Shown here: positions 1-64,000 of the stretch, piece after piece
Layout of the letters: each line of letters begins with the position of its first letter
Numbering within the stretch: position 1 is the first letter of the stretch
DNA from: Takakia lepidozioides
Taxonomy: Eukaryota; Plantae; Bryophyta
Direction of reading: 5' to 3'
Assembly: GCA_030704615.1 (NCBI GenBank)
Contig: CM060732.1
Location: 64,976,001 to 65,040,000, forward strand
DNA length: 64,000 nucleotides
The notes under the pieces: generated by a model
The model's database searches: none
What the model was told of the DNA's origin: nothing
What the model saw: only the letters and a program-made list of their open reading frames with translations
Translations under genes and position numbers: made by a program

Positions 1-611
1 GCCCATGACCAAACTCGCTACCTCCTTGGTTTTGGTGTGGATGTGCCCGTGAACAACTTGGAAGGCAATTAACTCCTTCAACATGGTGCCTGCCTTAGAC
101 CAGTACCTCGCAAAATGATGATCCTCAATAAGCTGATTTATTGCAAGAACCTTAGTCTGAGTGGCCACTGGCAACTAAATGCGCATTATTTGGTAGTAAT
201 GTGGAAATGATTGCGGAGGACCAAATTCGTTCCAAGCCAAATCCAAGGTATCTGGAATTTTGTTGAATGGCATGATCATTGCTCGATTGTATTCACGTGC
301 AGCAGGAGTCTTGGGTGGGTTGAAAGCAGCATTTCCCCATACCTCAGGTTGTGCGACAGTTGTTATGATAGGTTTAGTGACCTGTACAGCCACCTGCTGT
401 AATATTGGTGCCATTGGTGCTTCCACCACTGGCATCACCTGCACTTCTTGCGAAGAAGACTAAAAAACGAGAGTTCTGGCCCTCAAATATACATCCATCG
501 GGTGTTCTTCAGGAATCATGAGTCTTTTATCAATATTGGAAGTCAAGTCATCGACTTGAGTCTGCAGGTTATCCACATCCTCCTGTAGCTCTGCTATCCT
601 ACTATAGACAT

Positions 612-696
612 TGTCGTGCGCATACGTATCGTAACACAACTACATCGCTGTCCAAACCACACCACACATATATGCACAATAAAATAGTCTACCACA
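612..696 (-). repeat. Repeat B2 (85 bp, 3' terminal) of copy 1
   Basis: Direct copy of 1057-1141; reads TGTGG...CGACA on the minus strand. Confidence 0.95.
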
Positions 697-699
697 ATA

Positions 700-1054
700 G
701 ATAAGAAAGCTTGAAAGGACACACACTCTCAACACAAGAAATATGAAATCCCTCAACATCACTCGTTAAAACAGAAGTCGAGCCAGGGGCACCCCAAGCT
801 GTGGGGACTCCACCCCACAACAACCTACACTCCCATCATGAGCACACTCAGTCCTAAACGATGCAGGAGCTCGGTCGCGCAGGCTCAACTCGAGAGAGAT
901 GAGCCGTGCGACTGCCGCTCTCGTGAAGATAAGACGGGTCAGGTGTCAAACTAAACTTGACACCTGATTTAACACTTGACCTAAATCCAAGTGTTAAATA
1001 CAAATAACTAGCTTTATTCTAGCTAGTTTCACACTGTACTTATTTAACTTGACA
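700..1054 (-). repeat. Repeat A2 (~355 bp) of copy 1
   Basis: Direct copy of 11953-12309 with a few substitutions and an indel. Confidence 0.95.
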
Positions 1055-1056
1055 GC

Positions 1057-1141
1057 TGTCGTGCGCATACGTATCGCAACACAACTACATCGCTGTCCAA
1101 ACCACACCACACATATATGCACAATAAAATAGTCTACCACA
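1057..1141 (-). repeat. Repeat B1 of copy 1 (start of the intact B-GC-A 3' LTR)
   Basis: Follows the PPT; joined to A2 by GC, giving the palindrome GACAGCTGTC at 1051-1060. Confidence 0.95.
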
Positions 1142-1143
1142 AT

Positions 1144-1152
1144 CGCCCCCCT
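1144..1152 (-). other. Polypurine tract (AGGGGGGCG) of copy 1
   Basis: G-run followed by AT and then the TG start of B1, the canonical PPT position. Confidence 0.75.
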
Positions 1153-1401
1153 AGCTGGTGGATAGGTCCCTCTACCTCCAGATAGCTACAAGACGTAATA
1201 GCCATAGCCGTACTAAGTCCTCTATCACTGTCCCTATCGTACTCAAACTCTATAGACCAAGAGGCCGGGTACAAGAGTAGCCCCATCGTTAGTCGCCGTC
1301 TTGCAATCTGTGAACTTGAGCCAGGACCTCGTGTGTTCAAGGTCTCCTAGTAGCTGGGCCTTGCGTTTCTTGTTAGCCTTCCATGGTTGTATCCACTCCC
1401 A

Positions 1402-2982
1402 CTATCCAATGCAATGTGGACATAACCAATCCCCATCCGGAACCATCTCAAGAGGTGGAGTCAAGCATCCCATATGCCAACCTCTAGAGCATCGATCACA
1501 CACCAGCATGGTGGCTGCCCCTCTAGCAGACCCACACAACATGCACCTCAAACCTGCAGATACCACTGCCCAGTTTGGGTCTATCCTGCAATCGACATTC
1601 GGAAGGTGACATGGCGTACAATTACGCACATGGTCCTTCCAAGTTATGCCATCCCAACCCTCCAAGACCAAGACTCCTGAGGGCAAGACCTCTCGAACCC
1701 TCAGAATAACACGTCTTGCAGTCACATCCAAGGTCGTAGGAGCAGTTTGCTGCAGATAGACATAGTCACCAGGGTTGAATCTCCGAACCCCAGGACGATA
1801 GCCCCCACCACGTATGGTAGCATACCTCAACGTATCACGGTGTTGTGCAATGGCAAGGTTCTCGAAAGCCATGGGCATGACTCTCTTGAACAACTCTGCA
1901 CGCTGCTCACATGCACGTGCCCACACGTCCGGATCGTCAAGGTTAAGAACTGTAGCAGCTTCTCTGCGAATGGATGTAGGCAAATCCGGCTCTGGGCCAA
2001 AGAGAAGAAAGTATGGTGAGAAGGAGGCAAGTGACGCTTGCTTGCTGAACCTGTAGCCCATGGCTAACCAGGGTAACTGAAGGTCCCAATCTCCTAGGTG
2101 TCCCTTCTGCAAGCCATACTTGCGCAAACCCCTCTTTACTGTCTGAACAACTCTCTCTACCAAGCCATCGGCCTCGGGATGATCCCGAGAAGTGGTGCGG
2201 TGGTCTATCAAGGCTTTGTCACACAAAGCCTGAAACTCCCCCAAGAACTCTCTCCCTTGGTCCGTGAGTACCTCAGCTGGAGCACCGAATCGGCTAAGCA
2301 CACAATCCAAGAATGCATACGCAGCTCCCTCACTAGCCTTATGAGGCAATGGAACCAATTCAATCCACTTGGAGAAGTGCTCCACCATCACCAACACGTA
2401 CTTGTTGTGGCGCATGGTCAGTGGCAATGGCCCTGCGAAGTCAAGACTCCACCTATAGCCCAATCCCATGATCGGAAGAGGGTGCAATTGTGGAGTAGGG
2501 GCGTTGAATGAAGCACGCACCCTGTCACACACCATGCACCTAGCCACAAATTGTTGCACCTCTGTGTGCATACCACGCCACCAATACTGCCCCTGCAGTA
2601 GACTATGAGTGCGTCGCACCCCAAAATGCCCCAACTCCTCATGGGCATGGCGCACTAACCGTGCCCGCTGTGTTGGGTGAGGCACAATCCTCACTCGACC
2701 ATCCTCCCACACTCGGAGCAGGTGTGTCCCCTCCCACTTGAACCTCTTGGCTCGTTGTAGGATCCGATCCCTCTCCTTGGCAGTCACAGTGGCTGCCGTG
2801 TCTCCAGTGCGGAGGTAGTCCAACACAACTGAATCCTCATGTATATCTTTGGCGCCACCTTGCTCATTGCTGGCCTCAGGGTCCTCAGACACTTGATCTA
2901 CAGTCATCCCTGTTGCAGGTCCAACTTGGCCTTCTGCTGCCAAGATACACAGAAATGCAGATACATGCCATCCGGGCACCAT
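1402..2982 (-). CDS. Integrase with C-terminal PHD finger (pol 3' part, copy 1)
   Basis: HHCC (HEELGH...CMVC), DDE (SLDFAGP, LTDQGREF, GLVER), and C4HC3 PHD CMLC...CDRC...HMGC...WLCPHC. Confidence 0.93.
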   Translation of the reverse strand: MVPGWHVSAFLCILAAEGQVGPATGMTVDQVSEDPEASNEQGGAKDIHEDSVVLDYLRTGDTAATVTAKERDRILQRAKRFKWEGTHLLRVWEDGRVRIVPHPTQRARLVRHAHEELGHFGVRRTHSLLQGQYWWRGMHTEVQQFVARCMVCDRVRASFNAPTPQLHPLPIMGLGYRWSLDFAGPLPLTMRHNKYVLVMVEHFSKWIELVPLPHKASEGAAYAFLDCVLSRFGAPAEVLTDQGREFLGEFQALCDKALIDHRTTSRDHPEADGLVERVVQTVKRGLRKYGLQKGHLGDWDLQLPWLAMGYRFSKQASLASFSPYFLLFGPEPDLPTSIRREAATVLNLDDPDVWARACEQRAELFKRVMPMAFENLAIAQHRDTLRYATIRGGGYRPGVRRFNPGDYVYLQQTAPTTLDVTARRVILRVREVLPSGVLVLEGWDGITWKDHVRNCTPCHLPNVDCRIDPNWAVVSAGLRCMLCGSARGAATMLVCDRCSRGWHMGCLTPPLEMVPDGDWLCPHCIG

Positions 2983-3027
2983 CTGCTCGTCCGTCTCACC
3001 ATGCCACCGAGCTCCAGTGTCATCCTG

Positions 3028-4367
3028 CTAGCTCGTGCATGGATTGCGACTCAACCCATCTGCATTGCGATTGACCAAACCCGGTCGATGCACCACCTGA
3101 AAGTCATACTCTTGAAGGATGAGTGCCCACCGTGCAAGCTTCCCCGTAAGCTTGTCTGACTCCATCAACCATTTGAGTGGTTGGTGATCCGTGACAAGGG
3201 TGAAGAGATTGTCGTATAGATAGCACCTGAAGTGTGCCACGGCCCACACTGCAGCTAAGCATTCTCCCTTATATGAGCTATACTTAGACTCTGCAGCATT
3301 GTTCGAGCGGCTAGAATAAGCCACTACGAACTCTCTTCCCTCATCATCCACCTGTGTGAGCACCGCTCCAAGCCCCTGCATGCTCCAATCTGTATGCAAC
3401 TGAAAAGGACGCCCCCTGATAGGTCGTCTCAAGATGGACGCCGAGGTCAACCTCGCCTTGAGCTCTTGAAAAGCTTGTTCTTGCTCATCTTCCCACTGCC
3501 ACTCCTGGTCCACCTTGGTCAGCTTGGTTAGAGCCTTTGCAATGGCACTGAATCCATTAACAAACCATATGTAATAGTTTGCTAACCCCATGAAAGCTCG
3601 AACTCGGCTCACATCCGTGGGGCGTGGAACCTGTGCAATGGACTCTACCTTAGTCTGCTGTATCCCCAATCCTCCAGGATATATCATGTGACCCAGACAC
3701 TGTGGAAAAACTTGCACTTGCCCTGATGTAACTTCAATCCGTGCGTCCTTAAGCGCTCAAATACCCCCTGAAGGTGTCTCTCATGCTCCTCCACCGTAGC
3801 AGTAAAGATGATGATGTCATCTATGTAGCACCGAGCAAACTCCACCCCTGCTAGAATCCTGTCCATGACTCTTTGAAACTCAGCGGGAGCGTTTTTAAGC
3901 CCAAATGGTAAGAACCGCCACTGGTATAGGCAATCCTTCCCGTGCTCATTGATCCCCTAGAATGCCGTCTTTTGCTTATCCGCCTCCTTGATCGGCAACT
4001 GGTGATATCCGGATAGTAAATCCAACGTGCTAAAGACCTTGGAATGCCCAATGGCATCAAAGATCTCCTCTGGTGTTGGCATGGCATACCTATCGGACTT
4101 GGTCTGACAATTTACAGGCCGGTAATCACCGCACATACGTCTCTCCGTCCAATTGCCATAGACATCCTTCTTAGCTGGCATCACTGTGGCTGAAGCATAC
4201 TCTCCACCAGAGAACTCCACCAAACCTGCCTCCCAGAGATCTTGAGTCCTCAACTGAATCAAAGACCTCTCCATGTCACTGTATCTATAGGGTCTTCGAA
4301 AGATTGGCGTATCAGTGGCCAACTCAATACGGATCTCTTGACCCTTCAGTGCTCCCAAGTCCTTCAA
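3028..4367 (-). pseudogene. Reverse transcriptase and RNase H (copy 1, disrupted)
   Basis: RMCGDYRPVN, FSTLDLLSGYHQ, LPFGLKNAP, CYIDDIII, LHTDWS, TDHQPL, NADGLSR; one premature stop and a frameshift. Confidence 0.93.
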
Positions 4368-4819
4368 ACTGAAGGCAAAGCAATTCCTGTAAGCCCTCAG
4401 GAACCGCCGTATACGTCGTCTCTCTCCTCCGGTGACAATGGGTCCAATGTCAGGCTCCCAATTGTCCTCCGTAACTGCAACCTTAAGTCCAGTGGGCTTA
4501 GAGGTAGAGGACGCGTCCCGTGGTTGCTATGCTGCAACCTCTTGAGCAACACCCCCTTCCTGCTCAGTCAATGACAAGGCCTCATTCTGCCCCATCATCT
4601 CATCATTGAGAACCTCCTCAACCCGAGAAGAATCCCCAACCTCATCCATCACAGCTGCCTTGGCTGCCAACTCCCTCTGAACCTCGAGCACCTCCCACGT
4701 GTGCCATGGATGTCTACACCCCGTGGTCCTCACCGGCTCGCCCCCACTCGCTGCCTGTACCGTCTCGGTAGGCAGAGAGACCATGAAGGGGAGTGCACTC
4801 CGCACTCTACGTTGCTCAG

Positions 4820-5790
4820 CCATAGCCAAGCTGATAATCCAGGTCAAGCAATTGAGATCCATTGCTTGCCCCAACACCTGACGACGTGATGCCTAAGAAA
4901 GAGAAGGCACCGCCGTGGTCCCAGTGGAAAACCCCATAGCCCGCTCTTGCTCGTCGGCATTAGGCTCCACTAACTGCTGCAACTGAGCATCCACAGGAGG
5001 CCAGGTCCACCATCCCGAAAAGCATGGGATCCTGGGAAGCTGAGCAGTGTAGGTAATGCTGCTCGTGGTTGACCCACCCTGTTGACCACTGCCAAAGGCG
5101 AACGGTCATCGTGTCTCACATGTTGAGACTGCCTCCCTGTGTCCAAAATGCCATCCACGGTGAGGTGTGCTGGCCGCTGCACCCCATCAAATGCACGCTT
5201 GAGCAGTGCGGGTGGCATCAAATTAGTCCACCATAGTCGTGGACGATGAGCCCGTGATCCCACTCCAGCTGCATCCAGCAGCACTGCTGACCCAAGCCAC
5301 GACCGGACTTGATGCACACTGGCCATCACCCTGGCCCAAGAATCGCCCATCAGTGGCACATTCTCCAAGATGTATGCTGGCGATACAGCTTGATGAAGCT
5401 GCAAGTGGCGCAAAATCCGCACCATCTCCCAAAACAGACCCGTCCTCGAGTCTCGCAATCCATTGCCATGCCCGGCTGATGAATGCCCTTGGCAGGGCCA
5501 ACCTGCAACTACCAGATCAATGGAGCCAACGTGCTCCAAATCCGGCGCCCCCAGCAACGAAATGTCTGCTGGCAAGGCTTGTTGGAATCCACAAACTGCA
5601 GACACTCGCAACAAAGCAGGGTACTGCTGTACCAACTGAGCAACATGGCGCAGTGAGACGCGTCGTGCAGTCTCATCCCTCTCCACATACAGGTAACGCC
5701 TTACCGCACACATGCCTGTAGCACAGCAGCCAATCCGGTGCTGATCCCGCCAAACAAGTCCAAAAGGCAAATGCCTTCATCCGGATACTG
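4820..5790 (-). pseudogene. C5 cytosine DNA methyltransferase domain (DNMT3/DRM-like, unpermuted motif order) inside the retroelement polyprotein
   Basis: Motif I LLDLFGGISTG, II YLYVERD, IV IDLVVAGWPCQG, VI YILENV, VIII AHRPRLWWTNL, IX EQERAMGF, X RRQVLGQAMD; two frameshifts and one stop. Confidence 0.92.
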
Positions 5791-5903
5791 CCACACAATA
5801 GGTGGGTATCCAATGGTGACAATTGAGGTGGTCCTGGTGCAATACCCGCACTCTCCTCCTCTCATGACGGTACAAAAGCCTCTACCCAGGTTTGTTGCAC
5901 CCG

Positions 5904-8515
5904 TCAATCAGCAACCTGCTGCAAATCCTTGCTCGTACCCCACAATGGAGTGTGAGCAACCATGGCAGGCAACTCCGCCATACCATGTATGTCATTCTGC
6001 TCTGCTGGAGGTGGCACATCCTCTGCATGGGCATTACCTTCCAGCAACTCTCCAGGCCAACTAACTGCAGCTGTAAAGGCGGCTAGTGTTGGCATCTTGC
6101 CCGCTGGGCAGCCGCTATACCCCCAATGAATGTCACAGGGAGCTGTGCACGGCGACCATCGCCTGACTGCCATCCAGGCCTATAGGATGCTGACTCCTCC
6201 CAAAAGTCTAGGGTGAAGCCCATGGGGTATAACACTGCCCCACCAACGAGGACATCGTAAGAGACCGTGTCTGTCACAATGGCCGAGCCTCGCATTACTG
6301 AGCCATCGATAGGATGATCCGGCTGCAGTCTAATGGCCAACTGATGCCGTGTCATGCCCTGAGCCTACTCTGATCCTCCCAGAGATGTATATATCTGGAA
6401 AGGACAAGGCTCCATATCCGCCTCCATGAGGCCCAAACCTGCAATAGCAGCTCTGCCCAACATCAGTGGCTGAGCTCCCGAGTCCAACAAGACCCGCAGT
6501 GGCCGGTACTTCTTGCCTGCCGGTCCACTCAAAGTGAAAATGCCTCCCTGGTTGTCTAACAAGACAACTCCAGGTGTCACCATGGCGCGCTCAAAGGCTA
6601 GCCTAGCTGGCAGCTCCGTCAACCTGGCAGCTGCAGCTTGCCAGGGCGCAGCCGTGGCAGTCTTGACCCTCAAATCCGAGGATCCCTCTGCCACTACACC
6701 TTCCACTAACTCCGCAGAAGATGAAGTGACCTCCCCACTCTCACAGAGTGTTGCTGCTAGTCTGAACACTGCAGCAGGCCTCACCCCCGGCGTCGCAATC
6801 ATGGTTGCCGAGAACAATGGGGCTTGACACACAGAGGTGGCTGCCCCTAATAACACACCGGCTGCACTAGCCTTGGTAGCGGGTACAGTGCTGCACGTGT
6901 AGCTCTCCCCAATGGCATAGTAACCTCCGCCGGTAACAGTCGGGCGAGAACTAGGTGCCATGGATGGCGTCGACACAGTCTCCGCCAATGTGAATGACTG
7001 AGGAAGCCTCGCCTGACGGCTTGCCTCCCCACGCTGTGGATCCAATTCCACCTCTGCACCTCGTGGCTCAGGAACTCGTGCTGCTCCTGGAGTCACGGCT
7101 GCAGCAGACTCCACCTGCTCTAGTGGTAGTGCTGCTCCGCACATGAATCCCATGCCTCCCATATCTCCTCCCTCAGGAGCAGGAGGTGGAACCATCCCGC
7201 CTGGGAGCCGGTACCGCTGAGCTATAGCCATGGCAGCGAGCCTCTGCTCTAGGTGCTGAAGCCGATTGGCCATGCCTTGGTCAACACCCTGACCTCCGCG
7301 TCCTTGGCCATGTGGAGCTTGCCCTTGGCCTGCACCTCGTGCCCGACCACCTCGTCCTCTTTGGGGGTCCACCTCGCCCCGGCCACCATTGTTCCCTTGG
7401 AACTGGCCTGGGCGCAACTCAGGATGCAAGTCATAACACTGGGCATCTCCATGCCCATACTTGCCACAATGCCCACACTGCAACTGTGCAGGTTGCGCTT
7501 GTGCCGGCCTTCTGCCCCGTGCAGGCATGTCCTTGCCAAATCCAATTGTAACAACTCGCTCCTCCACCATGTTGAGCTCAATCCGCTCAGCCAGCAGAAA
7601 CACATCTGCTAATGTGGGTTGGGCTGCTTGTAACAGGGTTGCATCTCGCACCCTTCTCTTGAGCTCCTTGTCCAGAATTCCATACCAAAACTCGATTGCT
7701 GAGCTTCAGTAACCCCTTGGGTCACACTTATCAAGCGCCTCATACGAGTGTACGCCTCTCGCAGGCTCTCACTGGGTTTGCGCTGGAAGTCTTGCAAACT
7801 TCGCAGCTTCTCTGTTCGTACACCTTGGTAGTTCCTCCGCAACTCCTGGAAGAACTCCACCACCGGGTTGAATCTAGGCACATGTGTTGTAGTCGTGGCA
7901 GGAGGAGTAGTAGCACCTTTTGAACTGGTAGCACCTACAGAAGTACCAGCACTACTTGTTCCACTACTAGTGCTGGCAGTGGGAGATATGCGTACTGATG
8001 CAGCTACTGGTCGCGTCGTGCCTCGAGTAATGGAGACGTAGTCAGGTGACCAATACATCATCCACTCCTCAATCTCTGCTTCATGTCCTCGCCTGAACTC
8101 GTGGTAATCGTCCATAGGCGGGCCTTCCAAATGCTGGAACAGTCCCTTCCACGCCATGAATGGGGTGAATAGCTGTGGATTGCGCATCTGCTGCAAATCA
8201 CACCAGCTGTCAAACTCCTGGATAAAGTAATCAACTCGATTGTGCCCACAGCTCCAGAGTACCTACGAGGCCCCTTGGTAGCTCCATACATCTCCTCCAT
8301 GTCGTCCCACAACAATGGCGAATGAAACTGCACACCTATTGATGAAGCCTCTGAGTTGTGTCTGACTCTGCACTAGCTGAGGGTGGAGGTGGAGGTGGTC
8401 TGAAACGAACACCTCGTCTGGTGAACCCACTCTCACTGCTACTGCCTGTAGCCGTGTTCCCCTCAGAACCCTGGGTAACTCCGTGTGACACTCACAATGT
8501 GCACCTCCTCCACGT
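5904..8515 (-). pseudogene. Gag with zinc knuckle plus aspartic protease (copy 1, frameshifted)
   Basis: Gag-like QRKPSESLREAYTRM, knuckle CGHCGKYGHGDAQC, RG-rich tract, protease VLLDSGAQ...DVLVG. Confidence 0.88.
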
Positions 8516-9032
8516 GACACTATAAGGCTCTAGTACTAATAATAGTGACACGGGTGGGCACCTGTTGCAGTTTAAGGGTCATATCCCAATGGCTCAGGGC
8601 ACCTGCACCTGCATCCACCGCAAGAACTCCTATGGTTGGCTGGTCATCAACCCAGCCTCACCATAGAAGAAGAAACACTGGTGGTCTTGCTGGTCATCAC
8701 TCTAGCCTCACCACCGACAGCATACTCTAGGATTGACCGGTGATCAAATCCGGCCTAATCCCTATGAAAGCAAGCGCCCACACAAAACCAACATGGCGCA
8801 CAGTCAAGCATGCAGATGTTGGGGGAATCCAAACACAAGAAATCAAAACATCAACACCCCCACACCAAAATCCAGCTGCAATGCTGATCCTGCAGAATAG
8901 CCCAGCCTAAAACCCCGGACTGACTGGCCTCCACCAAGAGAGGCTTTGGCAACTACAAGTACAAGGTAATGAAAATAGTACAGAGATGGAGGGGAAGAAT
9001 AGAAGCCCGACCAAGCAAGATCTAATCCTGAT

Positions 9033-9778
9033 CTATGCTATCAACTGCCAGACTTCTCTCAAAGTGCCTCGCTCTGCATGATGGTAAGGTGTAGGAGGTA
9101 TATCTATGTCCAGAAACCTGCCACTAACCTTGTCCCAAGCTACAGTAGCTCGCTCTAACCAACCCTCCTCCTCTTTCTGCTAGGTAGAGACAAAGCAATA
9201 CTCCCTATCTCCCGCTCACTGAATACTAAAGAAAACAAAGGTAGGGTCTGATAGTCTCTCAACTCGAAAGCTTTGAGACGGTGCGGGTGTCCTCATTGCG
9301 AATGACTGCATCTCCTTCACGCACAACAAACATGTCATGCTGATGAACCCCCGCTCGTGGTTGCCCTGTGCAGAGCGTATCCGGCTGCAACCATGTCTGA
9401 TTGCACAAACTTGTGTAGCTCCTGCTCCTCAGCTCCAGTACACCACGGCCTTGTGGCTGAACACCTTGGTCCCCGGGGCTGTCTTTGGCTGTGTTCCAAG
9501 CCTAGCTTTCACCCACTTTGGTATTTCAGCTACAGCTGCAGAACTGCTGGCTCCAACAGAGTTCTGACTGTCCAAGGCGATATTGAGGCCCTCAACGCCA
9601 ACTACAGCAGTTTGTTGTCCACTACTAATGCCTGACTCCCAGTATGCAATCAACTCGTCCAACTGTTCTCCACTCAAATCAGTCTGAGTTCCTTGGGAAA
9701 CATAAATCTTGTCCCCTTGGTGCACAGGCTAAGAGAAGAGACCTGCCCTTCAATCACGTCCTCATTTCCCCCAGCCAT
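9033..9778 (-). pseudogene. Extra ORF upstream of gag (unknown function), copy 1
   Basis: Near-identical to 20954-21703; no recognised motif. Confidence 0.5.
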
Positions 9779-11199
9779 ACAAGGAGTACATCCCCAGATT
9801 TATCTCTCATGTAGACCAGAACAGGTTCTAGAAACAGGATTGTGGATCTTTCATGGCACATTCACACTCTAAAAATTCCATAGATTTTTAGCAGAGTCCC
9901 AAAAACAAAAAAAAAACCAGGTCTAGATAGGTAGATATCCCCTTTCTGCAGCTATCCCCTCAAAAACTGAGTCAAACGGAGCTCATTTGACAAAGATATG
10001 ACCAACCAGGCTCTATAAACATAACACTTTTTTTCTTTTTAAAAAATAAAATAAAAAATAAGACAAAACAAATACAAAGAAAGAAAACTCTATTGTCTTG
10101 GTTCCCTGTTCCCTGGTTCCCTGTTCCTGTATATGTGCCCAAAGTTCTAAATTGGTACCAGTGGATCTTAGGTATTGTTCATATTCGCCTGGCAGCCGTT
10201 GTCTCTGTGGCGAACGCAGCCCGCCAGTCTCCCGCAATCCTGTCAGCTCAACTTGAGCAACACAGATCGTTCTCGTGCAGGCACCATGATAGCTCCAAAA
10301 CTATGGGCGGCCCAGGAAGACGACGTCTCCTCACTTAATGAGAACGTTGAGTGCAAAAGGGACAATGGTATAACGGACAGCTGAAAGCGGCTCACAGTAA
10401 GGCCGGGGAGGCTATCTTTTGGCAAAGAAATTCAACGTTCATGCACAAACTAGTACCAACCCTGGACGAGTTCCCTGGACGCGTCTAGACTCCCCACCAA
10501 GCATGCTTGCCTTGCTGGAAAGGGCTGACCCGACCCATTCACTTCTTCAAGCACAGAAGAGAAGGAAAATCCTTGGTGACGAAGGACTTGGTGCTTGAGG
10601 TGCTGAAACTGCTTCGATGGGCCTCCCTCAACATTGGTTTGAGCCTCTTCCTTCTCAGATGCTGCCTGAGTCTGCAAATGCTGCACGCAGCATGCTCCTA
10701 ACTCCCACCTTCAATTCTTAGCTTGCATGTCTTACTTTGTCAGTCTCTTGCTTGTTGCCACTGCTGCTAGGCTGGTGATGCATATCTGCAGAGGACCAGC
10801 AGCTCCCTCCCATGTGTGGAGACCCCTTCTTGAGTCCATCCTCATCCATTGTACAGTTCTGATGTCTATCTAAGAGGTGGGAAGAGATATGGCTGGTGTT
10901 CAGGGATAAACAATGTTGCAATGAGGCAGCTGCAAGTTGCCAAATCAAAGACTTAGAAGGCCATCAGCTCCTTTGGTTGTGCCCTGTTTCTTTTACGCTC
11001 AAGCTCTCTCTGAATGGTCTCTTCCTGAGCTGACAGTGCCCAACCTGTCGACTTCTCCACATTTTCTTTCACATCTCTACCGTCAGGTTGCTCTACCGAG
11101 ACGTCGCCGCTCCCGGTTCTTCCTGTTCTTAACAACGTCCTCTGCCTCTTCAACCTTCAGCTTCTCTTCTTCTCTCATGAGAGGTTGCAATCCAGGGGT

Positions 11200-11530
11200 T
11201 CTCCCAATATTTTGCAACTTCCCATGTCATTTCCGCTGGGAACTGCACCATTCTCAGAGATCCATTTGTCTCGAATGCTTTCAAGTAGAGCTCGGTGGAC
11301 GGTTCTCATTCTGCACCTTCACATACCAGCATTGTAGCGGCTTGCGTGCAAAGTGTAGCCTCATACTCTGATAAGCCTGTCTTGAGACACCAACGTAATA
11401 TAGAATCTTTTCCTCATAAAAAATGGCATACACACTTGCCAGTCAGGTTTGCTGCAATCTGCAATCATACCCTCCTCAGTCAAGAATGCTACGAACTCGA
11501 GATCACTCAAAGATAAAGCGTTTCCACCTA
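11200..11530 (-). pseudogene. Captured fragment of a GIY-YIG domain gene (GRXS16 N-terminal/cyanobacterial-like)
   Basis: Reading across frameshifts gives LSDLEFVAFLTEEG…YYVGVSRQAYQSMRLHFARKPLQCWYVKVQ…LLESIRDKWISENGAVPSGN. Confidence 0.65.
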
Positions 11531-11936
11531 CTTGTGCCTGTCGCCTTTGCAGTGCATCTTGCTTCCGCCTATATTCTTCTTGTGCCTGGAATGTGAGCTG
11601 CCGTGTTTGTCTTGGTGTTCATTGGCTGCTGCCAGTTTTTACTTCCATGTTTCCATTATCCGAATTTGTTGTCTGCTTTCCCATCCAGATCCATGTACTC
11701 CGCAGCTTTCATCTTCTCCTTGATTTGCCTTGTGTACTCCAAAGCCTCTAGTGACTTGGTAGCTTCAGCGACTGCAACAACAGTGACGGCTCTGGCATCG
11801 TCATCCTCCAGGCGTTTCAGGGCACGCTGAATCTTGTGGTCACATTCAATGATATGTTTCTCAAACTAAGCACTACTTACACACAAGTAATCTGCAAGTG
11901 CACCCTCAAACTCCTACCTTGCACTCACAGGTAAGA

Positions 11937-11953
11937 GCTCATCTCTCTCGAGT
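11937..11953 (-). other. Self-priming primer-binding site of copy 1
   Basis: GCTCATCTCTCTCGAGT (11937-11953) is the exact reverse complement of 12143-12159 inside repeat A1; no TGG-starting tRNA PBS. Confidence 0.85.
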
Positions 11954-12309
11954 GATAAGAAAGCTTGAAAAGGACACACACTCTCAACACACGAAATGTG
12001 AAAATCCTCAACATCACTCGTTAAAACAGAAGTCGAGCCAGGGGCACCCCAAGCTGTGGGGACTCCACCCCACAACAACCTACACTCCCATCATGAGCAC
12101 ACTCAGTCCTAAACGATGCAAGAGCTCGGTCGCGCAGGCTCAACTCGAGAGAGATGAGCCGTGCGACTGCCGCTCTCGTGAAGATAAGACGGGTCAGGTG
12201 TCAAACTAAACTTGACACCTGATTTAACACTTGACCAAAATCCAAGTGTTAAATACAAATAACTAGCTTTATTCTAGCTAGTTTCACACTGTACTTATTT
12301 AACTTGACA
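11953..12309 (-). repeat. Repeat A1 (5' terminal) of copy 1
   Basis: TGTCAAGTT...TTATCA on the minus strand; copy of 700-1054. Confidence 0.95.
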
Positions 12310-14523
12310 ACATTGTCTATAGTAGTTGTAGCAATGTTGTGCACCTGCAGTCTGAAATCATTCATCTCCTCCTGGTTGAGCTTTGAAGGTGGTTCCCTTC
12401 CACTGGCCCTTGTGCTAATCAGACTTTCAAAAAATGGTCATCCACCTTGTCCTGTGTAGCACCTCTGAGATTCTGCTCCTCCTTGAATATGTAGGCATCT
12501 AACTGCTGTTGCAATCCCTGCATGCGCTTCGCATGAGGTTCAACTAAGCTGGCATAAGTAGCAGCCAGATTATTGGCTTCCCTTGCTGCCTTGTTAGCCA
12601 CAGAGAGTTGATTCCTATTTGCCATTACTGTGTGTTGCAACTCCATGATGTACTTCTCTTGGTTTGTTTCAACCTGTTTGTATTGCTGCAAAGCACCCTC
12701 GTTGCGACATATTGTATCTTTTAGGTCCACAATGAGTTTGGCTTGCTTCACTACCTCAGTTTCTGCCATTACACATCTCTCCCTCTGCTTGTTGGCTTCT
12801 GTTAGGCTTGCTCTAGAACATTTGTGAGTGTAGCACATTGCACTGTCATCCTTTGCTGTACTACCTCCAACTCTGCATGTTGTACCTTCACTCCTTGCAT
12901 CTCATCCTCATGCTTGGTCTGTAATTGGAATAATTGCTGCCTATGTGTCTCCTGCATCTGGTCTTGCTCTAGACCCCCCTCAATCAATTGCTCCTTAGCG
13001 AATTGCAAAGCAGCCCTTGTTTCCCCTAACTCATGTTGTAACTTCAGATGAACTTCCTCATCAATCTTGTTAACACACTGAGTGGCCAACCAAGCTTCAA
13101 ACTCTTTTCTGAGCTCCTCTTTCACAGCTTCCAATTGAGTTAATGGAACATGGGACTTCACATAAGTTCCCAACAAATTCAGGGTTCTGTTTATGGAATT
13201 CATAAGCATAGCCTGTTGAGGGTCATCATGGAGAACCTGTGGCTGTTCACCCCCATCTTCCATAGGATGATGCCTCACAAACCACTCAGGCCACTGCTTG
13301 ACCAGATCCTCTTTCTCAACCCCCTTCTTCTCCACAGGTGCTGCTGTGTCATGTTGTTCTACTTCTGGAACCTCCTCCACAGGTGTGGGTAATACATGCA
13401 CAGTAGGGCTTTCCCTGTACAGACTTTGCACTTCCGATACCACTGTTTCCCTGACCAAGCTAGAGTTTTCATAGAGAAGGTCCCCCTTCTCAATTTCTGC
13501 CACCACCTGTTCTGTAATGGGTATATCTAACCCTTCTTTCTCCAAATCAATAATTTGTGGTGGAACTGCATGGACAACTTTAGGTAACTTTGAGACAAGC
13601 CGATCATCTGGCTGTGATGGCTGTGCTACTGAAGTAACCTCCTGTTCTCTCTCCACAGGTTGTGTTGTCTGTAACCACCTCTCTTTGTGCTGCTGTGCCC
13701 CCTCTTGCACAAGAGTATGAGTAACTTCTTCCTCCGGCTGTCTCGTAGCCAATGGTTCTGCTTCTAATGTGATCCCTTTCCTCTGCCTCTTAGGCTGTTG
13801 ATGCTCTGCCAATCCCCCTTCACCCTGTGAAGAACCTTGTTCTTCTATGGCAGTGGTTGCTGTCTCAAACACTCCCATCTCCTTCCTTTCTCTCGCATCA
13901 ACTATGCACGAGTCCAGAATAATTTGTGCAATGATTGGCCCAGACACTATGATAGGAGACTTTGCGGCAGTGACTTGTAATCTCTTCATCTCCTCTACCA
14001 GTCCGTTGTACATTATATCCGCCCATGCTACCCCTTCTCCTCTCAGGGCTTTGAGTATTTCCTCTGTGAAGGATTTGCTCAAATACTGTTGGTTCTGTTT
14101 CATAGCAAACAGAACGTTAAGTATTTTACCTACCTCCCTGAGCCCTGGGTATACGGCCTTGGTACAAGCAAAACCCTGAGTTTTAAAGAAACCCCCTTCT
14201 TGGAATAAGTCCTTTATCTGAAGTCTGACCCTGTGCTCCTCCACATGCACCTGACCTGATGGCAATTCAAACAATTGCTGTAGGTATAGGGGAGTAATTT
14301 CTAATTCAACTCCTTTCACCCTAGTTGCTCCTGTCCTAGGCTCAAAGTTTTGCAAGAATTGTAACATGTACTGCCTATGGTGCAATGTCCAATCTTTGCT
14401 TTGCAATCCTTCTAATCGCAGCTCCTTCAGTAACTGTACCGCCTGTGGAGTAGCAATCGTTTGCTTCTGCAGGATTGTTGTGCTCTTCACCCTGATGTCC
14501 TCCATTCCTCTCACTCTCTTCAT
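12310..14523 (-). pseudogene. Long coiled-coil ORF of an unidentified mobile element (resembles the extra ORFs of plant gypsy elements); continues at 175-611
   Basis: 573-aa ORF plus frameshifted continuation. N-terminal FLQNF…VKGVELEITP…LFELPSG…VAWADIMY resembles plant transposon accessory proteins. The frame resumes left of copy 1. Confidence 0.55.
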
Positions 14524-15217
14524 TCTAGAGAAACAGAAAGGTTGTGGCTATAACAACTGAAGAAATGCCTGCAGGGCACAAAGTATAAAGGTATGATTTC
14601 CACAGAATGATATGGGTAAGTTCTCGTAAGCCTGCGGGGCTTGCAAGTACCGATTTAGAGAAAAGGTACTCCCTGTTCGCCCATCCCTGTGCCACTGCGT
14701 AAGTAGTATCGCAAGCGTATAGTCTGTTAGTTCCTCCATAGCTTCAAAGCTATAGCATTGATGGTCTGTCCCGTCGAGACGCCCGTTACTTGGAACGACG
14801 CCGACTCTTGCGCTTAAAATCCTTTCAATTTCTTGATCCTGCTTCTCGTTTATGATTGACTGTAACCGCTGTGACTGGATTTTAAATTTAATTTTCTTTA
14901 GTGGACTTTCCCTACTGGACTGTCCACTAGGATAACACACGTGACAAGGATTTTGCTTTTCTATACTTGCCAAGTGTTCCGTTCCTTTTTTCCCGTATGC
15001 ATTAATGGGCCCGCCATTCTTCTGAATTGACGTGCTAGGTAGGTACTTTGACGACCATTCTTGCCCTCTCTCTTGATGACACCTGTTCTTGCACTTCCTT
15101 CTCAGCTGTGTGTCTCGCCCTGACTTCCACGTGTCCATTTCTAAACTGGTCTCCGTCCTTTCTTCCGCCGGCCATTTCCCTGACGTTATCCTGCGTCCAC
15201 CTATCACTGATCCTATG

Positions 15218-15338
15218 GACTGTGTAATTCTGGTAGGCTGTGTTAGACTGTGACAGGCTGTGCCGCACTGTGATAGGCTGTGCGCAACTGTGTGATACTG
15301 TGCTGGGCTGTGATAGGCTGTGTGACCCTGTGGGACAT
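15218..15338. repeat. Array of ~10-bp-period CTGTG repeats, probably subterminal to the element containing 12310-14523
   Basis: CTGTG recurs every ~10 bp and ends …GGGACA, exactly where the older gypsy pol frame begins. Confidence 0.65.
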
Positions 15339-15559
15339 GAGATCGTGGTTCCCTTGAAAGCAGTGAAAATCAAGGCTGGGTCTGCTACAGCCAATCTATC
15401 CAGAGTCCAGGCCATGGTCAAAGAGGTACAACAAAACTCTCACTTCACCCTCAATCGAAATGATTTTTACAAGTTTTAGCCTGATCTTCAACTCTTACAA
15501 TCAATGGCATGTTCCTAGTACTGGTGGTAAAACATGGATGCCCATAGCTGTTCCAAGGA

Positions 15560-15815
15560 ATTCTACCCTGATTCGTGGACCTCTCAACATAATCATCCCA
15601 GAAAGTGGTCAAATCTGGCTTGACCTTCATCTGTCCAGCTGCTCACTTCCTGGAAGTTGAAGGCTAGAGGAGACTGACTGCCCTCAAACATTGCCTAGTT
15701 GCCACAGGTGTAATAGATAGGGGATATAGGCAAGAAATCAAGATTCTAATTGCTAATCCTGAGCGCTTCCCTGTGACCATTAAGAAAGGGCAGGTCCTGG
15801 CTCACATCACTGCCT
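15560..15815 (+). pseudogene. dUTPase-like domain upstream of RT
   Basis: VATGVIDRGYRQEIKILIANP…VTIKKGQVLAHI resembles dUTPase motifs III and IV (G.ID.DYRGE…I.KG.RIAQ). Confidence 0.65.
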
Positions 15816-18465
15816 TACCCATTGCTGAAATAAAAGAGATGCAAGCTGGCTTTGGACTAGAGGCCATATGCAAACAACATGGCCCCTTGGATGATGTTGT
15901 TGTCTTTGCTGCAATTGCACCACCACATGTCCCTGATCTTAGTCCTGAAGGTAAGAAAACCCTCACCAAAGTGCTATCTGAAATTAAGTTGGGTATCACC
16001 CTCTCCTCAGGGCAAAGAAAGAGAGTTGAGATGCTTATTGCAAAAAATCTAGATGTCTTCAACTTGGGGTCCACTGATTTAGGACGCACTCCCATCCTTC
16101 AACGTGACATTGTTACAGAAGGATCTCCTATCAAAAAAATTGCTTACCGAGAGAGTGTCAAAGAACGTGCTATAGTCCAAGAGGAAGTCAAGAAAATGCT
16201 TGATGCTGGTGTGATTAAGCCATCAGTTTCTTCTTGGGCTAGTCCAATTGTCCTGGCTGGAAAGAAAGATGGCACCACCCGCTTTTGTGTTGACTTCAGG
16301 AAACTGAATGAATCACTAAAAAGGATGTCTACCCTCTGCCTATGATCAATGAGACCTTGGATTGCATGGTGCTACAATTTTCTCCTCTCTTGATCATGCA
16401 TCTAGTTTTTGGCAAGTTCCTCTAACTGAAGCAGCCAAGAAAAAGACCTCGTTTGTGTGTCGCATGGGCAAATACCAATATAAGACCATGCCATTTGGTT
16501 TATGCAATGCCACCTCAACCTTCTCACGCCTCATGGACATTGTCTTGGGGAAATCTTCGCTGGGAATGTGCCTTAATTTATGTAGATGATATCAATGTGT
16601 ATTCAGCCAGTTTTGATGCCCACTTGACTGACCTGCAGCAAATTGCGTACTGCAGGCCTCAAAGTGAAGCCAAAGAAGTGTGAACTATTCATGCCTGAGC
16701 TACACTTTCTTGGTCATGTCCTCTCCAAGGATGGTTTGCTTCTTGATCCTGCAAAGCTTGAGTCTGTTTGGGGCTTTCCTATTCCCAGGGATAAACATTG
16801 TATCAAATCCTTCCTGGGTCTGGCTTTTTATTATAGGCGCTTCATTAACAACTTTGCCAAGCTTGTCCACCCTCTAACCAAGGTGTTGTGCAAAGATGCC
16901 AGGTTTGAATGGACCTTCTCCCAAGGCTGCCTTTGACATCCTTCGCAAGGCTTTGTGTTCAGTTCCCATCCTGATGTTTCCCAACTTTGAATTACCTTTC
17001 TTGCTTCAGACTGATGCATCAGATGTTGCCATCTCTGCAATCTTATGTCAAGTTGTAGAAGGCAAGAAGCATATAATAGCTTATGCATCTCGCCGTCTTG
17101 ATCGTCATGAAAGGAACTATTCTATATCTGACAAGGAGGGTCCGCCTTAGTATTTGGTGTGAAGCATTTTAGGCAATATTTGCATGGTAGCCGGTTTGTG
17201 GTAGAAACTGATCATCTTTCACTTGAGGCCCTTATTAAGCCAAGGGAACTTCATGGAAGACTTACTCGATGGGCTATGTACCTGCAGGAATTTGACATGG
17301 ATATAGTATACAAGAAAGGCAAGGAGAACACAAATACTGATGCACTCACACAGGTTGATCATCTTGTCAGCAGGCCTATGCTCACCTTGGATGACCTTGT
17401 TGCTGCTGATGTAGCCCCTTCTCCTGATCTTGCCCCTCTTCTCAACCTTCTTTGTGCTAATCAGCACCCCTTGGCCTTTGGATTCACATGGCATATTGGC
17501 TGCTTGGGGCTAGTCTAGCCTTCTTGATGATCCTGGTTCATTTATTTGTGTGTTAGTATGTGTGGTGGATCTATCGCTTAGAGAGAATTCGAATGGTTTG
17601 GTAGAAGTTCCTTGTTGTGTTTCAGCTCTTCTCTATCCTAGGTCCCTGAGTTTGTTGTGATTCAGCTGATGTACCGGTGTGACTATTGGCTTGAGCCTCA
17701 AGGCCTGATTTGGCTGTCCATGAGTAGTAACAAATGAGGTGAAGGTATCCATGGCTGGAGATCATAGATGCAGACACTCCAGACCACCTTCTCTAAAACC
17801 CATTGTCTACCTCTTATGTGCAGTGCAATCATGGATGATTAGCTATATGCTGCGCTACTCCAGTGATGCCAATCAGGGCGTTCGTCAGTTGGGCTTTTCG
17901 AGTCCTTGCGTAAACAAATTCTCTATCATGTGTCTACTCACCGTTTCATGGGTGATAAGCTTTTCAAGGAGCTCACTAGAGGGGGAGTGCCATGCTACTT
18001 GGAGGTGCCACCACGGAGCCAACTGAATGTTTTATTGGAGCGTTTCCATTGTTCCTTGTATGCAGGTCATCTTGGTATCAAGAAAACTGTGGCCCGTATC
18101 CAAGAGGTATACTATTGGCTGGGAATTCACCGAGACGTCATGGAATTCATCTCTAAGTGTAAATTAGGTTGTCGTGCTAACATTGCTCTTCCTAGGGCCC
18201 GGATCTTATATGAGCTGCAGCTTTTGCTTGTCACCCATGCTTTTGCTCGTGTTGGCATTGACTTAGTAGGACCCCTCGCACTCACATCAAAGGGTCGAAG
18301 CTACCTTTGTGTTGCTACCGACTACTTGACTAAGTGGGTAGAAGTCCGGCCTTTACGTTCCAAGGCTAGTGATGCTGTAGCTTAGTTCTTCTTCAATGAG
18401 ATCCTTATGCGGCATGGGTGTCCTCGGGAGATACTTACGGATCAGGGCAAGGAGTTTTGTAACCA

Positions 18466-18821
18466 TGTCAAGTTAAATAAGCACAGTGTGAAACTAGCTA
18501 GAATAAAGCTAGTTATTTGTATTTAACACTTGGATTTTGGTCAAGTGTTAAATCAGGTGTCAAGTTTAGTTTGACACCTGACCCATCTTATCTTCACGAG
18601 AGCGGGAGTCGCGCAGCTCATCTCTCTCGAGTTGAGCCTGCGCGACCGAGCTCCTGCATCATTTAGGACTGACTGTGCTCATGATGGGAGTGTAGGTTGT
18701 TGTGGGGTGGAGTCCCCACAGCTTGGGGTGCCCCTGGCTCGACTTCTGTTTTAAAGAGTGATAGTGATGGATTTCATATTTCTTGTGTTGGGAGTGTGTG
18801 TCCTTTCTAGCTTGTTTATCA
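18466..18821 (+). repeat. Repeat A1 of copy 2
   Basis: Copy of 29206-29559 (about 6 substitutions, mostly CG transitions, plus 1 indel); ends TTTATCA. Confidence 0.95.
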
Positions 18822-18835
18822 CTCGAGAGAGATGA
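18821..18835 (+). other. Self-priming PBS of copy 2
   Basis: ACTCGAGAGAGATGA is the exact reverse complement of 18618-18632 in A1. Confidence 0.85.
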
Positions 18836-19019
18836 AACTGTATCTAGTTTTCTAGTGCTAAGCTAGATGTGACGTTCTTGTTTTTAAGCACTATTATAAT
18901 ATAGCTTGGTTACGAGAGCCTGCAGTTAGACTGGCTATGTGTGCCTAGTGGAGCATAACAGGAAGACGGGAAACACTTGAAGTGTCGCTGCAGCAGTTCA
19001 AAGCTAATAATATTCTCGT

Positions 19020-19245
19020 CTTCCTGGCAGGCACTGCAGCAGGCTGTCTGCCTTGTCCTGAAAGTGTGGGGGGCCTGTCCTCATCAACAGCTGCAGCATA
19101 GGAATGGCTTCTGCCGCTACCATGGCTTGTGCTTTTCCCACCTCGGCAGGACTGGAGGACCAGGCTTGACGTAGTAGGAACAAAGCCTCAAGTGCTGCTT
19201 CCTGTGCTCCTTCATTGCCAGCCTCTAGTGCACCCACCAGCTGCG
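19020..19245 (-). pseudogene. CSI1: Captured fragment of CELLULOSE SYNTHASE INTERACTIVE 1-like ARM protein
   Basis: [60 protein letters not shown] matches the CSI1 region just before its C2 domain. Confidence 0.8.
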
Positions 19246-19452
19246 CGGACCTGCTCTAGTTACGCACAAACCTGTTCGGCATCTTTGATTTTGGACATGC
19301 CTGTATATTGCTCATTGTGTGGCTTCAGATTGAGCCCACCGTGACTTGCAAGCACTCTCCCATGAATGAGCCTGTCCAAGCTTTTATGCACTTGGAGTTT
19401 CTCGCATGAATGTGTCAATGTGCAGCGGCGGTGAGAGAGGAAGGCACGAGCC

Positions 19453-19775
19453 ATGCCGGCAGGTCATGGATTGCGATCGCGCACCAGGGATCTGTTCTCG
19501 CGGCCATTCAGGCAGAAGGGGTACATTCACTTGACCACGTATCTGAGAAACTACAGGATTGGAGATTATGTGGACATCAAGGTGAATGGCGCTGTGCACA
19601 AGGGCATGCCCCACAAGTTCTACCATGGCCGCACTGGTATCGTCTGGAATGTCACCAAGCGGGCTGTTGGTGTAGTTGTTAACAAGCAGGTTGGTCCCAG
19701 GATCATTCGGAAGCGCATCCATGTGCGCGTCGAGCATGTCCAGCCGTCCTGCTGCCGTGAAGGAGTTTGTCCGCG
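19453..19775 (+). pseudogene. RPL21: Captured, 3'-truncated, intronless 60S ribosomal protein L21
   Basis: [19 protein letters not shown]…[12 protein letters not shown]…[13 protein letters not shown]. Confidence 0.93.
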
Positions 19776-20953
19776 CCACAACAGTGGCGCTTACTGCCGG
19801 TATTGTAGGTTTTTTTGTTCCTCCTAAGTAGGGCATGAAAACACCATGTTCTAAGGTTTCTCCTAGTGCATTGAAGCTACTTGGCAGGGTTGGCTTGTTC
19901 TGAGGAGGCTGGTTGCTGAGCCGCATTTTGTTGGTTTTCTGAGACCACTCCAAGCTCGCAGCTTATAGATATAAGCAGCACGCCTTTTGCTCCATGGGTA
20001 GATCTATGGTCGCCCGAAGTGTTTCAACATTCTATTGCCTATGGGATTGTAGGCAGAAATCCAAAAACCAAAAATAGAGACGAGGAGAAGCTCTGGATTC
20101 ATGATGCAACTGGCAGGTGGATGTCACTGCAGAGGTGAGAAAAATACTGATGGCCAGTGGAAGGGAGCAGGTCACTGCTGCGTTGAGGGTTGCAAAAGGG
20201 TGTGCACCTTCATTGTAGATAAACGAGGCGCTTTGGACCCTTTAACGAGGCTTGGAGTTGGACGTTTTGAAGCTGGTTCCATGTCCAGCGCATGCTGTTG
20301 GAGCACCTGGTAGCCCATCCACAATTGCAGTGGGGGCTGAGAGCTGGTGCCTTCGAGGATTCAGTGGTTCGGAGTACGAGCTGCCTTTGTTGCTATTGAT
20401 GGTGCTGGAGAATCGCTTGAGACAAGGGCCTGCGGGTACAAGCCCTGCTGGTGTGAGAGCTGCTGCAGGCATTAGAGTCGGGCAGTAGAGTCGGCTATTG
20501 GTGAGACGAGATAGAAGCACTTTGGGTCTTCAATCCTGAGTGCCTCAGTACTTGAGCGTTGTCGGCACCAGCTTGATTTTGCATAGACCTGGAGGGGAAC
20601 GGCCTTGGGAACCTGTAGAGAACCAAAGAACAGGGAACCAAGACAAGTATTGAAAAAGAAAAAGAAAAAGGAGTTTTTAAAAGGGAAAAGAAAAGAAAAA
20701 GGTGTTATGTTTAAAGAGCCTGGTTGGTCATATCTTTGTCAAATGAGCTCCGTTTGACTCAGTTTTTGAGGGGATAGCTGCAGAAAGGGGATATCTACCT
20801 ATCTAGACCTGGTTTTTTTTGTTTTGTTTTTGGGACTCTGCTAAAAATCTATGGAATTTTTAGAGTGTGAATGTGCCATGAAAGATCCACAATCCTGTTT
20901 CTAGAACCTGTTCTGGTCTACATGAGAGATAAATCTGGGGATGTACTCCTTGT

Positions 20954-21703
20954 ATGGCTGGGGGAAATGAGGACGTGATTGAAGGGCAGGTCTCTTCTCT
21001 TAGCCTGTGCACCAAAGGGGACAAGATTTATGTTTCCCAAGGAACTCAGACTGATTTGAGTGGAGAACAGTTGGACGAGTTGATTGCATACTGGGAGTCA
21101 GGCATTAGTAGTGGACAACAAACTGCTGTAGTTGGCGTTGAGGGCCTCAATATCGCCTTGGACAGTCAGAACTCTGTTGGAGCCAGCAGTTCTGCAGCTG
21201 TAGCTGAAATACCAAAGTGGGTGAAAGCTAGGCTTGGAACACAGCCAAAGACAGCCCCGGGGACCAAGGTGTTCAGCCACAAGGCCGTGGTGTACTGGAG
21301 CTGAGGAGCAGGAGCTACACAAGTTTGTGCAATCAGACATGGTTGCAGCCGGATACGCTCTGCACAGGGCAACCACGAGCGGGGGTTCATCAGCAATGAC
21401 ATGTTTGTTGTGCGTGAAGGAGATGCAGTCATTCGCAATGAGGACACCCGCAACCGTCTCAAAGCTTTCGAGTTGAGAGACTATCAGACCCTACCTTTGT
21501 TTTCTTTAGTATTCAGTGAGCGGGAGATATGGGAGTATTGCTTTGTCTCTACCTGGCAGAAAGAGGAGGAGGGTTGGTTAGAGCGAGCTACTGTAGCTTG
21601 GGACAAGGTTAGTGGCAGGTTTCTGGACATAGATATACCTCCTACACCTTACCATCATGCAGAGCGAGGCACTTTGAGAGAAGTCTGGCAGTTGATAGCA
21701 TAG
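20954..21703 (+). pseudogene. Extra ORF upstream of gag (unknown function), copy 2
   Basis: Three overlapping frames (MAGGNED…, …ELHKFVQSDM…, MFVVREGD…WQLIA); conserved in copy 1. Confidence 0.5.
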
Positions 21704-22224
21704 ATCAAGATTAGATCTTGTTTGGTCGGGCTTCTATTCTTCCCCTCCATCTCTGTACTATTTTCATTACCTTGTACTTGTAGTTGCCAAAGCCTCTCTT
21801 GGTGGAGGCCAGTCAGTTCGGGGTTTTGGGCTGGAATATTCTGCAGGATCAGCATTGCAGCTGGATTTTGGTGTGGGGGTGTTGATGTTTTGATTTCTTG
21901 TGTTTGGATCCCCCCCAACACTTGCATGCTTGACTGTGCGCCATGTTGGTTTTGTGTGGGCGCTTGCTTTCATAGGGATTAGGCCGGATTTGATCACCGG
22001 TCAATCCTAGAGTATGCTGTCGGTGGTGAGGCTGGAGTGATGACCAGCAAGACCACCCGTGTTTCTTCTATGGTGAGGCTGGGTTGATGACCAGCCAACC
22101 ATAGGAGTTCTTGCGGTGGATGCAGGTGCAGGTGCCCTGAGCCACTGGGAATATGACCCTTAAACTGCAACAGGTGCCTACCCGTGTCACTATTAGAATT
22201 AGTAATAGAGCCTTATAGTGTCAC

Positions 22225-25029
22225 GTGGGGGAGGTGCACATTGTGAGTGTCATCACGGAGTTACCCAGGGGTTCTGAGGGGAACACGGCTACAGGCAGTA
22301 GCAGTGAGAGTGGGTTCACCAGACGAGGTGTTTGTTTCAGACCACCTCCACCTCCACCCTCAGCTAGTGCAGAGTCAGACACAAACTCAGAGGCTTCATC
22401 AATAGGTGTGCAGTTTCATTCGCCATTGTTGTGGGACGACATGGAGGAGATGTATGGAGCTACCAAGGGGCCTCGTAGGTACTCTGGAGCTGTGGGCACA
22501 ATCGAGTTGGATTACTTTATCCAGGAGTTTGACAGCTGGTGTGATTTGCAGCAGATGCGCAATCCACAGCTATTCACCCCATTCATGGCGTGGAAGGGAC
22601 TGTTCCAGCATTTGGAAGGCCCGCCTATGGACGATTACCACGAGTTCAGGCGAGGACATGAAGCAGAGATTGAGGAGTGGAGGATGTATTGGTCACCTGA
22701 CTACGTCTCCATTACTCGAGGCACGACGCGACCAGTAGCTGCATCAGTACCAATATCTCCCACTGCCAGCACTAGTAGTGGAACAAGTAGTGCTGGTACT
22801 TTTGTAGGTGCTACTACTCCTCCTGCCACGACTACAACACATGTGCCTAGATTCAACCCGGTGGTGGAGTTCTTCCAGGAGTTGCGGAGGAACTACCAAG
22901 GTGTACGGACAGAGAAGCTACGAAGTTTGCAAGACTTCCAGCGCAAACCCAATGAGAGCCTGCGAGAGGCGTACACTCGTATGAGGCGCTTGATAAGTGT
23001 GACCCAAGGGGTTACTGAAGCTCAGGCAATCCAGTTCTGGTATGGCATTTTGGACAAGGAGCTCAGGAGAAGGGTGCGGGATGCAACCCTGTTACAAGCA
23101 GCCCAACCTACATTAGCAGATGTGTTTCTGCTGGCTGAGCGGATTGAGCTCAACATGGTGGAGGAGCGAGTTGTTACCATTGGATTTGGCAAGGACATGC
23201 CTGCACGAGGCGCAGCTGCCAGCCCATAGGCACAAAGGACTGCCCAACAACGTGGTCAGGGGGGCAAGGTTTCCCAACCCAAGTTCCATGGAGCTTACAG
23301 GGAACCTCAAGTGTAGAGGCCCATGGCATCTTTTGCAGGCCAAAAACAACCAGGGGTGATATGTTGGACATGTGGAGGACCCCATGTCAAGAGAGATTGC
23401 CTAGAGAGTGGCAGAAGGCCGGCACAAGCACAGCCTGCACAGTTGCAGTGTGGGCATTGTGGCAAGTATGGGCATGGAGATGCTCAGTGTTATGACTTGC
23501 ATCCTGAGTTGCGCCTAGGCCAGTTCCAAGGGAACAATGGTGGCCGGGGGCGAGGTGGACCAGCCCAGAGAGGACGAGGTGGTCGGGCACGAGGTGTAGG
23601 CCAAGGGCAAGCTCAACATGGCCAAGGACGCGGAGGTCAGGGTGTTGACCAAGGCATGGCCAACCGGCTTCAGCAGCTAGAGCAGAGGCTCGTTGCCATG
23701 GCTACAGTGCAGGCGGTACCGGCTCCTAGGCGGGATGGTCCACCTCCTGCTCCTGAGGGAGGAGATATGGGAGGCATGGGATTCATGTGCGGAGCAGCAC
23801 TACCACTAGAGCAGGTGGAGTCTGCTTCAACCGTGACTCGAGGAGCAGCACGAGTTCCTGAGCCACAAGGTGCAGAGGTGGAGTTGGATCCACAACGTGG
23901 GGAGGCAAGCCGTCAGGCGAGGCTGCCTCAGTCATTCACCTTGGCGGAGACAGTGTCAACGCCATCCATGGCACCTAGTTCTCGCCCGACTGTTACCGAG
24001 GCGGAGGTTTCTATGCCATTGGGGAGAGCTACACGTGCAGCACTGACACCTGCTGCCAAGGCTAGTGCAGCCGGTGTGTTGTTGGGGGCAGCCACCTCTG
24101 TGTGTCAAGCCCCACTGTTCTCGGCAACCATGATTGCGACGCCGGGGGTAAGACCAGCTGCAGTGTTCAGACTAGCAGCAACACTCTGTGAGAGTGGGGA
24201 GGTCACTTCATCTTCTGTGGAGTTACTGGAAGGTGTAGTGGTATAGGGATCCTCGGATTTGAGGGTCAAGACTGCCACGGCTGCGCCATGGCAAGCTGCA
24301 GCTGCGAGGTTGACGGAGCTGCCAGCTAGGCCAGCCTTTGAGCGCGCCATGGTGACACCTGGAGTTGTCTTGTTAGACAACCAGGATGACATTTTCTCTT
24401 TGAGAGGACCGGCAGGCAAGAAGTACCGGCCACTGCGGGTCTTGTTGGACTCGGGAGCTCAGCCACTGATGTTGGGCAGAGCTGCTATTGCAGGTTTGGG
24501 CCTCATGGAGGCGGATATGGAGCCTTGTCATTTCCAAATACAGACATCTCTGGGAGGATCAGAGCAGGCTCGGGGCATGACACGGCATCAGTTGGCCATC
24601 AGACTACAGCCGGATCATCCTATCGATGGCTCAGTAATGCGAGCCAAGGCCATTGTGACAGACACGGTCTCTTACGATGTCCTCGTTGGTGGGGCAGTGT
24701 TATACCCCATGGGCTTCACCCTGGACTTTTGGGAGGAGTCAGCATTCTACAGGCCTGGATGGCAGTCAGGGGATGGTCGTCGTGCACAGCTCCCTGTGAC
24801 ATTCATTGGGGCTATTGCGGCTGCCCAACAGGGCAAGATGCCAACACTAGCCACCTTTACAGCTGCAGTTAGTTGGCCTGGAGAGTTGCTGGAAGGCAAT
24901 GCCCATGCAGAGGATGTGCCACCTCCAGCAGAGCAGGATGACATGCATGGTATGGCGGAGTTTCCTGCCATGGTTGCTCACACTCCATTGTGGGGTACGA
25001 GCAAGGATTTGCAGCAGGTTGCTGATTGA
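22225..25029 (+). pseudogene. Gag (two zinc knuckles) plus aspartic protease, copy 2
   Basis: One frame with in-frame stops; CWTCGGPHVKRDC and CGHCGKYGHGDAQC; VLLDSGAQ. Confidence 0.9.
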
Positions 25030-25129
25030 CGGGTGCAACAAGCCTGGGTAGAGGCTTTTGTACCGTCAGGAGAGGAGGAGAGTGCGGGTATTGCACCAGG
25101 ACCACCTCAGTTGTCACCATTGGATACCA

Positions 25130-25460
25130 CACCTATGTGTGGCAGTATCCGGATGAAGGCATTTGCCTTTTGGACTTGTTTGGCGGGATCAGCACCGGAT
25201 TGGCTGCTGTGCTACAGGCAGGTGTGCGGGTAAGGCGTTACCTGTATGTGGAGAGAGATGAGACTGCACGACGCGTCTCACTACGCCATGTTGCTCAGTT
25301 GGTACAGCAGTACCCCGCTTTGTTACCAGTGTCTGCAGTTTGTGGATACCAACAAGCCTTGCCAGCAGACATTTCGTTGCTGGGGGCGCCGGATTTGGAG
25401 CAGGTTGGCTCCATTGATCTGGTAGTGGCAGGTTGGCCCTGCCAAGGGCATTCATCAGCC
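25130..25460 (+). pseudogene. N-terminal half (motifs I-IV) of the DNMT domain, copy 2
   Basis: LLDLFGGISTG…YLYVERD…IDLVVAGWPCQGHSSA, then joined to sequence downstream of motif X. Confidence 0.9.
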
Positions 25461-25725
25461 ACCTTTGATGGTCTCTCTGCCTACCGAGATGGTACAGGCA
25501 GCGAGTGGGGGCGAGCCGGTGAGGACCACGGGGTGTAGACATCCATGGCACACGTGGGAGGTGCTCGAGGTTCAGAGGGTGTTGGCAGCCAAGGCAGCTG
25601 TGATGGATGAGGTTGGGGATTCTTCTCGGGATGAGGAGGTTCTCAATGATGAGATGATCAGGCAGGATGAGGCTTTGTCATTGACTGAGCAGGAAGGGAG
25701 TACTGCTCAAGAGGTTGCAGCATAG

Positions 25726-28700
25726 CAACCACGGGATGCGCCCTCTACCTCTAAGCCCACTGGACTTAAGGTTGCAGTTACGGAGGACAATTGGGAGCCT
25801 CACATTGGACCCATTGTCACCGGAGGAGAGAGACGACGTATACGGCGGTTCCTGAGGGCTTACAGGAATTGTTTTGCCTTCAGTTTGAAGGACTTGGGAG
25901 CACTGAAGGGTCAAGAAATCCGTATTGAGTTGGCCACTGACACGCCAATCTTTCAGAGACCCTATAGATATAGCGACATGGAGAGGTCTTTGATTCAGAT
26001 GAGGACTCAAGATCTCTGGGAGGCAGGTTTGGTGGAGCTCTCTGGTGGAGAGTATGCTTCAGCCACAGTGATGCCAGCCAAGAAGGATGTCTATGGCAAT
26101 TGGACGGAGAGACGTATGTGCGGTGATTACCAGCCTGTAAATCATCAGACCAAGTCCGATAGGTATGCCATGCCGACACCAGAGGAGATCTTTGATACCA
26201 TTGTGCATTCCAAGGTCTTTAGCACGTTGGATTTACGATCCGGATATCACCAGTTGCCGATCAAGGAGGCGGATAAGCAAAAGACGGCATTCTGGGGGAT
26301 CAATGAGCACGGGAAGGATTGCCTATACCAGTGGCGGTTCTTACCATTTGGGCTTAAAAACGCTCCGGCTGAGTTTCAAAGAGTCATGGACAGGATTCTA
26401 GTAGGGGTGGAGTTTGCTCGGTGCTACATAGATGACATCATCATCTTTAGTGCTACGGTGGAGGAGCATGAGAGACACCTTCAGGGGGTATTTGAGCGCT
26501 TGAGGGCGCACGGATTGAAGTTACATCCGGGAAAGTGCAAGTTTTTCCACAACCAGATTGAGTATCTGGGCCACATGATATATCCTGGAGGATTGGGGGT
26601 ACAGCAGACTAAGGTAGAGTCCATTGCACAGGTTCCACGCCCCACGGATGTGAGCCGAGTTCGAGCTTTCATGGGGTTAGCAAACTATTACAGACGGTTT
26701 GTTAAGGGATTTAGTGCCATTGCAAAGGCTCTAACCAAGCTGACCAAGGTGGACCAGGAGTGGTAGTGGGAAGATGAGCAAGAACAAGCTTTTCAAGAGC
26801 TCAAGGCAAGGTTGACCTCGGCGCCCATCTTGAGACGACCTATCAGGGGGCGTCCTTTTCAGCTGCATGCAGATTGGAGCATGCTGGGGCTTGGAGCGAT
26901 GCTCACACAGGTGGATGATGAGGGAAGAGAGATCGTAGTGGCTTATGCTAGCCGCTCGAACAACGCTGCAGAGTCTAAGTATAGCTCATATGAGGGAGAA
27001 TGCTTAGCTACAGTGTGGGCCGTGGCACACTTCAGGTGCTATCTATACGACAATCTCTTCACCCTTGTCACGGATCACCAACCACTCGAATGGTTGATGG
27101 AGTCAGACAAGCTTACGGGGAAGCTTGCACGGTGGGCACTCATCCTTCAAGAGTATGACTTTCAGGTGGTGCATCGACCGGGTTTGGTCAATCGCAATGC
27201 AGATGGGTTGAGTCGCAATCCATGCACGAGCCAACAGGATGACACTGGAGCTCGATGGCATGGTGAGACGGACGAGGAGATGGTGCCCGGATGGCATGCA
27301 TCTGCATTTCTGTGTATCTTGGCAGCGGAAGGCCAGGTTGGACCTGCAACAGGGATGACTGTAGATCAAGTGTCTGAGGACCCTGAGGCCAGCAATGAGC
27401 AAGGTGGCGCCAAAGATATACATGAGGATTCAGTTGTGTTGGACTACCTCCGCACTGGAGACACGGCAGCCACTGTGACTGCCAAGGAGAGGGATCGGAT
27501 CCTACAACGAGCCAAGAGGTTCAAGTGGGAGGGGACACACCTGCTCCGAGTGTGGGAGGATGGTCGAGTGAGGATTGTGCCTCACCCAACACAGCGGGCA
27601 CGGTTAGTGCGCCATGCCCATGAGGAGTTGGGGCATTTTGGGGTGCGACGCACTCATAGTCTACTGCAGGGGCAGTATTGGTGGCGTGGTATGCACACAG
27701 AGGTGCAACAATTTGTGGCTAGGTGCATGGTGTGTGACAGGGTGCGTGCTTCATTCAACGCCCCTACTCCACAATTGCACCCTCTTCCGATCATGGGATT
27801 GGGCTATAGGTGAAGTCTTGACTTCGCAGGGCCGTTGCCACTGACCATGCGCCACAACAAGTACGTGTTGGTGATGGTGGAGCACTTCTCCAAGTGGATT
27901 GAATTGGTTCCATTGCCTGATAAGGCTAGTGAGGGAGCTGCGTATGCATTCTTGGATTGTGTGCTTAGCCGATTCGGTGCTCCAGCTGAGGTACTCACGG
28001 ACCAAGGGAGAGAGTTCTTGGGGGAGTTTCAGGCTTTGTGTGACAAGGCCTGGATAGACCACCGCACCACTTCTCGGGATCATCCCGAGGCCGATGGCTT
28101 GGCAGAGAGAGTTGTTCAGATAGTAAAGACGGGTTTGCGTAAGTATGGCTTGCAGAAGGGACACCTAGGAGATTGGGACCTTCAGTTACCCTGATTAGCC
28201 ATGGGCTACAGGTTCAGCAAGCAAGCATCACTTGCCTTCTTCTCACCATACTTTCTTCTCTTTGGCCCAGAGCCGGATTTGCCTACATCCATTTGCAGAG
28301 AAGTTGCTACAGTTCTTAACCTTGACGATCCGGACGTGTGGGCACGTGCATGTGAGCAGCGTGCAGAGTTGTTCAAGAAAGTCATGCCCATGGCTTTCGA
28401 GAACCTTGCCATTGCACAACACCGTGATACGTTGAGGTATGCGATCATACGTGGTGGGGGCTATCGTCCTGGGGTTCGGAGATTCAACCCTGGTGACTAT
28501 GTCTATCTACAGCAGACTGCTCCCTACAACTTTGGATGTGACTGCAGGACGTGTTATTTTGAGGGTTCGAGAGGTCTTGCCCTCAGGCGTCTTGGTCTTG
28601 GAGGGTCAGGATGGCACAACTTGGAAGGATCATGTGCGTAATTGTGCGCCATGTCACCTTCCGAATGTCGATGGCAGGATTGACCCAAACCTGGCAGTGG

Positions 28701-28861
28701 TATCTGCAGGTTTGAGGTGCATGTTGTGTGGGTCTGCTAGAGGGGCAGCCACCATGCTGGTGTGTGATCGATGCTCTAGAGGTTGGCATATGGGATGCTT
28801 GACTCCACCTCTTGAGATGGTTCCGGATGGGGATTGGTTATGTCCACATTGCATTGGATAG
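25726..28861 (+). pseudogene. RT-RNase H-integrase-PHD, copy 2
   Basis: Same motifs as copy 1; premature stops at 26764, 27811 and 28192 and a frameshift near 28525. Confidence 0.93.
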
Positions 28862-29107
28862 TGGGAGTGGATACAACCATGGAAGGCTAAGAAATGCAAG
28901 GCCAAGCTACTAGGAGACCTTGAACACACGAGATCTTGGCTCAAGTTCACAGATTGCAAGACGGCGACTAACGATGGGGCTACTCTTGTACCTGGCCTCT
29001 TGGTTGATAGAGTTTGAGCACGATAGAGATAGTGATAGAGGACTTAGTACGGCTGTGGCTATTACATCTTGTAGCTATCTGGAGTTAGAGGGACCTATCC
29101 ACCAGCT

Positions 29108-29116
29108 AGGGGGGCG
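29108..29116 (+). other. Polypurine tract of copy 2
   Basis: AGGGGGGCG-AT-TGTGG. Confidence 0.75.
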
Positions 29117-29118
29117 AT

Positions 29119-29645
29119 TGTGGCAGACTACTTTATTGTGCATATATGTGTGGTGTGGTTTGGACAGCGATGTAGTTGTGTAGCGATACGTATGCGCACG
29201 ACAGCTGTCAAGTTAAATAAGCACAGTGTGAAACTAGCTAGAATAAAGCTAGTTATTTGTATTTAACACTTGGATTTTGGTCAAGTGTTAAATCAGGTGT
29301 CAAGTTTAGTTTGACACCTGACCCGTCTTATCTTCACGAGAGCGGGAGTTGCGCAGCTCATCTCTCTCGAGTCGAGCCTGCGCGACCGAGCTCCTGCATC
29401 GTTTAGGACTGAGTGTGCTCATGATGGGAGTGTAGGTTGTTGTGGGGTGGAGTCCCCACAGCTTGGGGTGCCCCTGGCTCGACTTCTGTTTTAAAGAGTG
29501 ATAGCGATGGATTTCATATTTCTTGTGTTGGGAGTGTGTGTCCTTCTAGCTTGTTTATCTTGTGGCAGACTACTTTATTGTGCATATATGTGTGGTGTGG
29601 TTTGGACAGCGATGTAGTTGTGTAGCGATACGTATGCGCACGACA
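29119..29645 (+). repeat. B1 (29119-29203) - GC - A2 (29206-29559) - T - B2 (29561-29645)
   Basis: Direct sequence comparison; B1 and B2 appear identical. Confidence 0.95.
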
Positions 29646-30547
29646 ACCAGCTCCTCACGGTGATTTGCTTCAATTTCGGTGTTAGGCATTCCACTACAGC
29701 CCCATATCATCCCCAGACCAATGGCCTCACGGAACGCTTCAACCAAACTCTTTGCCGAATGTTGGAGAATAATGACGCACTTACCAGGGATGGGATACTT
29801 TTTTTCCCCCTATTCTCTTTGCTTATCGTACTGCCGTGCATGCTAGCACCAAGAAGACTTCTTTTGAGTTGTTATATGGTCGCAAGTGTGTTTTTCCTTT
29901 GCATTCTACCCCTCTTATCTCTACTGTTGCTGATCCGGTTGATCTTGAGACCTTTGTTGAGGATCTTCATGCTCGTCATGCGGTGGCTATCCATGATGCC
30001 AAGACGAACATTGGTAAGGTTCAACTAACCCTGGCCCGTAATTTTAACAAGCGTGTCAAGTATTCTAACCTGTTTCAGGTGGGACAAACCGTGTGCGTTC
30101 GATTACAACATGATAAGCATACATGCAATTCTAAGCTCAAGATCGACGGTCCATACTTGATTTATCAGATATTACGTGGGCGACGTGCTCTCCTTCTTTC
30201 ACAAGGCTCTAATACTGAAGTGCGGGATGAATCTGTTTCCTTGACAGACTTGGTGCATTCCGAGCTAGTTTTAGATCTTACATGTATCAATGTGCAGGGG
30301 AGCACGGTGGGGTGATGTCTTGATCTTCTTCGCCGATCTACTTCAGCTTAATCCTCTTATCTTTTCAGCGGCTTAGTCTTAGTTTGCGGATGACGACTCT
30401 TGGGGTCCTAGGACTTGACCTCTCTAGAATTGCAGGTGCCAGGTTTTCCCTTGAGGTTTTTCACCCAGCAGTGGAGGGTGATATTTCCCTATTATTTATT
30501 TTCCTTCGCGGAGCTCAGGATTTTTCGTGGGGGGTAGGCTTCACAGA

Positions 30548-31056
30548 TGTAAAGCCCTATATTTGCTTAGCCTAGAAATGACCCGTTTCATCCAAACGGC
30601 GATACACATCCATAGTATAAAATTTTGGCGTATAAAGCGTTAAACCGTTACAATGATATCTAGGTTAGGGTTAGTTTAGGGCTGGTGGCGACATCGTGGC
30701 CCTTCATTGATCTAGGGCTACAAGGCGGCGCCGTGGGCTTTGGCTTGTGACGCCTCGCCACGCGGCGGGCCACTAAAGCTAGGGCTTTTGTATAAAGACC
30801 GAGCGGATCTGACACAAGGTCAGGGCGGTGTACTCGGGTGTTAGTGTATATGTGATTTTTGGTGTACAAGCTTTGGATGAGAGCTGCCTTGTATCAGATC
30901 CGTGTGTTTGATCCTCCTCTCGGGCGTTGCTTGCTCTTTCCACTCACCCCTTTGTTGTGAAACCTTGCTTCATGAGAGGAAAGGAGTATATGCTTCAGGC
31001 TTGTTTTAAGGCTTCAAAGCTCGACAGGGCTTGCTCATAAACTGGTAAAAATTACA
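30548..31056 (+). repeat. Probable 3' LTR of the older gypsy element
   Basis: TGTAA…TTACA termini, G-rich tract at ~30527-30538, TATAAA at ~30791; partner LTR not in the window. Confidence 0.6.
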
Positions 31057-31462
31057 ACATAATTGGCAGAGTTAAATGACCTGCTCCTGTTTTGTGCCGT
31101 CCCATACTAACTGGCCTTGCAACTGCCATGCACAATTTCCGGATCTCATCTATACCTTATACCTTATTTTCTATGATTGATGGGAACGCCCTCTCAAGAT
31201 GGACCTTTGTACCCCATTTTGCGACTCTTATACAATTCTTCTGCTGTAGGGTTTCCTGTGGTTTCACTGCAGTTATTGATGATCATACATCATTGTGATC
31301 ACCATGCCCAGCTCAGAGTGGGAGCAGAACTGACTGTCGCATTCAATGACAAACATGCTTCTTTCAACTTCAATCTTAGCAAAAAAGTAATGCCAATTTG
31401 ACCTTTGGCCCTAGACTGAAGGGAATCACTCTTAGTGCAAGTTGCTCAGTTCACCTCGCAGT

Positions 31463-34400
31463 TCACCAGTAATCCCCACAAGAGCAAACCCCATCTTCGA
31501 AGTGGTGGAAAAAGCTGGCATCACGTACAACAATTGCTCGCTCAGCAATCTTCGAGATGAACTTGGTAGCAGTGTGGCAGTCACCACACACTCGTAGATT
31601 CTTGACAACGTGTATAGGTGTCCTAGGGGGTGTCCTCATTATCCCAAAAGCAATGGCCAGCTTCTCACTGTGGTGGCAAAGAGAAACTTCCTTTTGCTCC
31701 TCCTCCACATCATGCAATACAAAGCTTGTGTCAGGCACATACCCAACCTCCTTCATCTGTCCAGACAATCTTTCTAGCTCAGCATGGATTTCTTTGATTT
31801 GTGGATGCAACTTGTCTCCTACAACAAATGTGTGCACCTTGTTGTCAAACTCTATGCAGCTACAGCCTGACTCCTTTTTGACACCTCTGTCCTCCATCAT
31901 TTTTCTCACCTTTGCTTTATCGTCCCACCTGCCAGCTGCGGCGTAGATGTTTGAAAGCAGCACGTAAGCTCCAGCATCCCCTGGGTTGCACTTGAGGAGG
32001 CATTTGGCTGCACGTTCTGCTTGCTCCACATCACCATGAATTCTGCATGCACCAAGCAAGGCTCCCCATACAGAAGCACCTGGTTTGATTGGCATTTTGT
32101 TGATGAAGTCCTCTGCCTTGCTCAATTGCCCTGCACGGCCAAGAAGATCCACCATGCAGCCAAAATGCTCGCTTGTAGGGATGAGGTCTTGATCTCGGCT
32201 CATAGAATTGAAGTAGTGATGGCCTTCATCCACCAGGCCCACACGGTTACATGCAGATAGAACACATATAAAGGTGATACCGTCCGGATTGAGGCCTTCC
32301 TGTTGCATTTGTTCAAAAAGCTGGACAGCCTCCCTACCAAATCCATGTTGAGCATATCCTCCAATCATCGTGTTCCATGACACCACATCTTTTTCAGCCA
32401 TGTCATCGAACATATGCCGTGCATCCTTTATGCTTCCACATTTGGCATACATGTCAACAAGGGTATTCTGCAAATTTATATATGGTGCAATTCCAGATTT
32501 GATAATGGCAGTATGAACTTCTTTGCCCTTTTCAAGGGCTGCAAGGCTGGCACATGCATTGAGAACTCCGATGAATGTGATCTCGTCGGGCATCAGCCCT
32601 TGCCTCAACATTTTCCCATATAGTTCTAATGCCTCCCTACCACACCCATGTTGAGCATACCCTGCTATTATAGCACTCCATGAGACTACATCTCGTTCCA
32701 CCATATAGTCAAACACTCGACATGCATCCTTCATGCTCCCACACTTGGCATACATGTCCACAAGGGTATTCTCCAGAATTACATATGGTACAATTCCTGC
32801 TTTCAGGATGTCTGTGTGTACCTCTTTGCCCTTCTCCAGAGCACCTGTGCTGGCACATGCGTTGAGAACACTAATAAATGTGACCTGGTCGGGTTTCACT
32901 CCTTTCTGTACCATATGCTCATACATCTCCAAAGCCTCCTTACCACTTCCATGTTGAACATATCCTGCAATTATCGCACTCCATGAGACCGCGTCTTGTT
33001 TGGAGATGTTGGCAAACACTTGACGTGCATCCTCCATGCTCCCACATTTTGCATACATGTCCACCAGGGCAGTCTCCAAGTTCAAATATGACACAACTCC
33101 AGATTTCATAATGTCAGCATGGACCTCTCTGCCCTTCTCAAGGGCTGCCAGGCTGGTACATGCACTGAGAACACATATGAATGTGACCTGGTTGGGTTTC
33201 ACTCCTTCCTGTGTCATTTGCTCATACATATTCAAAGCCTCCCTACCACATCCATGCTGAGCATATCCGGCAATCATTGCACTCCATGAGACCACATCTC
33301 GCAGAGCCATATTGTCAAACACTTGATGCGCATCCATCATACTCCCGCATTTGGCATACATGTCAACAAGGGTATTCTCCAAATTTATATATGATGCAAT
33401 TCCAATTTTAATTATGTCAGCATGGATCATTTTGCCCTTTTCCAGGGCTGCCAGGCTGGCACACGCATGGAGTACACAAATGAACGTGACCTTGTTGGGC
33501 GTCACCCCTTCCTGTGTCATTTGCTCATAGATATCCAAAGACTCCCTCGCACACCCACACTGAGCATATCCTGCAATCATTGCATTCCATGTGACCACAT
33601 CTCGTTGAGCCATATTGTCGAACACTTGACATGCATCCTTCATGCTACCGCATTTGGCATACATGTCGACAATGGCAGTGTCCAGAATGACATCTTGCAT
33701 AATTCCAGCTTTCATGACATCAGCGTGGACCTCTTTGCCCTTTTCCAGGACTGCCAGACTGGCACACACATTCAGCACGCAAATGAATGTGACCCGGTTG
33801 GGCATAACCCCTTCCCGTCGCATTTTTTCATATATCTTCAAGGCCTCCATAGTGTACCCTTGCTTGCCATACCCTGCTATCATTATATTCCACGTAAACA
33901 TATCTCGTTCAGGCATTTTGTCAAACACTTGCCATGCATCAACCACACTCCCACACTTGGCATACATATTTACAACTGTGTTGAGGAGAAAGATGTTTGG
34001 CTTGAATCCACTTTGGATGATGTGGGCATGCACCTGCTTTCCCTCTGCTAGACCTTTCATTTTGATGCACTCCTGCAAGGCACAGACATAAGTATTGGAG
34101 TCTGCCTGACTGCCTTGTTGGTTCAAGATGTGAAGTGCCTCTTTCAGGCGTCCTGCTTTACATAGAGTCCTTACATGCCCACAAGTGCCAGAGGACTTCT
34201 TGTTGACCCCTGGTGTTGACCTTTGCAGGTGATACTCAAACTCACCCACCAGTGTTTGACAAGACTCTGTCCTTCGACCATAATCCCGAAACCCGATGGA
34301 TTCTGCTGGACCTTGTGTTGTGGCAGCTAGTTCTGCTTTAACCCAAGGCAGGTTACACCAAGACTCAGTCCAGAAGGCCTCCTTTGGGCACTTATGTCTG

Positions 34401-35308
34401 AAGTCTGGTGATCTTTTCTGTGGTTTCCAGTGGGCAGCTGAGAAGCCATACCTTCTTATACCATAGCCTTCCATAGGCCATGCTACACACACCAAAGCTC
34501 CAAGCATCTTCCAAATAGCAGGGCATAACCTTGAATAGAGATACCAGAAAACTGATAAGATAGTGAGCTTCATTTGGCGAAAATTATCGTCCATATCACC
34601 ATTGGCAATCACAATGCAGTCCACAAAACATAATTATTCCAGCTTCAGTCCTCCTGGACAAACTGTTTCGCATCCTCAAAGAAGATCGCCTCACCTTATC
34701 AAATCTGTTGTCCCACCAGGGTAAAGGGTCGGAGAAGAATTTCTCCCAGAGCAGTTCTATGCTCATTACTTGACCTGCATGCAAACAGCACTAAAACCTA
34801 CATCTTTAGTAGCTCGTAATTGTCTAGATCTTATGGGGGAATACTAGTATAGGCTTCCCATAATCTTTTCCAGCCCATTCCCAAGCACAGTGTGATGGGC
34901 AAAGAACTTGTAGTCCACGAATCATTCTGTGTTGAAATGGGGGCTAATGAAACAGCGCTGCAATCGACTGTGTTTTCTAGCATGATGTTTTTACCAGCCC
35001 TTGGCTTAAGACTCAATTTACCGTGACCGTTCTGACGTTGAATGCGGTCTGAGCTGAGTTTCCGTACCTTGGTGGATAGAAACCCCACAGATGACTTTGG
35101 AGGATGGATAACCCGCTGGGACTGTGTAAGAGTACGTGGGATCACGCTGAAGAAAACTTTCTTCTGCCCTTATCCATCCCTCGGTGCAACTGGCAATTGT
35201 TCTGCCTTGGTCCACACCAAAGAAATTTGTGTCACATCTGTGGCTTCGCATTACCGTCCATGTAATGAACTCAACAGATTTGCTCAGACATATTGTAGGG
35301 ATTTCCAT
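31463..35308 (-). CDS. PLS-class PPR-E-DYW RNA editing factor with N-terminal OSB/PDF-like motif; model exons 35308-35068, 34774-34695, 34417-31463
   Basis: PLS triplets, PG-box-like KKESGCSCIE, HSEKLA, CGDCH, C-terminal DYW. GT/AG sites in compatible phase join WWDNRFDK to KRSPDFRHK. The first exon is less certain. Confidence 0.92.
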
Positions 35309-35395
35309 GGGTCATCTGCAAGTACTATTATCACCTAGTCTCACGGGTACTGCCAGCAACAGGGTATCCTACAGGGGTAAGCCTTGTAAAATGCT

Positions 35396-35396
35396 G

Positions 35397-35425
<29 letters not shown>
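35396..35425. repeat. (TC)n(CA)n microsatellite
   Basis: tctctctctctctctcacacacacacaca. Confidence 0.9.
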
Positions 35426-35427
<2 letters not shown>

Positions 35428-36616
35428 CAGTGAGTGTAAGAAAATACATAGGGCACATATATCAGAAGTATCTGTTGTTTCAGGTGTACCGGACGTGCTG
35501 ATGGAGTGAGGTCTTCGGTGTCGATTCAGTTCAAGGTCCATACTAGACCCGGACAAGCGACTAGTCTGTACCTTCTTCCTTCCGCTGTGTCCCAGCCATT
35601 AGTTGCCAGAGCCTCATCAGGCCCGGCATTGCCAAGCTGTATGCCCATATCCGCGCCACAGCCTGGCTCTTTGACCTGCTGCCTGACGAGAGAGATCTTC
35701 GGTCCGTTCCACACAAGGAGAAGACAAGGCCAAGACCTGCTCCAGGCGATGCACGATATGAGCAACCTGTTTGTATTCAGTCGCCGTGCTGATTTATGTG
35801 CAGGCTCAGCATCCTCAATGCAGCAATCGTCGCATGGAGAATTCTGAGCGTCTTGTCTGAATTTTGTGGGTTTTCCAATTTCTTCGCCATGAAGGCCAAA
35901 TCCTACCATGGATCATAATTATTCTCGAGCAATCCGCTGCCAGTTTTTCCAGCTTCTTCTTTTGCTTTGCTTCTAAAATTCTCACCAAATACAGCAACCT
36001 GTAGGGTGCAGGTTACCTACATAGTTGCCATTGTGCTCGTGCAATTTCTCGGGTGGGACTCTCTAGACAAACCCAACAGAAAAGTATGGCGCCTTTTTTA
36101 GAAGAGGTAGGAGATCTGGCGGGGTGATTACCTGTCACATTATCGCAACTTGGAGAAAGCTCAAATCCCATACCAGAACAACACGTGGTTCCACACAATT
36201 GGGTCATGAAATTATGTGGATTTGGAGCCAGTCTTTTGATGCTCTGAGAGACTGTCGTTTCACTTGAGAAAGCGATCCACTCTTGTGTACTATCCAGTGG
36301 TGCACTTTAGATGTCATTCTCTCCTCCCTATCTCTCTGGTTTTCTCTATTGACAATTTACATTCTACCTCCATTCATATTGGTTTTATATTACAACCTGT
36401 TTCCTGTAGCTGCAGGTTCTCGGGCTAGTACTGAAGCCCATCGAATTGGGCTAGCTTAAATGCTTCACTGACAACCAACACTGTCGCTTCTTGTTCCTCT
36501 GTGTTCGTAATAGATTCTTGCTCGAAAGTGTCTGTGCTGGATGAGTTTGTATTGAAGCTGTTACGAAATAGTTCTACCTCACTGTGCCAAGGCATTAATC
36601 CAGGCAAGGAGAAGAG

Positions 36617-39600
36617 ATGTCTCAAGCAACGAGAGCAATGCAGTCAAACGGCCTCGGCAATGCGGTGTCATTGCCAGGGTCCTTGCAGTTAATCAAAGGT
36701 AGTTCCCTCAAAGTCTCGAAGAAATTAGTGCATGGTAGAAAAAATATGACATCTCTTTCTGTAAGAGCCGTACAGAATGGAGGGATTGAGGGACACCCGG
36801 TCGAGGTGGCGGCTATGGTGGTTCCCATCACAATGACGTCGGCCATTCTAGCCAGTGCTGGCAATGCGCAGGCCGTTACAGCCGAAGATGTTGCCGGGGC
36901 CTTGACCGAAGTGAGATTTCCTGACCACCTAGCTGAGAGAATATTTCATAAACTCTGGATTGGATTGCACGGATTTCAAAATCCGCTGACATGGTAGATT
37001 TTTGTTCCCTGTAAAAAAATGCAGCTCAGTACGTGATACTCTGGTATCTTCATTTCAAAGCAGTTTTCCAGGCATCCACGTCCTCTCTTCTCCTCATTCT
37101 CTCTGACCCGTGCCTTCTTGGTAAGCATCAGAAGGACCTGTTCATACTTTCAGAGTGCCAAACGAATGCTGAAAGCTGTGACCGTCTTTGGTGTGCATAT
37201 TTACATCATAGTTGAGACGTCATTATAGAGCTTCTGGATGAAACTGGAGGGCCGATTTCGCAATCTGCCGGTCCCAGTATGAAACGGAGTGATGGAATTA
37301 TAAAGCTCGTAGTCAATGGAATCCGCAGCCCATCTTTCAGGTTATCTCTGTGAATGCAAGGAATGTTTCCTCATGGCCCTGGGAAAGAAAACGTTCTCTC
37401 TCTCTCCTTCGCATCCCTGGATTATGTTATGGCTTATGTCAACAAGTGACATCCTGGACTTAGGCCTTTGTGGGATAACTTCCCACAACCAACTCTAAAA
37501 GGATTAGTGTCTGAGTGACTGACATCAAGGGTCTCTCTTCACCAACTTACACCATTCAGTACATCTTTGGCTGATAGATGACCTATTCAAGTCAGCTCTC
37601 TTCTCCTCGTAGCCTTCAGAATCTCCTAAAAAATATACTTCTCTCTGCTGCAGGTTCAAGATGCGTCCTCACAGGTGGCACAGACCGCTGGAAATGCATT
37701 TGAGATAGTGAAGGATGTATTTCAGAAAGCATTTTCAGCATTGAAACCTGCAATTGATGTAGCTGTGCCATATGTCCAGCGAACGACTGACACAGCCCTC
37801 AAAGCAGCAGCACCTGTTGCCAGTGATTTAGGAGCCCAAGCAGAGAAGGCCCTACAGAGTGCGGGAGTTGATACCAAGCCTGTACTTGATGCTGCCAAGG
37901 TAAAACACCGTTTTCCTTGGGATCCACTGGGTGAAGTAACCGCTTTCTAATTACAGTCTGGAGCCTGTGTTGGTGGTCACTGTGTTGGGAATGCTTGTGG
38001 GTCGTTTCCATAGGTGAGTCACTTTTTTGCTCCTCTTCTCCAGTGTCTTCCCTCTGTATACATGTCTCTCTCTCTCTCCGTGTAACTTTCTTCTGATGCC
38101 ATAGACCCTGTCGGGCTTCCTGTGGGCATGAAATTTCTTCTTCTTTTCCCTCCTTCTTTTCCAATTTAAAACTTGTACATACTCTACTGAAATGCTTTAC
38201 ACTAATGGTATCTCAGACAGCAGTGACGGTCGCTGGGGACGCAGCAGGGGAGGCCACAAAGTATTTAGAGGGGGCTAAGCCCTACGCTTCCAACACTTTG
38301 GAGAATTTTTTGGCCTCAGATCCTTTGGTTTTGGCAGAAGCTGCAGGTGCATTGATACTAGTTTACTTTTTGGCACCCGCCATCTTTTCGGGTGTAGCAT
38401 TTGCTGCCCGTGGTTACAAGGGTACGTTCTGATGACTTTCCTTCACTGTACATTGATATATAGCTTCTGGGTATGGAGCATACCTGCATTCCTGCTGTAC
38501 AATATTTTAGCTGGTGAATGTTTCTGGAAGAAGCACATTCCCACCATTGAGTTGTTGAAAACAAGATCTGCAGGACACCCATCTCAGCATCCAGACTGCT
38601 TAGTGGCACAGTGACTCAGGAGATGCTCAACATGGTGACCATGTACAGAATGTAGCCTCTGTGCATCAAAGGAGAACATTCTGGATGAGTATTGAAGGTT
38701 AGTTAAGGACATTTTCAAATGACTTTTGATGAGGTTACTTAACAGATAATTGTGTTTCAAACTCCGAAAAAATCTGGAGATGCAGGTGACCTCACTGCAG
38801 CCCAAGCCCTGGACTTGCTTTCCAAGGAGGACTACACACTAATTGACGTGCGAACAGAGAAAGAGAAGTCCAAATCGGGTGTACCCAATTTACCAAAAAA
38901 TTCAAAAAACAAGTTCATCTTTATCCCGTAAGTAATCTTTTGGAATGACTGGCCCAGGTTTTAAAAGGAATGTCATGAAACCAAATAGATTTGTTGAGCG
39001 CTGTCATAGTAAACAATCCCCCCAACCCTGCCATTCCAGGGGTCTTTTAGTTGTAGTAAGAGCACTGGTTGATTCAAAGCTCGTCCAAAACATGTTCCAG
39101 AAAGTTAAATTGAAATTTGGTTGTTAGTCCAGGCTGGAAAGAAATCACTTATTTAGAAGACACTTCTTCCATCAGTTGGAGCTTTCATTCAGCCAACATA
39201 GCCTGTGTAGTAGTTGAGGGGCACTTGTTGAAATTAAAAGTATATGTCATAGTGTCATCTACAGGCAACAAAATGCAAGACCTGTGCTGGGAAGGTGGGA
39301 ATGCTATTGCCTATTATGCAATGTGTTATTCAGTATTCGCACAGAGACTTGGAAGCCCTAGGTACCCGATTTGGGATGAGGATACCCCTAGGTGGACAAC
39401 CCGACAGAACCTCCACATGAATGGTTTTAACACTGGACCACCCACAGTGCCCTGACAAGGGGAGCTTTTGAGAAGTGCTAGTTTTCTCCGATAGCTGTTT
39501 CTTGGGGCATCTGGGGCACAATAGTAGCTTGATGAATTCATGATGGTACAGCTGACTTAGTCCATGGTGCTGACAGAGTAGAGGAGCTGGCAGGAAAGCT

Positions 39601-40920
39601 GAGGGGCCAACTCCGAAATGCACGCAAAGTTGAAGCAGAGGTAGCTGCCCTCAAAATTGCCTCTTTGAAGAGAATTGGCAAAGGATCAAGAGTTGTTATC
39701 ATTGACTCGTACGCCTCTTTATCTTTCCCTTCTGTCCTGCCCCCTTACCTGGAAGGTCCCTCCCCCTTCCTATTTCTTTCTCATGGACTTCATTCTATGG
39801 GCATAACTAGGGCTTAGAGTTTTGCAAATGGAACACTGTTGGCTGTCCCTTGCTGAGAATATCAACTGACAGCATCTGCCAAATATGTATCTGCAAGAGC
39901 AAGGCATGTGGTGTACATCTATCTTCTTCCCCTCCCTGGCAAGAAAAGAACAAACCAAAAACAATCCTCCCCTTTTTCATATGCTCATGCTCGGACCCTC
40001 CTGTTGGTCAATAAAATTTGCCTGATTGTACTGTAAATGCCAGTTAACTAGCACATGTCCTGAAAACTAATTGGAGCCTGAGGTAGTGAGGGAGGTTTTC
40101 AAGTTGTCTGGGTCTGGTTGAGGTCATTTTTCTTTCTTCACTTGGAATATCACTGACATGATTGCTTGCTCTTCAACTTCCCAGGTCAGGAGACATTTCA
40201 AAAATTGTAGCACGTGCCCTCACTGGTTTGGGCTTTAAAAACACATGGGTCATTGTTGATGGCTATGATGGTGGCAAGGGGTGGGTACAAAGTAGACTGG
40301 GCACCGAATCATATAATTCATCATTTGCTGAAGTGCTATCTCCCTCTAGAATCATGCGTGAAGGTGCGTAGCCTATACGTGAAATTTCAAGCAGCCCAAA
40401 TGTTTATTTCTTAACTAGAAAGGGCCCTATTTATATTTCTAACAGATAGGGAGGGCGTTTTATGTTCTGACGTGCTAGGTGATTAACTTGCTAACAGCAG
40501 CTGTACAGGGTGCATGTTGTTTGCAAGATTATTGTTGGGGTAGCAAATCAAAGCTTTCTTTCATGCACACGCATTTATGTTGGGTAGAGCTCGTTGTCAC
40601 AGAGGGACTTCCTTTGGGTGGATATGGCAGTTTGACAGCCAATCAGGAGAGGAAATATTCTCTATGGGAGACAGGGTAATACATTCTGTCTCCATCCCCC
40701 TCCTGTTCGTTCCTCCTGTGTCTACCAACACAATGTAAATTAGAGCTTCACATCAGGAGTGATGTTAGAAGACAGTGAATTTCTTGTTAATGGTTTATAA
40801 CCGCAGAATGTTTTGGCAGGCACCAAGAGGTTTTTCTCGAGTGCCTCATCGAGCAATGATGTTGTGGATGTAAGCCCCCAAAGCTCAAACCGCCTGCTCC
40901 CCGGAGGCTTTGATGAATAG
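36617..40920 (+). CDS. CAS: Chloroplast calcium-sensing receptor (rhodanese-like domain); exons 36617-36910, 37654-37899, 38217-38421, 38786-38927, 39577-39708, 40185-40363, 40820-40920
   Basis: Transit peptide, TM segment, RGYKGDLTAAQALDLL…IDVRTEKEKSKSGVP, EAEVAALKI, GFKNTWVIVDGYDGGKGW…LSPSR, C-terminal RLLPGG; all introns GT-AG and in phase. Confidence 0.93.
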
Positions 40921-42057
40921 AGATGAGGTGGTACTATTCTTTGGTTAGCTTAGGCTTAATCCCACCCCCTACGGAGTTGTCAATGTTCAGTGAATTTGCA
41001 GAGCTGTGTGCAGAGCTGTGTGTATCATCAGTAGATTGAGAGAGTGAGTGTGCGAGTGCTACCCAGCTTGTGGGGAGGCAGATGACTCGGAATGAGCGAT
41101 TTGACTATTAGGAAAGTTGTCGAAATGATCCAAGTCTGAGATGGACTGAAATAGTGTTCATTTGCTGCTAACTTAAGATGGAAATTATGTTGTGAGGTGA
41201 GAAGACATGGACACTGTTACCAAAACATGCCGAACAAAATTTGCTATCACAATCGCTTAATGAAGAACCGAATTCCCTAACAAGTGGAATATTTGTGGGT
41301 ATTCCAGTTATTGGGTACTGTCATCAGTACTGTCGTCAATGCTGAACATCTGCAGCACCTCCACACATCAGACTGTAGCTGCATTCATACACAACCATCA
41401 GAAGTGGCTCTTATGGCAAAGAGATCAGTGACATGATGGCCGTGACGCCCCTCTAACCCCTCTAACCGCAGAAAGGTATAAATGACCTGCAATACACAGT
41501 ATTGAGGGGTATATGTACTTTGTAAAAATGAAAACTGAATTATCAAGTCTTTGTATGTACTTATAAATGATGCTATGTAATATCTTACATTTGATCTGTC
41601 ACATCTTTGTGATTCTAAATTGAAAACATTGTTTTTTCTTGGAAAACATTGTATTGCACATCATAATTCCCACCCTTGACATATTCACTACTCTATTAAT
41701 TAATTGACTCATGTTTGTTTTTTTTTTTTTTTGGGGGTCCCTGCCTTTGCAGAGCCCACTATTTACTAATTTAGTAGGTAGTAAGTTAGTAGGTAGTAAG
41801 AGGGGGTCCCTTATGAGGGCGGTTGGGACCCTTCTAGAAGCCCATCGACGACATGGGGCCCTTCTAGAAGGCCTTGGACACAGGTCAACCCTACAAGACT
41901 CCCTATTCTAGATTTAGCCAATTCTCCCCTTTTTTTTTTGGACCCCCTCATCTCATTCCTTAATACACGTGGCCTGCCTACATAGGCGCCCCACTCTAAT
42001 TCCTGGGCCACAGTAATTCCTGGACCACTCTAGAATCAGAGCCTGAATGAAACTGCT

Positions 42058-42776
42058 CTACATATTAATACAAGTGTGCAATAGAGCCTCGCACCTGTGC
42101 AAATTCATCCCATTCCGCAGAAACATACCGGATGCGTAGAATTTATTTGATTTCAACATTGCCAACAAGCAACCTAAGAATGTACCTGTTAGCTGCTTTC
42201 CGGAACGCTGGTGAAGGTGATAGATGAAAGCCCTCTCAAAAACATTAGAGGGTGTTAGACATATCCGATTTTTCAGCTTCGCGCTACCGAATAATGCGTA
42301 CATTTCTTTGCCCTCTTCCATGTCTTGGGCTGTAACGTTGTGACCGAAGAATTTGAAATGTGGCTGACCAAGATCCTTTAGACAGTAGCCCAACATACTT
42401 TTCCACGTATGCACCTGCCGCAATTTTTTGCACATGACAGTGTGCCCCGGTGGTGGCAAAGATCCCATCCTAGGAAAGTTTTTATAAGTTTGTTCACTTG
42501 GATGATGCTGGTGGTTACAAACCTAATGACCATCTGAAATGCAAGTGGGACATGGTACCGCCGCGTTCCACCGCAAAAAAAACCGGCAAGGCATTTTTCT
42601 TCAACAAACTTTTTTAACAATTGAAAGAGATCAAGTTGCACGTCGGATCCTCCTACGCCTACAGTATAGGAGACCTCAAATAGTTTTGATGCACGTTTCT
42701 CTGTCGCCGGAAGTTTTTTCGGACGGCCCCTTCCTCTCTTTTTGCAGGGTTCTGCTTCTGCTTTGATGAGTTCCAT
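42058..42776 (-). pseudogene. Replitron-type HUH endonuclease transposase (frameshifted, 3' truncated) with N-terminal AT-hook
   Basis: RGRGRPKK; SYTVGVGGSDV; VERGGTMSHLHFQ (HUH, read across two frameshifts); HTWKSMLGYCLKD (catalytic Y motif). Confidence 0.8.
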
Positions 42777-42949
42777 CTTCGCCTATACTGCCTACCCGCG
42801 TACCGTCCCTGCCTGCTCTCGTGATTACCACCACTCCCTGCTGTCAAACCCCTCCTCCCCTTCTCCGTTCTGCTGCTTTCGCTAAAGTGCCGCGAGCCTT
42901 TGCCCTTAACCGCAGAGTCTCGAGCCTCCCTTGTGGGCCAACCTTCACC

Positions 42950-44070
42950 AGTGGCTATTGCATGCAATAGCTATGTGGGCCCAATGCAAATAGCCACGCT
43001 AGTTGAGTTGAGTCAGCTTGCTAGATGTTGCATGCAATAGCCATGTGCGCCTCACAGGCAATAGCCACTTTGAAGGGGCATGCAATGGCCATGTGGGCCC
43101 AATGCACGTTGCCACTTCTATTCGGACAGGCGCTTAAGCTTTGGCTCGCCTATAGCTGATTTGATTTTTCGGGCGTTTCCCCTCCTACGTACATATTCTC
43201 TTCGAACGTCATATAAATTCGGTGTAGAGGCGTGTATCGCGTCACAATGGAATACAGCCAAGTGCGTTGGAGATGTAATTTCGAGCAGAAAATTTACAGA
43301 GAGCATGACATAATAATAATACAAGTCGGCATAAAACCTCATCGGTTCATCGTTACATCAACAGTCTTTACAGCGCATGTAATAAGCAAGGGGACTACAG
43401 ACCTCACCCGTGGATCAGTAGTAACTATTACGCCACTTATTTACAGTACATCACTCAAGTCATGTAGTGCGGATCAGCACAACACCAAGCAACCCTTCCG
43501 TCCCAAGTAAACCACCGTCTCCCAAAATCCTTCCATCTCCTTGTCTGCAGTCTGCACGTAGACCTGGGCCCACTCCTCCCGCACCTTGAAATCACCCACC
43601 CTACTTGAACCCTAGATCCTCCTGCACCCTCTGGTCCTTGCCTGAGCTCCCACTTTGGGCTATACCTTGCGAAAATCACCTCCATTCTAGAACCTTCCCT
43701 AGCATTCCTTGGCATGGATTCCATGTGGCCCCGCATGCTATAGCCACTTTCAAGGGGCATGCAATAGCCACGTGGGCCCAATGCAAATAGCCATGCTAGT
43801 TGAGCTGAGTCAGCTTGCTAGATGTTGCATGCAATAGCCATGTGCGCCCCACATGCAATAGGCACTTTGAAGGGGCATGCAATAGCCATGCTAGTTGAGC
43901 TGAGTCAGCTTGCTAGATGTTGCATGCAATAGCCATGTGCGCCCCACATGCAATAGGCACTTTGAAGGGGCATGCAATAGCCATGTGGGCCCAATGCACT
44001 CTGCCACTTCTATTCGGACAGCCGCTTAAGCGTCGGGTCGCCTATAGCTGATTTGATTTTTCGGGCGTTT
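42950..44070. repeat. Duplicated GCAATAGCCA-rich repeat blocks (~42960-43179 and ~43757-44070) upstream of the HUH gene
   Basis: Recurrent ATGCAATAGCCATG units, with a shared tail …CTATAGCTGATTTGATTTTTCGGGCGTTT in both blocks. Confidence 0.8.
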
Positions 44071-45339
44071 GGGATAGATATTAATACAAAACATTCTAAG
44101 TTTTACGAATACAACATGTCAAACATTTATAAGTATTTAAGTACATAAATATTTTAATTATATATCTATACATCATCTATAAATTGTACAGCCTATGCAT
44201 TTGTTTACTCATAATATTCTTGAATTCATAGGATACACATAAATGATCTATATAATAATAGGAAGAATGAATATTTAATTATAAAATATTTTCTGTATTT
44301 TAAAATGATATTTATTAATCATTTTTTAAATTTGATCTCTCACATCCATGTGGTTTTTAGTTAAAAATAACTTATTTAACGACAATAAAAATATTCTACT
44401 TATGAGACGCCATACACATAAATGATCAATATAATAATAGAAGGTACATGTAAGAATGAACACTGAATTGTGATATTTTATCTGCATTTAATAAGTCTGT
44501 TATAGAATAGATTATCTTTGTGATTTGTTTAATTAAAAATATTTTTATTACACTAGTAATATTCACTAGTGGACGGCACCTGGCCTCTCATTTTACAATA
44601 ATTGGGACGTTATGGCGCACGCGCGATCTGACCGGTGGGCCCCGTGCACGGACGCCCGGCTCCCCCCACGGGAAACCCCCCGCCGTTGCGCGCGGTCGCC
44701 CACCTGCTGTCGCGGCCCCACCAGTCACGCCCCTAGTCCGGCGCGGCCCCACCAGTCGCGCCCCTAGTCCGGCGCGGCCAATCCGCCCGCCAGTCCACTG
44801 CCCGTGAGTCCAGTTCCCCTCAGTCCGCCAAACCGCCAGTCTGCTGTGCACGCCAGTCCGCTGTGTCAGTCCCCGCAAGTCCACCCAACAGTCCGCTGTG
44901 CCCGTCTGCTGCCCCCCAGTCTGCCAATCTGCTAGTCCGCGCCGGCCGAAGGATCTGGATCGTCCATTCTGAGAAACCCATCCGCGCCATCCATGCCAGT
45001 CCGCTGTGCCAGTCCCGGCCAGTCCACCCAACAGTCTGTCCGCCAGTCCGCCGCCCATGAGTCCGCTTTCCTCCAGTCCACTGATGATGCCGCATCTGGA
45101 CCGTCCGTTCGCAAATGCCATCTGAGCCCTCCATTTTTAGGGCATGAATTCTAAGCTGCCTGCCACTTGTCAGCAGCCGCGAACGTGCGCACTGATGCTC
45201 CTTGCACGTTGTCCATCGTGTCTAGTGTACTGCGGCGCGTTTCTTGCAGGTTCTAAAGCGTGTCCTCTATACTGTACAGGGCGTGGACGTGGAAGCAGAA
45301 GGTGATGATATACTAAAAACGGGATGCTGGATTATACGG

Positions 45340-48300
45340 CCTCTTCGACAAAGTCTGCAGACACCCAAACCAGGACCCTTCAACACGAAGGACCTCCAAT
45401 GGAAGATAGACACGCAATATGGTTATATGGGTGCAAGACAAAATGTTCTGAAGGCCTGCATACTGTGGGATAGAGTTGATGACTTTCTCCTTGGAGAGGA
45501 GAGTTTGGTGGACTACCCCACTCAGTTTTGGGTGAATGTCCATACTAAAGTGCAACCCGGCATGCTAAAAGAGCCGAGAGCCAGCAGTTCTCTGAACAGT
45601 ATCATATGTGCTCCATCCTCATCGTCCTTTTGTAGTCTGATTGCATGTCTGTTGCCATTTTTCGTACCCACGTTCTGTGATTTCATGCTTGTCAGATGCT
45701 GCCAGTGTGCGTACATCCACTACTTCTGCAAGTGGATAAATTGTGAAAGGGATGAAGAGTACCTTGTGGTGATTTGTCCCGAAGGTTGCATCGCATGCAA
45801 CAATACGGGCGTGGCCTAATTGAAGCATTCACTTCTTCTGCCACTCAGTCTGTATGCCAATTGTGAATGTTAAGTCGCAATCGTAATGCTTGAATGTTGG
45901 CGCCAATTTTTCCTCTTGATAGAAGAAAACCGATTTCGGGTTCTGGTCTTTCCACATGCAGACACTCTCCGCATCGTTGGCATGTTTTTTGAACGTTTGT
46001 CACGCCCGTTTCTCGGCCAGGTTGCGCACATCCTGCTCCAGCAAAAAATCGTCTCGTGTCCATGTATCCCCCAACCCGGTGTTGTTCATGACGTGCTCTT
46101 TATGTTCCATCATGATTTGGGCGACTGACAGGCCTCGGCACAGACACTCCATGACCCATGCTTTCAATTCCTCGCTAATGTGTGGTGCATAGGCGTGGCA
46201 AGTGTTCCTGAACTCAACGGACTTCCCATGACAGACGTTCATTTTTGCGTCTGTATGCTCCATATTGTTGTAGTACGTGAGGACACAAATGTCGGGGGCG
46301 AGATAACATTGTTGGACCTTGAAACAGCACTGGCAACCTTGCTTGTAAGACTCTCCATATTCCGACTTCTTTCTCCTTGGGCCTTTATGAGGGTGAGATG
46401 TTCCAGCACCCACAAGAGGTCCTCCACGTTTCAGTTTGGGATCCTCCACTATCGCATTGTTGGTGCGTTTGTCATCTGAACCGTAGCAGCATTGATACCT
46501 GGACATAAAAATCACAATGGATATCCATCAACTTCTGAACAGTTCCCATTGTACACGTTGATGGTCTTCGACGAGTGGCTTAACAGTATACCAGTTGCGT
46601 ACATCATATGCGCGCGTGAGCGGACAATAGATCTGGTGCCGTGGATGGCAGCCTTGTGGGACTCTCTCCTCGCAGAAATGTCGGACTGGCAACCCAATGC
46701 CTTCATTGTGGACGATGCCGACGCCGAAATAAACACCATTACATAAGTTTCACGTACCCTCCTGTACACTTGCGTGCAAGTCTGTCGTCTGTGTCCATTG
46801 TCTGTCACTTCGGCAAGTCCCGTGCCATACAACGCAGTCCTGGCTGCAAGTCCGAGCCATTCATTTATGCAAGTCTGCTGGCAAACCAGTCCGCTAATAA
46901 TGTCCTCTAGCGAAGTCCGCTGGAAGACTTGTGCAAGTATGCTGCAAGGTCAGTCTGCTCAGGTGTGCTGCCAGCAACGTCTGGGTAAGTCTGTTGCCAG
47001 TCTCCTAAGGGCAAGTCCGCTGGCAGGTCAGTCCGCCGGAGGGGACTATTCACAAGCAGTCCGCTGCAAGACTCACGTGCGCCAGTCTGCTGCGACCTCA
47101 GTCTGGTCCAGCAAGTCCGCTGGCAGGCAGGTCCGCCGGAGGGGACTGTTCGCAAGCAGTCCGCTGCAAGACACACGTGCGCGAGTCTGCTGCGACCTCA
47201 GTCTGGTCGAGCAAGTCCGCTCGCAGGCGAGTCCGGTGTCGTGAGGGCAACACTCATGGCAGGTCAAAGTGGGCGAGTCTGCTGCCTGAATCCGTTTGGA
47301 TCAAACGGGCAGACCAGTCAACTAGACAGTCTACTGGGTTAGTGCCCAAGTCCACCGGCGAAGTCCTCTTTGAAGTCTCTCATGTGGGCATGTGTACTTT
47401 GCAGGGCTGTTTTTCGAGGAGTGCTCATTTTCCTGTGCCTTTGGCATGTCCGGCGGGCTTGGGTGAAGCAATCATGTGCGAAAACCAAAGATCATATCAC
47501 TGCCGCAAACTTGCTGAAAGATATGGGAGACCTCATGTACTGTAGAGGTGGACCAATCAATCCCAAAGAAGGTCTTGCATGGGTAGCAACAACGCTCCGA
47601 CGCATGAGAAAGAAATATCCAAATGGGCACGAATTTCTGGACTACATCGATAAGGAATGGCGTCCTAAAATAGCAATGTGGTGTACAACAGCTCGCCATG
47701 TTCCGCATGCCAATCAAGACACCAATGCTAGCATTGAGGCATACCATGGAAACTTGAAGGCAAGACTGAGGATGGGGAAAGGCAAAATGACTGGGCGTAG
47801 AGTGGATTGGCTCATATGGGAACTCACAGGCCGTGTGCTGACACACTACTGGTATGCAATTCACCTGAAGACGCACGGATTCATAAGGAATGACAAACAT
47901 GAGAAGTACATGTCCAGTTCTGTGCTTGCGGCACGCGATATCCCAGCTTGCAATGTCACTCTTCCGTTCCATCCTGGGCAACCAGCCTATGTTCTAAGTA
48001 CCAATCACCCAAACACAATTTACATTGTTTACAACCCTGGATGCGAATGGGCTTATTGCACTTGCCCATGGGCAATGAAGGGCAATTTGTGCAAGCATCA
48101 AGTCCGAGTCTTGAAGTTGCTTCATCCACACTTGCAGGATGAACTCATAGTGCGCGCTTGTGGCACGACGCTGGAAACCATTCATGGAGGATTGCATAAT
48201 GTGTTTAGGGTTCATGCAAGTGTTGGCAAAGAGAGGGTTTGGGAAATGCAACAGAGGGCCCTTCCACAGATGACTTCCCCTATGATGCGGAGCCTGTCCT

Positions 48301-48652
48301 CGTACCATCCTCCATGGATGAAGAATTTGCAGACATACTTCGCATTGTTGGGGACGACAAATACCTGCAGAAACATGTGTTGTTTTCTCTTCGTATCTGT
48401 AGGGGGCAGCTTGTTGATATTCTCGCCAAGAGTGCTGCAAGAATGTTACACCCTGCGGCAGCAAAGAGCTTCCGTCCTGTAAATGACAACAACAATATGT
48501 CGCTGAAAATGAAACAGGATTTCGTTGAGGCATGGAAAACGCGACCCAGGGTCTTATGCAAAACATGGAAGAGGGTTGGTGCCCCAACACCTGCAACACA
48601 CATATACTCCACAATCCGGAGAGTCGCAGACCGTATACCAGTTGTAAAGTAG
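45340..48652 (+). pseudogene. MULE DDE transposase with SWIM finger; second exon (45763-46498) inverted
   Basis: IVACDATFGTN|FPLYTLMVFD…IPVAY, FIVDDADAE, CLWHVRRAW, DTNASIEAYHGNLK, SWIM CTCPW…CKH. Confidence 0.88.
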
Positions 48653-49329
48653 AGTAGGAAATGTAGGAAATGGTACAGTATCATTCTCCCCATGAAATAA
48701 AATTTCGGCGGTACGATTGCATGTGCACCAGATTTCCAACCTGTCTGCCAACCAACCTAGTAAACCAGTCTTCTGGCGTCTGAACTAGTCTGCTCAACCA
48801 GTCTTCTACCGTGTGAACCAGTCTGCTGTACCAGGCTGGGACTCAGTCTTCGAGCAGTCTGTTGTGCCAGCCTTCTCCTGAGCAGACCAGTCTCCCGGTT
48901 CTGGACGTGCCTGCACCTGGCTAACCAGTGAGCCTCATGTGGTCTGCCCATCAGACTGCCATTCTTAGCACGGTGGACTCTCATTACTCTGCTAACCAGA
49001 CTTGGCAGTCTACTGGCCAATGCCATCCGCCTGTACTCTACCACTCCAGTGACTCTCGATAGTCTGCTCACTAGTGGAGACTCATGGTTCCCAATCGCAT
49101 CTCTTCCCGTACTCTGGCAGTCTGCTGACTCTCGGTTGTTTGCTGACTAGTGGACTCCCTTGGTATGTTCAACAAAATGAATTGTGTGTGCAGGGGTAAG
49201 TCCGCTTAGGAACATGCAGTGAATTGGTCACAAGTCTACAGCGACTACTCCACACTGCACTCATATTCGACCAATAGGATGTGTATGCAAAGTCATATGC
49301 TTTCTCAGCAGCGGTCAAATCAGTCAAAA

Positions 49330-52300
49330 TGTACTTAAGACACTGCATCCGTTGGCCAAGTGCAAACTTGAACGTAAACCAGTGTTTCGTGAAAGGTACT
49401 CATCTCTCTGCCCTTTTAGAAGAGGTTCGAGTATGCCCAGTTTGTAGCCATTCATAATATCCTTGGATGAAGGACATGACGTAAAACCCGCATTCCCAGC
49501 TGAATGGCTGTTGGGGCACTTCAGGCTGGTTGAACTGAAATGCCCTAACATCCTCCCAACCCGGTGAATCAATTATGTAGCCTAAACACTCCTCATGCAG
49601 CTTCCGTATCCATGACAAAACATATGGGCAACCATGCAAAGACTCAATAGAGTTCATGTGAGTGTAGCAGCCTTTCCGCACGTCGATGACAACAACACTC
49701 CAGTGCGCCCTGCAAGACGAATCTCTTGAGTCTCACGGCAGCAGTCCTCTCAGCAGACCACTCCAATCGCCTCTCCAGCAGACTCTACAGACTTGCAAGT
49801 AGGCTGGGTCCTAGTCCCACTACTCTCAGCCGACTCGGCAGAGTCACAACTCAGCAGACTCACAAGACTCATCACTCAGCAGACTCGGCATAATGAGCAG
49901 ACTCAACATAATGGGCAGACTCAGCAGACTCGGCAGATTGAGCAGACTCAGGGCTGAGAGGGCAGACCAAACAGACTGTCCTCATTCAAAAGATTGGGCA
50001 GATTTGCCAGACTGAGCAGACTGAACGGACTCAACCAGCAAGAGGCAGGTGTGAACGTAGTGACGTCATTCAAAAGACTGGCCCGACAGAACAGACTGGG
50101 TATGCGAGATCTTACTCCTCCACAATCGGAACGATTATATGATGGCAGTCTTTTATGTCTTTGCCTAGCCGAGGGACGCTCCAACATGAATGCAGATACT
50201 CCACTAGCCTTTCCCGTGGCCCGTCCCAATGTGTCATCATACGAGACCACGTTGAGGCTAGCAGAAGAGCAACAGTACTTGAGTACCTCTCCTCAACCGT
50301 CTTCTCATAGAAACGACACCACAGCTCCAGCATTCTATCTGTGCACTCCGACTCCACCGTCTCAAGTGGCTTCAGGTCTGGAGGCCCGATGGAGCACTCA
50401 TACCGGGGGTCACCTTCATAAAAGTGAACCATGCAATTGCTGGCCGCAACATTCCGTCGCAGGGCCGCGGAAAAACAAGAACCCAACCTGCACACAGACC
50501 ACGGCCTTGTGTGAAAACCCATGTATGCAACGGTCTGAGCGGACTGACTCCATTCAACAGACTGCCCATACCGAGCGGACCGAGCGGACTCGCCAGACTC
50601 ACCAGACCGAGCGGACTGAGCAGACTCACACTTCTGAGTAGACTGGAGTGACCAGACTCAGCAGACTGGGAGGACCACTCACTGGTGCATTTGTCGCTGA
50701 AGAACCACTTCTTTGTTCGTATCCAGTGCCATTTTGCGGTCCTTGTTCATGAAGACACTGGACTTGCCTTTCTTCGCAGATTTCTTGGCAACATGACCCT
50801 CCCGAATTTCCTGAGTCTGCTCCACGACAGTCCGCTTCTTCGCTCTACTTGTGCCCAGGGATTCGGCGACTACTGTGGTCGGGTTCGATTCAGCAGACTG
50901 ACGAAGTGATGCGGTCGTGCTTCGCAACACGACTGTGTCTGCAGGCTTGTTCACACTTGCAGGACCTGTATTGGCAGCCTCACGGGTCACATGCGTTGAA
51001 CTAATCCGTGCATCTGTTGGCGTTGTAAATAAGCCACATTTTCAAGTTGTGGAGCCAACGTGAGCAACATTGGCGGGTTGTGGAATTGCCTGAGAGGGAA
51101 ACGGTGTCCTCAAGTCTTGTAGGTACAACAGATCCTGTCAATACACAAAAATTGAACATAAATCTGAAATCACAGAGGTGGAAGATGGCAGGGCACAACC
51201 TGTACGGCGTCATTGGAAGGAAGCGACTGGGCAAATTGCTCCCCTGCTTGAATGCCCAAGTCCGGACCTACTGTAGCCAGGGGCAATATGACAGACTCTG
51301 TGTGCGCGGCATGTTGGCCCTCAGTCTGTCCAATGTTATCGTCAGTCTGCTGCTCAGAGCGGTTAGCCTGGTGCTCAGTCTCCTTGCCGCTATGGTCAGT
51401 TTGCTGTCGAGTCTGGTAGACACTCTCGTGTGCGGGGGGAACATCATGTTGGCCCTTAGTCTGTTCATGTTCGACATCAGTCTGCTGCTCAGTGTCCTCA
51501 GTTTGGCCAGTCTAGTGCTCAGTCTGCTCGCCGTTGTGGTCAGTCTGCTGTCGAGTCTGGTGGACACTCTCATGGGCGGGGTGAACGGCATGTTGGCCCT
51601 CCTTCAGAGGACCATGTTCAGCGTCAGTCTGCTGCTCACTGTCCTCAGTCTCGTCAGTCTGGTGCTCAGTCTGCTTTTTGCTCTGGTCAGTCTGTTGTTC
51701 AGCCTGGTGGTCACTCTCGTGGTCGGTCTGCTCTTGTAGGGAGGAGATCAATCTATCAACTTGCAAGTCAACTGTGTCTTCAGGGTCTGATGCAGAAAAA
51801 ACTTGACTACCGCCGACATCTAAATTATCCGCGGCAACTACATCGTCTAGTTCTTCAGTAAGGTCAATGATACGGGGTTGAGTTCCCATATTGCGGTCGG
51901 TCACGTAAGAATCATTTAGAGCTTTCGCAAGCGAACGAACTAAAACCGGGCTGAGGTGAATGGAAATAGATGGCAGGCCATGGGCCACTAGAGAAGAATG
52001 GTTTACCGGTGCCCGGCTTATATCCTCAAACGATGCGCCAATATGTGAAGATGGCCCGGCGGGAAAAGAAGACTCCGTCAATGCACTGATAGAACTCCGC
52101 AGAAATTCAGAGACAGGGTCCCGTTGAGGCCAGTGCAGCCGACTCTGTTCAACGAGCCAGGATCCGGACTGGTGGACAGGAAGTGTAGTTGGGTCCTCCG
52201 AGTCAGTGTGGTCGTGAATCTGCTGGACAGTCTGCAGGGCACTGTCATTGTGGTGACTGCTTTCAGTCTGCTGGACGGTCTGCTCAATGGTATGCTGCAC

Positions 52301-54928
52301 AGTCTGCTGGTGCACAACCAGGTCATCCGTCTGCAGCCCGGTCTGCTCATTGGTATGCTGGATGGTCTGCTTGACAGCGACGTCATCGGTATGCTGCATG
52401 GTATGGTGCATAGGCAATCCTTCAGTCTGCTCGCCGGTCTGCTCATGAGTCTCCTCATCCTCGGTGTGGCCTGTAATGCGCCCACTCTCCTGAACTGTGG
52501 CTGGGATAGTGTTGACAGTCTGTCCATGCTCTTTTTGTTGCAGTGGGTCAGTCTGCTAAGCAATGGTGTCATCAGCAGTCTGCTGAACGGTGTCATGGAG
52601 TCCCTATAACGCCAGCACAACATCTCGTGCATCTCTGGCAAGGGAATCGAAAGCACACTGTACGTGCTTGTCTAAATTGGACATTCCTAAAACAGATGAG
52701 TTGGACAAAGTGAGTCTGATAGGATGGTGGAAGAAAATACCATGAATTTCACGACGATCCAGAAGAAGTCGGCATTACCTTCTAGGAGGTTGCCAATGAG
52801 ACCAATATCTTGGATTTGGTGTCCCAAGCATGCTCCATCGAGATGGCGAATCGTTGGCATGTGGTTTTCAAATGGTGAGCCGCACCAAAGGACTTTGAAG
52901 ACATCCGGTCTGTTCAACACAATATCGAACACTGCTCACTCCATTACTGCAGCAAACCATTGCAACGCCTCATCCACAACACTCTTCTTACCCGCATCCG
53001 AATCTGAATGAAACAAATACTTCCTCAAACTTTGCAGGTCCTTTACCAATTTACTGTAAGAACGGAAATTGCCGAACTGCATCCATCGATGGTGAAGGAA
53101 AGAATTAGCAATGCGATCAAAGTACTCTTCAGTAATTCCAAGCAAGTGCTTTCCCCGCATCCCAAAGGTAGGATGTGGCATGGGCATATGTCTGAGTTCC
53201 TGAGGCCGTGGGTCATCCATGAGGATTAATTGGACAAGCAGTGGCGGGGCATTTTGGACCTTCATGGCTGCCAGGGCAACAGAATGTGCGCTTTCGAGGA
53301 CTTCATTCGCTTCTGCCATAGTAAATTCCATGGAATAATGAAAGGGAACAAAAGGCCACCGGCCGTCCATGACAAAGCGATGGAGCTCATTATACCAATC
53401 CACATTGGCATTGACTTCCCCCACCCTCAGACGGGCAATGTCAGGTCCACAGCTTTGGGATCAATGAGCGGGAATGGCGAGCGCCAAACTCCAAAAAGTC
53501 CCGTGGTGGTCGTGACAATGAGAGTCTGCTGGCTGGGAGTCCGCTGGACAGCAGTGTGGTGGATGGGCGTCTTCGGGGTGGCAGTCTGCTGGTTGGGAGT
53601 CTCCTGAATGGCAGTCTGCTGGCTGGGAGTCTGCAAAGCAGTCTGCTGGATGGGAGTATGTTGGACGAGAGTCTGGTACATGGGAGTGTGCTGGACAAGA
53701 CTGTGCTGACTGTGAGTTTGCTGGGAAAGAGTTTGCTAGGCAAGAGTCTGCTGGATACCAGATTGGGTGAGCTCTATGTCCACCGAGTCTGCAGTGAGTA
53801 TGGTGTTGATCGGGGAGTTGGCGCGTGCTTTGTCTGCAGAGTCCAATGCTGCTATGGTGTCTGCTGAGCCAGGGTACTTAAACAAGATGTACTCCTGTAC
53901 CCGCTCCACTTCCCGGCGCACCGCATTCACTGCTAAAGAGGGTCGGAGCTCACCGTCCGCCAAGCACACAAGGCCTCCCGAATATTGGCTTGTTCATCCT
54001 GGTATATGACAGAAAACCCAAAAACTCAGCATCAGACTCACTAGCAGCAGCCTCACCAGCATCGTGGCACAGAACAAAGGAACCAGCGGACTCCAGCAGA
54101 CTCAACGACAAGAGACACCTGCGCACGTATAGTAGACTGAACTAGCAGACTCTATGACAACAGACACTTGCGCACAGTGGACTGCAGGAGGGGACGCAGC
54201 AGACTGACGCAACAGACTACCAACTGTGGGGACAGACTGGGCATTATCTCGTTGTCGTCGTTGACACAGACGTCCTCCTCATCTTCAAGGGAGCTCAACC
54301 AATTTTCCTCCGTTGCTCGGATGGTTCTGCTGAGCTGTCCAGACTGGGCGAAACTGTAGAAAAAACGGAAGAAGTCTGGATCGTCCACTGGTGGGCACAC
54401 CGATGGGAGAAGCCCAAATGGTATGAGGCGCAATGTGCTAGGACAAACTCCACTGGTAGTCTCTTTCGACTGGACTTCGTCCACGTGAACCCTCGACTGG
54501 TCAAGTAAGACAATGTCGACGGGAGATGAGACACCTCCCAGACCTGCGAATTCATCATTCCGAATGATGTCTGCAGACGGCTCAGCAGACTGGCTCTCAC
54601 TCGAAGTACTGATGGTCTGCGTCTGTTGCATAGACCGTCTCCCTGGCACAGCCCGTGACACTTCCCGACTGCCTTGGGGACGAGTCTGCTGTTGAGATTT
54701 TGCCCTCGTCTCTCGAGCAGACCTTGCAGCCTTTTCTCTTTCCTTCTTCTGGGCCCCATCACTAAGTTTCCTTTTTCTGGGAGCCACAGGCGATGGCGAT
54801 GTCAGGTCATGCACATCTTGCATTGAAACATCCGAACCCACCCCATACCGTGCGCGCACCTCCGCCAAAGTGTGGGCCTTTGGGTTTGCGCCACGGAGTC
54901 TGGCGGTGGCCGCATTCACCACCCTCAT
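49330..54928 (-). pseudogene. Multi-exon MULE accessory gene(s) ending in an Ulp1/C48 SUMO-protease-like domain
   Basis: HIIVPIVEE|AHWSVVVID…MNS…VPQQPFSWECGFYV. The upstream exons are unrecognised and interrupted by QQT-rich repeats and stops. Confidence 0.75.
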
Positions 54929-57840
54929 TGAACTTTGAACTGGCCACGCTTAAAAGCCAGGTGGGATATAGCGCTTGTTTTTGCAACCCGTGTCAACACA
55001 ATGGCGGTTTAGCTGCACTTTGTCCTTGATAATTTCACTACAGAAGGGACAGTGAAGCTTATCCTTCTGCCAGTTGGAGTCTGCAGGCTTGATTGCGCGG
55101 AGGTCTAAGAAGCTTTGATTATTTTTGCATCATACTCCTCAGGTGAGTACCGGTACCTTCGCTTCTTTAGCCTGGACTTGTGCATGAAATGCAACCAGTC
55201 TGCTCCACCCTTTGCACAAGCATCCTCCATGGCTGCAAAATTAGACAAGAGATGCAGCGGCAATGAGCGACAAACAGACTAAGAATAAGAAAGCAGAGAA
55301 AAGCGGAAAAGAGAATGGAAAGAAACCAAAGCATAAAGCACAAAGAGGAAAGCTCACCGGGCAACAAGCGACGGTTGTTGCGACGATTCGGTGCTCACGC
55401 GTCCGTCCGCGCCTCGAAAAGCTAACACGCACAAAGGAAAGCGGGCTCGCACAAATGGGAGGTGGACGGGCCCCAAACGAAACAGTGCGAAAGAAGTCCA
55501 GTGGGAAGTGGAGAACAGCTATAACCCTGCATATGCGGAGTGACGTGGCGAGATTTCACTGGCGCCCCTTTTTGGCCGCCATCGCATTAAATAGTTGCAG
55601 ACCCCTCACACGTGTTGGCGGTATGCCACTGAACGGACAGACTCGTATGCCACTGCACGGACAGTCCAGCAGACGGGATGAGTGGGACTATTGTCAGTCT
55701 GCCGTCGTCGCATTCATTAAGTCCAACAGACTTACTCCTGATGACAAAGACGGCCGAGCAGAACCAGTAAACTCGACAACAGACTCATATGCCACCGCAA
55801 AGACAGACTGACGATTGAGGTTAAGCGGACTGACAAAGAGACTAAGGCGAGTGTGGAGTCTGATGACGTGCCATGACGTGACTGTGCCTCCTTACCGCCG
55901 TCGCTGCATTTATTGCGTCCAGCAGACTTAAACCTAATGACATAACGGCCGAACAGACCCACTGCAAACAAACTTGCGCAACAACAGACTCGTATGCCAC
56001 TACACGGACAGTCCAGCAAACGGAAGGTTCAACAGACTGACGAAGAGACTGGCGCAGAGTAATTTGCGCGACAACAGACTGATTTCTAACAGACTAATAT
56101 CCCAAAAGACAAAGTATCCCCTAGGCGGCCGGCTGATACGGGAGTAAACCGTAAACCGCACTTTCTGTCCGAGTTCGGACGCGGCGCGAGATCACTGGCG
56201 CCCCTTCCCGCCGTCGTTGCATTCATAGGTCCAGCAGACTTACACGTGATAATAATGACGGCTCAACAGACCCAGCGCAAACAGACTTGCGCCATAGTAG
56301 ACTGACTTTGTGACAGTCCAGCTGACTGATATCAGAAGAGACGGACAGACTAGCAGTCCGACGGCTCAGCAGACTCACAACAATGCGGATAATTAAAAGG
56401 TAGTAGTTAAACGGACTCATATCCGAAGAGACGGACTTCCAGTTAACCAACGGTTCAACAAACTGACGAGAGAAGAGACTTCGGGGATAAGACGAGAGAA
56501 GATACTTCGGAATTCGGCAGGCAGTGACGGCCCAATAGTCCAGTGAAGAACAGACTCGCGCCATACCAGACTTGTATCCTTACAGACCAACAGTCCAGCA
56601 GACCAGACTGATATCCCATCAGAACCACGCTTGGCGTCGCCGTCATGCCGTGGTTGCATTTCATCCGTCCAGCAGACTTGCATATGCCCATACTCATGGC
56701 ACAACACATTGCTTAGAGAAAGTACTGACAAAGACGCAGTCGAAGAGCCTGTTGATCCACTCGCATTTGCAGTCGTAAGGACCTCGAACATCCACAAGCA
56801 ACGTGAATCCACATCTTTCAGGCTACGTCTCCTTTCCCATTGTCCAGTTTTCAAGGAGACGGTAGTGGTTGAGATGTGATGTTTCAGGAGGTGCATCTGG
56901 ATGTTTGAGGACCTTCGGACTGGATCCTATTCCGTTCACACTCTCCGCAGTTCCCAGACATGTGGTGGCAAAGACGTCCTCCCTTGAGTAGTCTCATCGG
57001 TGGACATAAATTCTGCAATGTATACACGCCCCCACGTGCATATGCTTCCGCGATTTCCACTATCGTGTTACCAATGGTTTCCTGCTCCATACGAAGGAGC
57101 TCGGACTCGGACACACACCACAAACCGTAAACGCATGCAATTTTTCCACATATCGTCCTAAAAAATAAGCACGTCAGCACAAAACGAAGGCGAAAATAGT
57201 GGAAGCATATGCACGATGGTGGCTGTAGAGCCCCGCCAGCCCTCTCATGTTCAGGCACACCCTTCATCGTCATTAAAATCGCCATAAACAAGAAGAACAG
57301 CCGCATGCGTGCAAAGTAAAATCCGCAACATTGGACAACAAAGAGCCGCAAGAACGAGACAACAAGAACGAGTGGGCGAGTTCGTGGTAGGGTGTTACGA
57401 TCTTCCATGCCCTAAACATGGATGGCACGGATGGGTTTCTCAGAATGGACGATCCAGATCCTTCGGCCGGCGCGGACTGACAAACTGGCAGACTGGGGGG
57501 CAGCAGACGGGCAGAGCGGACTATTGGGTGGACTTGCGGGGACTGGCACAGCGGACTGGCGTGCACAACAGACTGGCGGTTTGGCGGACTGAGGGGAACT
57601 GGACTCACGGGCAGCGGACTGGCCGCGCCGGACTGGGGGCGTGGTGGAGCGCGGGCGGGGCTGGTGGGGCCGCGACAGCAGGTGGGCGACCGCGCGCAAC
57701 GGGGGGGGGGGAGCCGGGCGTCCGTGCGCGGGGCCCACCGGTCAGCTCGCGCGTGTGCCATAACGTCCCAATTATTGTAAAATGAGAGGCCAGAACCTGG
57801 GCCTTATTTGGTTGTACAACCACTAATAATTGATTTAATG

Positions 57841-57940
57841 GGGGTAGATGATTTGTCTAGGGTTGTAGACGATGTGTCGGGGTTGTAGATGATTTGTCGA
57901 GGGTCTTGTAGATGATGTGCCGAGGGTTGTAGATGATAGT
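57841..57940. repeat. Short tandem repeat (GGGTTGTAGATGATTTGTC-like, ~20-bp period)
   Basis: About five degenerate units. Confidence 0.75.
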
Positions 57941-59666
57941 TGATTACATGGGCATTTGGTATACCGTAGCAGTCGAGAGCAGCTTGCACGCCGCATAGCC
58001 GCCTTTTGATTGGCCTTGAGGAGGCAGGCTATGACGCGGTAGCATGGCTCCGTAAACATACGGACCCCGACCACCTCCCGTAGACTCCATCTGCTTAAGT
58101 ATCCTGCGCGATGTCTAGACTACGGGCAATTGATATGGGACAATGCACGACCAATGCGATTATGATTTACGACCTATCTGCTGTTACTTATTTCTACCTT
58201 CTAGGTGGTATTAGAACAAGATACCTTGCAGGTAAATGGTCCACGGCAGCTATCATGCGGCCTAGTGTTGGGGCAATCTTCTGGCTTCCCTTCTCTGCAT
58301 CCCGTGGCTATGACTACATTGGGCAATCAGCCTGTAACTGGGCCAAGGTGAGAGTGATTTACCCTCACAGCCAAATGAATATTCTAGATGTAGATTTAGA
58401 GCGCAGTTGTGTTTTATGTAAAGATGCAATATGGTCCTTCCCTTCTGATCCTTCCCTAAGTGTGTCATCAAACAAATCTTCCCCACAAAGGCAGCAAATT
58501 GATTCCCTTGCCATTCAGAACAAAGAGGCGGATTGTGAGAATCCATCGCACACGTACACGGCCACAAGCGGGAAACAAGCTGAGCGAAACACAAAACTAG
58601 TGCAAATGAATGGGTGAGAATCCCTAAAAGTTTATCGGGTAGGTTGAAAGTGGGTAGGTCGGTAGCTGCTTGCAAGCTGCCCACTACTGCTACATCAGAT
58701 AGTGCCTGCGTGGTGCCCTGTTACCGGTAATAGTAGGGGCTCGGTATATACGGAGCCCCTACTATTAACAGTAGCAGGGCTCCTCGCAGCCACTATCTAG
58801 TCCATATCCCTTGACGAAGGATTTGGGTGCCAGAAAGTGGCACAAGTGAGCAGTAGACTCTACCACACTCTGGTACTAAGCAACAAAGGGTCGCTGTTGG
58901 GATTTAGTGATAATGAAAAATGAAAAATGTTAAAAAAAAAAAAATAGTCAGCTAGGTGTACATTGTCTGCAGGTGTGTACGCAACCTGTTAATGTGTTCT
59001 CACAAATTTTATGACCGAGGGATCCAAAGCCGACTTCTCTCATTGCGAGGATGCTGGGTGGATGGAAGTGAAGATGGTCTTTCTGCTTCCTGCAAAGATG
59101 ATAACCCTTCTATCACGTCTATTGAGGAAAACTATGCCTATTTTTTTTTCCAACATGTATGTTTTATATTTTGTGGAAGCTTAACAAGAGTTTCTTAAAT
59201 AGACATGACTTACTTATGTTGAGTATATTTCTATCACACATTTAGTAAAACAAATGGTTTGACAAGAAAAGCTGTGATTTATTTTAAAAGGGTGTGGATG
59301 TACTAGTGATATCAGGGTCATCTTCCCTTCATACAGGCCAGTAAATCTGGCAAAGGAAGTCAAATGAACACATCTCCTCCCCCCAACCCTCCCTCTCTCT
59401 GCACTACTCCAAACAAGTTCATCAAGTTTCTGACTTTCATGACATATTACCCTTAAACTGTAGCACAAACACTGGTGCCTCTCCATTTAATTCCTGTCCA
59501 GATGTTTCAGATGCATCTTTGGTCGAGGTATATGTATATACAATAAGTGTGGAGGATTTTCAACTTCTAAAAGAGCTTTGCTATAAGCAAAGATTTATAT
59601 CAGTATCTCCAACTTGAGTGATTTTCCTTGGGGGACCGTCGTATACATGGTGGCAGAGGCAATTCC

Positions 59667-62186
59667 TTAAGTGGACCTGGTTTTCCCATTTTTCTTCGGA
59701 GCTTTCTTACTTTCCTCCGGATATCGCACAATCAGCACTGGGCACTCAGCATTGTGGACCGCATAGTCACTGACACTCCCCAGGAAGGTCCTGCAATTAT
59801 GTATGGAGCAATGTGTCAATACAACTCTCAAACCCACACATGTAGCCTTAAATTTGGTACAGTGACCGTTGAGTAGTGACAAGTAGCAAAATAAGCTTAT
59901 GGGGATTAACAGGAACAAACCCAACTGACATTGAGCTCCCCAAAGTTGGAAAAATCATTGCCAGGAAACTACATTGAACCATCAAACTTCTGTCATTGAC
60001 CTAAACTACCTTGGACAGTCAACCAGGCTATAGAATTATTTTTGGCTCGTCTCCCACGGACCCCTCTAAGAGAAGCCATATCTTGCAAGATATAGCCCCC
60101 AATGTCAAGTGAAGGTGTTCAACCTCTTGTTGAACATCAACTAATGCACCTTAATCACCACAATGCAGCTTAAGTGATAATTACCATTGCAATTGCGAGT
60201 GAATTTTAAGAATCATTTGAATCTCCGTCTCATTAAAGGAGAACTAGCAATATACCTTGTTAACTGGTCTCTATGATCCTTGGATTATGTGAAGAATCAT
60301 TGCACTAGGCACATGCTACTAACCCTCGGAGTTTTAGCTCACCACAATATCAAACTTGGCGGCTGTGGCGCGCATGCACAACTGACAATGATCTAGTTAG
60401 AGAGGCCCATGTTTTGATTTGGATGCCTGGCTTTGACATCATACTTAATGGTTCCTTCTGTTAACTCATCTTGGATATTGTAATCCTTCATCATAAACAG
60501 ATGCAGCACATGTGGTTTGCTTGCACTGTGGATGTACAGGGGCAATGGGTAGCTGTCTAGGTTACAAAAAATAAGAAGTGGCGTTGATTGCACTTACCCG
60601 TTCAACTTGGGAAATAAAACAGTCTTGCTTGATTAGAGAACTACTTGTGTAAACTGCATAGTTCCTTTAATCAGGATTAAGAAACAATTCAGATAACCTC
60701 CCTGTTCTCCCTCCTCCCACCATTTAATTTACTCTCTCCCTCAACTTCTTGACCACGTTTCACAACTGCAATATTTTGGAAAGAGAGAGGAGAGAGTAAT
60801 CACACCGTTTGATGAGACCGTGACCACGGCTTCCCATGACAAGAAGATCAGGTGACAGCTTCTTGACAGCCTCCACCATCTTGTCGCGTGCGTCTCCTTT
60901 CACACTCATTGTCTCACATTTGATCTGGTAGCAAAAATTTCAGACAAATACATTTCACGCTCAAGGCAGACCTGCTTAATATGTTGATCGGTATGAATTA
61001 TTATTATTGTTGATGGGTAATCTTGATCCTTGAGCATTGACTATCTCACATCCTTACACGCACACAGATACACTCAATGAATCTCAGAATAGTTGGTGCT
61101 CTATCCTGAAGTGGATGATGCTTTATAGAACGCCCATTAGGTCGGTTGCTAAATCATCCCAAATGTCCGCCCAGCTGCTGTCCCTCCAGGTCGCTCATGG
61201 TTTGAGTCGTCACTGGCAGTACGGATTTTTCAGTGTGATACATTCACAGTCACAAATGAGTTCACTACCAGCTCTAGTGGCAGTTTGATGCTCCGATTGG
61301 CATGGACCAGTGATTCTACCCGCTGATTCAAGGCCATACCATTACAATTTACCCGATCTGTTCTCTCTTTTCCCAAATTTTTGTGGGATGTGCACAAGCA
61401 GTATACACTTATATTCGTCAATTTAGAAACAGAGTGCAGCTCTCTCATTCTCTCTCAACATTCATTCATCGGAGGAGACCCGACCTTATACTTCTGTACA
61501 ATCTGATGCATGCGCTGAAGAAGTGCGTCACTCTCCTGCTGATACTTTTGGTCGACCACCTCGATCCAGCTAGGTGTTCCATAAAACATGTCCACTGAAG
61601 AATTTCCCGTAGCTCACCACGAGTTAATGACTCTCCCTGCTGGGTCGGTGAGGTAACTACCGTATACAACCTTCATACCAAGTTCCGACTGCTGGAGAGG
61701 GCGTCTAGGGCTACTAGTTAGTCTCATACTCTACTCCTTCCACACTTCCAACCTCTCACCCCCTTATCTGTTCCAAAGCTTTTGTAGACGTGGTCTACTG
61801 CCATCGGTCACACGGTATGGGCAGCTCCCACAGAGAAGTTATAACCATTCATTCTTGCCCGAAATGTCAAATTGCAGTCCACACTCGCCAGATTACAAAA
61901 CTTAAACACAGCTTCGTGAAGAGCAAGTTCAACGAGCTTTCAAATCTATCTAACGCAATGTTGGGCTCACATTCAGGTCAAGGAAAAACACCAAGAAGGG
62001 GGTCCACAACAACATTGGAGCGAGAAGGAAATTACTGTCAACCAAAGGTCGGGAGTGGACAAGTGTGATGGTGTCGTCTGGTCTGATAATGTTGGAGAGA
62101 GTGAAATTGAGAGCGTAGGTGGAGCCCTCTGAATCGTCCACAGCCACCAGCAGTTGGCGACCTTGCTGATTCTCCTCAGCGCTCAT
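59667..62186 (-). CDS. Universal stress protein A-like; exons 62186-62036, 61594-61485, 60924-60806, 59790-59667
   Basis: LLVAVDDSEGSTYAL, GDARDKMVEAV…[36 protein letters not shown]; introns in phase. Confidence 0.93.
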
Positions 62187-62525
62187 CTTTCTCCTTTCAC
62201 AGCTCCCCAATCCTCAACCGTAGCACGTCTGGAGAGATCGCAAACCCAATTCCCAGCAAAGCGAGGAGGAACTTTGTGGGGAGTTGGGGAAGAGGACTCG
62301 ATGCCACTTGTTAGCACATGCGTCAGATGTGTGCTGACTCCTCTTCCACTCTGCATGCTGACTGCGCAAAGCACGAAAACTATATCTCACGTATGAGATG
62401 ATTTCTTCCGATGAGATTTGATGGACGATCGTTGCTACAGACAAGAAGCTGGGATGATTCTGTTGCATGCTTCAACCGACTTCAATGCTCCAGAAATATC
62501 TGCAACAGAGGAAGAGAATGTCTCA

Positions 62526-63844
62526 ATGGCTGTGCAGAAGGTTCCGATTGAATTTACCGTCATGCGACGGGTGGTTACCTCAGATCTGACACGCATTATT
62601 CTGGATCTGGACGAGTGCAGAGGCACGATTGTCAGTCACTCTAAAGGATGGATAGGGGCAGAGAAGGGATATACTCATTATCTTGTCCCTGCGATCGTTG
62701 GCTATGACGGACACTACAGGACAAACTCTCCGCGGGATATGAATGGTATGGGCACCACGTGTGCGGTTCAACCCACCAGACTATTAGAATTCAACCCAAC
62801 AGTGGTTGCCCACAGCTAGCATTGTTACTCCAGCCCAACTTGCGGGCACAGATTGCACCAATATTTGTGTGATTGCACTGCAAGTGATTGAGAAAAGGCA
62901 AGGCAGAGATGGAGATTCAATTGGGGGGAGAGGTCTGTTTTTCCAGCTATGCAATCAATTCCTCAGCAAGATTTGGCCCTGCTGAAGATCTCCTATGTTG
63001 TGGTGTTTCCATGCAGGTCTGCAAACTTAGAATGCCTCTGGCAGGGGTTATCATATCCTCCACACTGGTGGGACAACAGATTGATAATGTGAGGTCTTCA
63101 CTTCTTTACTTCAGGTGTGAATGAATGATTGTGGTTGAAGCTGGCAAGATGATGGTTTGTCGATACCTCAAGTTGCTGACAGCAATGACTGTTCTTTGTC
63201 GTGAAAATTCTACACAAGCTAATGTTACTGTTTCTTTCAGCAGCTTGGGGCAGCATTACTGTCAAGGTTGTTCCCTCTTATTTGAACATGCCCAGAACTT
63301 TGGTAGGTAGAATCTGGTCTATTCAACCCTGTGGTTGAAGCTATTGCTGCTCAGCTGCATGCTGGTGGTATTCACAGATAAGTCCAAGATTACCAAACTT
63401 CAGCAGAAAGGAGGCCCTCTGGATTGAGGGTCTGTCAACCCTCCTTCGATGATAACAGAGCTAGCTGCCATGATACAATGTCTGAGCAAACTCTGTTGGT
63501 AGTTGTTTATTACAGTCAACGGACAGAATGTGCGCTGTGAAGGACTGAGGATCACCCACAATCCGCCCGGCTTGAATGGTGGCCTGGACCATCATTAGCT
63601 CCTGCAGTATCTTCTGCACCATTGAGAGTTATGGGGATGTTGGCATGCTTCTTAAGCTCATGAGGCAGAGAATGAGCCCAGAGTACCTTTCAGAAATCTA
63701 AAAACACAGTAGCAACTCCCAACAGAGATTGAGGTTTCTCATGCTCTTTCAGTTCTTGCACCCAGGTGAAGTACCAAGCAGAGAGCGGCTATGGCAGGAG
63801 CTCCTCACAGATCCTTAGCAGCGTTCAATGACAGGTTGGATAAG
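62526..63844 (+). pseudogene. 5' exons of a paralog of the PDF-PPR gene (62526-62745 and 63766-63844); probably continues beyond the window
   Basis: TVMR…D…TIVSHSKGWIGAE matches TVMR…TIASCTEGWIRAE at 35068-35308. The 79-bp exon ERLWQELLTDP*…NDRLDK|gt matches the 80-bp exon 34695-34774 but has a stop and a 1-nt deletion. Confidence 0.65.
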
Positions 63845-64000
63845 GTGAGACTTATTGTCATGTGGGACATCAAAGAGTTTCCAAGGAGGGCTTGATATTG
63901 AAGCTAGCATGATGATGTTTTTAGGACTCTATTGTACCTCAACTTGCATATTGATTGATGACAATTTTCCTTTTTGTTATTAAAACGTTCTTGTAGTTTT

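Follow-up and report, generated by a model that had tools for sequence, protein, structure and literature searches.

The closest described relative of the element reported here is KnitGypsy-Dnmt3 of the alga Klebsormidium nitens (de Mendoza et al. 2018, PMC5890265), which joins Gypsy domains to an unrearranged Dnmt3-type domain under purifying selection and has DIRS-like repeats in the order A-coding-B-A-B. Its DNA methyltransferase (DNMT) domain lies in the Pol ORF together with reverse transcriptase (RT) and RNase H (RH); no methylation was detected when it was expressed in yeast, a result that the authors called inconclusive. The text of that paper treats the Gypsy DNMT as an acquisition in the Klebsormidium lineage and leaves the role of retrotransposon DNMTs open. 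It also describes SymbioDIRS-Dnmt3 of Symbiodinium, a tyrosine recombinase element with a Dnmt3 domain and A-B-A-B repeats, for which de novo CG methylation was shown in yeast.

Other systems share single features. The EpiLTRs of Cymbomonas and Euglena (bioRxiv 10.64898/2026.05.21.726589) combine a DNMT with a chromatin reader in an LTR element, but their DNMT is sister to DNMT4 and is accompanied by a DAM and a chromodomain, and they are called distinct from the streptophyte Gypsy-DNMT3 elements. Tf1/Sushi and the plant Tcn1 elements (Neumann et al. 2019, PMC6317226) prime on their own 5' repeat but possess a chromodomain and ordinary LTRs, in contrast to the PHD finger and split repeats found here; the words PHD and Marchantia are absent from the main text of that paper. 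The Gypsy-7a_cRei element of Chlamydomonas (bioRxiv 10.1101/2022.06.16.496473) has a PHD finger in its Gypsy polyprotein, is active in the laboratory and shows an insertion bias to intergenic DNA, but no methylase is among its listed domains.

The element that we analyzed lies in the moss Takakia lepidozioides, in a stretch of 64,000 nucleotides that is referred to below as the window. It resembles KnitGypsy-Dnmt3 in its DIRS-like split repeats and in an unrearranged Dnmt3 domain with its key residues and, at the level of the family (the window copies themselves are broken), purifying selection. It differs in belonging to land plants and in placing the DNMT in the ORF of Gag and protease (PR), before a stop codon. 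Because that stop separates the DNMT from the RT, the element is a variant rather than a plain member of the KnitGypsy-Dnmt3 type. From SymbioDIRS-Dnmt3 it is set apart by a DDE integrase (IN) and 4-bp target duplications. A PHD finger, self-priming, target duplications and a junction palindrome do not appear in the text of PMC5890265, although its Fig. 4c domain drawing may show a PHD or an ORF break. Streptophyte elements are mentioned with citation of PMC5890265 in PMC12344493 and in the EpiLTR preprint (bioRxiv 10.64898/2026.05.21.726589), whose trees may include land-plant copies. Our literature search, which covered mainly openly available papers, found no description of the land-plant form, the stop or the circle model discussed below, and these are likewise absent from the consulted parts of PMC5784723, PMC6453930, bioRxiv 2021.02.12.428880, PMC8616336 and PMC2836005. 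The element is genuine, ancient and conserved, and represents, in land plants, a variant of a type that has been known from algae since 2018. Its host range, the conserved stop, with the stoichiometry that this predicts, and the anatomy of its replication are new.

Two broken copies of a Gypsy element with a DNMT3-type domain

Copy 1 is an 11.7-kb element on the reverse strand (612..12309) with TG...CA ends, flanked by the target duplication ATGT at 12310-12313 and 608-611. Copy 2 (18466..29645, forward strand) is about 96% identical, has the target duplication ACCA and is inserted into the integrase of another Gypsy element. The remains of that decayed host element, at 15668-18465 and from 29646 (forward strand), comprise a dUTPase fragment (E 2.5e-07), RNase H and the interrupted integrase. 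In copy 1 the broken ORF1 region (4527..8470, reverse strand, start position approximate) encodes Gag, protease, DNMT and a linker, with a Gag segment at 8271-8300 that matches the start of gene models from Marchantia, a zinc knuckle at 7436-7477 and the protease DSG motif at 6470-6490. The likewise broken ORF2 region (1402..4526, reverse strand) encodes RT, RNase H, an H2C2 motif and the integrase core, with the RT YIDD at 3810-3827 and the integrase D, D and E at 2431-2451, 2254-2268 and 2143-2160. The domain order PR-RT-RH-IN, with a Gypsy-type RT and a DDE integrase, is that of Ty3/Gypsy elements, as are the TG...CA ends with a short target duplication, and the best solved-structure match of ORF2 from an intact metagenomic relative, L034, was Ty3 Gag-Pol (E 4.4e-98). 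The two complete, identical terminal LTRs of such elements are, however, replaced by the layout A...B-A-B; the element works like Gypsy but in permuted form. Membership of the DIRS or tyrosine recombinase elements is ruled out by the DDE integrase and the target duplications, and no recombinase match occurred among the ORFs scanned. Nor is it a chromovirus: the integrase ends without a chromodomain, and a PHD finger stands in its place.

The DNMT3-type C5 methyltransferase domain of copy 1 occupies 4830..5776 of the reverse strand, with motifs I (5734-5766), II (5672-5701), IV with PCQ (5480-5518), VI with ENV (5354-5374), VIII with AHRPRLWWTNL (5219-5251), IX (4929-4967) and X (4845-4886) in normal order. 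An earlier note, made from the window sequence alone, had placed these motifs in the consensus frame between protease and RT. All of them are present, unpermuted, between the protease DSG and the RT, but in copy 1 they are spread over three frames by frameshifts near 5703 and 4990, with a stop at 4893-4895, and in copy 2 motifs I-IV share one frame before a 682-bp deletion at 25461/25462 removes motifs VI-X. Both window copies are broken. Upstream of the DNMT, ORF1 of copy 1 is further interrupted by a frameshift near 5804 and a stop near 5905, of which the stop is common to both copies. Since this stop is shared and copy 2 has lost most of the domain, copies without DNMT may still have moved in trans. 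Over 612-10039 there are 17 one-base gaps in copy 1 relative to copy 2 and 2 the other way, an imbalance that suggests that some of the breaks in copy 1 may be assembly errors. In public DNA contigs (runs X1, X3 and X4, representing one sample, which may be the one that the window came from) the family is very abundant, with 73,244 matching contigs in X1. Of the family depth in that run, 99.6% lacks the stop at 4893-4895. The frameshift near 4990 is absent from 42% of the depth in X1 and 48% in X3, and that near 5703 from 3% and 42%, figures to be read with further contigs ending loose at both frameshift places.

The resemblance to DNMT3 and the difference in motif order from DRM, both proposed in the earlier note, were borne out. 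The longest open piece of the domain matches Pfam DNA_methylase (E 1.2e-12), and among solved structures its best matches are DNMT3A/B/C (E 1.6e-17), with DRM (8.9e-10) and M.HhaI (4e-7) behind them, a ranking on which an origin from DRM was rejected. Identity to DNMT3 is about 21-23%. The predicted structure of the L034 domain (pLDDT 90.8) has its best fold matches in DNMT3A/B, with DNMT3A first; a search of the ESM Atlas returned generic C5-methylase clusters only. In sequence and fold the domain is closest to DNMT3 and not to DRM, DNMT2 or bacterial enzymes.

Homologs of the DNMT piece number 90 at a similar length and 50 among longer proteins; the search for the latter covered 470-2000 aa and so was blind to a fused protein of 2,400 aa, and its outcome is not counted against fusion. 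Named matches came from Marchantia polymorpha, M. paleacea, Riccia, Calypogeia, Sphagnum and Closterium, the best at 62-70% identity. Among the matches returned there was no named Klebsormidium sequence; Closterium relatives with the DNMT before the RT were found. Six Marchantia models of 1,248-1,281 aa (Mp4g09160, MpVg00370, MpVg00540, Mp5g06330, Mp5g06860 and Mp8g17980) have the Gag-PR-DNMT organization. Of the 15 members listed for the Marchantia cluster, four have MpVg names (MpVg00370, MpVg00540, MpVg00480 and MpVg00690), a prefix that we take to denote the male sex chromosome. In the DNMT tree the domain of the window element falls within a group of named liverwort and Sphagnum sequences. 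In a second architecture (P0129-P0133, P0222, P0227) a single ORF reads RT-RH-DNMT-IN-PHD; these proteins separate as a branch in the DNMT tree (47 rows) and again in the RT tree (15 rows). The two trees agree in outline, and both are drawn with midpoint rooting and without host DNMT3 or Klebsormidium sequences. The lineage in which the methylase stands between RNase H and integrase, with the same PHD at the end, comprises P0126, P0128-P0133, P0188, P0222 and P0227. Among viral contigs, 13 pattern matches yielded no relatives.

It could be imagined that the domain is a piece of a host DNMT3 captured once and decaying neutrally, and its breakage in both window copies is what such a history would leave. 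The two length classes of homologs, with named representatives in liverworts, Sphagnum and Closterium, the uninterrupted ORFs and the absence of the 4893-4895 stop from nearly all of the X1 family depth tell against it. PCQ and EN[VG] are retained in 32 of 32 and AHRxR in 31 of 32 long proteins hand-picked from the homolog lists. The dN/dS comparison called for by the earlier note gave 0.10-0.18 for the in-frame DNMT piece of the window in four of eight pairs (Nei-Gojobori), dS being saturated in the other four. Between L034 and another metagenomic relative, L035, the ratio is 0.12 for the DNMT and 0.165 for the RT; within a decayed moss family it is 0.36-0.65, as expected of decayed copies. 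By these ratios the DNMT is kept under purifying selection at the family level. Given the relatives in Marchantia, Sphagnum and Calypogeia, the retained catalytic motifs and the low dN/dS between families, the domain is not a one-off capture, and with open frames in L034 and the Marchantia models it is not a domain that is never in frame; neutral decay of a single acquisition is hardly credible.

Between the primer-binding site and the coding region, a slot of about 1.9 kb (10040..11936, reverse strand) is unrelated in sequence between copies 1 and 2. In copy 2 the 1.86-kb slot after the primer site contains an intronless fragment of ribosomal protein L21e (19453-19752, forward strand, Pfam E 3e-45). 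The variable slot resembles a cargo site that takes up captured host RNA; copies of the moss family show no such variation in it. The gag of copy 2 also has an extra 201 bp (23209-23409, corresponding to point 7516 of copy 1) that encode a further zinc knuckle-like stretch.

Elsewhere in the window, ORFs of 581, 273 and 160 aa without Pfam matches lie next to copy 1 (12419-15439, reverse strand) and are probably accessory frames of another retroelement. A single-exon PLS-type PPR gene (31463-34633, reverse strand) has E, E+ and DYW domains, internal repeats of about 303 bp and DYW as its last residues; its best matches are from gymnosperms, Diphasiastrum, mosses and liverworts, the best-scoring 120 rows being 41-62% identical, and by itself this gene narrows the host to land plants and no further. 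A fragment of a Replitron HUH endonuclease lies at 42058-42522 (reverse strand; Pfam PF21859, E 3.5e-12), and an ORF of 379 aa at 47343-48482 (forward strand), with a weak SWIM zinc finger match just under the cut-off, is possibly a piece of a Mutator-type transposase.

A conserved stop codon between methyltransferase and reverse transcriptase

The earlier note regarded the element as encoding a single polyprotein. This view has to be given up, because both window copies and their relatives have a stop between DNMT and RT. In copy 1 an in-frame TAG is followed by CAA CCA (4521..4529, stop at 4527-4529, reverse strand), and the same TAG CAA CCA occurs in copy 2 (stop at 25723-25725, forward strand). 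From 52 metagenome loci fetched, 37 extend to the start of the RT, and every one of these shows an in-frame stop at the corresponding position (27 TAG and 10 TAA). CARYY follows the stop in 36 of these 37, the exception having two tandem stops, and the full CARYYA in six; by comparison, CARYY follows only 94 of 7,488 TAG triplets overall. CARYYA is found in the window copies and in L006, L034, L035, L046, L047 and L051. The 37 loci are not independent and represent about five lineages, including that of the window, since 31 of them belong to one decayed moss family that groups with Sphagnum proteins and has the context CARYYC rather than CARYYA. The uninterrupted L034 encodes a Gag-PR-DNMT protein of 1,369 aa, then TAG CAG TTA, then an RT-RH-IN-PHD protein of 1,047 aa, all in one frame with no other break. 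The six Marchantia models end at the matching place, a comparison of protein ends in which the DNA context of the stop is not visible.

In tobacco mosaic virus (TMV), CAR-YYA after a stop directs readthrough (PMC2194720; PMC3441728), and the window copies have the same six-base context after their in-frame stop. Stops of this type in retroelements, in the sources consulted, sit between gag and pol, whereas here both protease and methylase are upstream. From its position and context we consider it likely that the stop is read through at a low rate, which would make Gag-PR-DNMT the principal product and leave RT-RH-IN-PHD as a minor one that arises by readthrough. Since the stop follows the DNMT and precedes the RT, the methylase is expected at the level of Gag and apart from the PHD.

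The stop could instead be bypassed by splicing, by a separate pol transcript or by reinitiation. Marchantia and Sphagnum gene models (P0095, P0096 and P0135) join DNMT to RT and skip the linker, in the moss family an ATG occurs three codons past the stop, and the gag-pol stop of Tca2, as far as the consulted text goes, shows that TMV-style readthrough is not obligatory. Yet ORF1 and ORF2 share one frame, and lineages with DNMTs as far apart as 46-66% identity have retained CAR-YY. Neither the window family nor L006, L034 or L051 has the ATG. Gene predictors commonly create introns to get past stops. A bypass is quite improbable, and low-level readthrough is the reading retained below.

Split repeats, priming and a proposed circle

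On the reverse strand of copy 1 the repeats are ordered A1...B1-A2-B2, with A1 (11954..12309, 356 bp, 98% identical to A2), B1 (1057..1143, 87 bp), A2 (700..1054) and B2 (612..698, ending in CA); A measures 355-356 bp and B 86-87 bp, and the metagenome locus L024 has the same layout. Target duplications of 4 bp were found at six insertions, and L024 excludes 5 bp. The primer-binding site (11937..11953, reverse strand) lacks the TGG start of the tRNA type and is of the self-priming type: a predicted self-primer inside A1 (12143..12159, reverse strand) is complementary to the 17 nt that follow A1. This complementarity is 17, 15 and 17 nt in copy 1, copy 2 and L024 and 10 nt in one further case, and the longest chance match in 300 control 40-mers was 9 nt; in L034 the site could not be clearly located. 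The self-primer sequences differ between the window and moss families. Self-priming is recognized in PMC6317226 by complementarity of at least 10 bp starting 0-5 bp downstream of the 5' repeat, and the window element has just this arrangement. Reverse transcription is, on these sequence grounds, very probably self-primed.

A G-rich polypurine tract (1144..1156, reverse strand) stands before B1 and not before A2; a search for a hairpin before it gave no consistent fold across four sequences. With the tract in this position, the cDNA would have B-A at both ends and its tips would not be the ends used by integrase. Those ends would lie inside the cDNA, at the B1/A2 junction, where a palindrome, GACAGCTGTC (1051..1060), equals the two ends of the element joined through 2 bp. 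The junction is palindromic in both window copies and in L007, L024 and L043, and is one base off in L034. We propose that the cDNA tips are joined into a circle and that integrase would open the upstream junction at the GACA-GC-TGTC palindrome, yielding A-internal-B-A-B. Cleavage at an internal palindrome has been reported for the integrases of foamy virus and HIV (PMC2884000).

Several observations bear on this model. Variants specific to one copy recur in its two A and its two B repeats, which supports it, as does the difference in the A2/B2 joint between the window copies; the near identity of this joint in L024 and L043 speaks against it. A symmetric circle predicts that the permutation A-B-A-internal-B should also occur, and it was seen at none of 13 loci (11 sites). 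Taken together, the repeat sequences incline us slightly toward integration from a circle opened at the internal palindrome. The A-internal-B forms of L018, L020 and L039 were considered as insertions of 1-LTR circles and set aside, as later recombination explains them: the right flank of L020 is shared with L043, which has the full B-A-B. L020 and L043 are one insertion site without and with A2-B2, that is, a loss by recombination between B repeats. In L025 a remnant of the primer site occurs at the A/B joint, in a rearranged locus.

The PHD finger and the role of the methyltransferase

The C4HC3 PHD finger (1411..1545, reverse strand) noticed earlier at the end of the integrase was recovered by profile search (Pfam E 3.1e-10). 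Its nearest solved relatives are the fingers of CHD4, PHF12, KDM5A/B, ATXR5 and PHF21A. These are readers of unmethylated H3K4, the ligand of the ADD domain. By analogy, the PHD may well guide integration into chromatin with unmethylated H3K4, a function to which we give somewhat better than even credence.

The earlier note had likened PHD and DNMT to the reader-writer pair of ADD and methyltransferase in DNMT3, by which PHD-recognized chromatin would become methylated. Both domains do occur together in both architectures, and the relatives of the finger read the ligand of ADD. The parallel loses much of its force, however, because the PHD terminates the integrase, in the ORF that lacks the DNMT, so that the two domains are expected in different amounts; RT, RNase H and integrase lie between them, and the protease would separate them. 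PHD fingers of Gypsy elements also occur elsewhere: that of Chlamydomonas Gypsy-7a_cRei has no named methylase in the consulted text and is tied to insertion bias. A reader-writer pair is very unlikely, and targeting of integration by the PHD is the more likely function.

What the methylase does can be framed by where it is made. The first frame would supply Gag, protease and the DNMT3-type methyltransferase, and the leaky stop would add few RT, integrase and PHD domains. Many methylase molecules would thus be packed into particles at the level of Gag and would methylate the element's own new cDNA or circle before integration, and the new copy would arrive already marked like old host repeats. 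Self-methylation is, judging from the domain and its position, rather probably the job of the methylase. The element carries no signature of it: its CpG depletion (0.48-0.58) is no stronger than that of the neighboring PPR gene (0.33). Between copies, mutations affect 5-6% of CG, 6-8% of CHG and 2-3% of CHH sites, a spectrum that is compatible with host methylation and does not distinguish it from methylation by the element itself.

The domain might also be kept at Gag level for another target, such as host chromatin, rival elements or RNA, or serve mainly in nucleic-acid binding within the particle. Gag-level output would far exceed the needs of one 11.7-kb cDNA, and the element has not lost CpG in excess. 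The algal Gypsy DNMT showed no activity in yeast, and its authors discuss RNA targets and a brake on transposition (PMC5890265). Against this, all catalytic motifs for DNA cytosine methylation are kept, the fold is that of DNMT3 and not DNMT2, the domain of the second lineage, lying between RNase H and integrase, is tied to the cDNA machinery, and the SymbioDIRS-Dnmt3 domains methylate CG (PMC5890265). Another target is accordingly unlikely. Our preferred account, held with modest assurance, is a land-plant Gypsy family whose Gag-level methylase is packed in particles and is predicted to mark its own cDNA before integration. The full picture, in which an old and widespread streptophyte lineage would unite a leaky stop, a capsid-level DNMT3, pre-methylation of cDNA, obligatory integration of 2-LTR circles at the palindrome and PHD guidance, is offered only tentatively and is doubtful as a whole. 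If true, the element would be a transposon that sets its own epigenetic marks before it arrives, and bryophyte cells would have a second source of de novo methylase.

With open frames in Marchantia polymorpha, the question of the DNMT role can be taken up in a genetic model for which methylation mutants exist. From the conserved stop, much more methylase than RT or integrase is predicted, and the repeat anatomy provides a testable account of how DIRS-like split repeats come to stand in a Gypsy element. Unnamed DNMT3-like copies of this kind may confound counts of host methyltransferases in liverworts and mosses.

Follow-up and report, generated by a model that had tools for sequence, protein, structure and literature searches.

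Two split-repeat elements in the window

The window, that is, the entire 64-kb stretch of Takakia lepidozioides DNA that was analyzed, contains two insertions: E1 at 18466-29645 on the forward strand (11,180 bp; borders ACCA/TGTCAAG...CACGACA/ACCA) and E2 at 612-12309 on the reverse strand (11,698 bp; borders ATGT/TGTCAAG...CACGACA/ATGT). They have opposite orientations and unrelated flanks, with E1 inserted within the integrase frame of another gypsy element that gives an rve_3 match on the right and an H2C2 match on the left. Self-BLAST of each copy returned only two repeats, namely repeat A of ~355 bp, which forms the 5' terminus and is present a second time near the 3' end, and repeat B of 86 bp, the two copies of which flank the second A. 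Both insertions exhibit the order A-internal-B-GC-A-B with TGTCA and CGACA ends, 4-bp target site duplications (TSDs) and a GACA-GC-TGTC joint, which confirms the split layout that an earlier sequence-only reading had described.

Specifically, E1 is bounded by ACCA at 18462-18465 and a matching ACCA at 29646-29649. Its repeat A1 (18466-18820), which begins with TGTCA, probably comprises part of U3, R and U5. Near the 3' end are B1 (29118-29203), the internal att palindrome GACA-GC-TGTC (29200-29209), A2 (29206-29559) and B2 (29560-29645, ending in CGACA), with a junction, j, between A2 and B2 (29559-29560) where both reverse-transcription ends appear to have been joined. The reverse-strand counterparts in E2 are the 5' TSD ATGT (12310-12313), A1 (11954-12309), B1 immediately past the polypurine tract (PPT) (1057-1142), the att palindrome (1051-1060), A2 (700-1054), junction j (698-699), where E2 is two bases longer than E1, B2 ending in CGACA (612-697) and the 3' TSD ATGT (608-611). 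The 64 kb contain the sequence GACAGCTGTC exactly twice, at 1051 and 29200, which are the B1/A2 joints of the two elements. A1 and A2 of one element are 98.3% identical and B1 and B2 98.8-100%, while identity between E1 and E2 is 94-96% for A and 95-97% for B. Note that among the variable columns 12 in A and 3 in B follow the element and 0 follow the position, which indicates that every transposition cycle generates the terminal B anew.

Both elements encode Gag-PR-DNMT-RT-RH-DDE integrase-PHD. In E1, an E1-specific leader carries a captured intronless fragment of ribosomal protein L21e (19453-19752; PF01157, E=3e-45) and is followed by an uncharacterized frame with one stop (20933-21703) that is common to E1 and E2 and was not found in relatives. 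Next are a frameshift-broken gag with a weak Retrotrans_gag match and two CCHC knuckles (22219-24246), a protease region with an LLDSGA motif in translation and no Pfam match (24247-25029), the N-terminal part only of a C5 cytosine methyltransferase (25026-25538), reverse transcriptase and RNase H with stops (25726-27156; PF00078, PF17917), and a DDE integrase (H2C2, rve) with a C-terminal PHD finger, interrupted by stops and one frameshift (27580-28861). The E2 equivalents on the reverse strand are a frameshifted gag, CCHC and protease region (6365-8262), a frameshifted C5 methyltransferase within Pol (4970-5907; PF00145, E=1e-12) in a region ~0.7 kb longer than in E1, broken reverse transcriptase and RNase H (3028-4526), and integrase with PHD finger (1402-3027).

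This content has the Ty3/Gypsy Pol order PR-RT-RH-IN (the protease by motif only), with a Ty3-like reverse transcriptase whose nearest solved structure is that of Ty3 (4OL8, E=3e-45) and an integrase that matches the H2C2 zinc finger and core profiles (PF17921, PF00665) and retains D..D..E. A profile search gave no chromodomain match, the C-terminal PHD finger being in its place, and none of 181 six-frame ORFs of at least 60 aa matched a recombinase family at E 0.01 in a search for tyrosine recombinases. Like canonical Ty3/Gypsy elements (Metaviridae), these copies also have a primer binding site (PBS), a PPT, TG..CA integrated ends and 4-bp TSDs. They differ in that a full LTR pair is absent, the integrated ends lie 60-190 bp off the ends defined by reverse transcription, and the catalytic D-to-E spacing is one residue shorter (35 in 106/106 scored clade proteins versus 36 in 23/23 other scored gypsy proteins). 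Two full LTRs with ends set by the PPT and PBS, the ordinary B-A...B-A form that would argue against the split layout, were found in none of 14 two-ended copies and at none of 17 5' ends. E1 and E2 are Gypsy elements by their proteins and not by their LTR layout.

Priming and the reverse-transcription ends

The PBS of E1 (18821-18835) is complementary to a segment within A1 (18618-18632) that is likely the transcript 5' end, and the resulting 15-bp duplex was not equaled in length in any of 100 shuffles. E2 forms an 18-bp duplex between its PBS (11936-11953, reverse strand) and A. The minimum free energy fold has z = -5.3. Of 16 copies tested, 7 form such a duplex, which spans 13-24 bp and always begins at the first base past a conserved C. 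In the other nine, which are old copies, the duplex is 10 bp or shorter, and this counts against the mechanism that we favor below. Overall, these features strongly suggest Tf1-type self-priming.

The first base of the PBS duplex is the A of TTATC-A, and the PPT of E1 is a G run at 29108-29116. It had been proposed that a normal TG...CA LTR, equal to B+GC+A, lies between PPT and PBS. That proposal is only partly right, since the final A belongs to the PBS duplex and the base pair past the PPT is not TG in three related families. The ends defined by reverse transcription are not conserved as TG..CA.

The same layout in related families

We found the same layout in three other LTR families whose integrases are 47-77% identical and whose LTR DNA is unrelated. 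These relatives were mostly recovered from short-read metagenome assemblies, which represent a few related samples. For the window's own family, the table of termini covers the two window copies plus a few contigs. The three families supplied 25 independent B-A-B 3' ends and 17 B-only ends, with no canonical LTR pair among them. A 4-bp TSD flanks each of the ten A..BAB copies in which both ends could be seen, eight of these TSDs being perfect and two having one transition. The A...B-only copies that the sequence-only reading had predicted are thus present, as the 17 independent B-only ends; among the four with both ends seen, one has a perfect and one a near-perfect TSD. On the negative side, the A...B copy L053 has no TSD, and L058 is too decayed to call.

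The att site has the form CA-NN-TG with a 2-nt spacer in 31/31 tabulated rows (30 independent), and the spacer is GC or its transition products in 28 of the 31; a single insertion is seen with GC in L064 and with AC in L051. The site is also retained in three loci (L062, L087 and L100) with 45-50% integrase identity that fall among the chlorophytes in the tree. The length of junction j differs between copies, as contigs of the window's own family show +A, +TA and +AA, copies of family F2 carry 1-4 or more extra bases that match the first PBS bases, and L035 and L043 contain PPT remnants. A variable joint with primer and PPT remnants looks like a freshly joined cDNA junction. Two further ends count against the mechanism that we favor below, although they may be failed joins as well as ends of canonical type: L111 shows B-GC-A/flank lacking B2, and in a contig of the window's family from run X6 neither PBS nor B comes after the A end.

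In an integrase tree from a quick search, the DNMT-bearing Pol protein P0117 of Klebsormidium nitens falls in the same branch (40 rows, SH-aLRT 98; SH-aLRT 98-99 for the clade), while chromodomain-bearing matches fall outside the clade. Members of the clade occur in chlorophytes, Closterium, Klebsormidium, liverworts and the window's host, and they are present in model algae and liverworts. A C5 DNMT gave tblastn matches in 40 of 80 related loci. We conclude that the layout is a real, clade-wide variant, for which the mechanism discussed below is a proposal.

The layout itself is not new. A sentence in the Fig. 4 legend of de Mendoza et al. (2018, PMC5890265) describes KnitGypsy-Dnmt3 of K. 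nitens as having the repeat structure of DIRS elements with Gypsy domains, and this element also resembles ours in carrying a C5 DNMT inside Pol; the clade link is made through P0117 rather than through published element sequence. In the portions of that paper that concern this element it is treated as Klebsormidium-specific, whereas the clade found here is much wider, and those portions give no termini, TSD, att site, priming mode, A...B forms, polarity or mechanism. Our literature search found no published explanation for a DIRS-like layout on a Gypsy body. What appears to be new here is the self-priming, the non-conserved TG..CA at the reverse-transcription ends and the polar opening. Chromoviruses of the Tcn1/Tf1-Sushi type share self-priming and occurrence in non-seed plants; compared by description, they differ from these elements in having ordinary LTRs and a chromodomain where a PHD finger is found here (PMC6317226). 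A comparison with Troyka (Kojima 2025, PMC12440569), which is likewise an LTR element with unusual termini formerly classed as Gypsy, did not hold up, given that its reported CG..CG ends, 3-bp TSDs, ordinary paired LTRs and restriction to animals all fail to apply to elements with TG..CA ends and 4-bp TSDs.

Probable integration through an internal palindrome

Fixed ends in four LTR families, 4-bp TSDs, the lack of a tyrosine recombinase match and an A/B2 joint that looks like a de novo end-join all bear out the earlier suggestion that integration uses the internal palindrome. We are highly confident that the integrase acts on an internal att and not on the reverse-transcription ends. A free 2-LTR circle as originally envisaged is not supported. 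Because such a circle has two identical att sites, random opening should give ABA...B and A...BAB copies equally, and mirror ABA..B copies number 0 of 10 two-ended copies (p ~0.001 if both sites are equally likely). Moreover, no B is found upstream of A1 or directly after it at any of 17 independent flanked 5' ends (15 from relatives and 2 from the window), all of which have the PBS directly following A1. The cut must therefore be polar. In a covalently closed circle both att sites would have the same neighborhood, over at least 86 bp in one direction and 290 bp in the other, so polarity needs the added assumption of early commitment, a point against the mechanism that we favor.

We lean toward a mechanism in which the DDE integrase of these green-lineage Ty3/Gypsy elements cuts the att within the PBS-side LTR of an end-joined cDNA and leaves the cDNA ends unused. 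Specifically, the RNA would very probably begin ~150 nt into A, and its 5' end would pair with the PBS right past A1 and prime the minus strand in Tf1 fashion. The PPT would prime the plus strand at the start of B1, and ordinary reverse transcription would yield a linear B-GC-A-internal-B-GC-A. Both ends of this cDNA lack TG..CA conservation, and their imprecise joining would then create j. Integrase would cut both strands in a staggered fashion at CA^GC-TG, and the CA-3'OH ends so produced, with 5' overhangs of 2 nt, would insert with a 4-bp stagger. The resulting ends and TSDs are directly seen in the copies. Finally, the cut would be polar if integrase were committed to the PBS-side att, plausibly because that LTR is double-stranded right after the second strand transfer, while the other would be finished long after, once the plus strand has crossed 10 kb. 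The outcome would be A..BAB only, and this form retains promoter, R and U3 for another round of transposition. The frequent A...B copies, which are predicted dead ends, would stem from one-LTR circles or from cDNAs in which both att sites had been cut. That circle formation precedes integration is a narrower point, one that we hold with the same modest confidence.

The cutting chemistry has precedent. Foamy virus integrase reportedly cuts a CA-AT-TG circle junction in vitro to give 5'-AT overhangs (PMC1180852), which is the geometry proposed here. In foamy virus and HIV-1 alike, the palindrome is cut after CA on both strands (PMC1180852, PMC4372172), and in foamy virus a 2-nt spacer gives 2-nt 5' overhangs. 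In those viruses the palindrome arises from the end-join and cutting restores a normal provirus, whereas here it is fixed inside each LTR, the join occurs at another place and may be imprecise, and the inserted copy stays permuted for good. In PAT, TOC and Ngaro elements the split direct repeats are ordered A1-coding-B1-A2-B2, and a circular intermediate that opens where B1 meets A2 has been inferred for them (PMC4157794). The same A1-B1-A2-B2 arrangement is found here, but with a DDE integrase in place of a tyrosine recombinase, true 4-bp TSDs, a PBS and a PPT, and a methyltransferase that is C5 and not Dam-like. The likeness is convergent.

The strongest alternative, which we nevertheless consider unlikely, has integration precede joining: the PBS-side att would be cut on linear cDNA, both products would be held and inserted, and host end-joining of the U5 and U3 ends in the chromosome would create j, giving the same product with no free 2-LTR circle. 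This explains the polarity without two equivalent sites in one closed circle, and it predicts occasional failed joins, such as the L111 end, and inserted bases at junctions, such as in L043. However, failed joins account for just 1 of the 43 independent 3' ends that were resolved (25 BAB, 17 B-only and L111), the TSD halves match in all ten copies with no sign of resection-heavy repair, and the intasome would have to carry a detached 60-190 bp fragment. Less probable still is a DIRS/PAT-like reverse transcription in which a jump from the U5 end to the U3 end, by template switch or clamping, makes a permuted or circular molecule, j being the scar of the jump and integrase only processing att. 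The repeat layout equals that of PAT/Ngaro (PMC4157794), variable non-templated bases at j are also compatible with blunt template jumps, and synthesis-coupled formation could set the polarity; on the other hand, the conserved PBS and PPT indicate the ordinary LTR pathway, a one-strand jump leaves the other strand to complete, and the sequence does not favor a jump over ligation. We regard as very improbable a free 2-LTR circle opened at either att, with ABA...B copies unsampled or collapsed to A...B by recombination of adjacent A repeats. The numbers of B-only and BAB 3' ends are roughly 50:50, A is longer than B and could recombine faster, and the 5' end is visible in just 4 of the 17 B-only copies, but the flanked 5' ends described above speak against it and total ABA collapse with BAB intact is unlikely. 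Post-insertion rearrangement or mis-assembly of an ordinary two-LTR element, conceivable for high-copy repeats in 5,605 contig pieces from one run, is already largely refuted and barely credible, as layout, fixed ends and TSDs recur in four families whose LTR sequences are unrelated, the repeats of a single copy diverge by 2-12%, and the layout is reported for Klebsormidium as well (PMC5890265).

Extending the favored polar cut of end-joined cDNA to the whole group, we tentatively propose that an ancient green-lineage clade, from chlorophytes to land plants, may have uncoupled integration from the reverse-transcription ends. Its integrase, with a catalytic core shortened clade-wide, would be a site-specific endonuclease whose target is an internal palindrome of 16 bp. 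The end-joined 2-LTR form would be obligatory and the sole productive intermediate, and its opening would be strictly polar. The cytosine methyltransferase that the element encodes might serve to mark one att or to protect the chromosomal att. If true, this would constitute a third integration route among LTR-type retroelements, convergent with that of tyrosine-recombinase elements and largely hidden from paired-LTR annotation tools. That LTR-LTR circles are real integration precursors has long been argued in retrovirology, with support from cleavage assays in vitro and from inhibitor-reversal studies (PMC1180852, PMC4372172). The retrotransposon clade described here seemingly depends as a whole on an end-join and an internal cut, and each insertion records a fixed att, a variable join and a TSD, so the circle-precursor question becomes testable. 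An integrase that opens a defined internal palindrome would also be of interest as a circle-integration tool. LTR-finding tools likely miss or misdate these elements because there are no paired LTRs. The elements reach high copy number.

Architecture and self-priming of the two window copies

The two copies of the Gypsy element in the window, E1 (18466-29645, forward strand) and E2 (612-12309, reverse strand), are both arranged as A1-internal-B1-GC-A2-B2 and are ~96% identical over gag-pol. Each contains only two repeats, A (~355 bp), which stands at the 5' end and recurs close to the 3' end, and B (86 bp), which flanks the second A on either side. Both copies start with TGTCAAG, finish with CACGACA and are bordered by 4-bp target-site duplications (TSDs), ACCA for E1 and ATGT for E2, within flanks that are unrelated to each other. 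The split layout, the TGTCA and CGACA ends and the 4-bp TSDs that the sequence-only reading had described for both insertions are thus borne out. Within the 64-kb window GACAGCTGTC is confined to the two B1/A2 joints. Repeats of the same copy are 98.3% (A) or 98.8-100% (B) identical, those of different copies 94-97%, and all 15 columns that are informative on whether repeats follow element or position (12 in A, 3 in B) track the element. This result indicates that every cycle remakes both A1 and the terminal B2 from a single RNA.

The segment directly after A1, the primer-binding site (PBS), pairs with positions 150-167 of A over 15 bp in E1 and 18 bp in E2. This duplex was matched by none of 100 shuffles, and the segment has a fold z-score of -5.3. 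The same arrangement, self-priming, is known in the Tf1/Sushi and Tcn1 elements (PMC6317226). Among the 16 copies tested, seven have a self-priming duplex of 13-24 bp, a length reached by 0-1 of 100 shuffles, and nine, all of them old, have one of at most 10 bp. The strong duplexes begin without exception at the A directly after a conserved C, indicating that the 'CA' previously assigned to the LTR end belongs partly to the PBS. At the other boundary, a G-rich polypurine tract (PPT) lies directly before B1. The normal TG..CA LTR (B+GC+A) of the sequence-only reading is therefore retained in its PPT and PBS bounds and not in its ends, since the CA is shared with the PBS and the two bases that follow the PPT are other than TG in three related LTR families (F1-F3). 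The positions of PBS and PPT imply a linear cDNA of the form B-GC-A-internal-B-GC-A, the ends of which differ from the integrated ends. In one relative, L083, a deletion stops near the self-primer, without clean microhomology.

Several further features of the two copies were observed. E1 and E2 are unrelated over ~1.9 kb from the PBS to a shared leader and 96% identical elsewhere, which indicates that a slot between PBS and leader swaps cargo. E1 contains an intronless ribosomal protein L21e fragment at 19453-19752 (PF01157, E=3e-45), and at 18553-18581 repeat A has a hairpin whose arms hold a second half-site (TGTCAAG / TTGACA) of att, the CA-GC-TG palindrome of the B1/A2 joint. E1 sits inside another gypsy element (15668-18465, 29646-30315), within its integrase, and that element has a dUTPase-like frame (PF00692) upstream. 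The target site of E2 (595-611, 12310-12325) is a near-perfect 25-bp palindrome with the att-like center GACA-A-TGTC; this hints at a target preference, in a pattern that is absent from the other TSDs.

Copy classes and junctions among relatives

Layouts of relatives were read by self-comparison and repeat mapping in 80 metagenome-contig loci, which are the best among 309 that were confirmed. Repeats were mapped in 57 of these loci, and the remaining 23 had no match to the LTR references. The three further LTR families have integrase identities of ~75% (F1), 47-56% (F2) and 50-65% (F3), and their A and B cannot be aligned as DNA with those of the window element beyond chance-level matches of 16-23 bp. 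Among the 23 unmatched loci, L039, L062, L087 and L100 each have their own PPT and att, a clear att was not seen in L057, L072 and L090, and the others stop too early. The contigs of the window's own family are short, with none across the full 3' end, and served only as a source of junction variants and of two ends seen on single contigs.

Duplicates of the same insertion (L041/L042, L051/L064, L060/L063, L076/L077/L078, L093/L094, L102/L103) were merged before counting. With the 3' ends of L083, L086, L096 and L106 unresolved, the independent resolved 3' ends comprise 25 that read B-att-A-B, 17 in which the PPT is followed by B and then flank, and one, in L111, that reads B-att-A and then flank. 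All 17 of the 5' ends with flank (15 independent plus the two window copies; L040 and L097, with flanks of 43 and 15 bp, omitted) start at A followed by the PBS, and none has B upstream of A. Both ends are visible in 14 copies, of which 10 are A..BAB and four, included in the 17 B-only 3' ends, are A..B, the A..B-only form that had been predicted. Ordinary BA..BA copies, a predominance of which would have spoken against the sequence-only reading, were looked for and account for 0/14 of the two-ended copies, as does the mirror layout ABA..B. A 4-bp TSD borders all 10 A..BAB copies (eight perfect, two with one transition; L097 is kept in this count). For the A..B copies, the TSD is perfect in L044, has a single transition in L063, is absent from L053 and is too decayed in L058.

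L111:2361-2833 ends with B-GC-A and three PBS-like bases followed by unrelated DNA, the terminal B being absent. L087 is a 9.0-kb contig with overlapping ends, one internal region, one B-att-A unit and a self-priming pair (4965-4999 / 6903-6940), and represents either a repeat that has collapsed or a circle with one LTR. Cryptic att use was weighed as an explanation for F2 termini that are one 15-bp subrepeat short (L054, L055, L058, L088) and was set aside, given that internal B copies can lack the same 15-bp unit (L048).

At the B1/A2 joint, CA and TG are separated by a 2-nt spacer in all of the 31 rows tabulated, a table that omits L102/L103, where decay has gone too far for the joint to be located. 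The spacer is GC or its CHG-type transitions in 28 of these rows, and one insertion that was sampled twice has GC in one sample and AC in the other. A wider palindrome, approximately CAYGRCA-GC-TGYCRTG, is conserved 60-190 bp past the PPT in L062, L087 and L100, which have integrase identities of only 45-50% and are placed among chlorophyte branches. The att pattern is weakly specific (28 sites at ≤2 mismatches in 800,757 positions) and was derived from the same loci, so the argument rests on position after the PPT and on the palindrome. An att-like 16-mer at window position 58242 occurs outside any PPT/LTR context. The A2|B2 joint, j, is of a different character: its length differs by two bases between E1 and E2, contigs of the window's family have extra +A, +TA and +AA forms, F2 copies have one to four or more added bases that mostly equal the first PBS bases, and L035 and L043 retain PPT bases, with a 17-base insert in addition in L043.

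A proposed model for integration through att

The palindrome at the integrated ends is fixed and conserved, and j is ragged at the very place where the ends defined by reverse transcription (RT) would meet. This is the pattern expected from end-joining followed by an internal cut. In the model that we give somewhat better than even chances, drawn from sequence, the cDNA ends would be joined to each other before integration, integrase would cut CA^GC-TG on both strands to give CA-3'OH ends with 2-nt overhangs, and the cut att ends would be inserted into the target with a 4-bp stagger. Foamy-virus integrase cuts a CA-AT-TG circle junction in vitro with the same geometry (PMC1180852), and the earlier comparison with this virus is apt for the modeled cut. 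The opening of a 2-LTR circle that had been proposed stands in its internal use of att. Its free choice of att does not, since the two att sites of a closed 2-LTR circle are equivalent, opening of the other one would give ABA..B, and yet 0/10 copies are of this mirror type (p ~0.001 under fair att choice), so that one change is needed. We propose a polar opening, in which integrase would settle on the att carried by the PBS-side LTR. In the standard scheme this LTR becomes double-stranded soon after second strand transfer, and the other LTR would meanwhile await 10 kb of plus-strand synthesis.

Evidence counter to closure before integration comes from L111 and one window-family contig, which finish at A without B. 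Sealing of the ends after integration, inside the chromosome, is an unlikely alternative, and a j formed by an RT jump is more doubtful still. Even less credible is that the B-only copies are a collapsed ABA class produced by symmetric att choice, although the B-only class is about as big as such a class would be. A..B copies could stem from 1-LTR circles, from double cuts or from B1 x B2 recombination at a later time. Their transcript would have neither a 3' R nor the upstream portion of A, and they are predicted to be dead ends.

Proteins, placement and comparison with known elements

The coding regions of E1 and E2 are decayed by stops and frameshifts and retain Gag, CCHC knuckles, a protease motif, a C5 cytosine methyltransferase (DNMT), reverse transcriptase, RNase H, an H2C2-rve integrase and a C-terminal PHD finger. 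No tyrosine recombinase was matched in Pfam by any of 181 six-frame ORFs (at least 60 aa, overlapping E1/E2). An ORF upstream of gag had no match in Pfam, Atlas or the relatives and was rejected as a conserved accessory factor. The nearest named proteins by reverse transcriptase are from the liverworts Calypogeia fissa (76%) and Marchantia polymorpha (68-76%), and from Closterium, Klebsormidium and volvocine algae. In an integrase tree of 90 rows (a quick search only, L083 omitted), the liverwort and algal relatives make up a single long-branch group that comprises 60 rows (SH-aLRT 99), separate from seed-plant and animal gypsy proteins, within which a 40-row sub-branch (SH-aLRT 98) unites the window copy with a DNMT-bearing Klebsormidium Pol. 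A scan of viral contigs yielded no more than 33 loci, which have 22-43% identity over short integrase stretches, fall outside the clade and were left aside.

The integrase D-to-E spacing is 35 in 106/106 scored clade proteins versus 36 in 23/23 other gypsy proteins, and the tyrosine of the YHPQ loop is mostly swapped for N, H, D or G in the clade (P0001-P0120). This loop touches the viral DNA end in retroviral intasomes, and the shortened spacing and altered loop are possible adaptations to internal cleavage. In four distant, probably algal relatives that also have the C5 DNMT, the frame runs on past the PHD finger (L079:11300-11800, L080:6100-6750, L090:5000-5600, L100:6250-6800) into a region that we take, by eye from its motifs, to resemble an amino-methyltransferase.

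With regard to known elements, the proteins agree with Ty3/Gypsy whereas the paired LTRs of that group are lacking. The repeat layout is shared with PAT/Ngaro/TOC, but the window element lacks their tyrosine recombinase, and DIRS membership is rejected on the same ground. Affinity to Troyka is also rejected, as Troyka has CG..CG ends, a 3-bp TSD and animal hosts. The closest element is KnitGypsy-Dnmt3, whose repeats are DIRS-type and domains Gypsy according to the Fig. 4 legend of PMC5890265, and the layout is therefore already in print once, in passing. The part of PMC5890265 available in text gives no att, TSD, priming mode or mechanism, and its supplementary figures may show more termini. 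The active C. reinhardtii element Gypsy-7a, which has a PHD finger, has a left LTR that, compared with the right one, lacks the final 8 bp (PMC9940879, Fig. 6 legend), and may be permuted in the same way, with B reduced to a very short stretch. A published mechanism for such a layout in a DDE-integrase element was not found in a search that lay outside subscription journals, theses and Repbase Reports, nor did that search turn up, for this layout, an internal att, a joint formed de novo, self-priming, an A..B class, a polarity or a clade of this breadth. It is well supported that this clade as a whole breaks the rule by which DDE LTR elements insert via their RT ends. That an obligatory, polar end-joined intermediate constitutes a third integration route is a proposal to which we give slightly less than an even chance.

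Elsewhere in the window, an intact 1,056-aa PPR-DYW gene of the RNA-editing factor type lies at 31463-34633 (reverse strand), and a Replitron HUH endonuclease fragment at 42058-42522 (reverse strand; PF21859, E=3.5e-12) is close to short direct repeats at 42989-44070. With liverworts among the nearest named reverse transcriptases (68-76%), the PPR-DYW gene and the Replitron point to a likely host among non-seed land plants. The long CAGTCCGC-rich region at 44500-58700 is probably another transposon, with many short tandem and inverted repeats, Pfam-negative ORFs and a single weak SWIM match at 47343-48482.

Follow-up and report, generated by a model that had tools for sequence, protein, structure and literature searches.

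A candidate TMV-type readthrough stop between the DNA methyltransferase and reverse transcriptase of a Ty3/Gypsy retrotransposon from Takakia lepidozioides and its relatives

KnitGypsy-Dnmt3 from Klebsormidium nitens (de Mendoza et al. 2018, PMC5890265) combines Gypsy domains, a Dnmt3-like DNA methyltransferase (DNMT) within the polyprotein and DIRS-like repeats. In the portions of the text and supplement of that paper that were consulted, the DNMT is assigned to the Pol ORF and neither a stop nor readthrough is mentioned. In-frame stops are known from other retroelements. As set out in the relevant part of PMC2194720, the balance between structural protein and polymerase is set by an in-frame stop in MuLV gag/pol and in Tca2, and in SIRE1, a plant LTR retrotransposon, an in-frame stop is passed by suppression; we propose the same for the element described here. 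The context UAG-CAR-YYA is a documented TMV-type (type I) readthrough signal, found in the tobamovirus replicase (PMC3159437, in the part on type I signals).

The window analysed here is a 64,000 nt stretch of T. lepidozioides DNA (GenBank assembly GCA_030704615.1, contig CM060732.1, positions 64,976,001 to 65,040,000) and contains two copies of an element that has, like KnitGypsy-Dnmt3, a C5 DNMT within a Gypsy polyprotein and DIRS-like repeats. The two are likened by description, as the matches used included no row labelled Klebsormidium.

Layout of the element and its two copies

Copy 2 (18466..29645, forward strand) is flanked by a 4-bp target duplication, ACCA, and its repeats are arranged as A (18466-18820), B (29118-29203), A (29206-29559) and B (29560-29645). 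Copy 1 (612..12309, reverse strand) has the same A...B-A-B layout and a 4-bp target duplication, ATGT. The Gag and protease-like region of copy 2 (22219..25026, forward strand) is broken by stops at 23227, 23314 and 24244; Gag is represented by a Retrotrans_gag match that falls under the Pfam cutoff (E 3.7e-4) and the protease by an LLDSGA motif only, Pfam giving no match. The DNMT of copy 2 is a remnant (25140..25460, forward strand) extending from motif I to motif IV (GWPCQ), with frameshifts near 25135 and 25228 and a deletion of approximately 680 nt at 25460, and that of copy 1 (4975..5776, reverse strand) matches PF00145 (E 1.2e-12) and is frameshifted at both ends. The reverse transcriptase (RT), RNase H, integrase (H2C2 and rve) and a C-terminal PHD finger of copy 2 lie at 25726..28861 (forward strand) in the frame of a TAG stop, and this region includes private stops at 26764, 27811 and 28192 and a frameshift at 28522.

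The domain order, Gag-PR-DNMT-RT-RH-IN-PHD, is that of a decayed Ty3/Gypsy element. Pfam RVT_1, RT_RNaseH, Integrase_H2C2 and rve were found in that order, as in the Ty3/Gypsy arrangement Gag-PR-RT-RH-IN with a DDE integrase, and the TG...CA ends and 4-bp target duplication are also of the Ty3/Gypsy kind (4-6 bp). Two complete direct LTRs are not present at the ends, and because the A...B-A-B layout is a permuted form, the element was filed as a Gypsy-type variant. It includes a primer-binding site of the self-priming type. The rve integrase and the target duplications do not fit a DIRS/Ngaro identity, where a tyrosine recombinase replaces the DDE integrase, and the ends and the duplication length found here do not fit Troyka, with CG...CG ends and a 3-bp duplication. 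The two copies differ at 5.6 % of CG sites, 6.9 % of CHG sites and 2.4 % of CHH sites.

The TGA-CGG stop upstream of the DNMT

A first-pass annotation had reported two stops common to both copies, one on either side of the DNMT, and had proposed readthrough at each; both the observation and its interpretation hold in part. The stops and their contexts are present in both copies, TGA-CGG at 25027..25032 on the forward strand in copy 2 and at 5901..5906 on the reverse strand (read from 5906) in copy 1, and TAG-CAA-CCA at 25723..25731 (forward) and 4521..4529 (reverse, read from 4529). From gag to integrase no other in-register stop is shared, as had been claimed, and a further shared TAA at 28639 sits past the copy-2 frameshift at 28522. 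The frame was said to continue past each stop, which is correct for the TAG, followed by 346 open codons in copy 2 and 189 in copy 1, and incorrect for the TGA, where the DNMT frame is lost after 35 codons in copy 2, at about 25135, and is interrupted in copy 1 by a private TGA at 5864 and then by a frameshift near 5805. The remaining stops had been described as private to one copy; those at 23227 and 23314 are not callable as private, because they lie within a 201-nt stretch missing from copy 1.

The TGA is a minority allele. In contig-based counts, from which rare variants are dropped, position 25027 is C or G in 91-100 % of contig depth in four runs, two of them from one sample, with C at 75-81 % and G at 16-23 % in X1, X3 and X5 (X1 and X3 may be the same sample as the window). 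The majority codon in the family is CGA or GGA. A stop was found in none of 47 matches to this codon in related loci, and the two intact relatives, L050 and L097, have an open frame across the junction. Conservation across functional members, expected of a type II (tobravirus/furovirus) signal, is hence not seen. Nor does the window sequence, GAT TGA CGG GTG CAA with a hairpin that begins inside CGG, follow the type II pattern, xxA-stop-CGx-xxx-xxG and a stem roughly 8 nt downstream.

Readthrough at TGA-CGG accordingly fails the conservation test, which leaves the proposed tandem readthrough with a three-step stoichiometry unsupported, and as a family feature it is already contradicted. Tandem readthrough giving three product levels at least in the TGA-bearing sub-lineage would agree with the presence of TGA-CGG in both copies, with the portion of X1 depth (up to about 9 %) not accounted for by C or G at 25027 and with the 141 nt 3' of the TGA, which fold better than shuffled sequences (z -2.98, 0/200), but given the sense codons in the family and the related loci and the open junction in both intact relatives, we consider it very improbable. 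The TGA lies at a CpG, and 11 of 20 non-majority letters tested are common to both copies, one of them at no more than 0.6 % of depth. From these comparisons TGA-CGG is likely to be mutational decay, the TGA having likely arisen by CpG deamination of an arginine codon and been inherited via a sub-lineage parental to both copies. This TGA-bearing sub-lineage was likely mobilised in trans.

Conservation of the TAG-CAA-CCA stop

The second stop lies in frame between DNMT and RT and is conserved. In the deepest run, X1 (summed depth approximately 1.08 million, 530 contigs), no variant at 1 % or more is listed at 25723-25731, and positions beside the site vary (25719 at 9 %, 25720 at 19 % and 25733 at 6 %). 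TAG-CAA-CCA was also found in contigs of X8 and in contigs of X9, the latter from organism B; X14, from organism C, aligned over 56 nt only, too short a stretch to inform on single letters. DNMT is followed by RT in 40 of the 80 loci in the metagenome set, and all 40 carry a stop, TAG or TAA, at the corresponding site in frame with RT. A single genome-contig locus out of six, L097, was used; it is from an assembly labelled cyanobacterial and is likely to be a stray plant contig, because it groups with stop-bearing elements in the RT tree. Sixteen viral loci with weak DNMT matches were left out.

In L050, 1369 open codons are followed by TAG CAG TTA and 1047 codons, and in L097 at least 1162 open codons are followed by TAG CAA TCA and 1047 codons, making the stop between DNMT and RT the only one in 2,200-2,400 codons. 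One in-frame stop separating two open frames, as expected of a type I signal, is found in intact and in diverged relatives, and the earlier claim of readthrough at TAG-CAA-CCA passed the conservation test in the family, the intact relatives and the diverged lineages. The first-pass annotation had also cautioned that both stops could be damage from deamination that a defective parent passed on. Both are in methylatable contexts, which mutate two to three times faster between the copies, and the caution holds for the TGA; it does not hold for the TAG, where a deamination origin is refuted by the stop in 40 of 40 informative loci and its standing alone in two intact elements. As an account of both stops, such damage is scarcely credible.

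The 3' context is conserved as well. UAG-CAR-YYA is found in the window, L032, L048, L050, L071 and L097, and not in L047 (TAG-TAG-CCA) or the Sphagnum-type family (35 of the 40 loci), where the context is CAA-CCC and an ATG follows directly, three codons past the TAG. Over six lineages besides the window, CAR is present in five and YYA in five, against backgrounds of 4.3 % and 5.9 %, respectively, though binomial tails overstate the significance because the lineages are related. The context is not expected by chance, since 8 of 2416 and 8 of 2209 in-frame codon pairs in the two intact relatives are CAR-YYA. The +2 codon varies (CCA, TTA or TCA; Pro, Leu or Ser) under a retained CAR-YYA, and the flanking linker has diverged. 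SIRE1 has the same stop context, CARYYA. Together, CAA-CCA, CAG-TTA, CAA-TCA, CAA-TTA and CAA-CCC would form a natural readthrough-context series. Around the window TAG the -1 A and +3 G known from tobamoviruses are present too; across the six lineages the -1 A is present in two and the +3 G in five, the latter no better than a +5 control.

The linker from DNMT to RT has six different lengths with the frame kept in all, and of 242 proteins, 30 both carry Gag or PR upstream and terminate 90-260 residues past the DNMT. In the RT tree a 100/99 branch separates the nine stop-bearing rows from the others. More distant relatives have DNMT and RT fused and lack the stop, which gives a polarity, from fused in these to interrupted in the stop-bearing clade. 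In 9 of 30 tree rows the Sphagnum-type family has TAA, which was considered as a tolerated variant of the TAG that would oppose a splice acceptor. This was rejected; the TAA codons are dispersed over the tree (8 changes against a shuffled mean of 7.9) and for this reason are likely to be decay.

A long-range stem is predicted 3' of the TAG (25739..25835, forward strand), with approximately 25739-25752 pairing with 25822-25835, and is weakly supported. Its z in the window is -0.97, and other segments of these elements fold equally well. Most sequences are predicted to form a stem at the corresponding position, with 4 of 21 pairs changed on both sides, and covariation in a four-sequence set was not above shuffles (289/500).

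An alternative is that the conserved TAG merely ends ORF1, and that RT-RH-IN comes from an mRNA of its own, spliced or initiated internally, or from re-initiation. Five gene models from Marchantia or Sphagnum connect DNMT with RT by leaving the junction out, but each does so at a different joint. In the Sphagnum-type family a U-rich run precedes the TAG, in addition to the ATG after it, and an internal promoter is reported at the Tca2 junction (PMC2194720, in the part on Tca2). However, four lineages have no conserved ATG before the RT core (first in-frame Met at codon 85, 48 or 117, RT anchor at codon 17-24), and the junction region has a GC content of 49-55 % and an open frame on either side. 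A contig from X8, which we guess may be RNA, shows the TAG and crosses it without a gap, and retention of CAR-YYA across three different amino acids would be left unexplained. We therefore regard this account as unlikely, yet the most serious of the alternatives. Removal of the UAG by RNA editing appears highly improbable: U-to-C editing removes stops in hornwort and fern organelles, whereas the element described here is a nuclear one, the hexamer conserved 3' of the stop fits a signal of translation, and the same X8 contig, if RNA, retains the TAG.

Proposed readthrough and comparison with known systems

We consider it probable, on the comparative evidence above, that this is a Ty3/Gypsy element with a single TMV-type leaky stop, UAG-CAR-YYA, between DNMT and RT, which would make mostly Gag-PR-DNMT and little full-length product. 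Ribosomes would pass the UAG a few percent of the time, possibly helped by the predicted 3' stem; the figure of approximately 5 % given for readthrough in PMC2194720 is from MuLV rather than from these elements. Gag-protease-methyltransferase would then be abundant and the full-length polyprotein minor, and the DNMT could reach the particle in Gag-like amounts and be released by the protease. A leaky stop after the DNMT thus predicts enzyme at Gag rather than Pol levels, which would favour self-methylation of cDNA in the particle, and the conserved stop likely lets these elements make methyltransferase at coat-protein abundance. More tentatively, a land-plant Gypsy clade may have gained the leaky stop such that active DNMT at capsid stoichiometry enters the particle and methylates new cDNA before integration, with integration from a two-LTR circle cleaved at an internal palindrome providing an extrachromosomal DNMT substrate. 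The elements would represent a family of moss- and liverwort-type retrotransposons with their own DNA methyltransferase, and bryophyte gene models annotated as 'DNA methyltransferase' would be explained as their ORF1.

The stop and hexamer are identical to those of the tobamovirus replicase, as given for type I signals in PMC3159437, but here they belong to a retrotransposon, the -1 A varies among lineages, and the 3' stem predicted for these elements has no predicted counterpart in tobamoviruses in that account. In MuLV and Tca2, as covered in PMC2194720, the stop ends Gag and the signal is a pseudoknot, whereas in the present element the stop comes after protease and DNMT as well, and the signal is a hexamer; a similar in-frame stop in Tca2 failed to direct readthrough in reporters, which counts against readthrough here. 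The primer-binding site is of the type shared by Tcn1 and other Tf1-sushi self-priming Ty3/gypsy elements (PMC6317226), but the element described here has a PHD finger in place of a chromodomain, a DNMT and permuted repeats, and the terms 'PHD' and 'methyltransferase' are absent from the main text of that survey. SIRE1 is a Ty1/copia element in which, by the account in PMC2194720, the stop follows pol and precedes an env-like gene, whereas here the stop gates RT-RH-IN. Finally, unlike KnitGypsy-Dnmt3 as described in PMC5890265, the element is from a land plant, and a stop is conserved after its DNMT.

Two insertions of one Ty3/Gypsy element

The element is present twice, as copy 1 (positions 612-12309, minus strand) and copy 2 (18466-29645, plus strand). 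The copies are inverted relative to each other and share 97.1 % identity across 8712 common aligned columns. Both begin with TG and end with CA, and each is flanked by a separate 4-bp target duplication, so they are separate insertions. Pfam identified a C5 DNA methylase (DNMT; E 1.2e-12 in copy 1), reverse transcriptase (RT), RNase H, integrase and, at the C terminus, a PHD finger; its Gag match was weak, and the protease (PR) was recognised from its motif only. Stops and frameshifts mark decay in both copies, and copy 2 lacks approximately 680 nt of DNMT. The nearest named proteins, at up to 70 % identity, are from Marchantia, Calypogeia and Sphagnum.

An intronless 1056-codon ORF on the minus strand (31463-34633) encodes a PPR protein ending in DYW, which from its motifs we take to be of the organellar editing-factor type, and hence the host is a land plant. 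The 5' leaders of the two copies, each approximately 1.9 kb (18835-20690 in copy 2, 10040-11938 in copy 1), are unrelated; that of copy 2 includes a fragment of ribosomal protein L21 (19435-19824, Pfam E 3e-45) and an antisense piece (19007-19255) that resembles an ARM-repeat protein, for which a Pfam scan found no match. Together, these features suggest that pieces of host mRNA were captured in the leader. Copy 2 interrupts the integrase of another, older Ty3/Gypsy element (approximately 15668-18465 and 29646-30315), and ORF fragments at approximately 45226-48482, which may derive from a decayed Mutator-type transposase, carry a CxCx-rich SWIM-like motif.

A conserved TAG between DNMT and RT

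The first-pass annotation had reported two stops shared by the copies, TGA-CGG (25027) between PR and DNMT and TAG-CAA-CCA (25723) between DNMT and RT, and both are present in those contexts. The frame had also been said to continue past each, which holds for the TAG, where 346 codons are open in copy 2 and 189 in copy 1, but not for the TGA, where it is broken soon after in both (in copy 2 the DNMT frame is lost 35 codons on, and copy 1 meets a private stop after 14).

Contigs of sequencing run X1 were aligned over 25688-25765 with a variant threshold of 1 %. Variants were found at 25719, 25720 and 25733 and none at 25723-25731 at this threshold, rare variants being lost in contigs. Differences near the ends of the aligned stretch are omitted from the resulting variant table, as variants known at 25699, 25737 and 25741 are missing from it, and the informative zone is probably approximately 25717-25736. 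Among 80 related metagenome loci, 40 have DNMT followed by RT, 6 have RT upstream of DNMT and 34 were uninformative, and TAG or TAA is found at the homologous position in all 40 of the first group. Thirty-five, with the context CAA-CCC, belong to a family designated Sphagnum-type because it matches the Sphagnum proteins P0017 and P0045; the remainder have CAA-CCA (L032), CAG-TTA (L048 and L050), CAA-TTA (L071) or TAG-CCA (L047), and an additional scan yielded L097 (CAA-TCA). Two of these loci are intact, with 1369 (L050) or at least 1162 (L097) open codons upstream of the stop and 1047 downstream to the PHD end in each, and both retain DNMT motifs I, IV, VI and VIII, in what we take to be the standard numbering. 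The L097 contig is labelled as a cyanobacterial genome assembly yet carries an intact plant-type retrotransposon, and is likely a binning contaminant.

Excluding the window, CAR follows the stop in five of six lineages and YYA likewise in five of six, against backgrounds of 4.3 % and 5.9 %, the nominal tails being too small as the lineages are kin. The linker residues flanking the stop mostly differ among the six, and because Pro, Leu and Ser exchange while YYA stays, the pattern points to selection acting on the nucleotides 3' of the stop. UAG-CAR-YYA is the TMV-type readthrough signal (PMC3159437, PMC2194720). As a feature of the sequence, one conserved TMV-type stop between DNMT and RT has good support, and it is likely a readthrough site. 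Most translation would end at the TAG to give Gag-PR-DNMT, with minor readthrough giving the full polyprotein, and we consider this single-readthrough arrangement probable. Tca2, whose stop gave no readthrough in reporters, is a cautionary case (PMC2194720). In both subgroups, folding predicts a long-range stem that begins approximately 10-17 nt from the stop, but this stem was no better than shuffled controls. In four lineages the RT core is not preceded by any in-frame ATG, which makes re-initiation 3' of the stop unlikely as a general mechanism, and splicing across the junction is disfavoured, as the linker is GC-rich and open on both sides of the stop and the frame is kept across six linker lengths. 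If readthrough operates, DNMT might then methylate cDNA inside the particle, since activity of retrotransposon DNMTs is reported in PMC5890265.

Of 242 proteins, 30 carry Gag or PR upstream of DNMT and terminate 90-260 residues past it. Another 20 continue from DNMT into RT; five of them are Marchantia or Sphagnum gene models, each skipping the DNMT/RT junction at a different place, and the other 15 are distant, with an RT identity to the window of 31-47 %. In a midpoint-rooted RT tree of 36 chosen rows, the nine stop-bearing rows and two Marchantia models are set apart together by a 100/99 branch, with nine fused rows falling outside it. The simplest reading is that the stop was gained once, in the stop-bearing clade. 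A separate group consists of 15 rows in which DNMT is placed between RNase H and integrase instead of between PR and RT (L057, L060, L061, L066, L068 and L069, P0039, P0040, P0043 and others are of this type), and the DNMT domain therefore occupies two positions in Gypsy polyproteins.

The TGA between PR and DNMT

Contigs of four runs (X1, X3, X5 and X8, with X3 from the same sample as X1) were aligned over 24940-25800. C or G was found at 25027 in 466,626 of 510,510 depth units in X1, 107,145 of 110,925 in X3, 890 of 908 in X5 and 29.3 of 29.3 in X8, so the family codon is CGA or GGA. None of 47 matches in related loci has a stop at the homologous codon (CGT in 27, CAT in 11, TGT in 6, and TAT, AAG and CAC), and Arg is found there in 14 of 22 aligned proteins, a set biased by selection for being open. 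The copies share non-majority letters at 11 of 20 positions tested, some at ≤0.6 % and ≤2 % of depth, and both therefore derive from one small sub-lineage already carrying the TGA change. The 141 nt 3' of the TGA fold well (z -2.98), which favours the earlier proposal of tandem readthrough at both stops with three product levels, but the extended type II motif with its spacer, as described in PMC3159437, is absent around the TGA. Given the family codon, the related loci and the absence of a stop at the PR/DNMT junction of intact L050 and L097, that proposal is not upheld, and the TGA is likely decay.

Permuted repeats and known systems

In both copies, repeats A and B are arranged A...B-GC-A-B (18466-18820 and 29118-29645 in copy 2; 612-1143 and 11954-12309 in copy 1), and the inner joint carries the palindrome GACA-GC-TGTC. 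L044 (1676-10805) shares this layout, and the palindrome is conserved in L003, L044, L062 and L097 (at 7051 in the last). A G-rich tract precedes the first B. As in self-priming elements, there is complementarity between the bases directly past the first A and a stretch within A, over 15 nt in copy 2 (18618-18632 and 18821-18835, a candidate primer-binding-site pair of the self-priming type) and 17 nt in copy 1 and L044, the L044 pair being wholly different in sequence with pairing retained. The palindrome, layout, G-rich tract and complementarity suggest that the true LTR may be B-GC-A and the inserted form a two-LTR circle opened at this internal palindrome. Among copies, the final A/B joint varies by 0-2 bases, as expected of a circle junction. 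The element also encodes a DDE integrase, has TG...CA ends and is flanked by a 4-bp target duplication, a combination that fits integration of such a circle. This feature may equal the stop codon in interest.

PMC5890265 describes Gypsy elements of Klebsormidium that carry a DNMT and have DIRS-like repeats; its accessible portions note these repeats in KnitGypsy-Dnmt3 and hold no mechanism for them. In the openly accessible literature, neither a stop between DNMT and RT nor a stop-bearing clade in bryophytes was found described. In-frame stops are known in MuLV, SIRE1, Tca2 and VdLTRE5, and in these they end Gag or Pol, whereas the stop described here lies between DNMT and RT.
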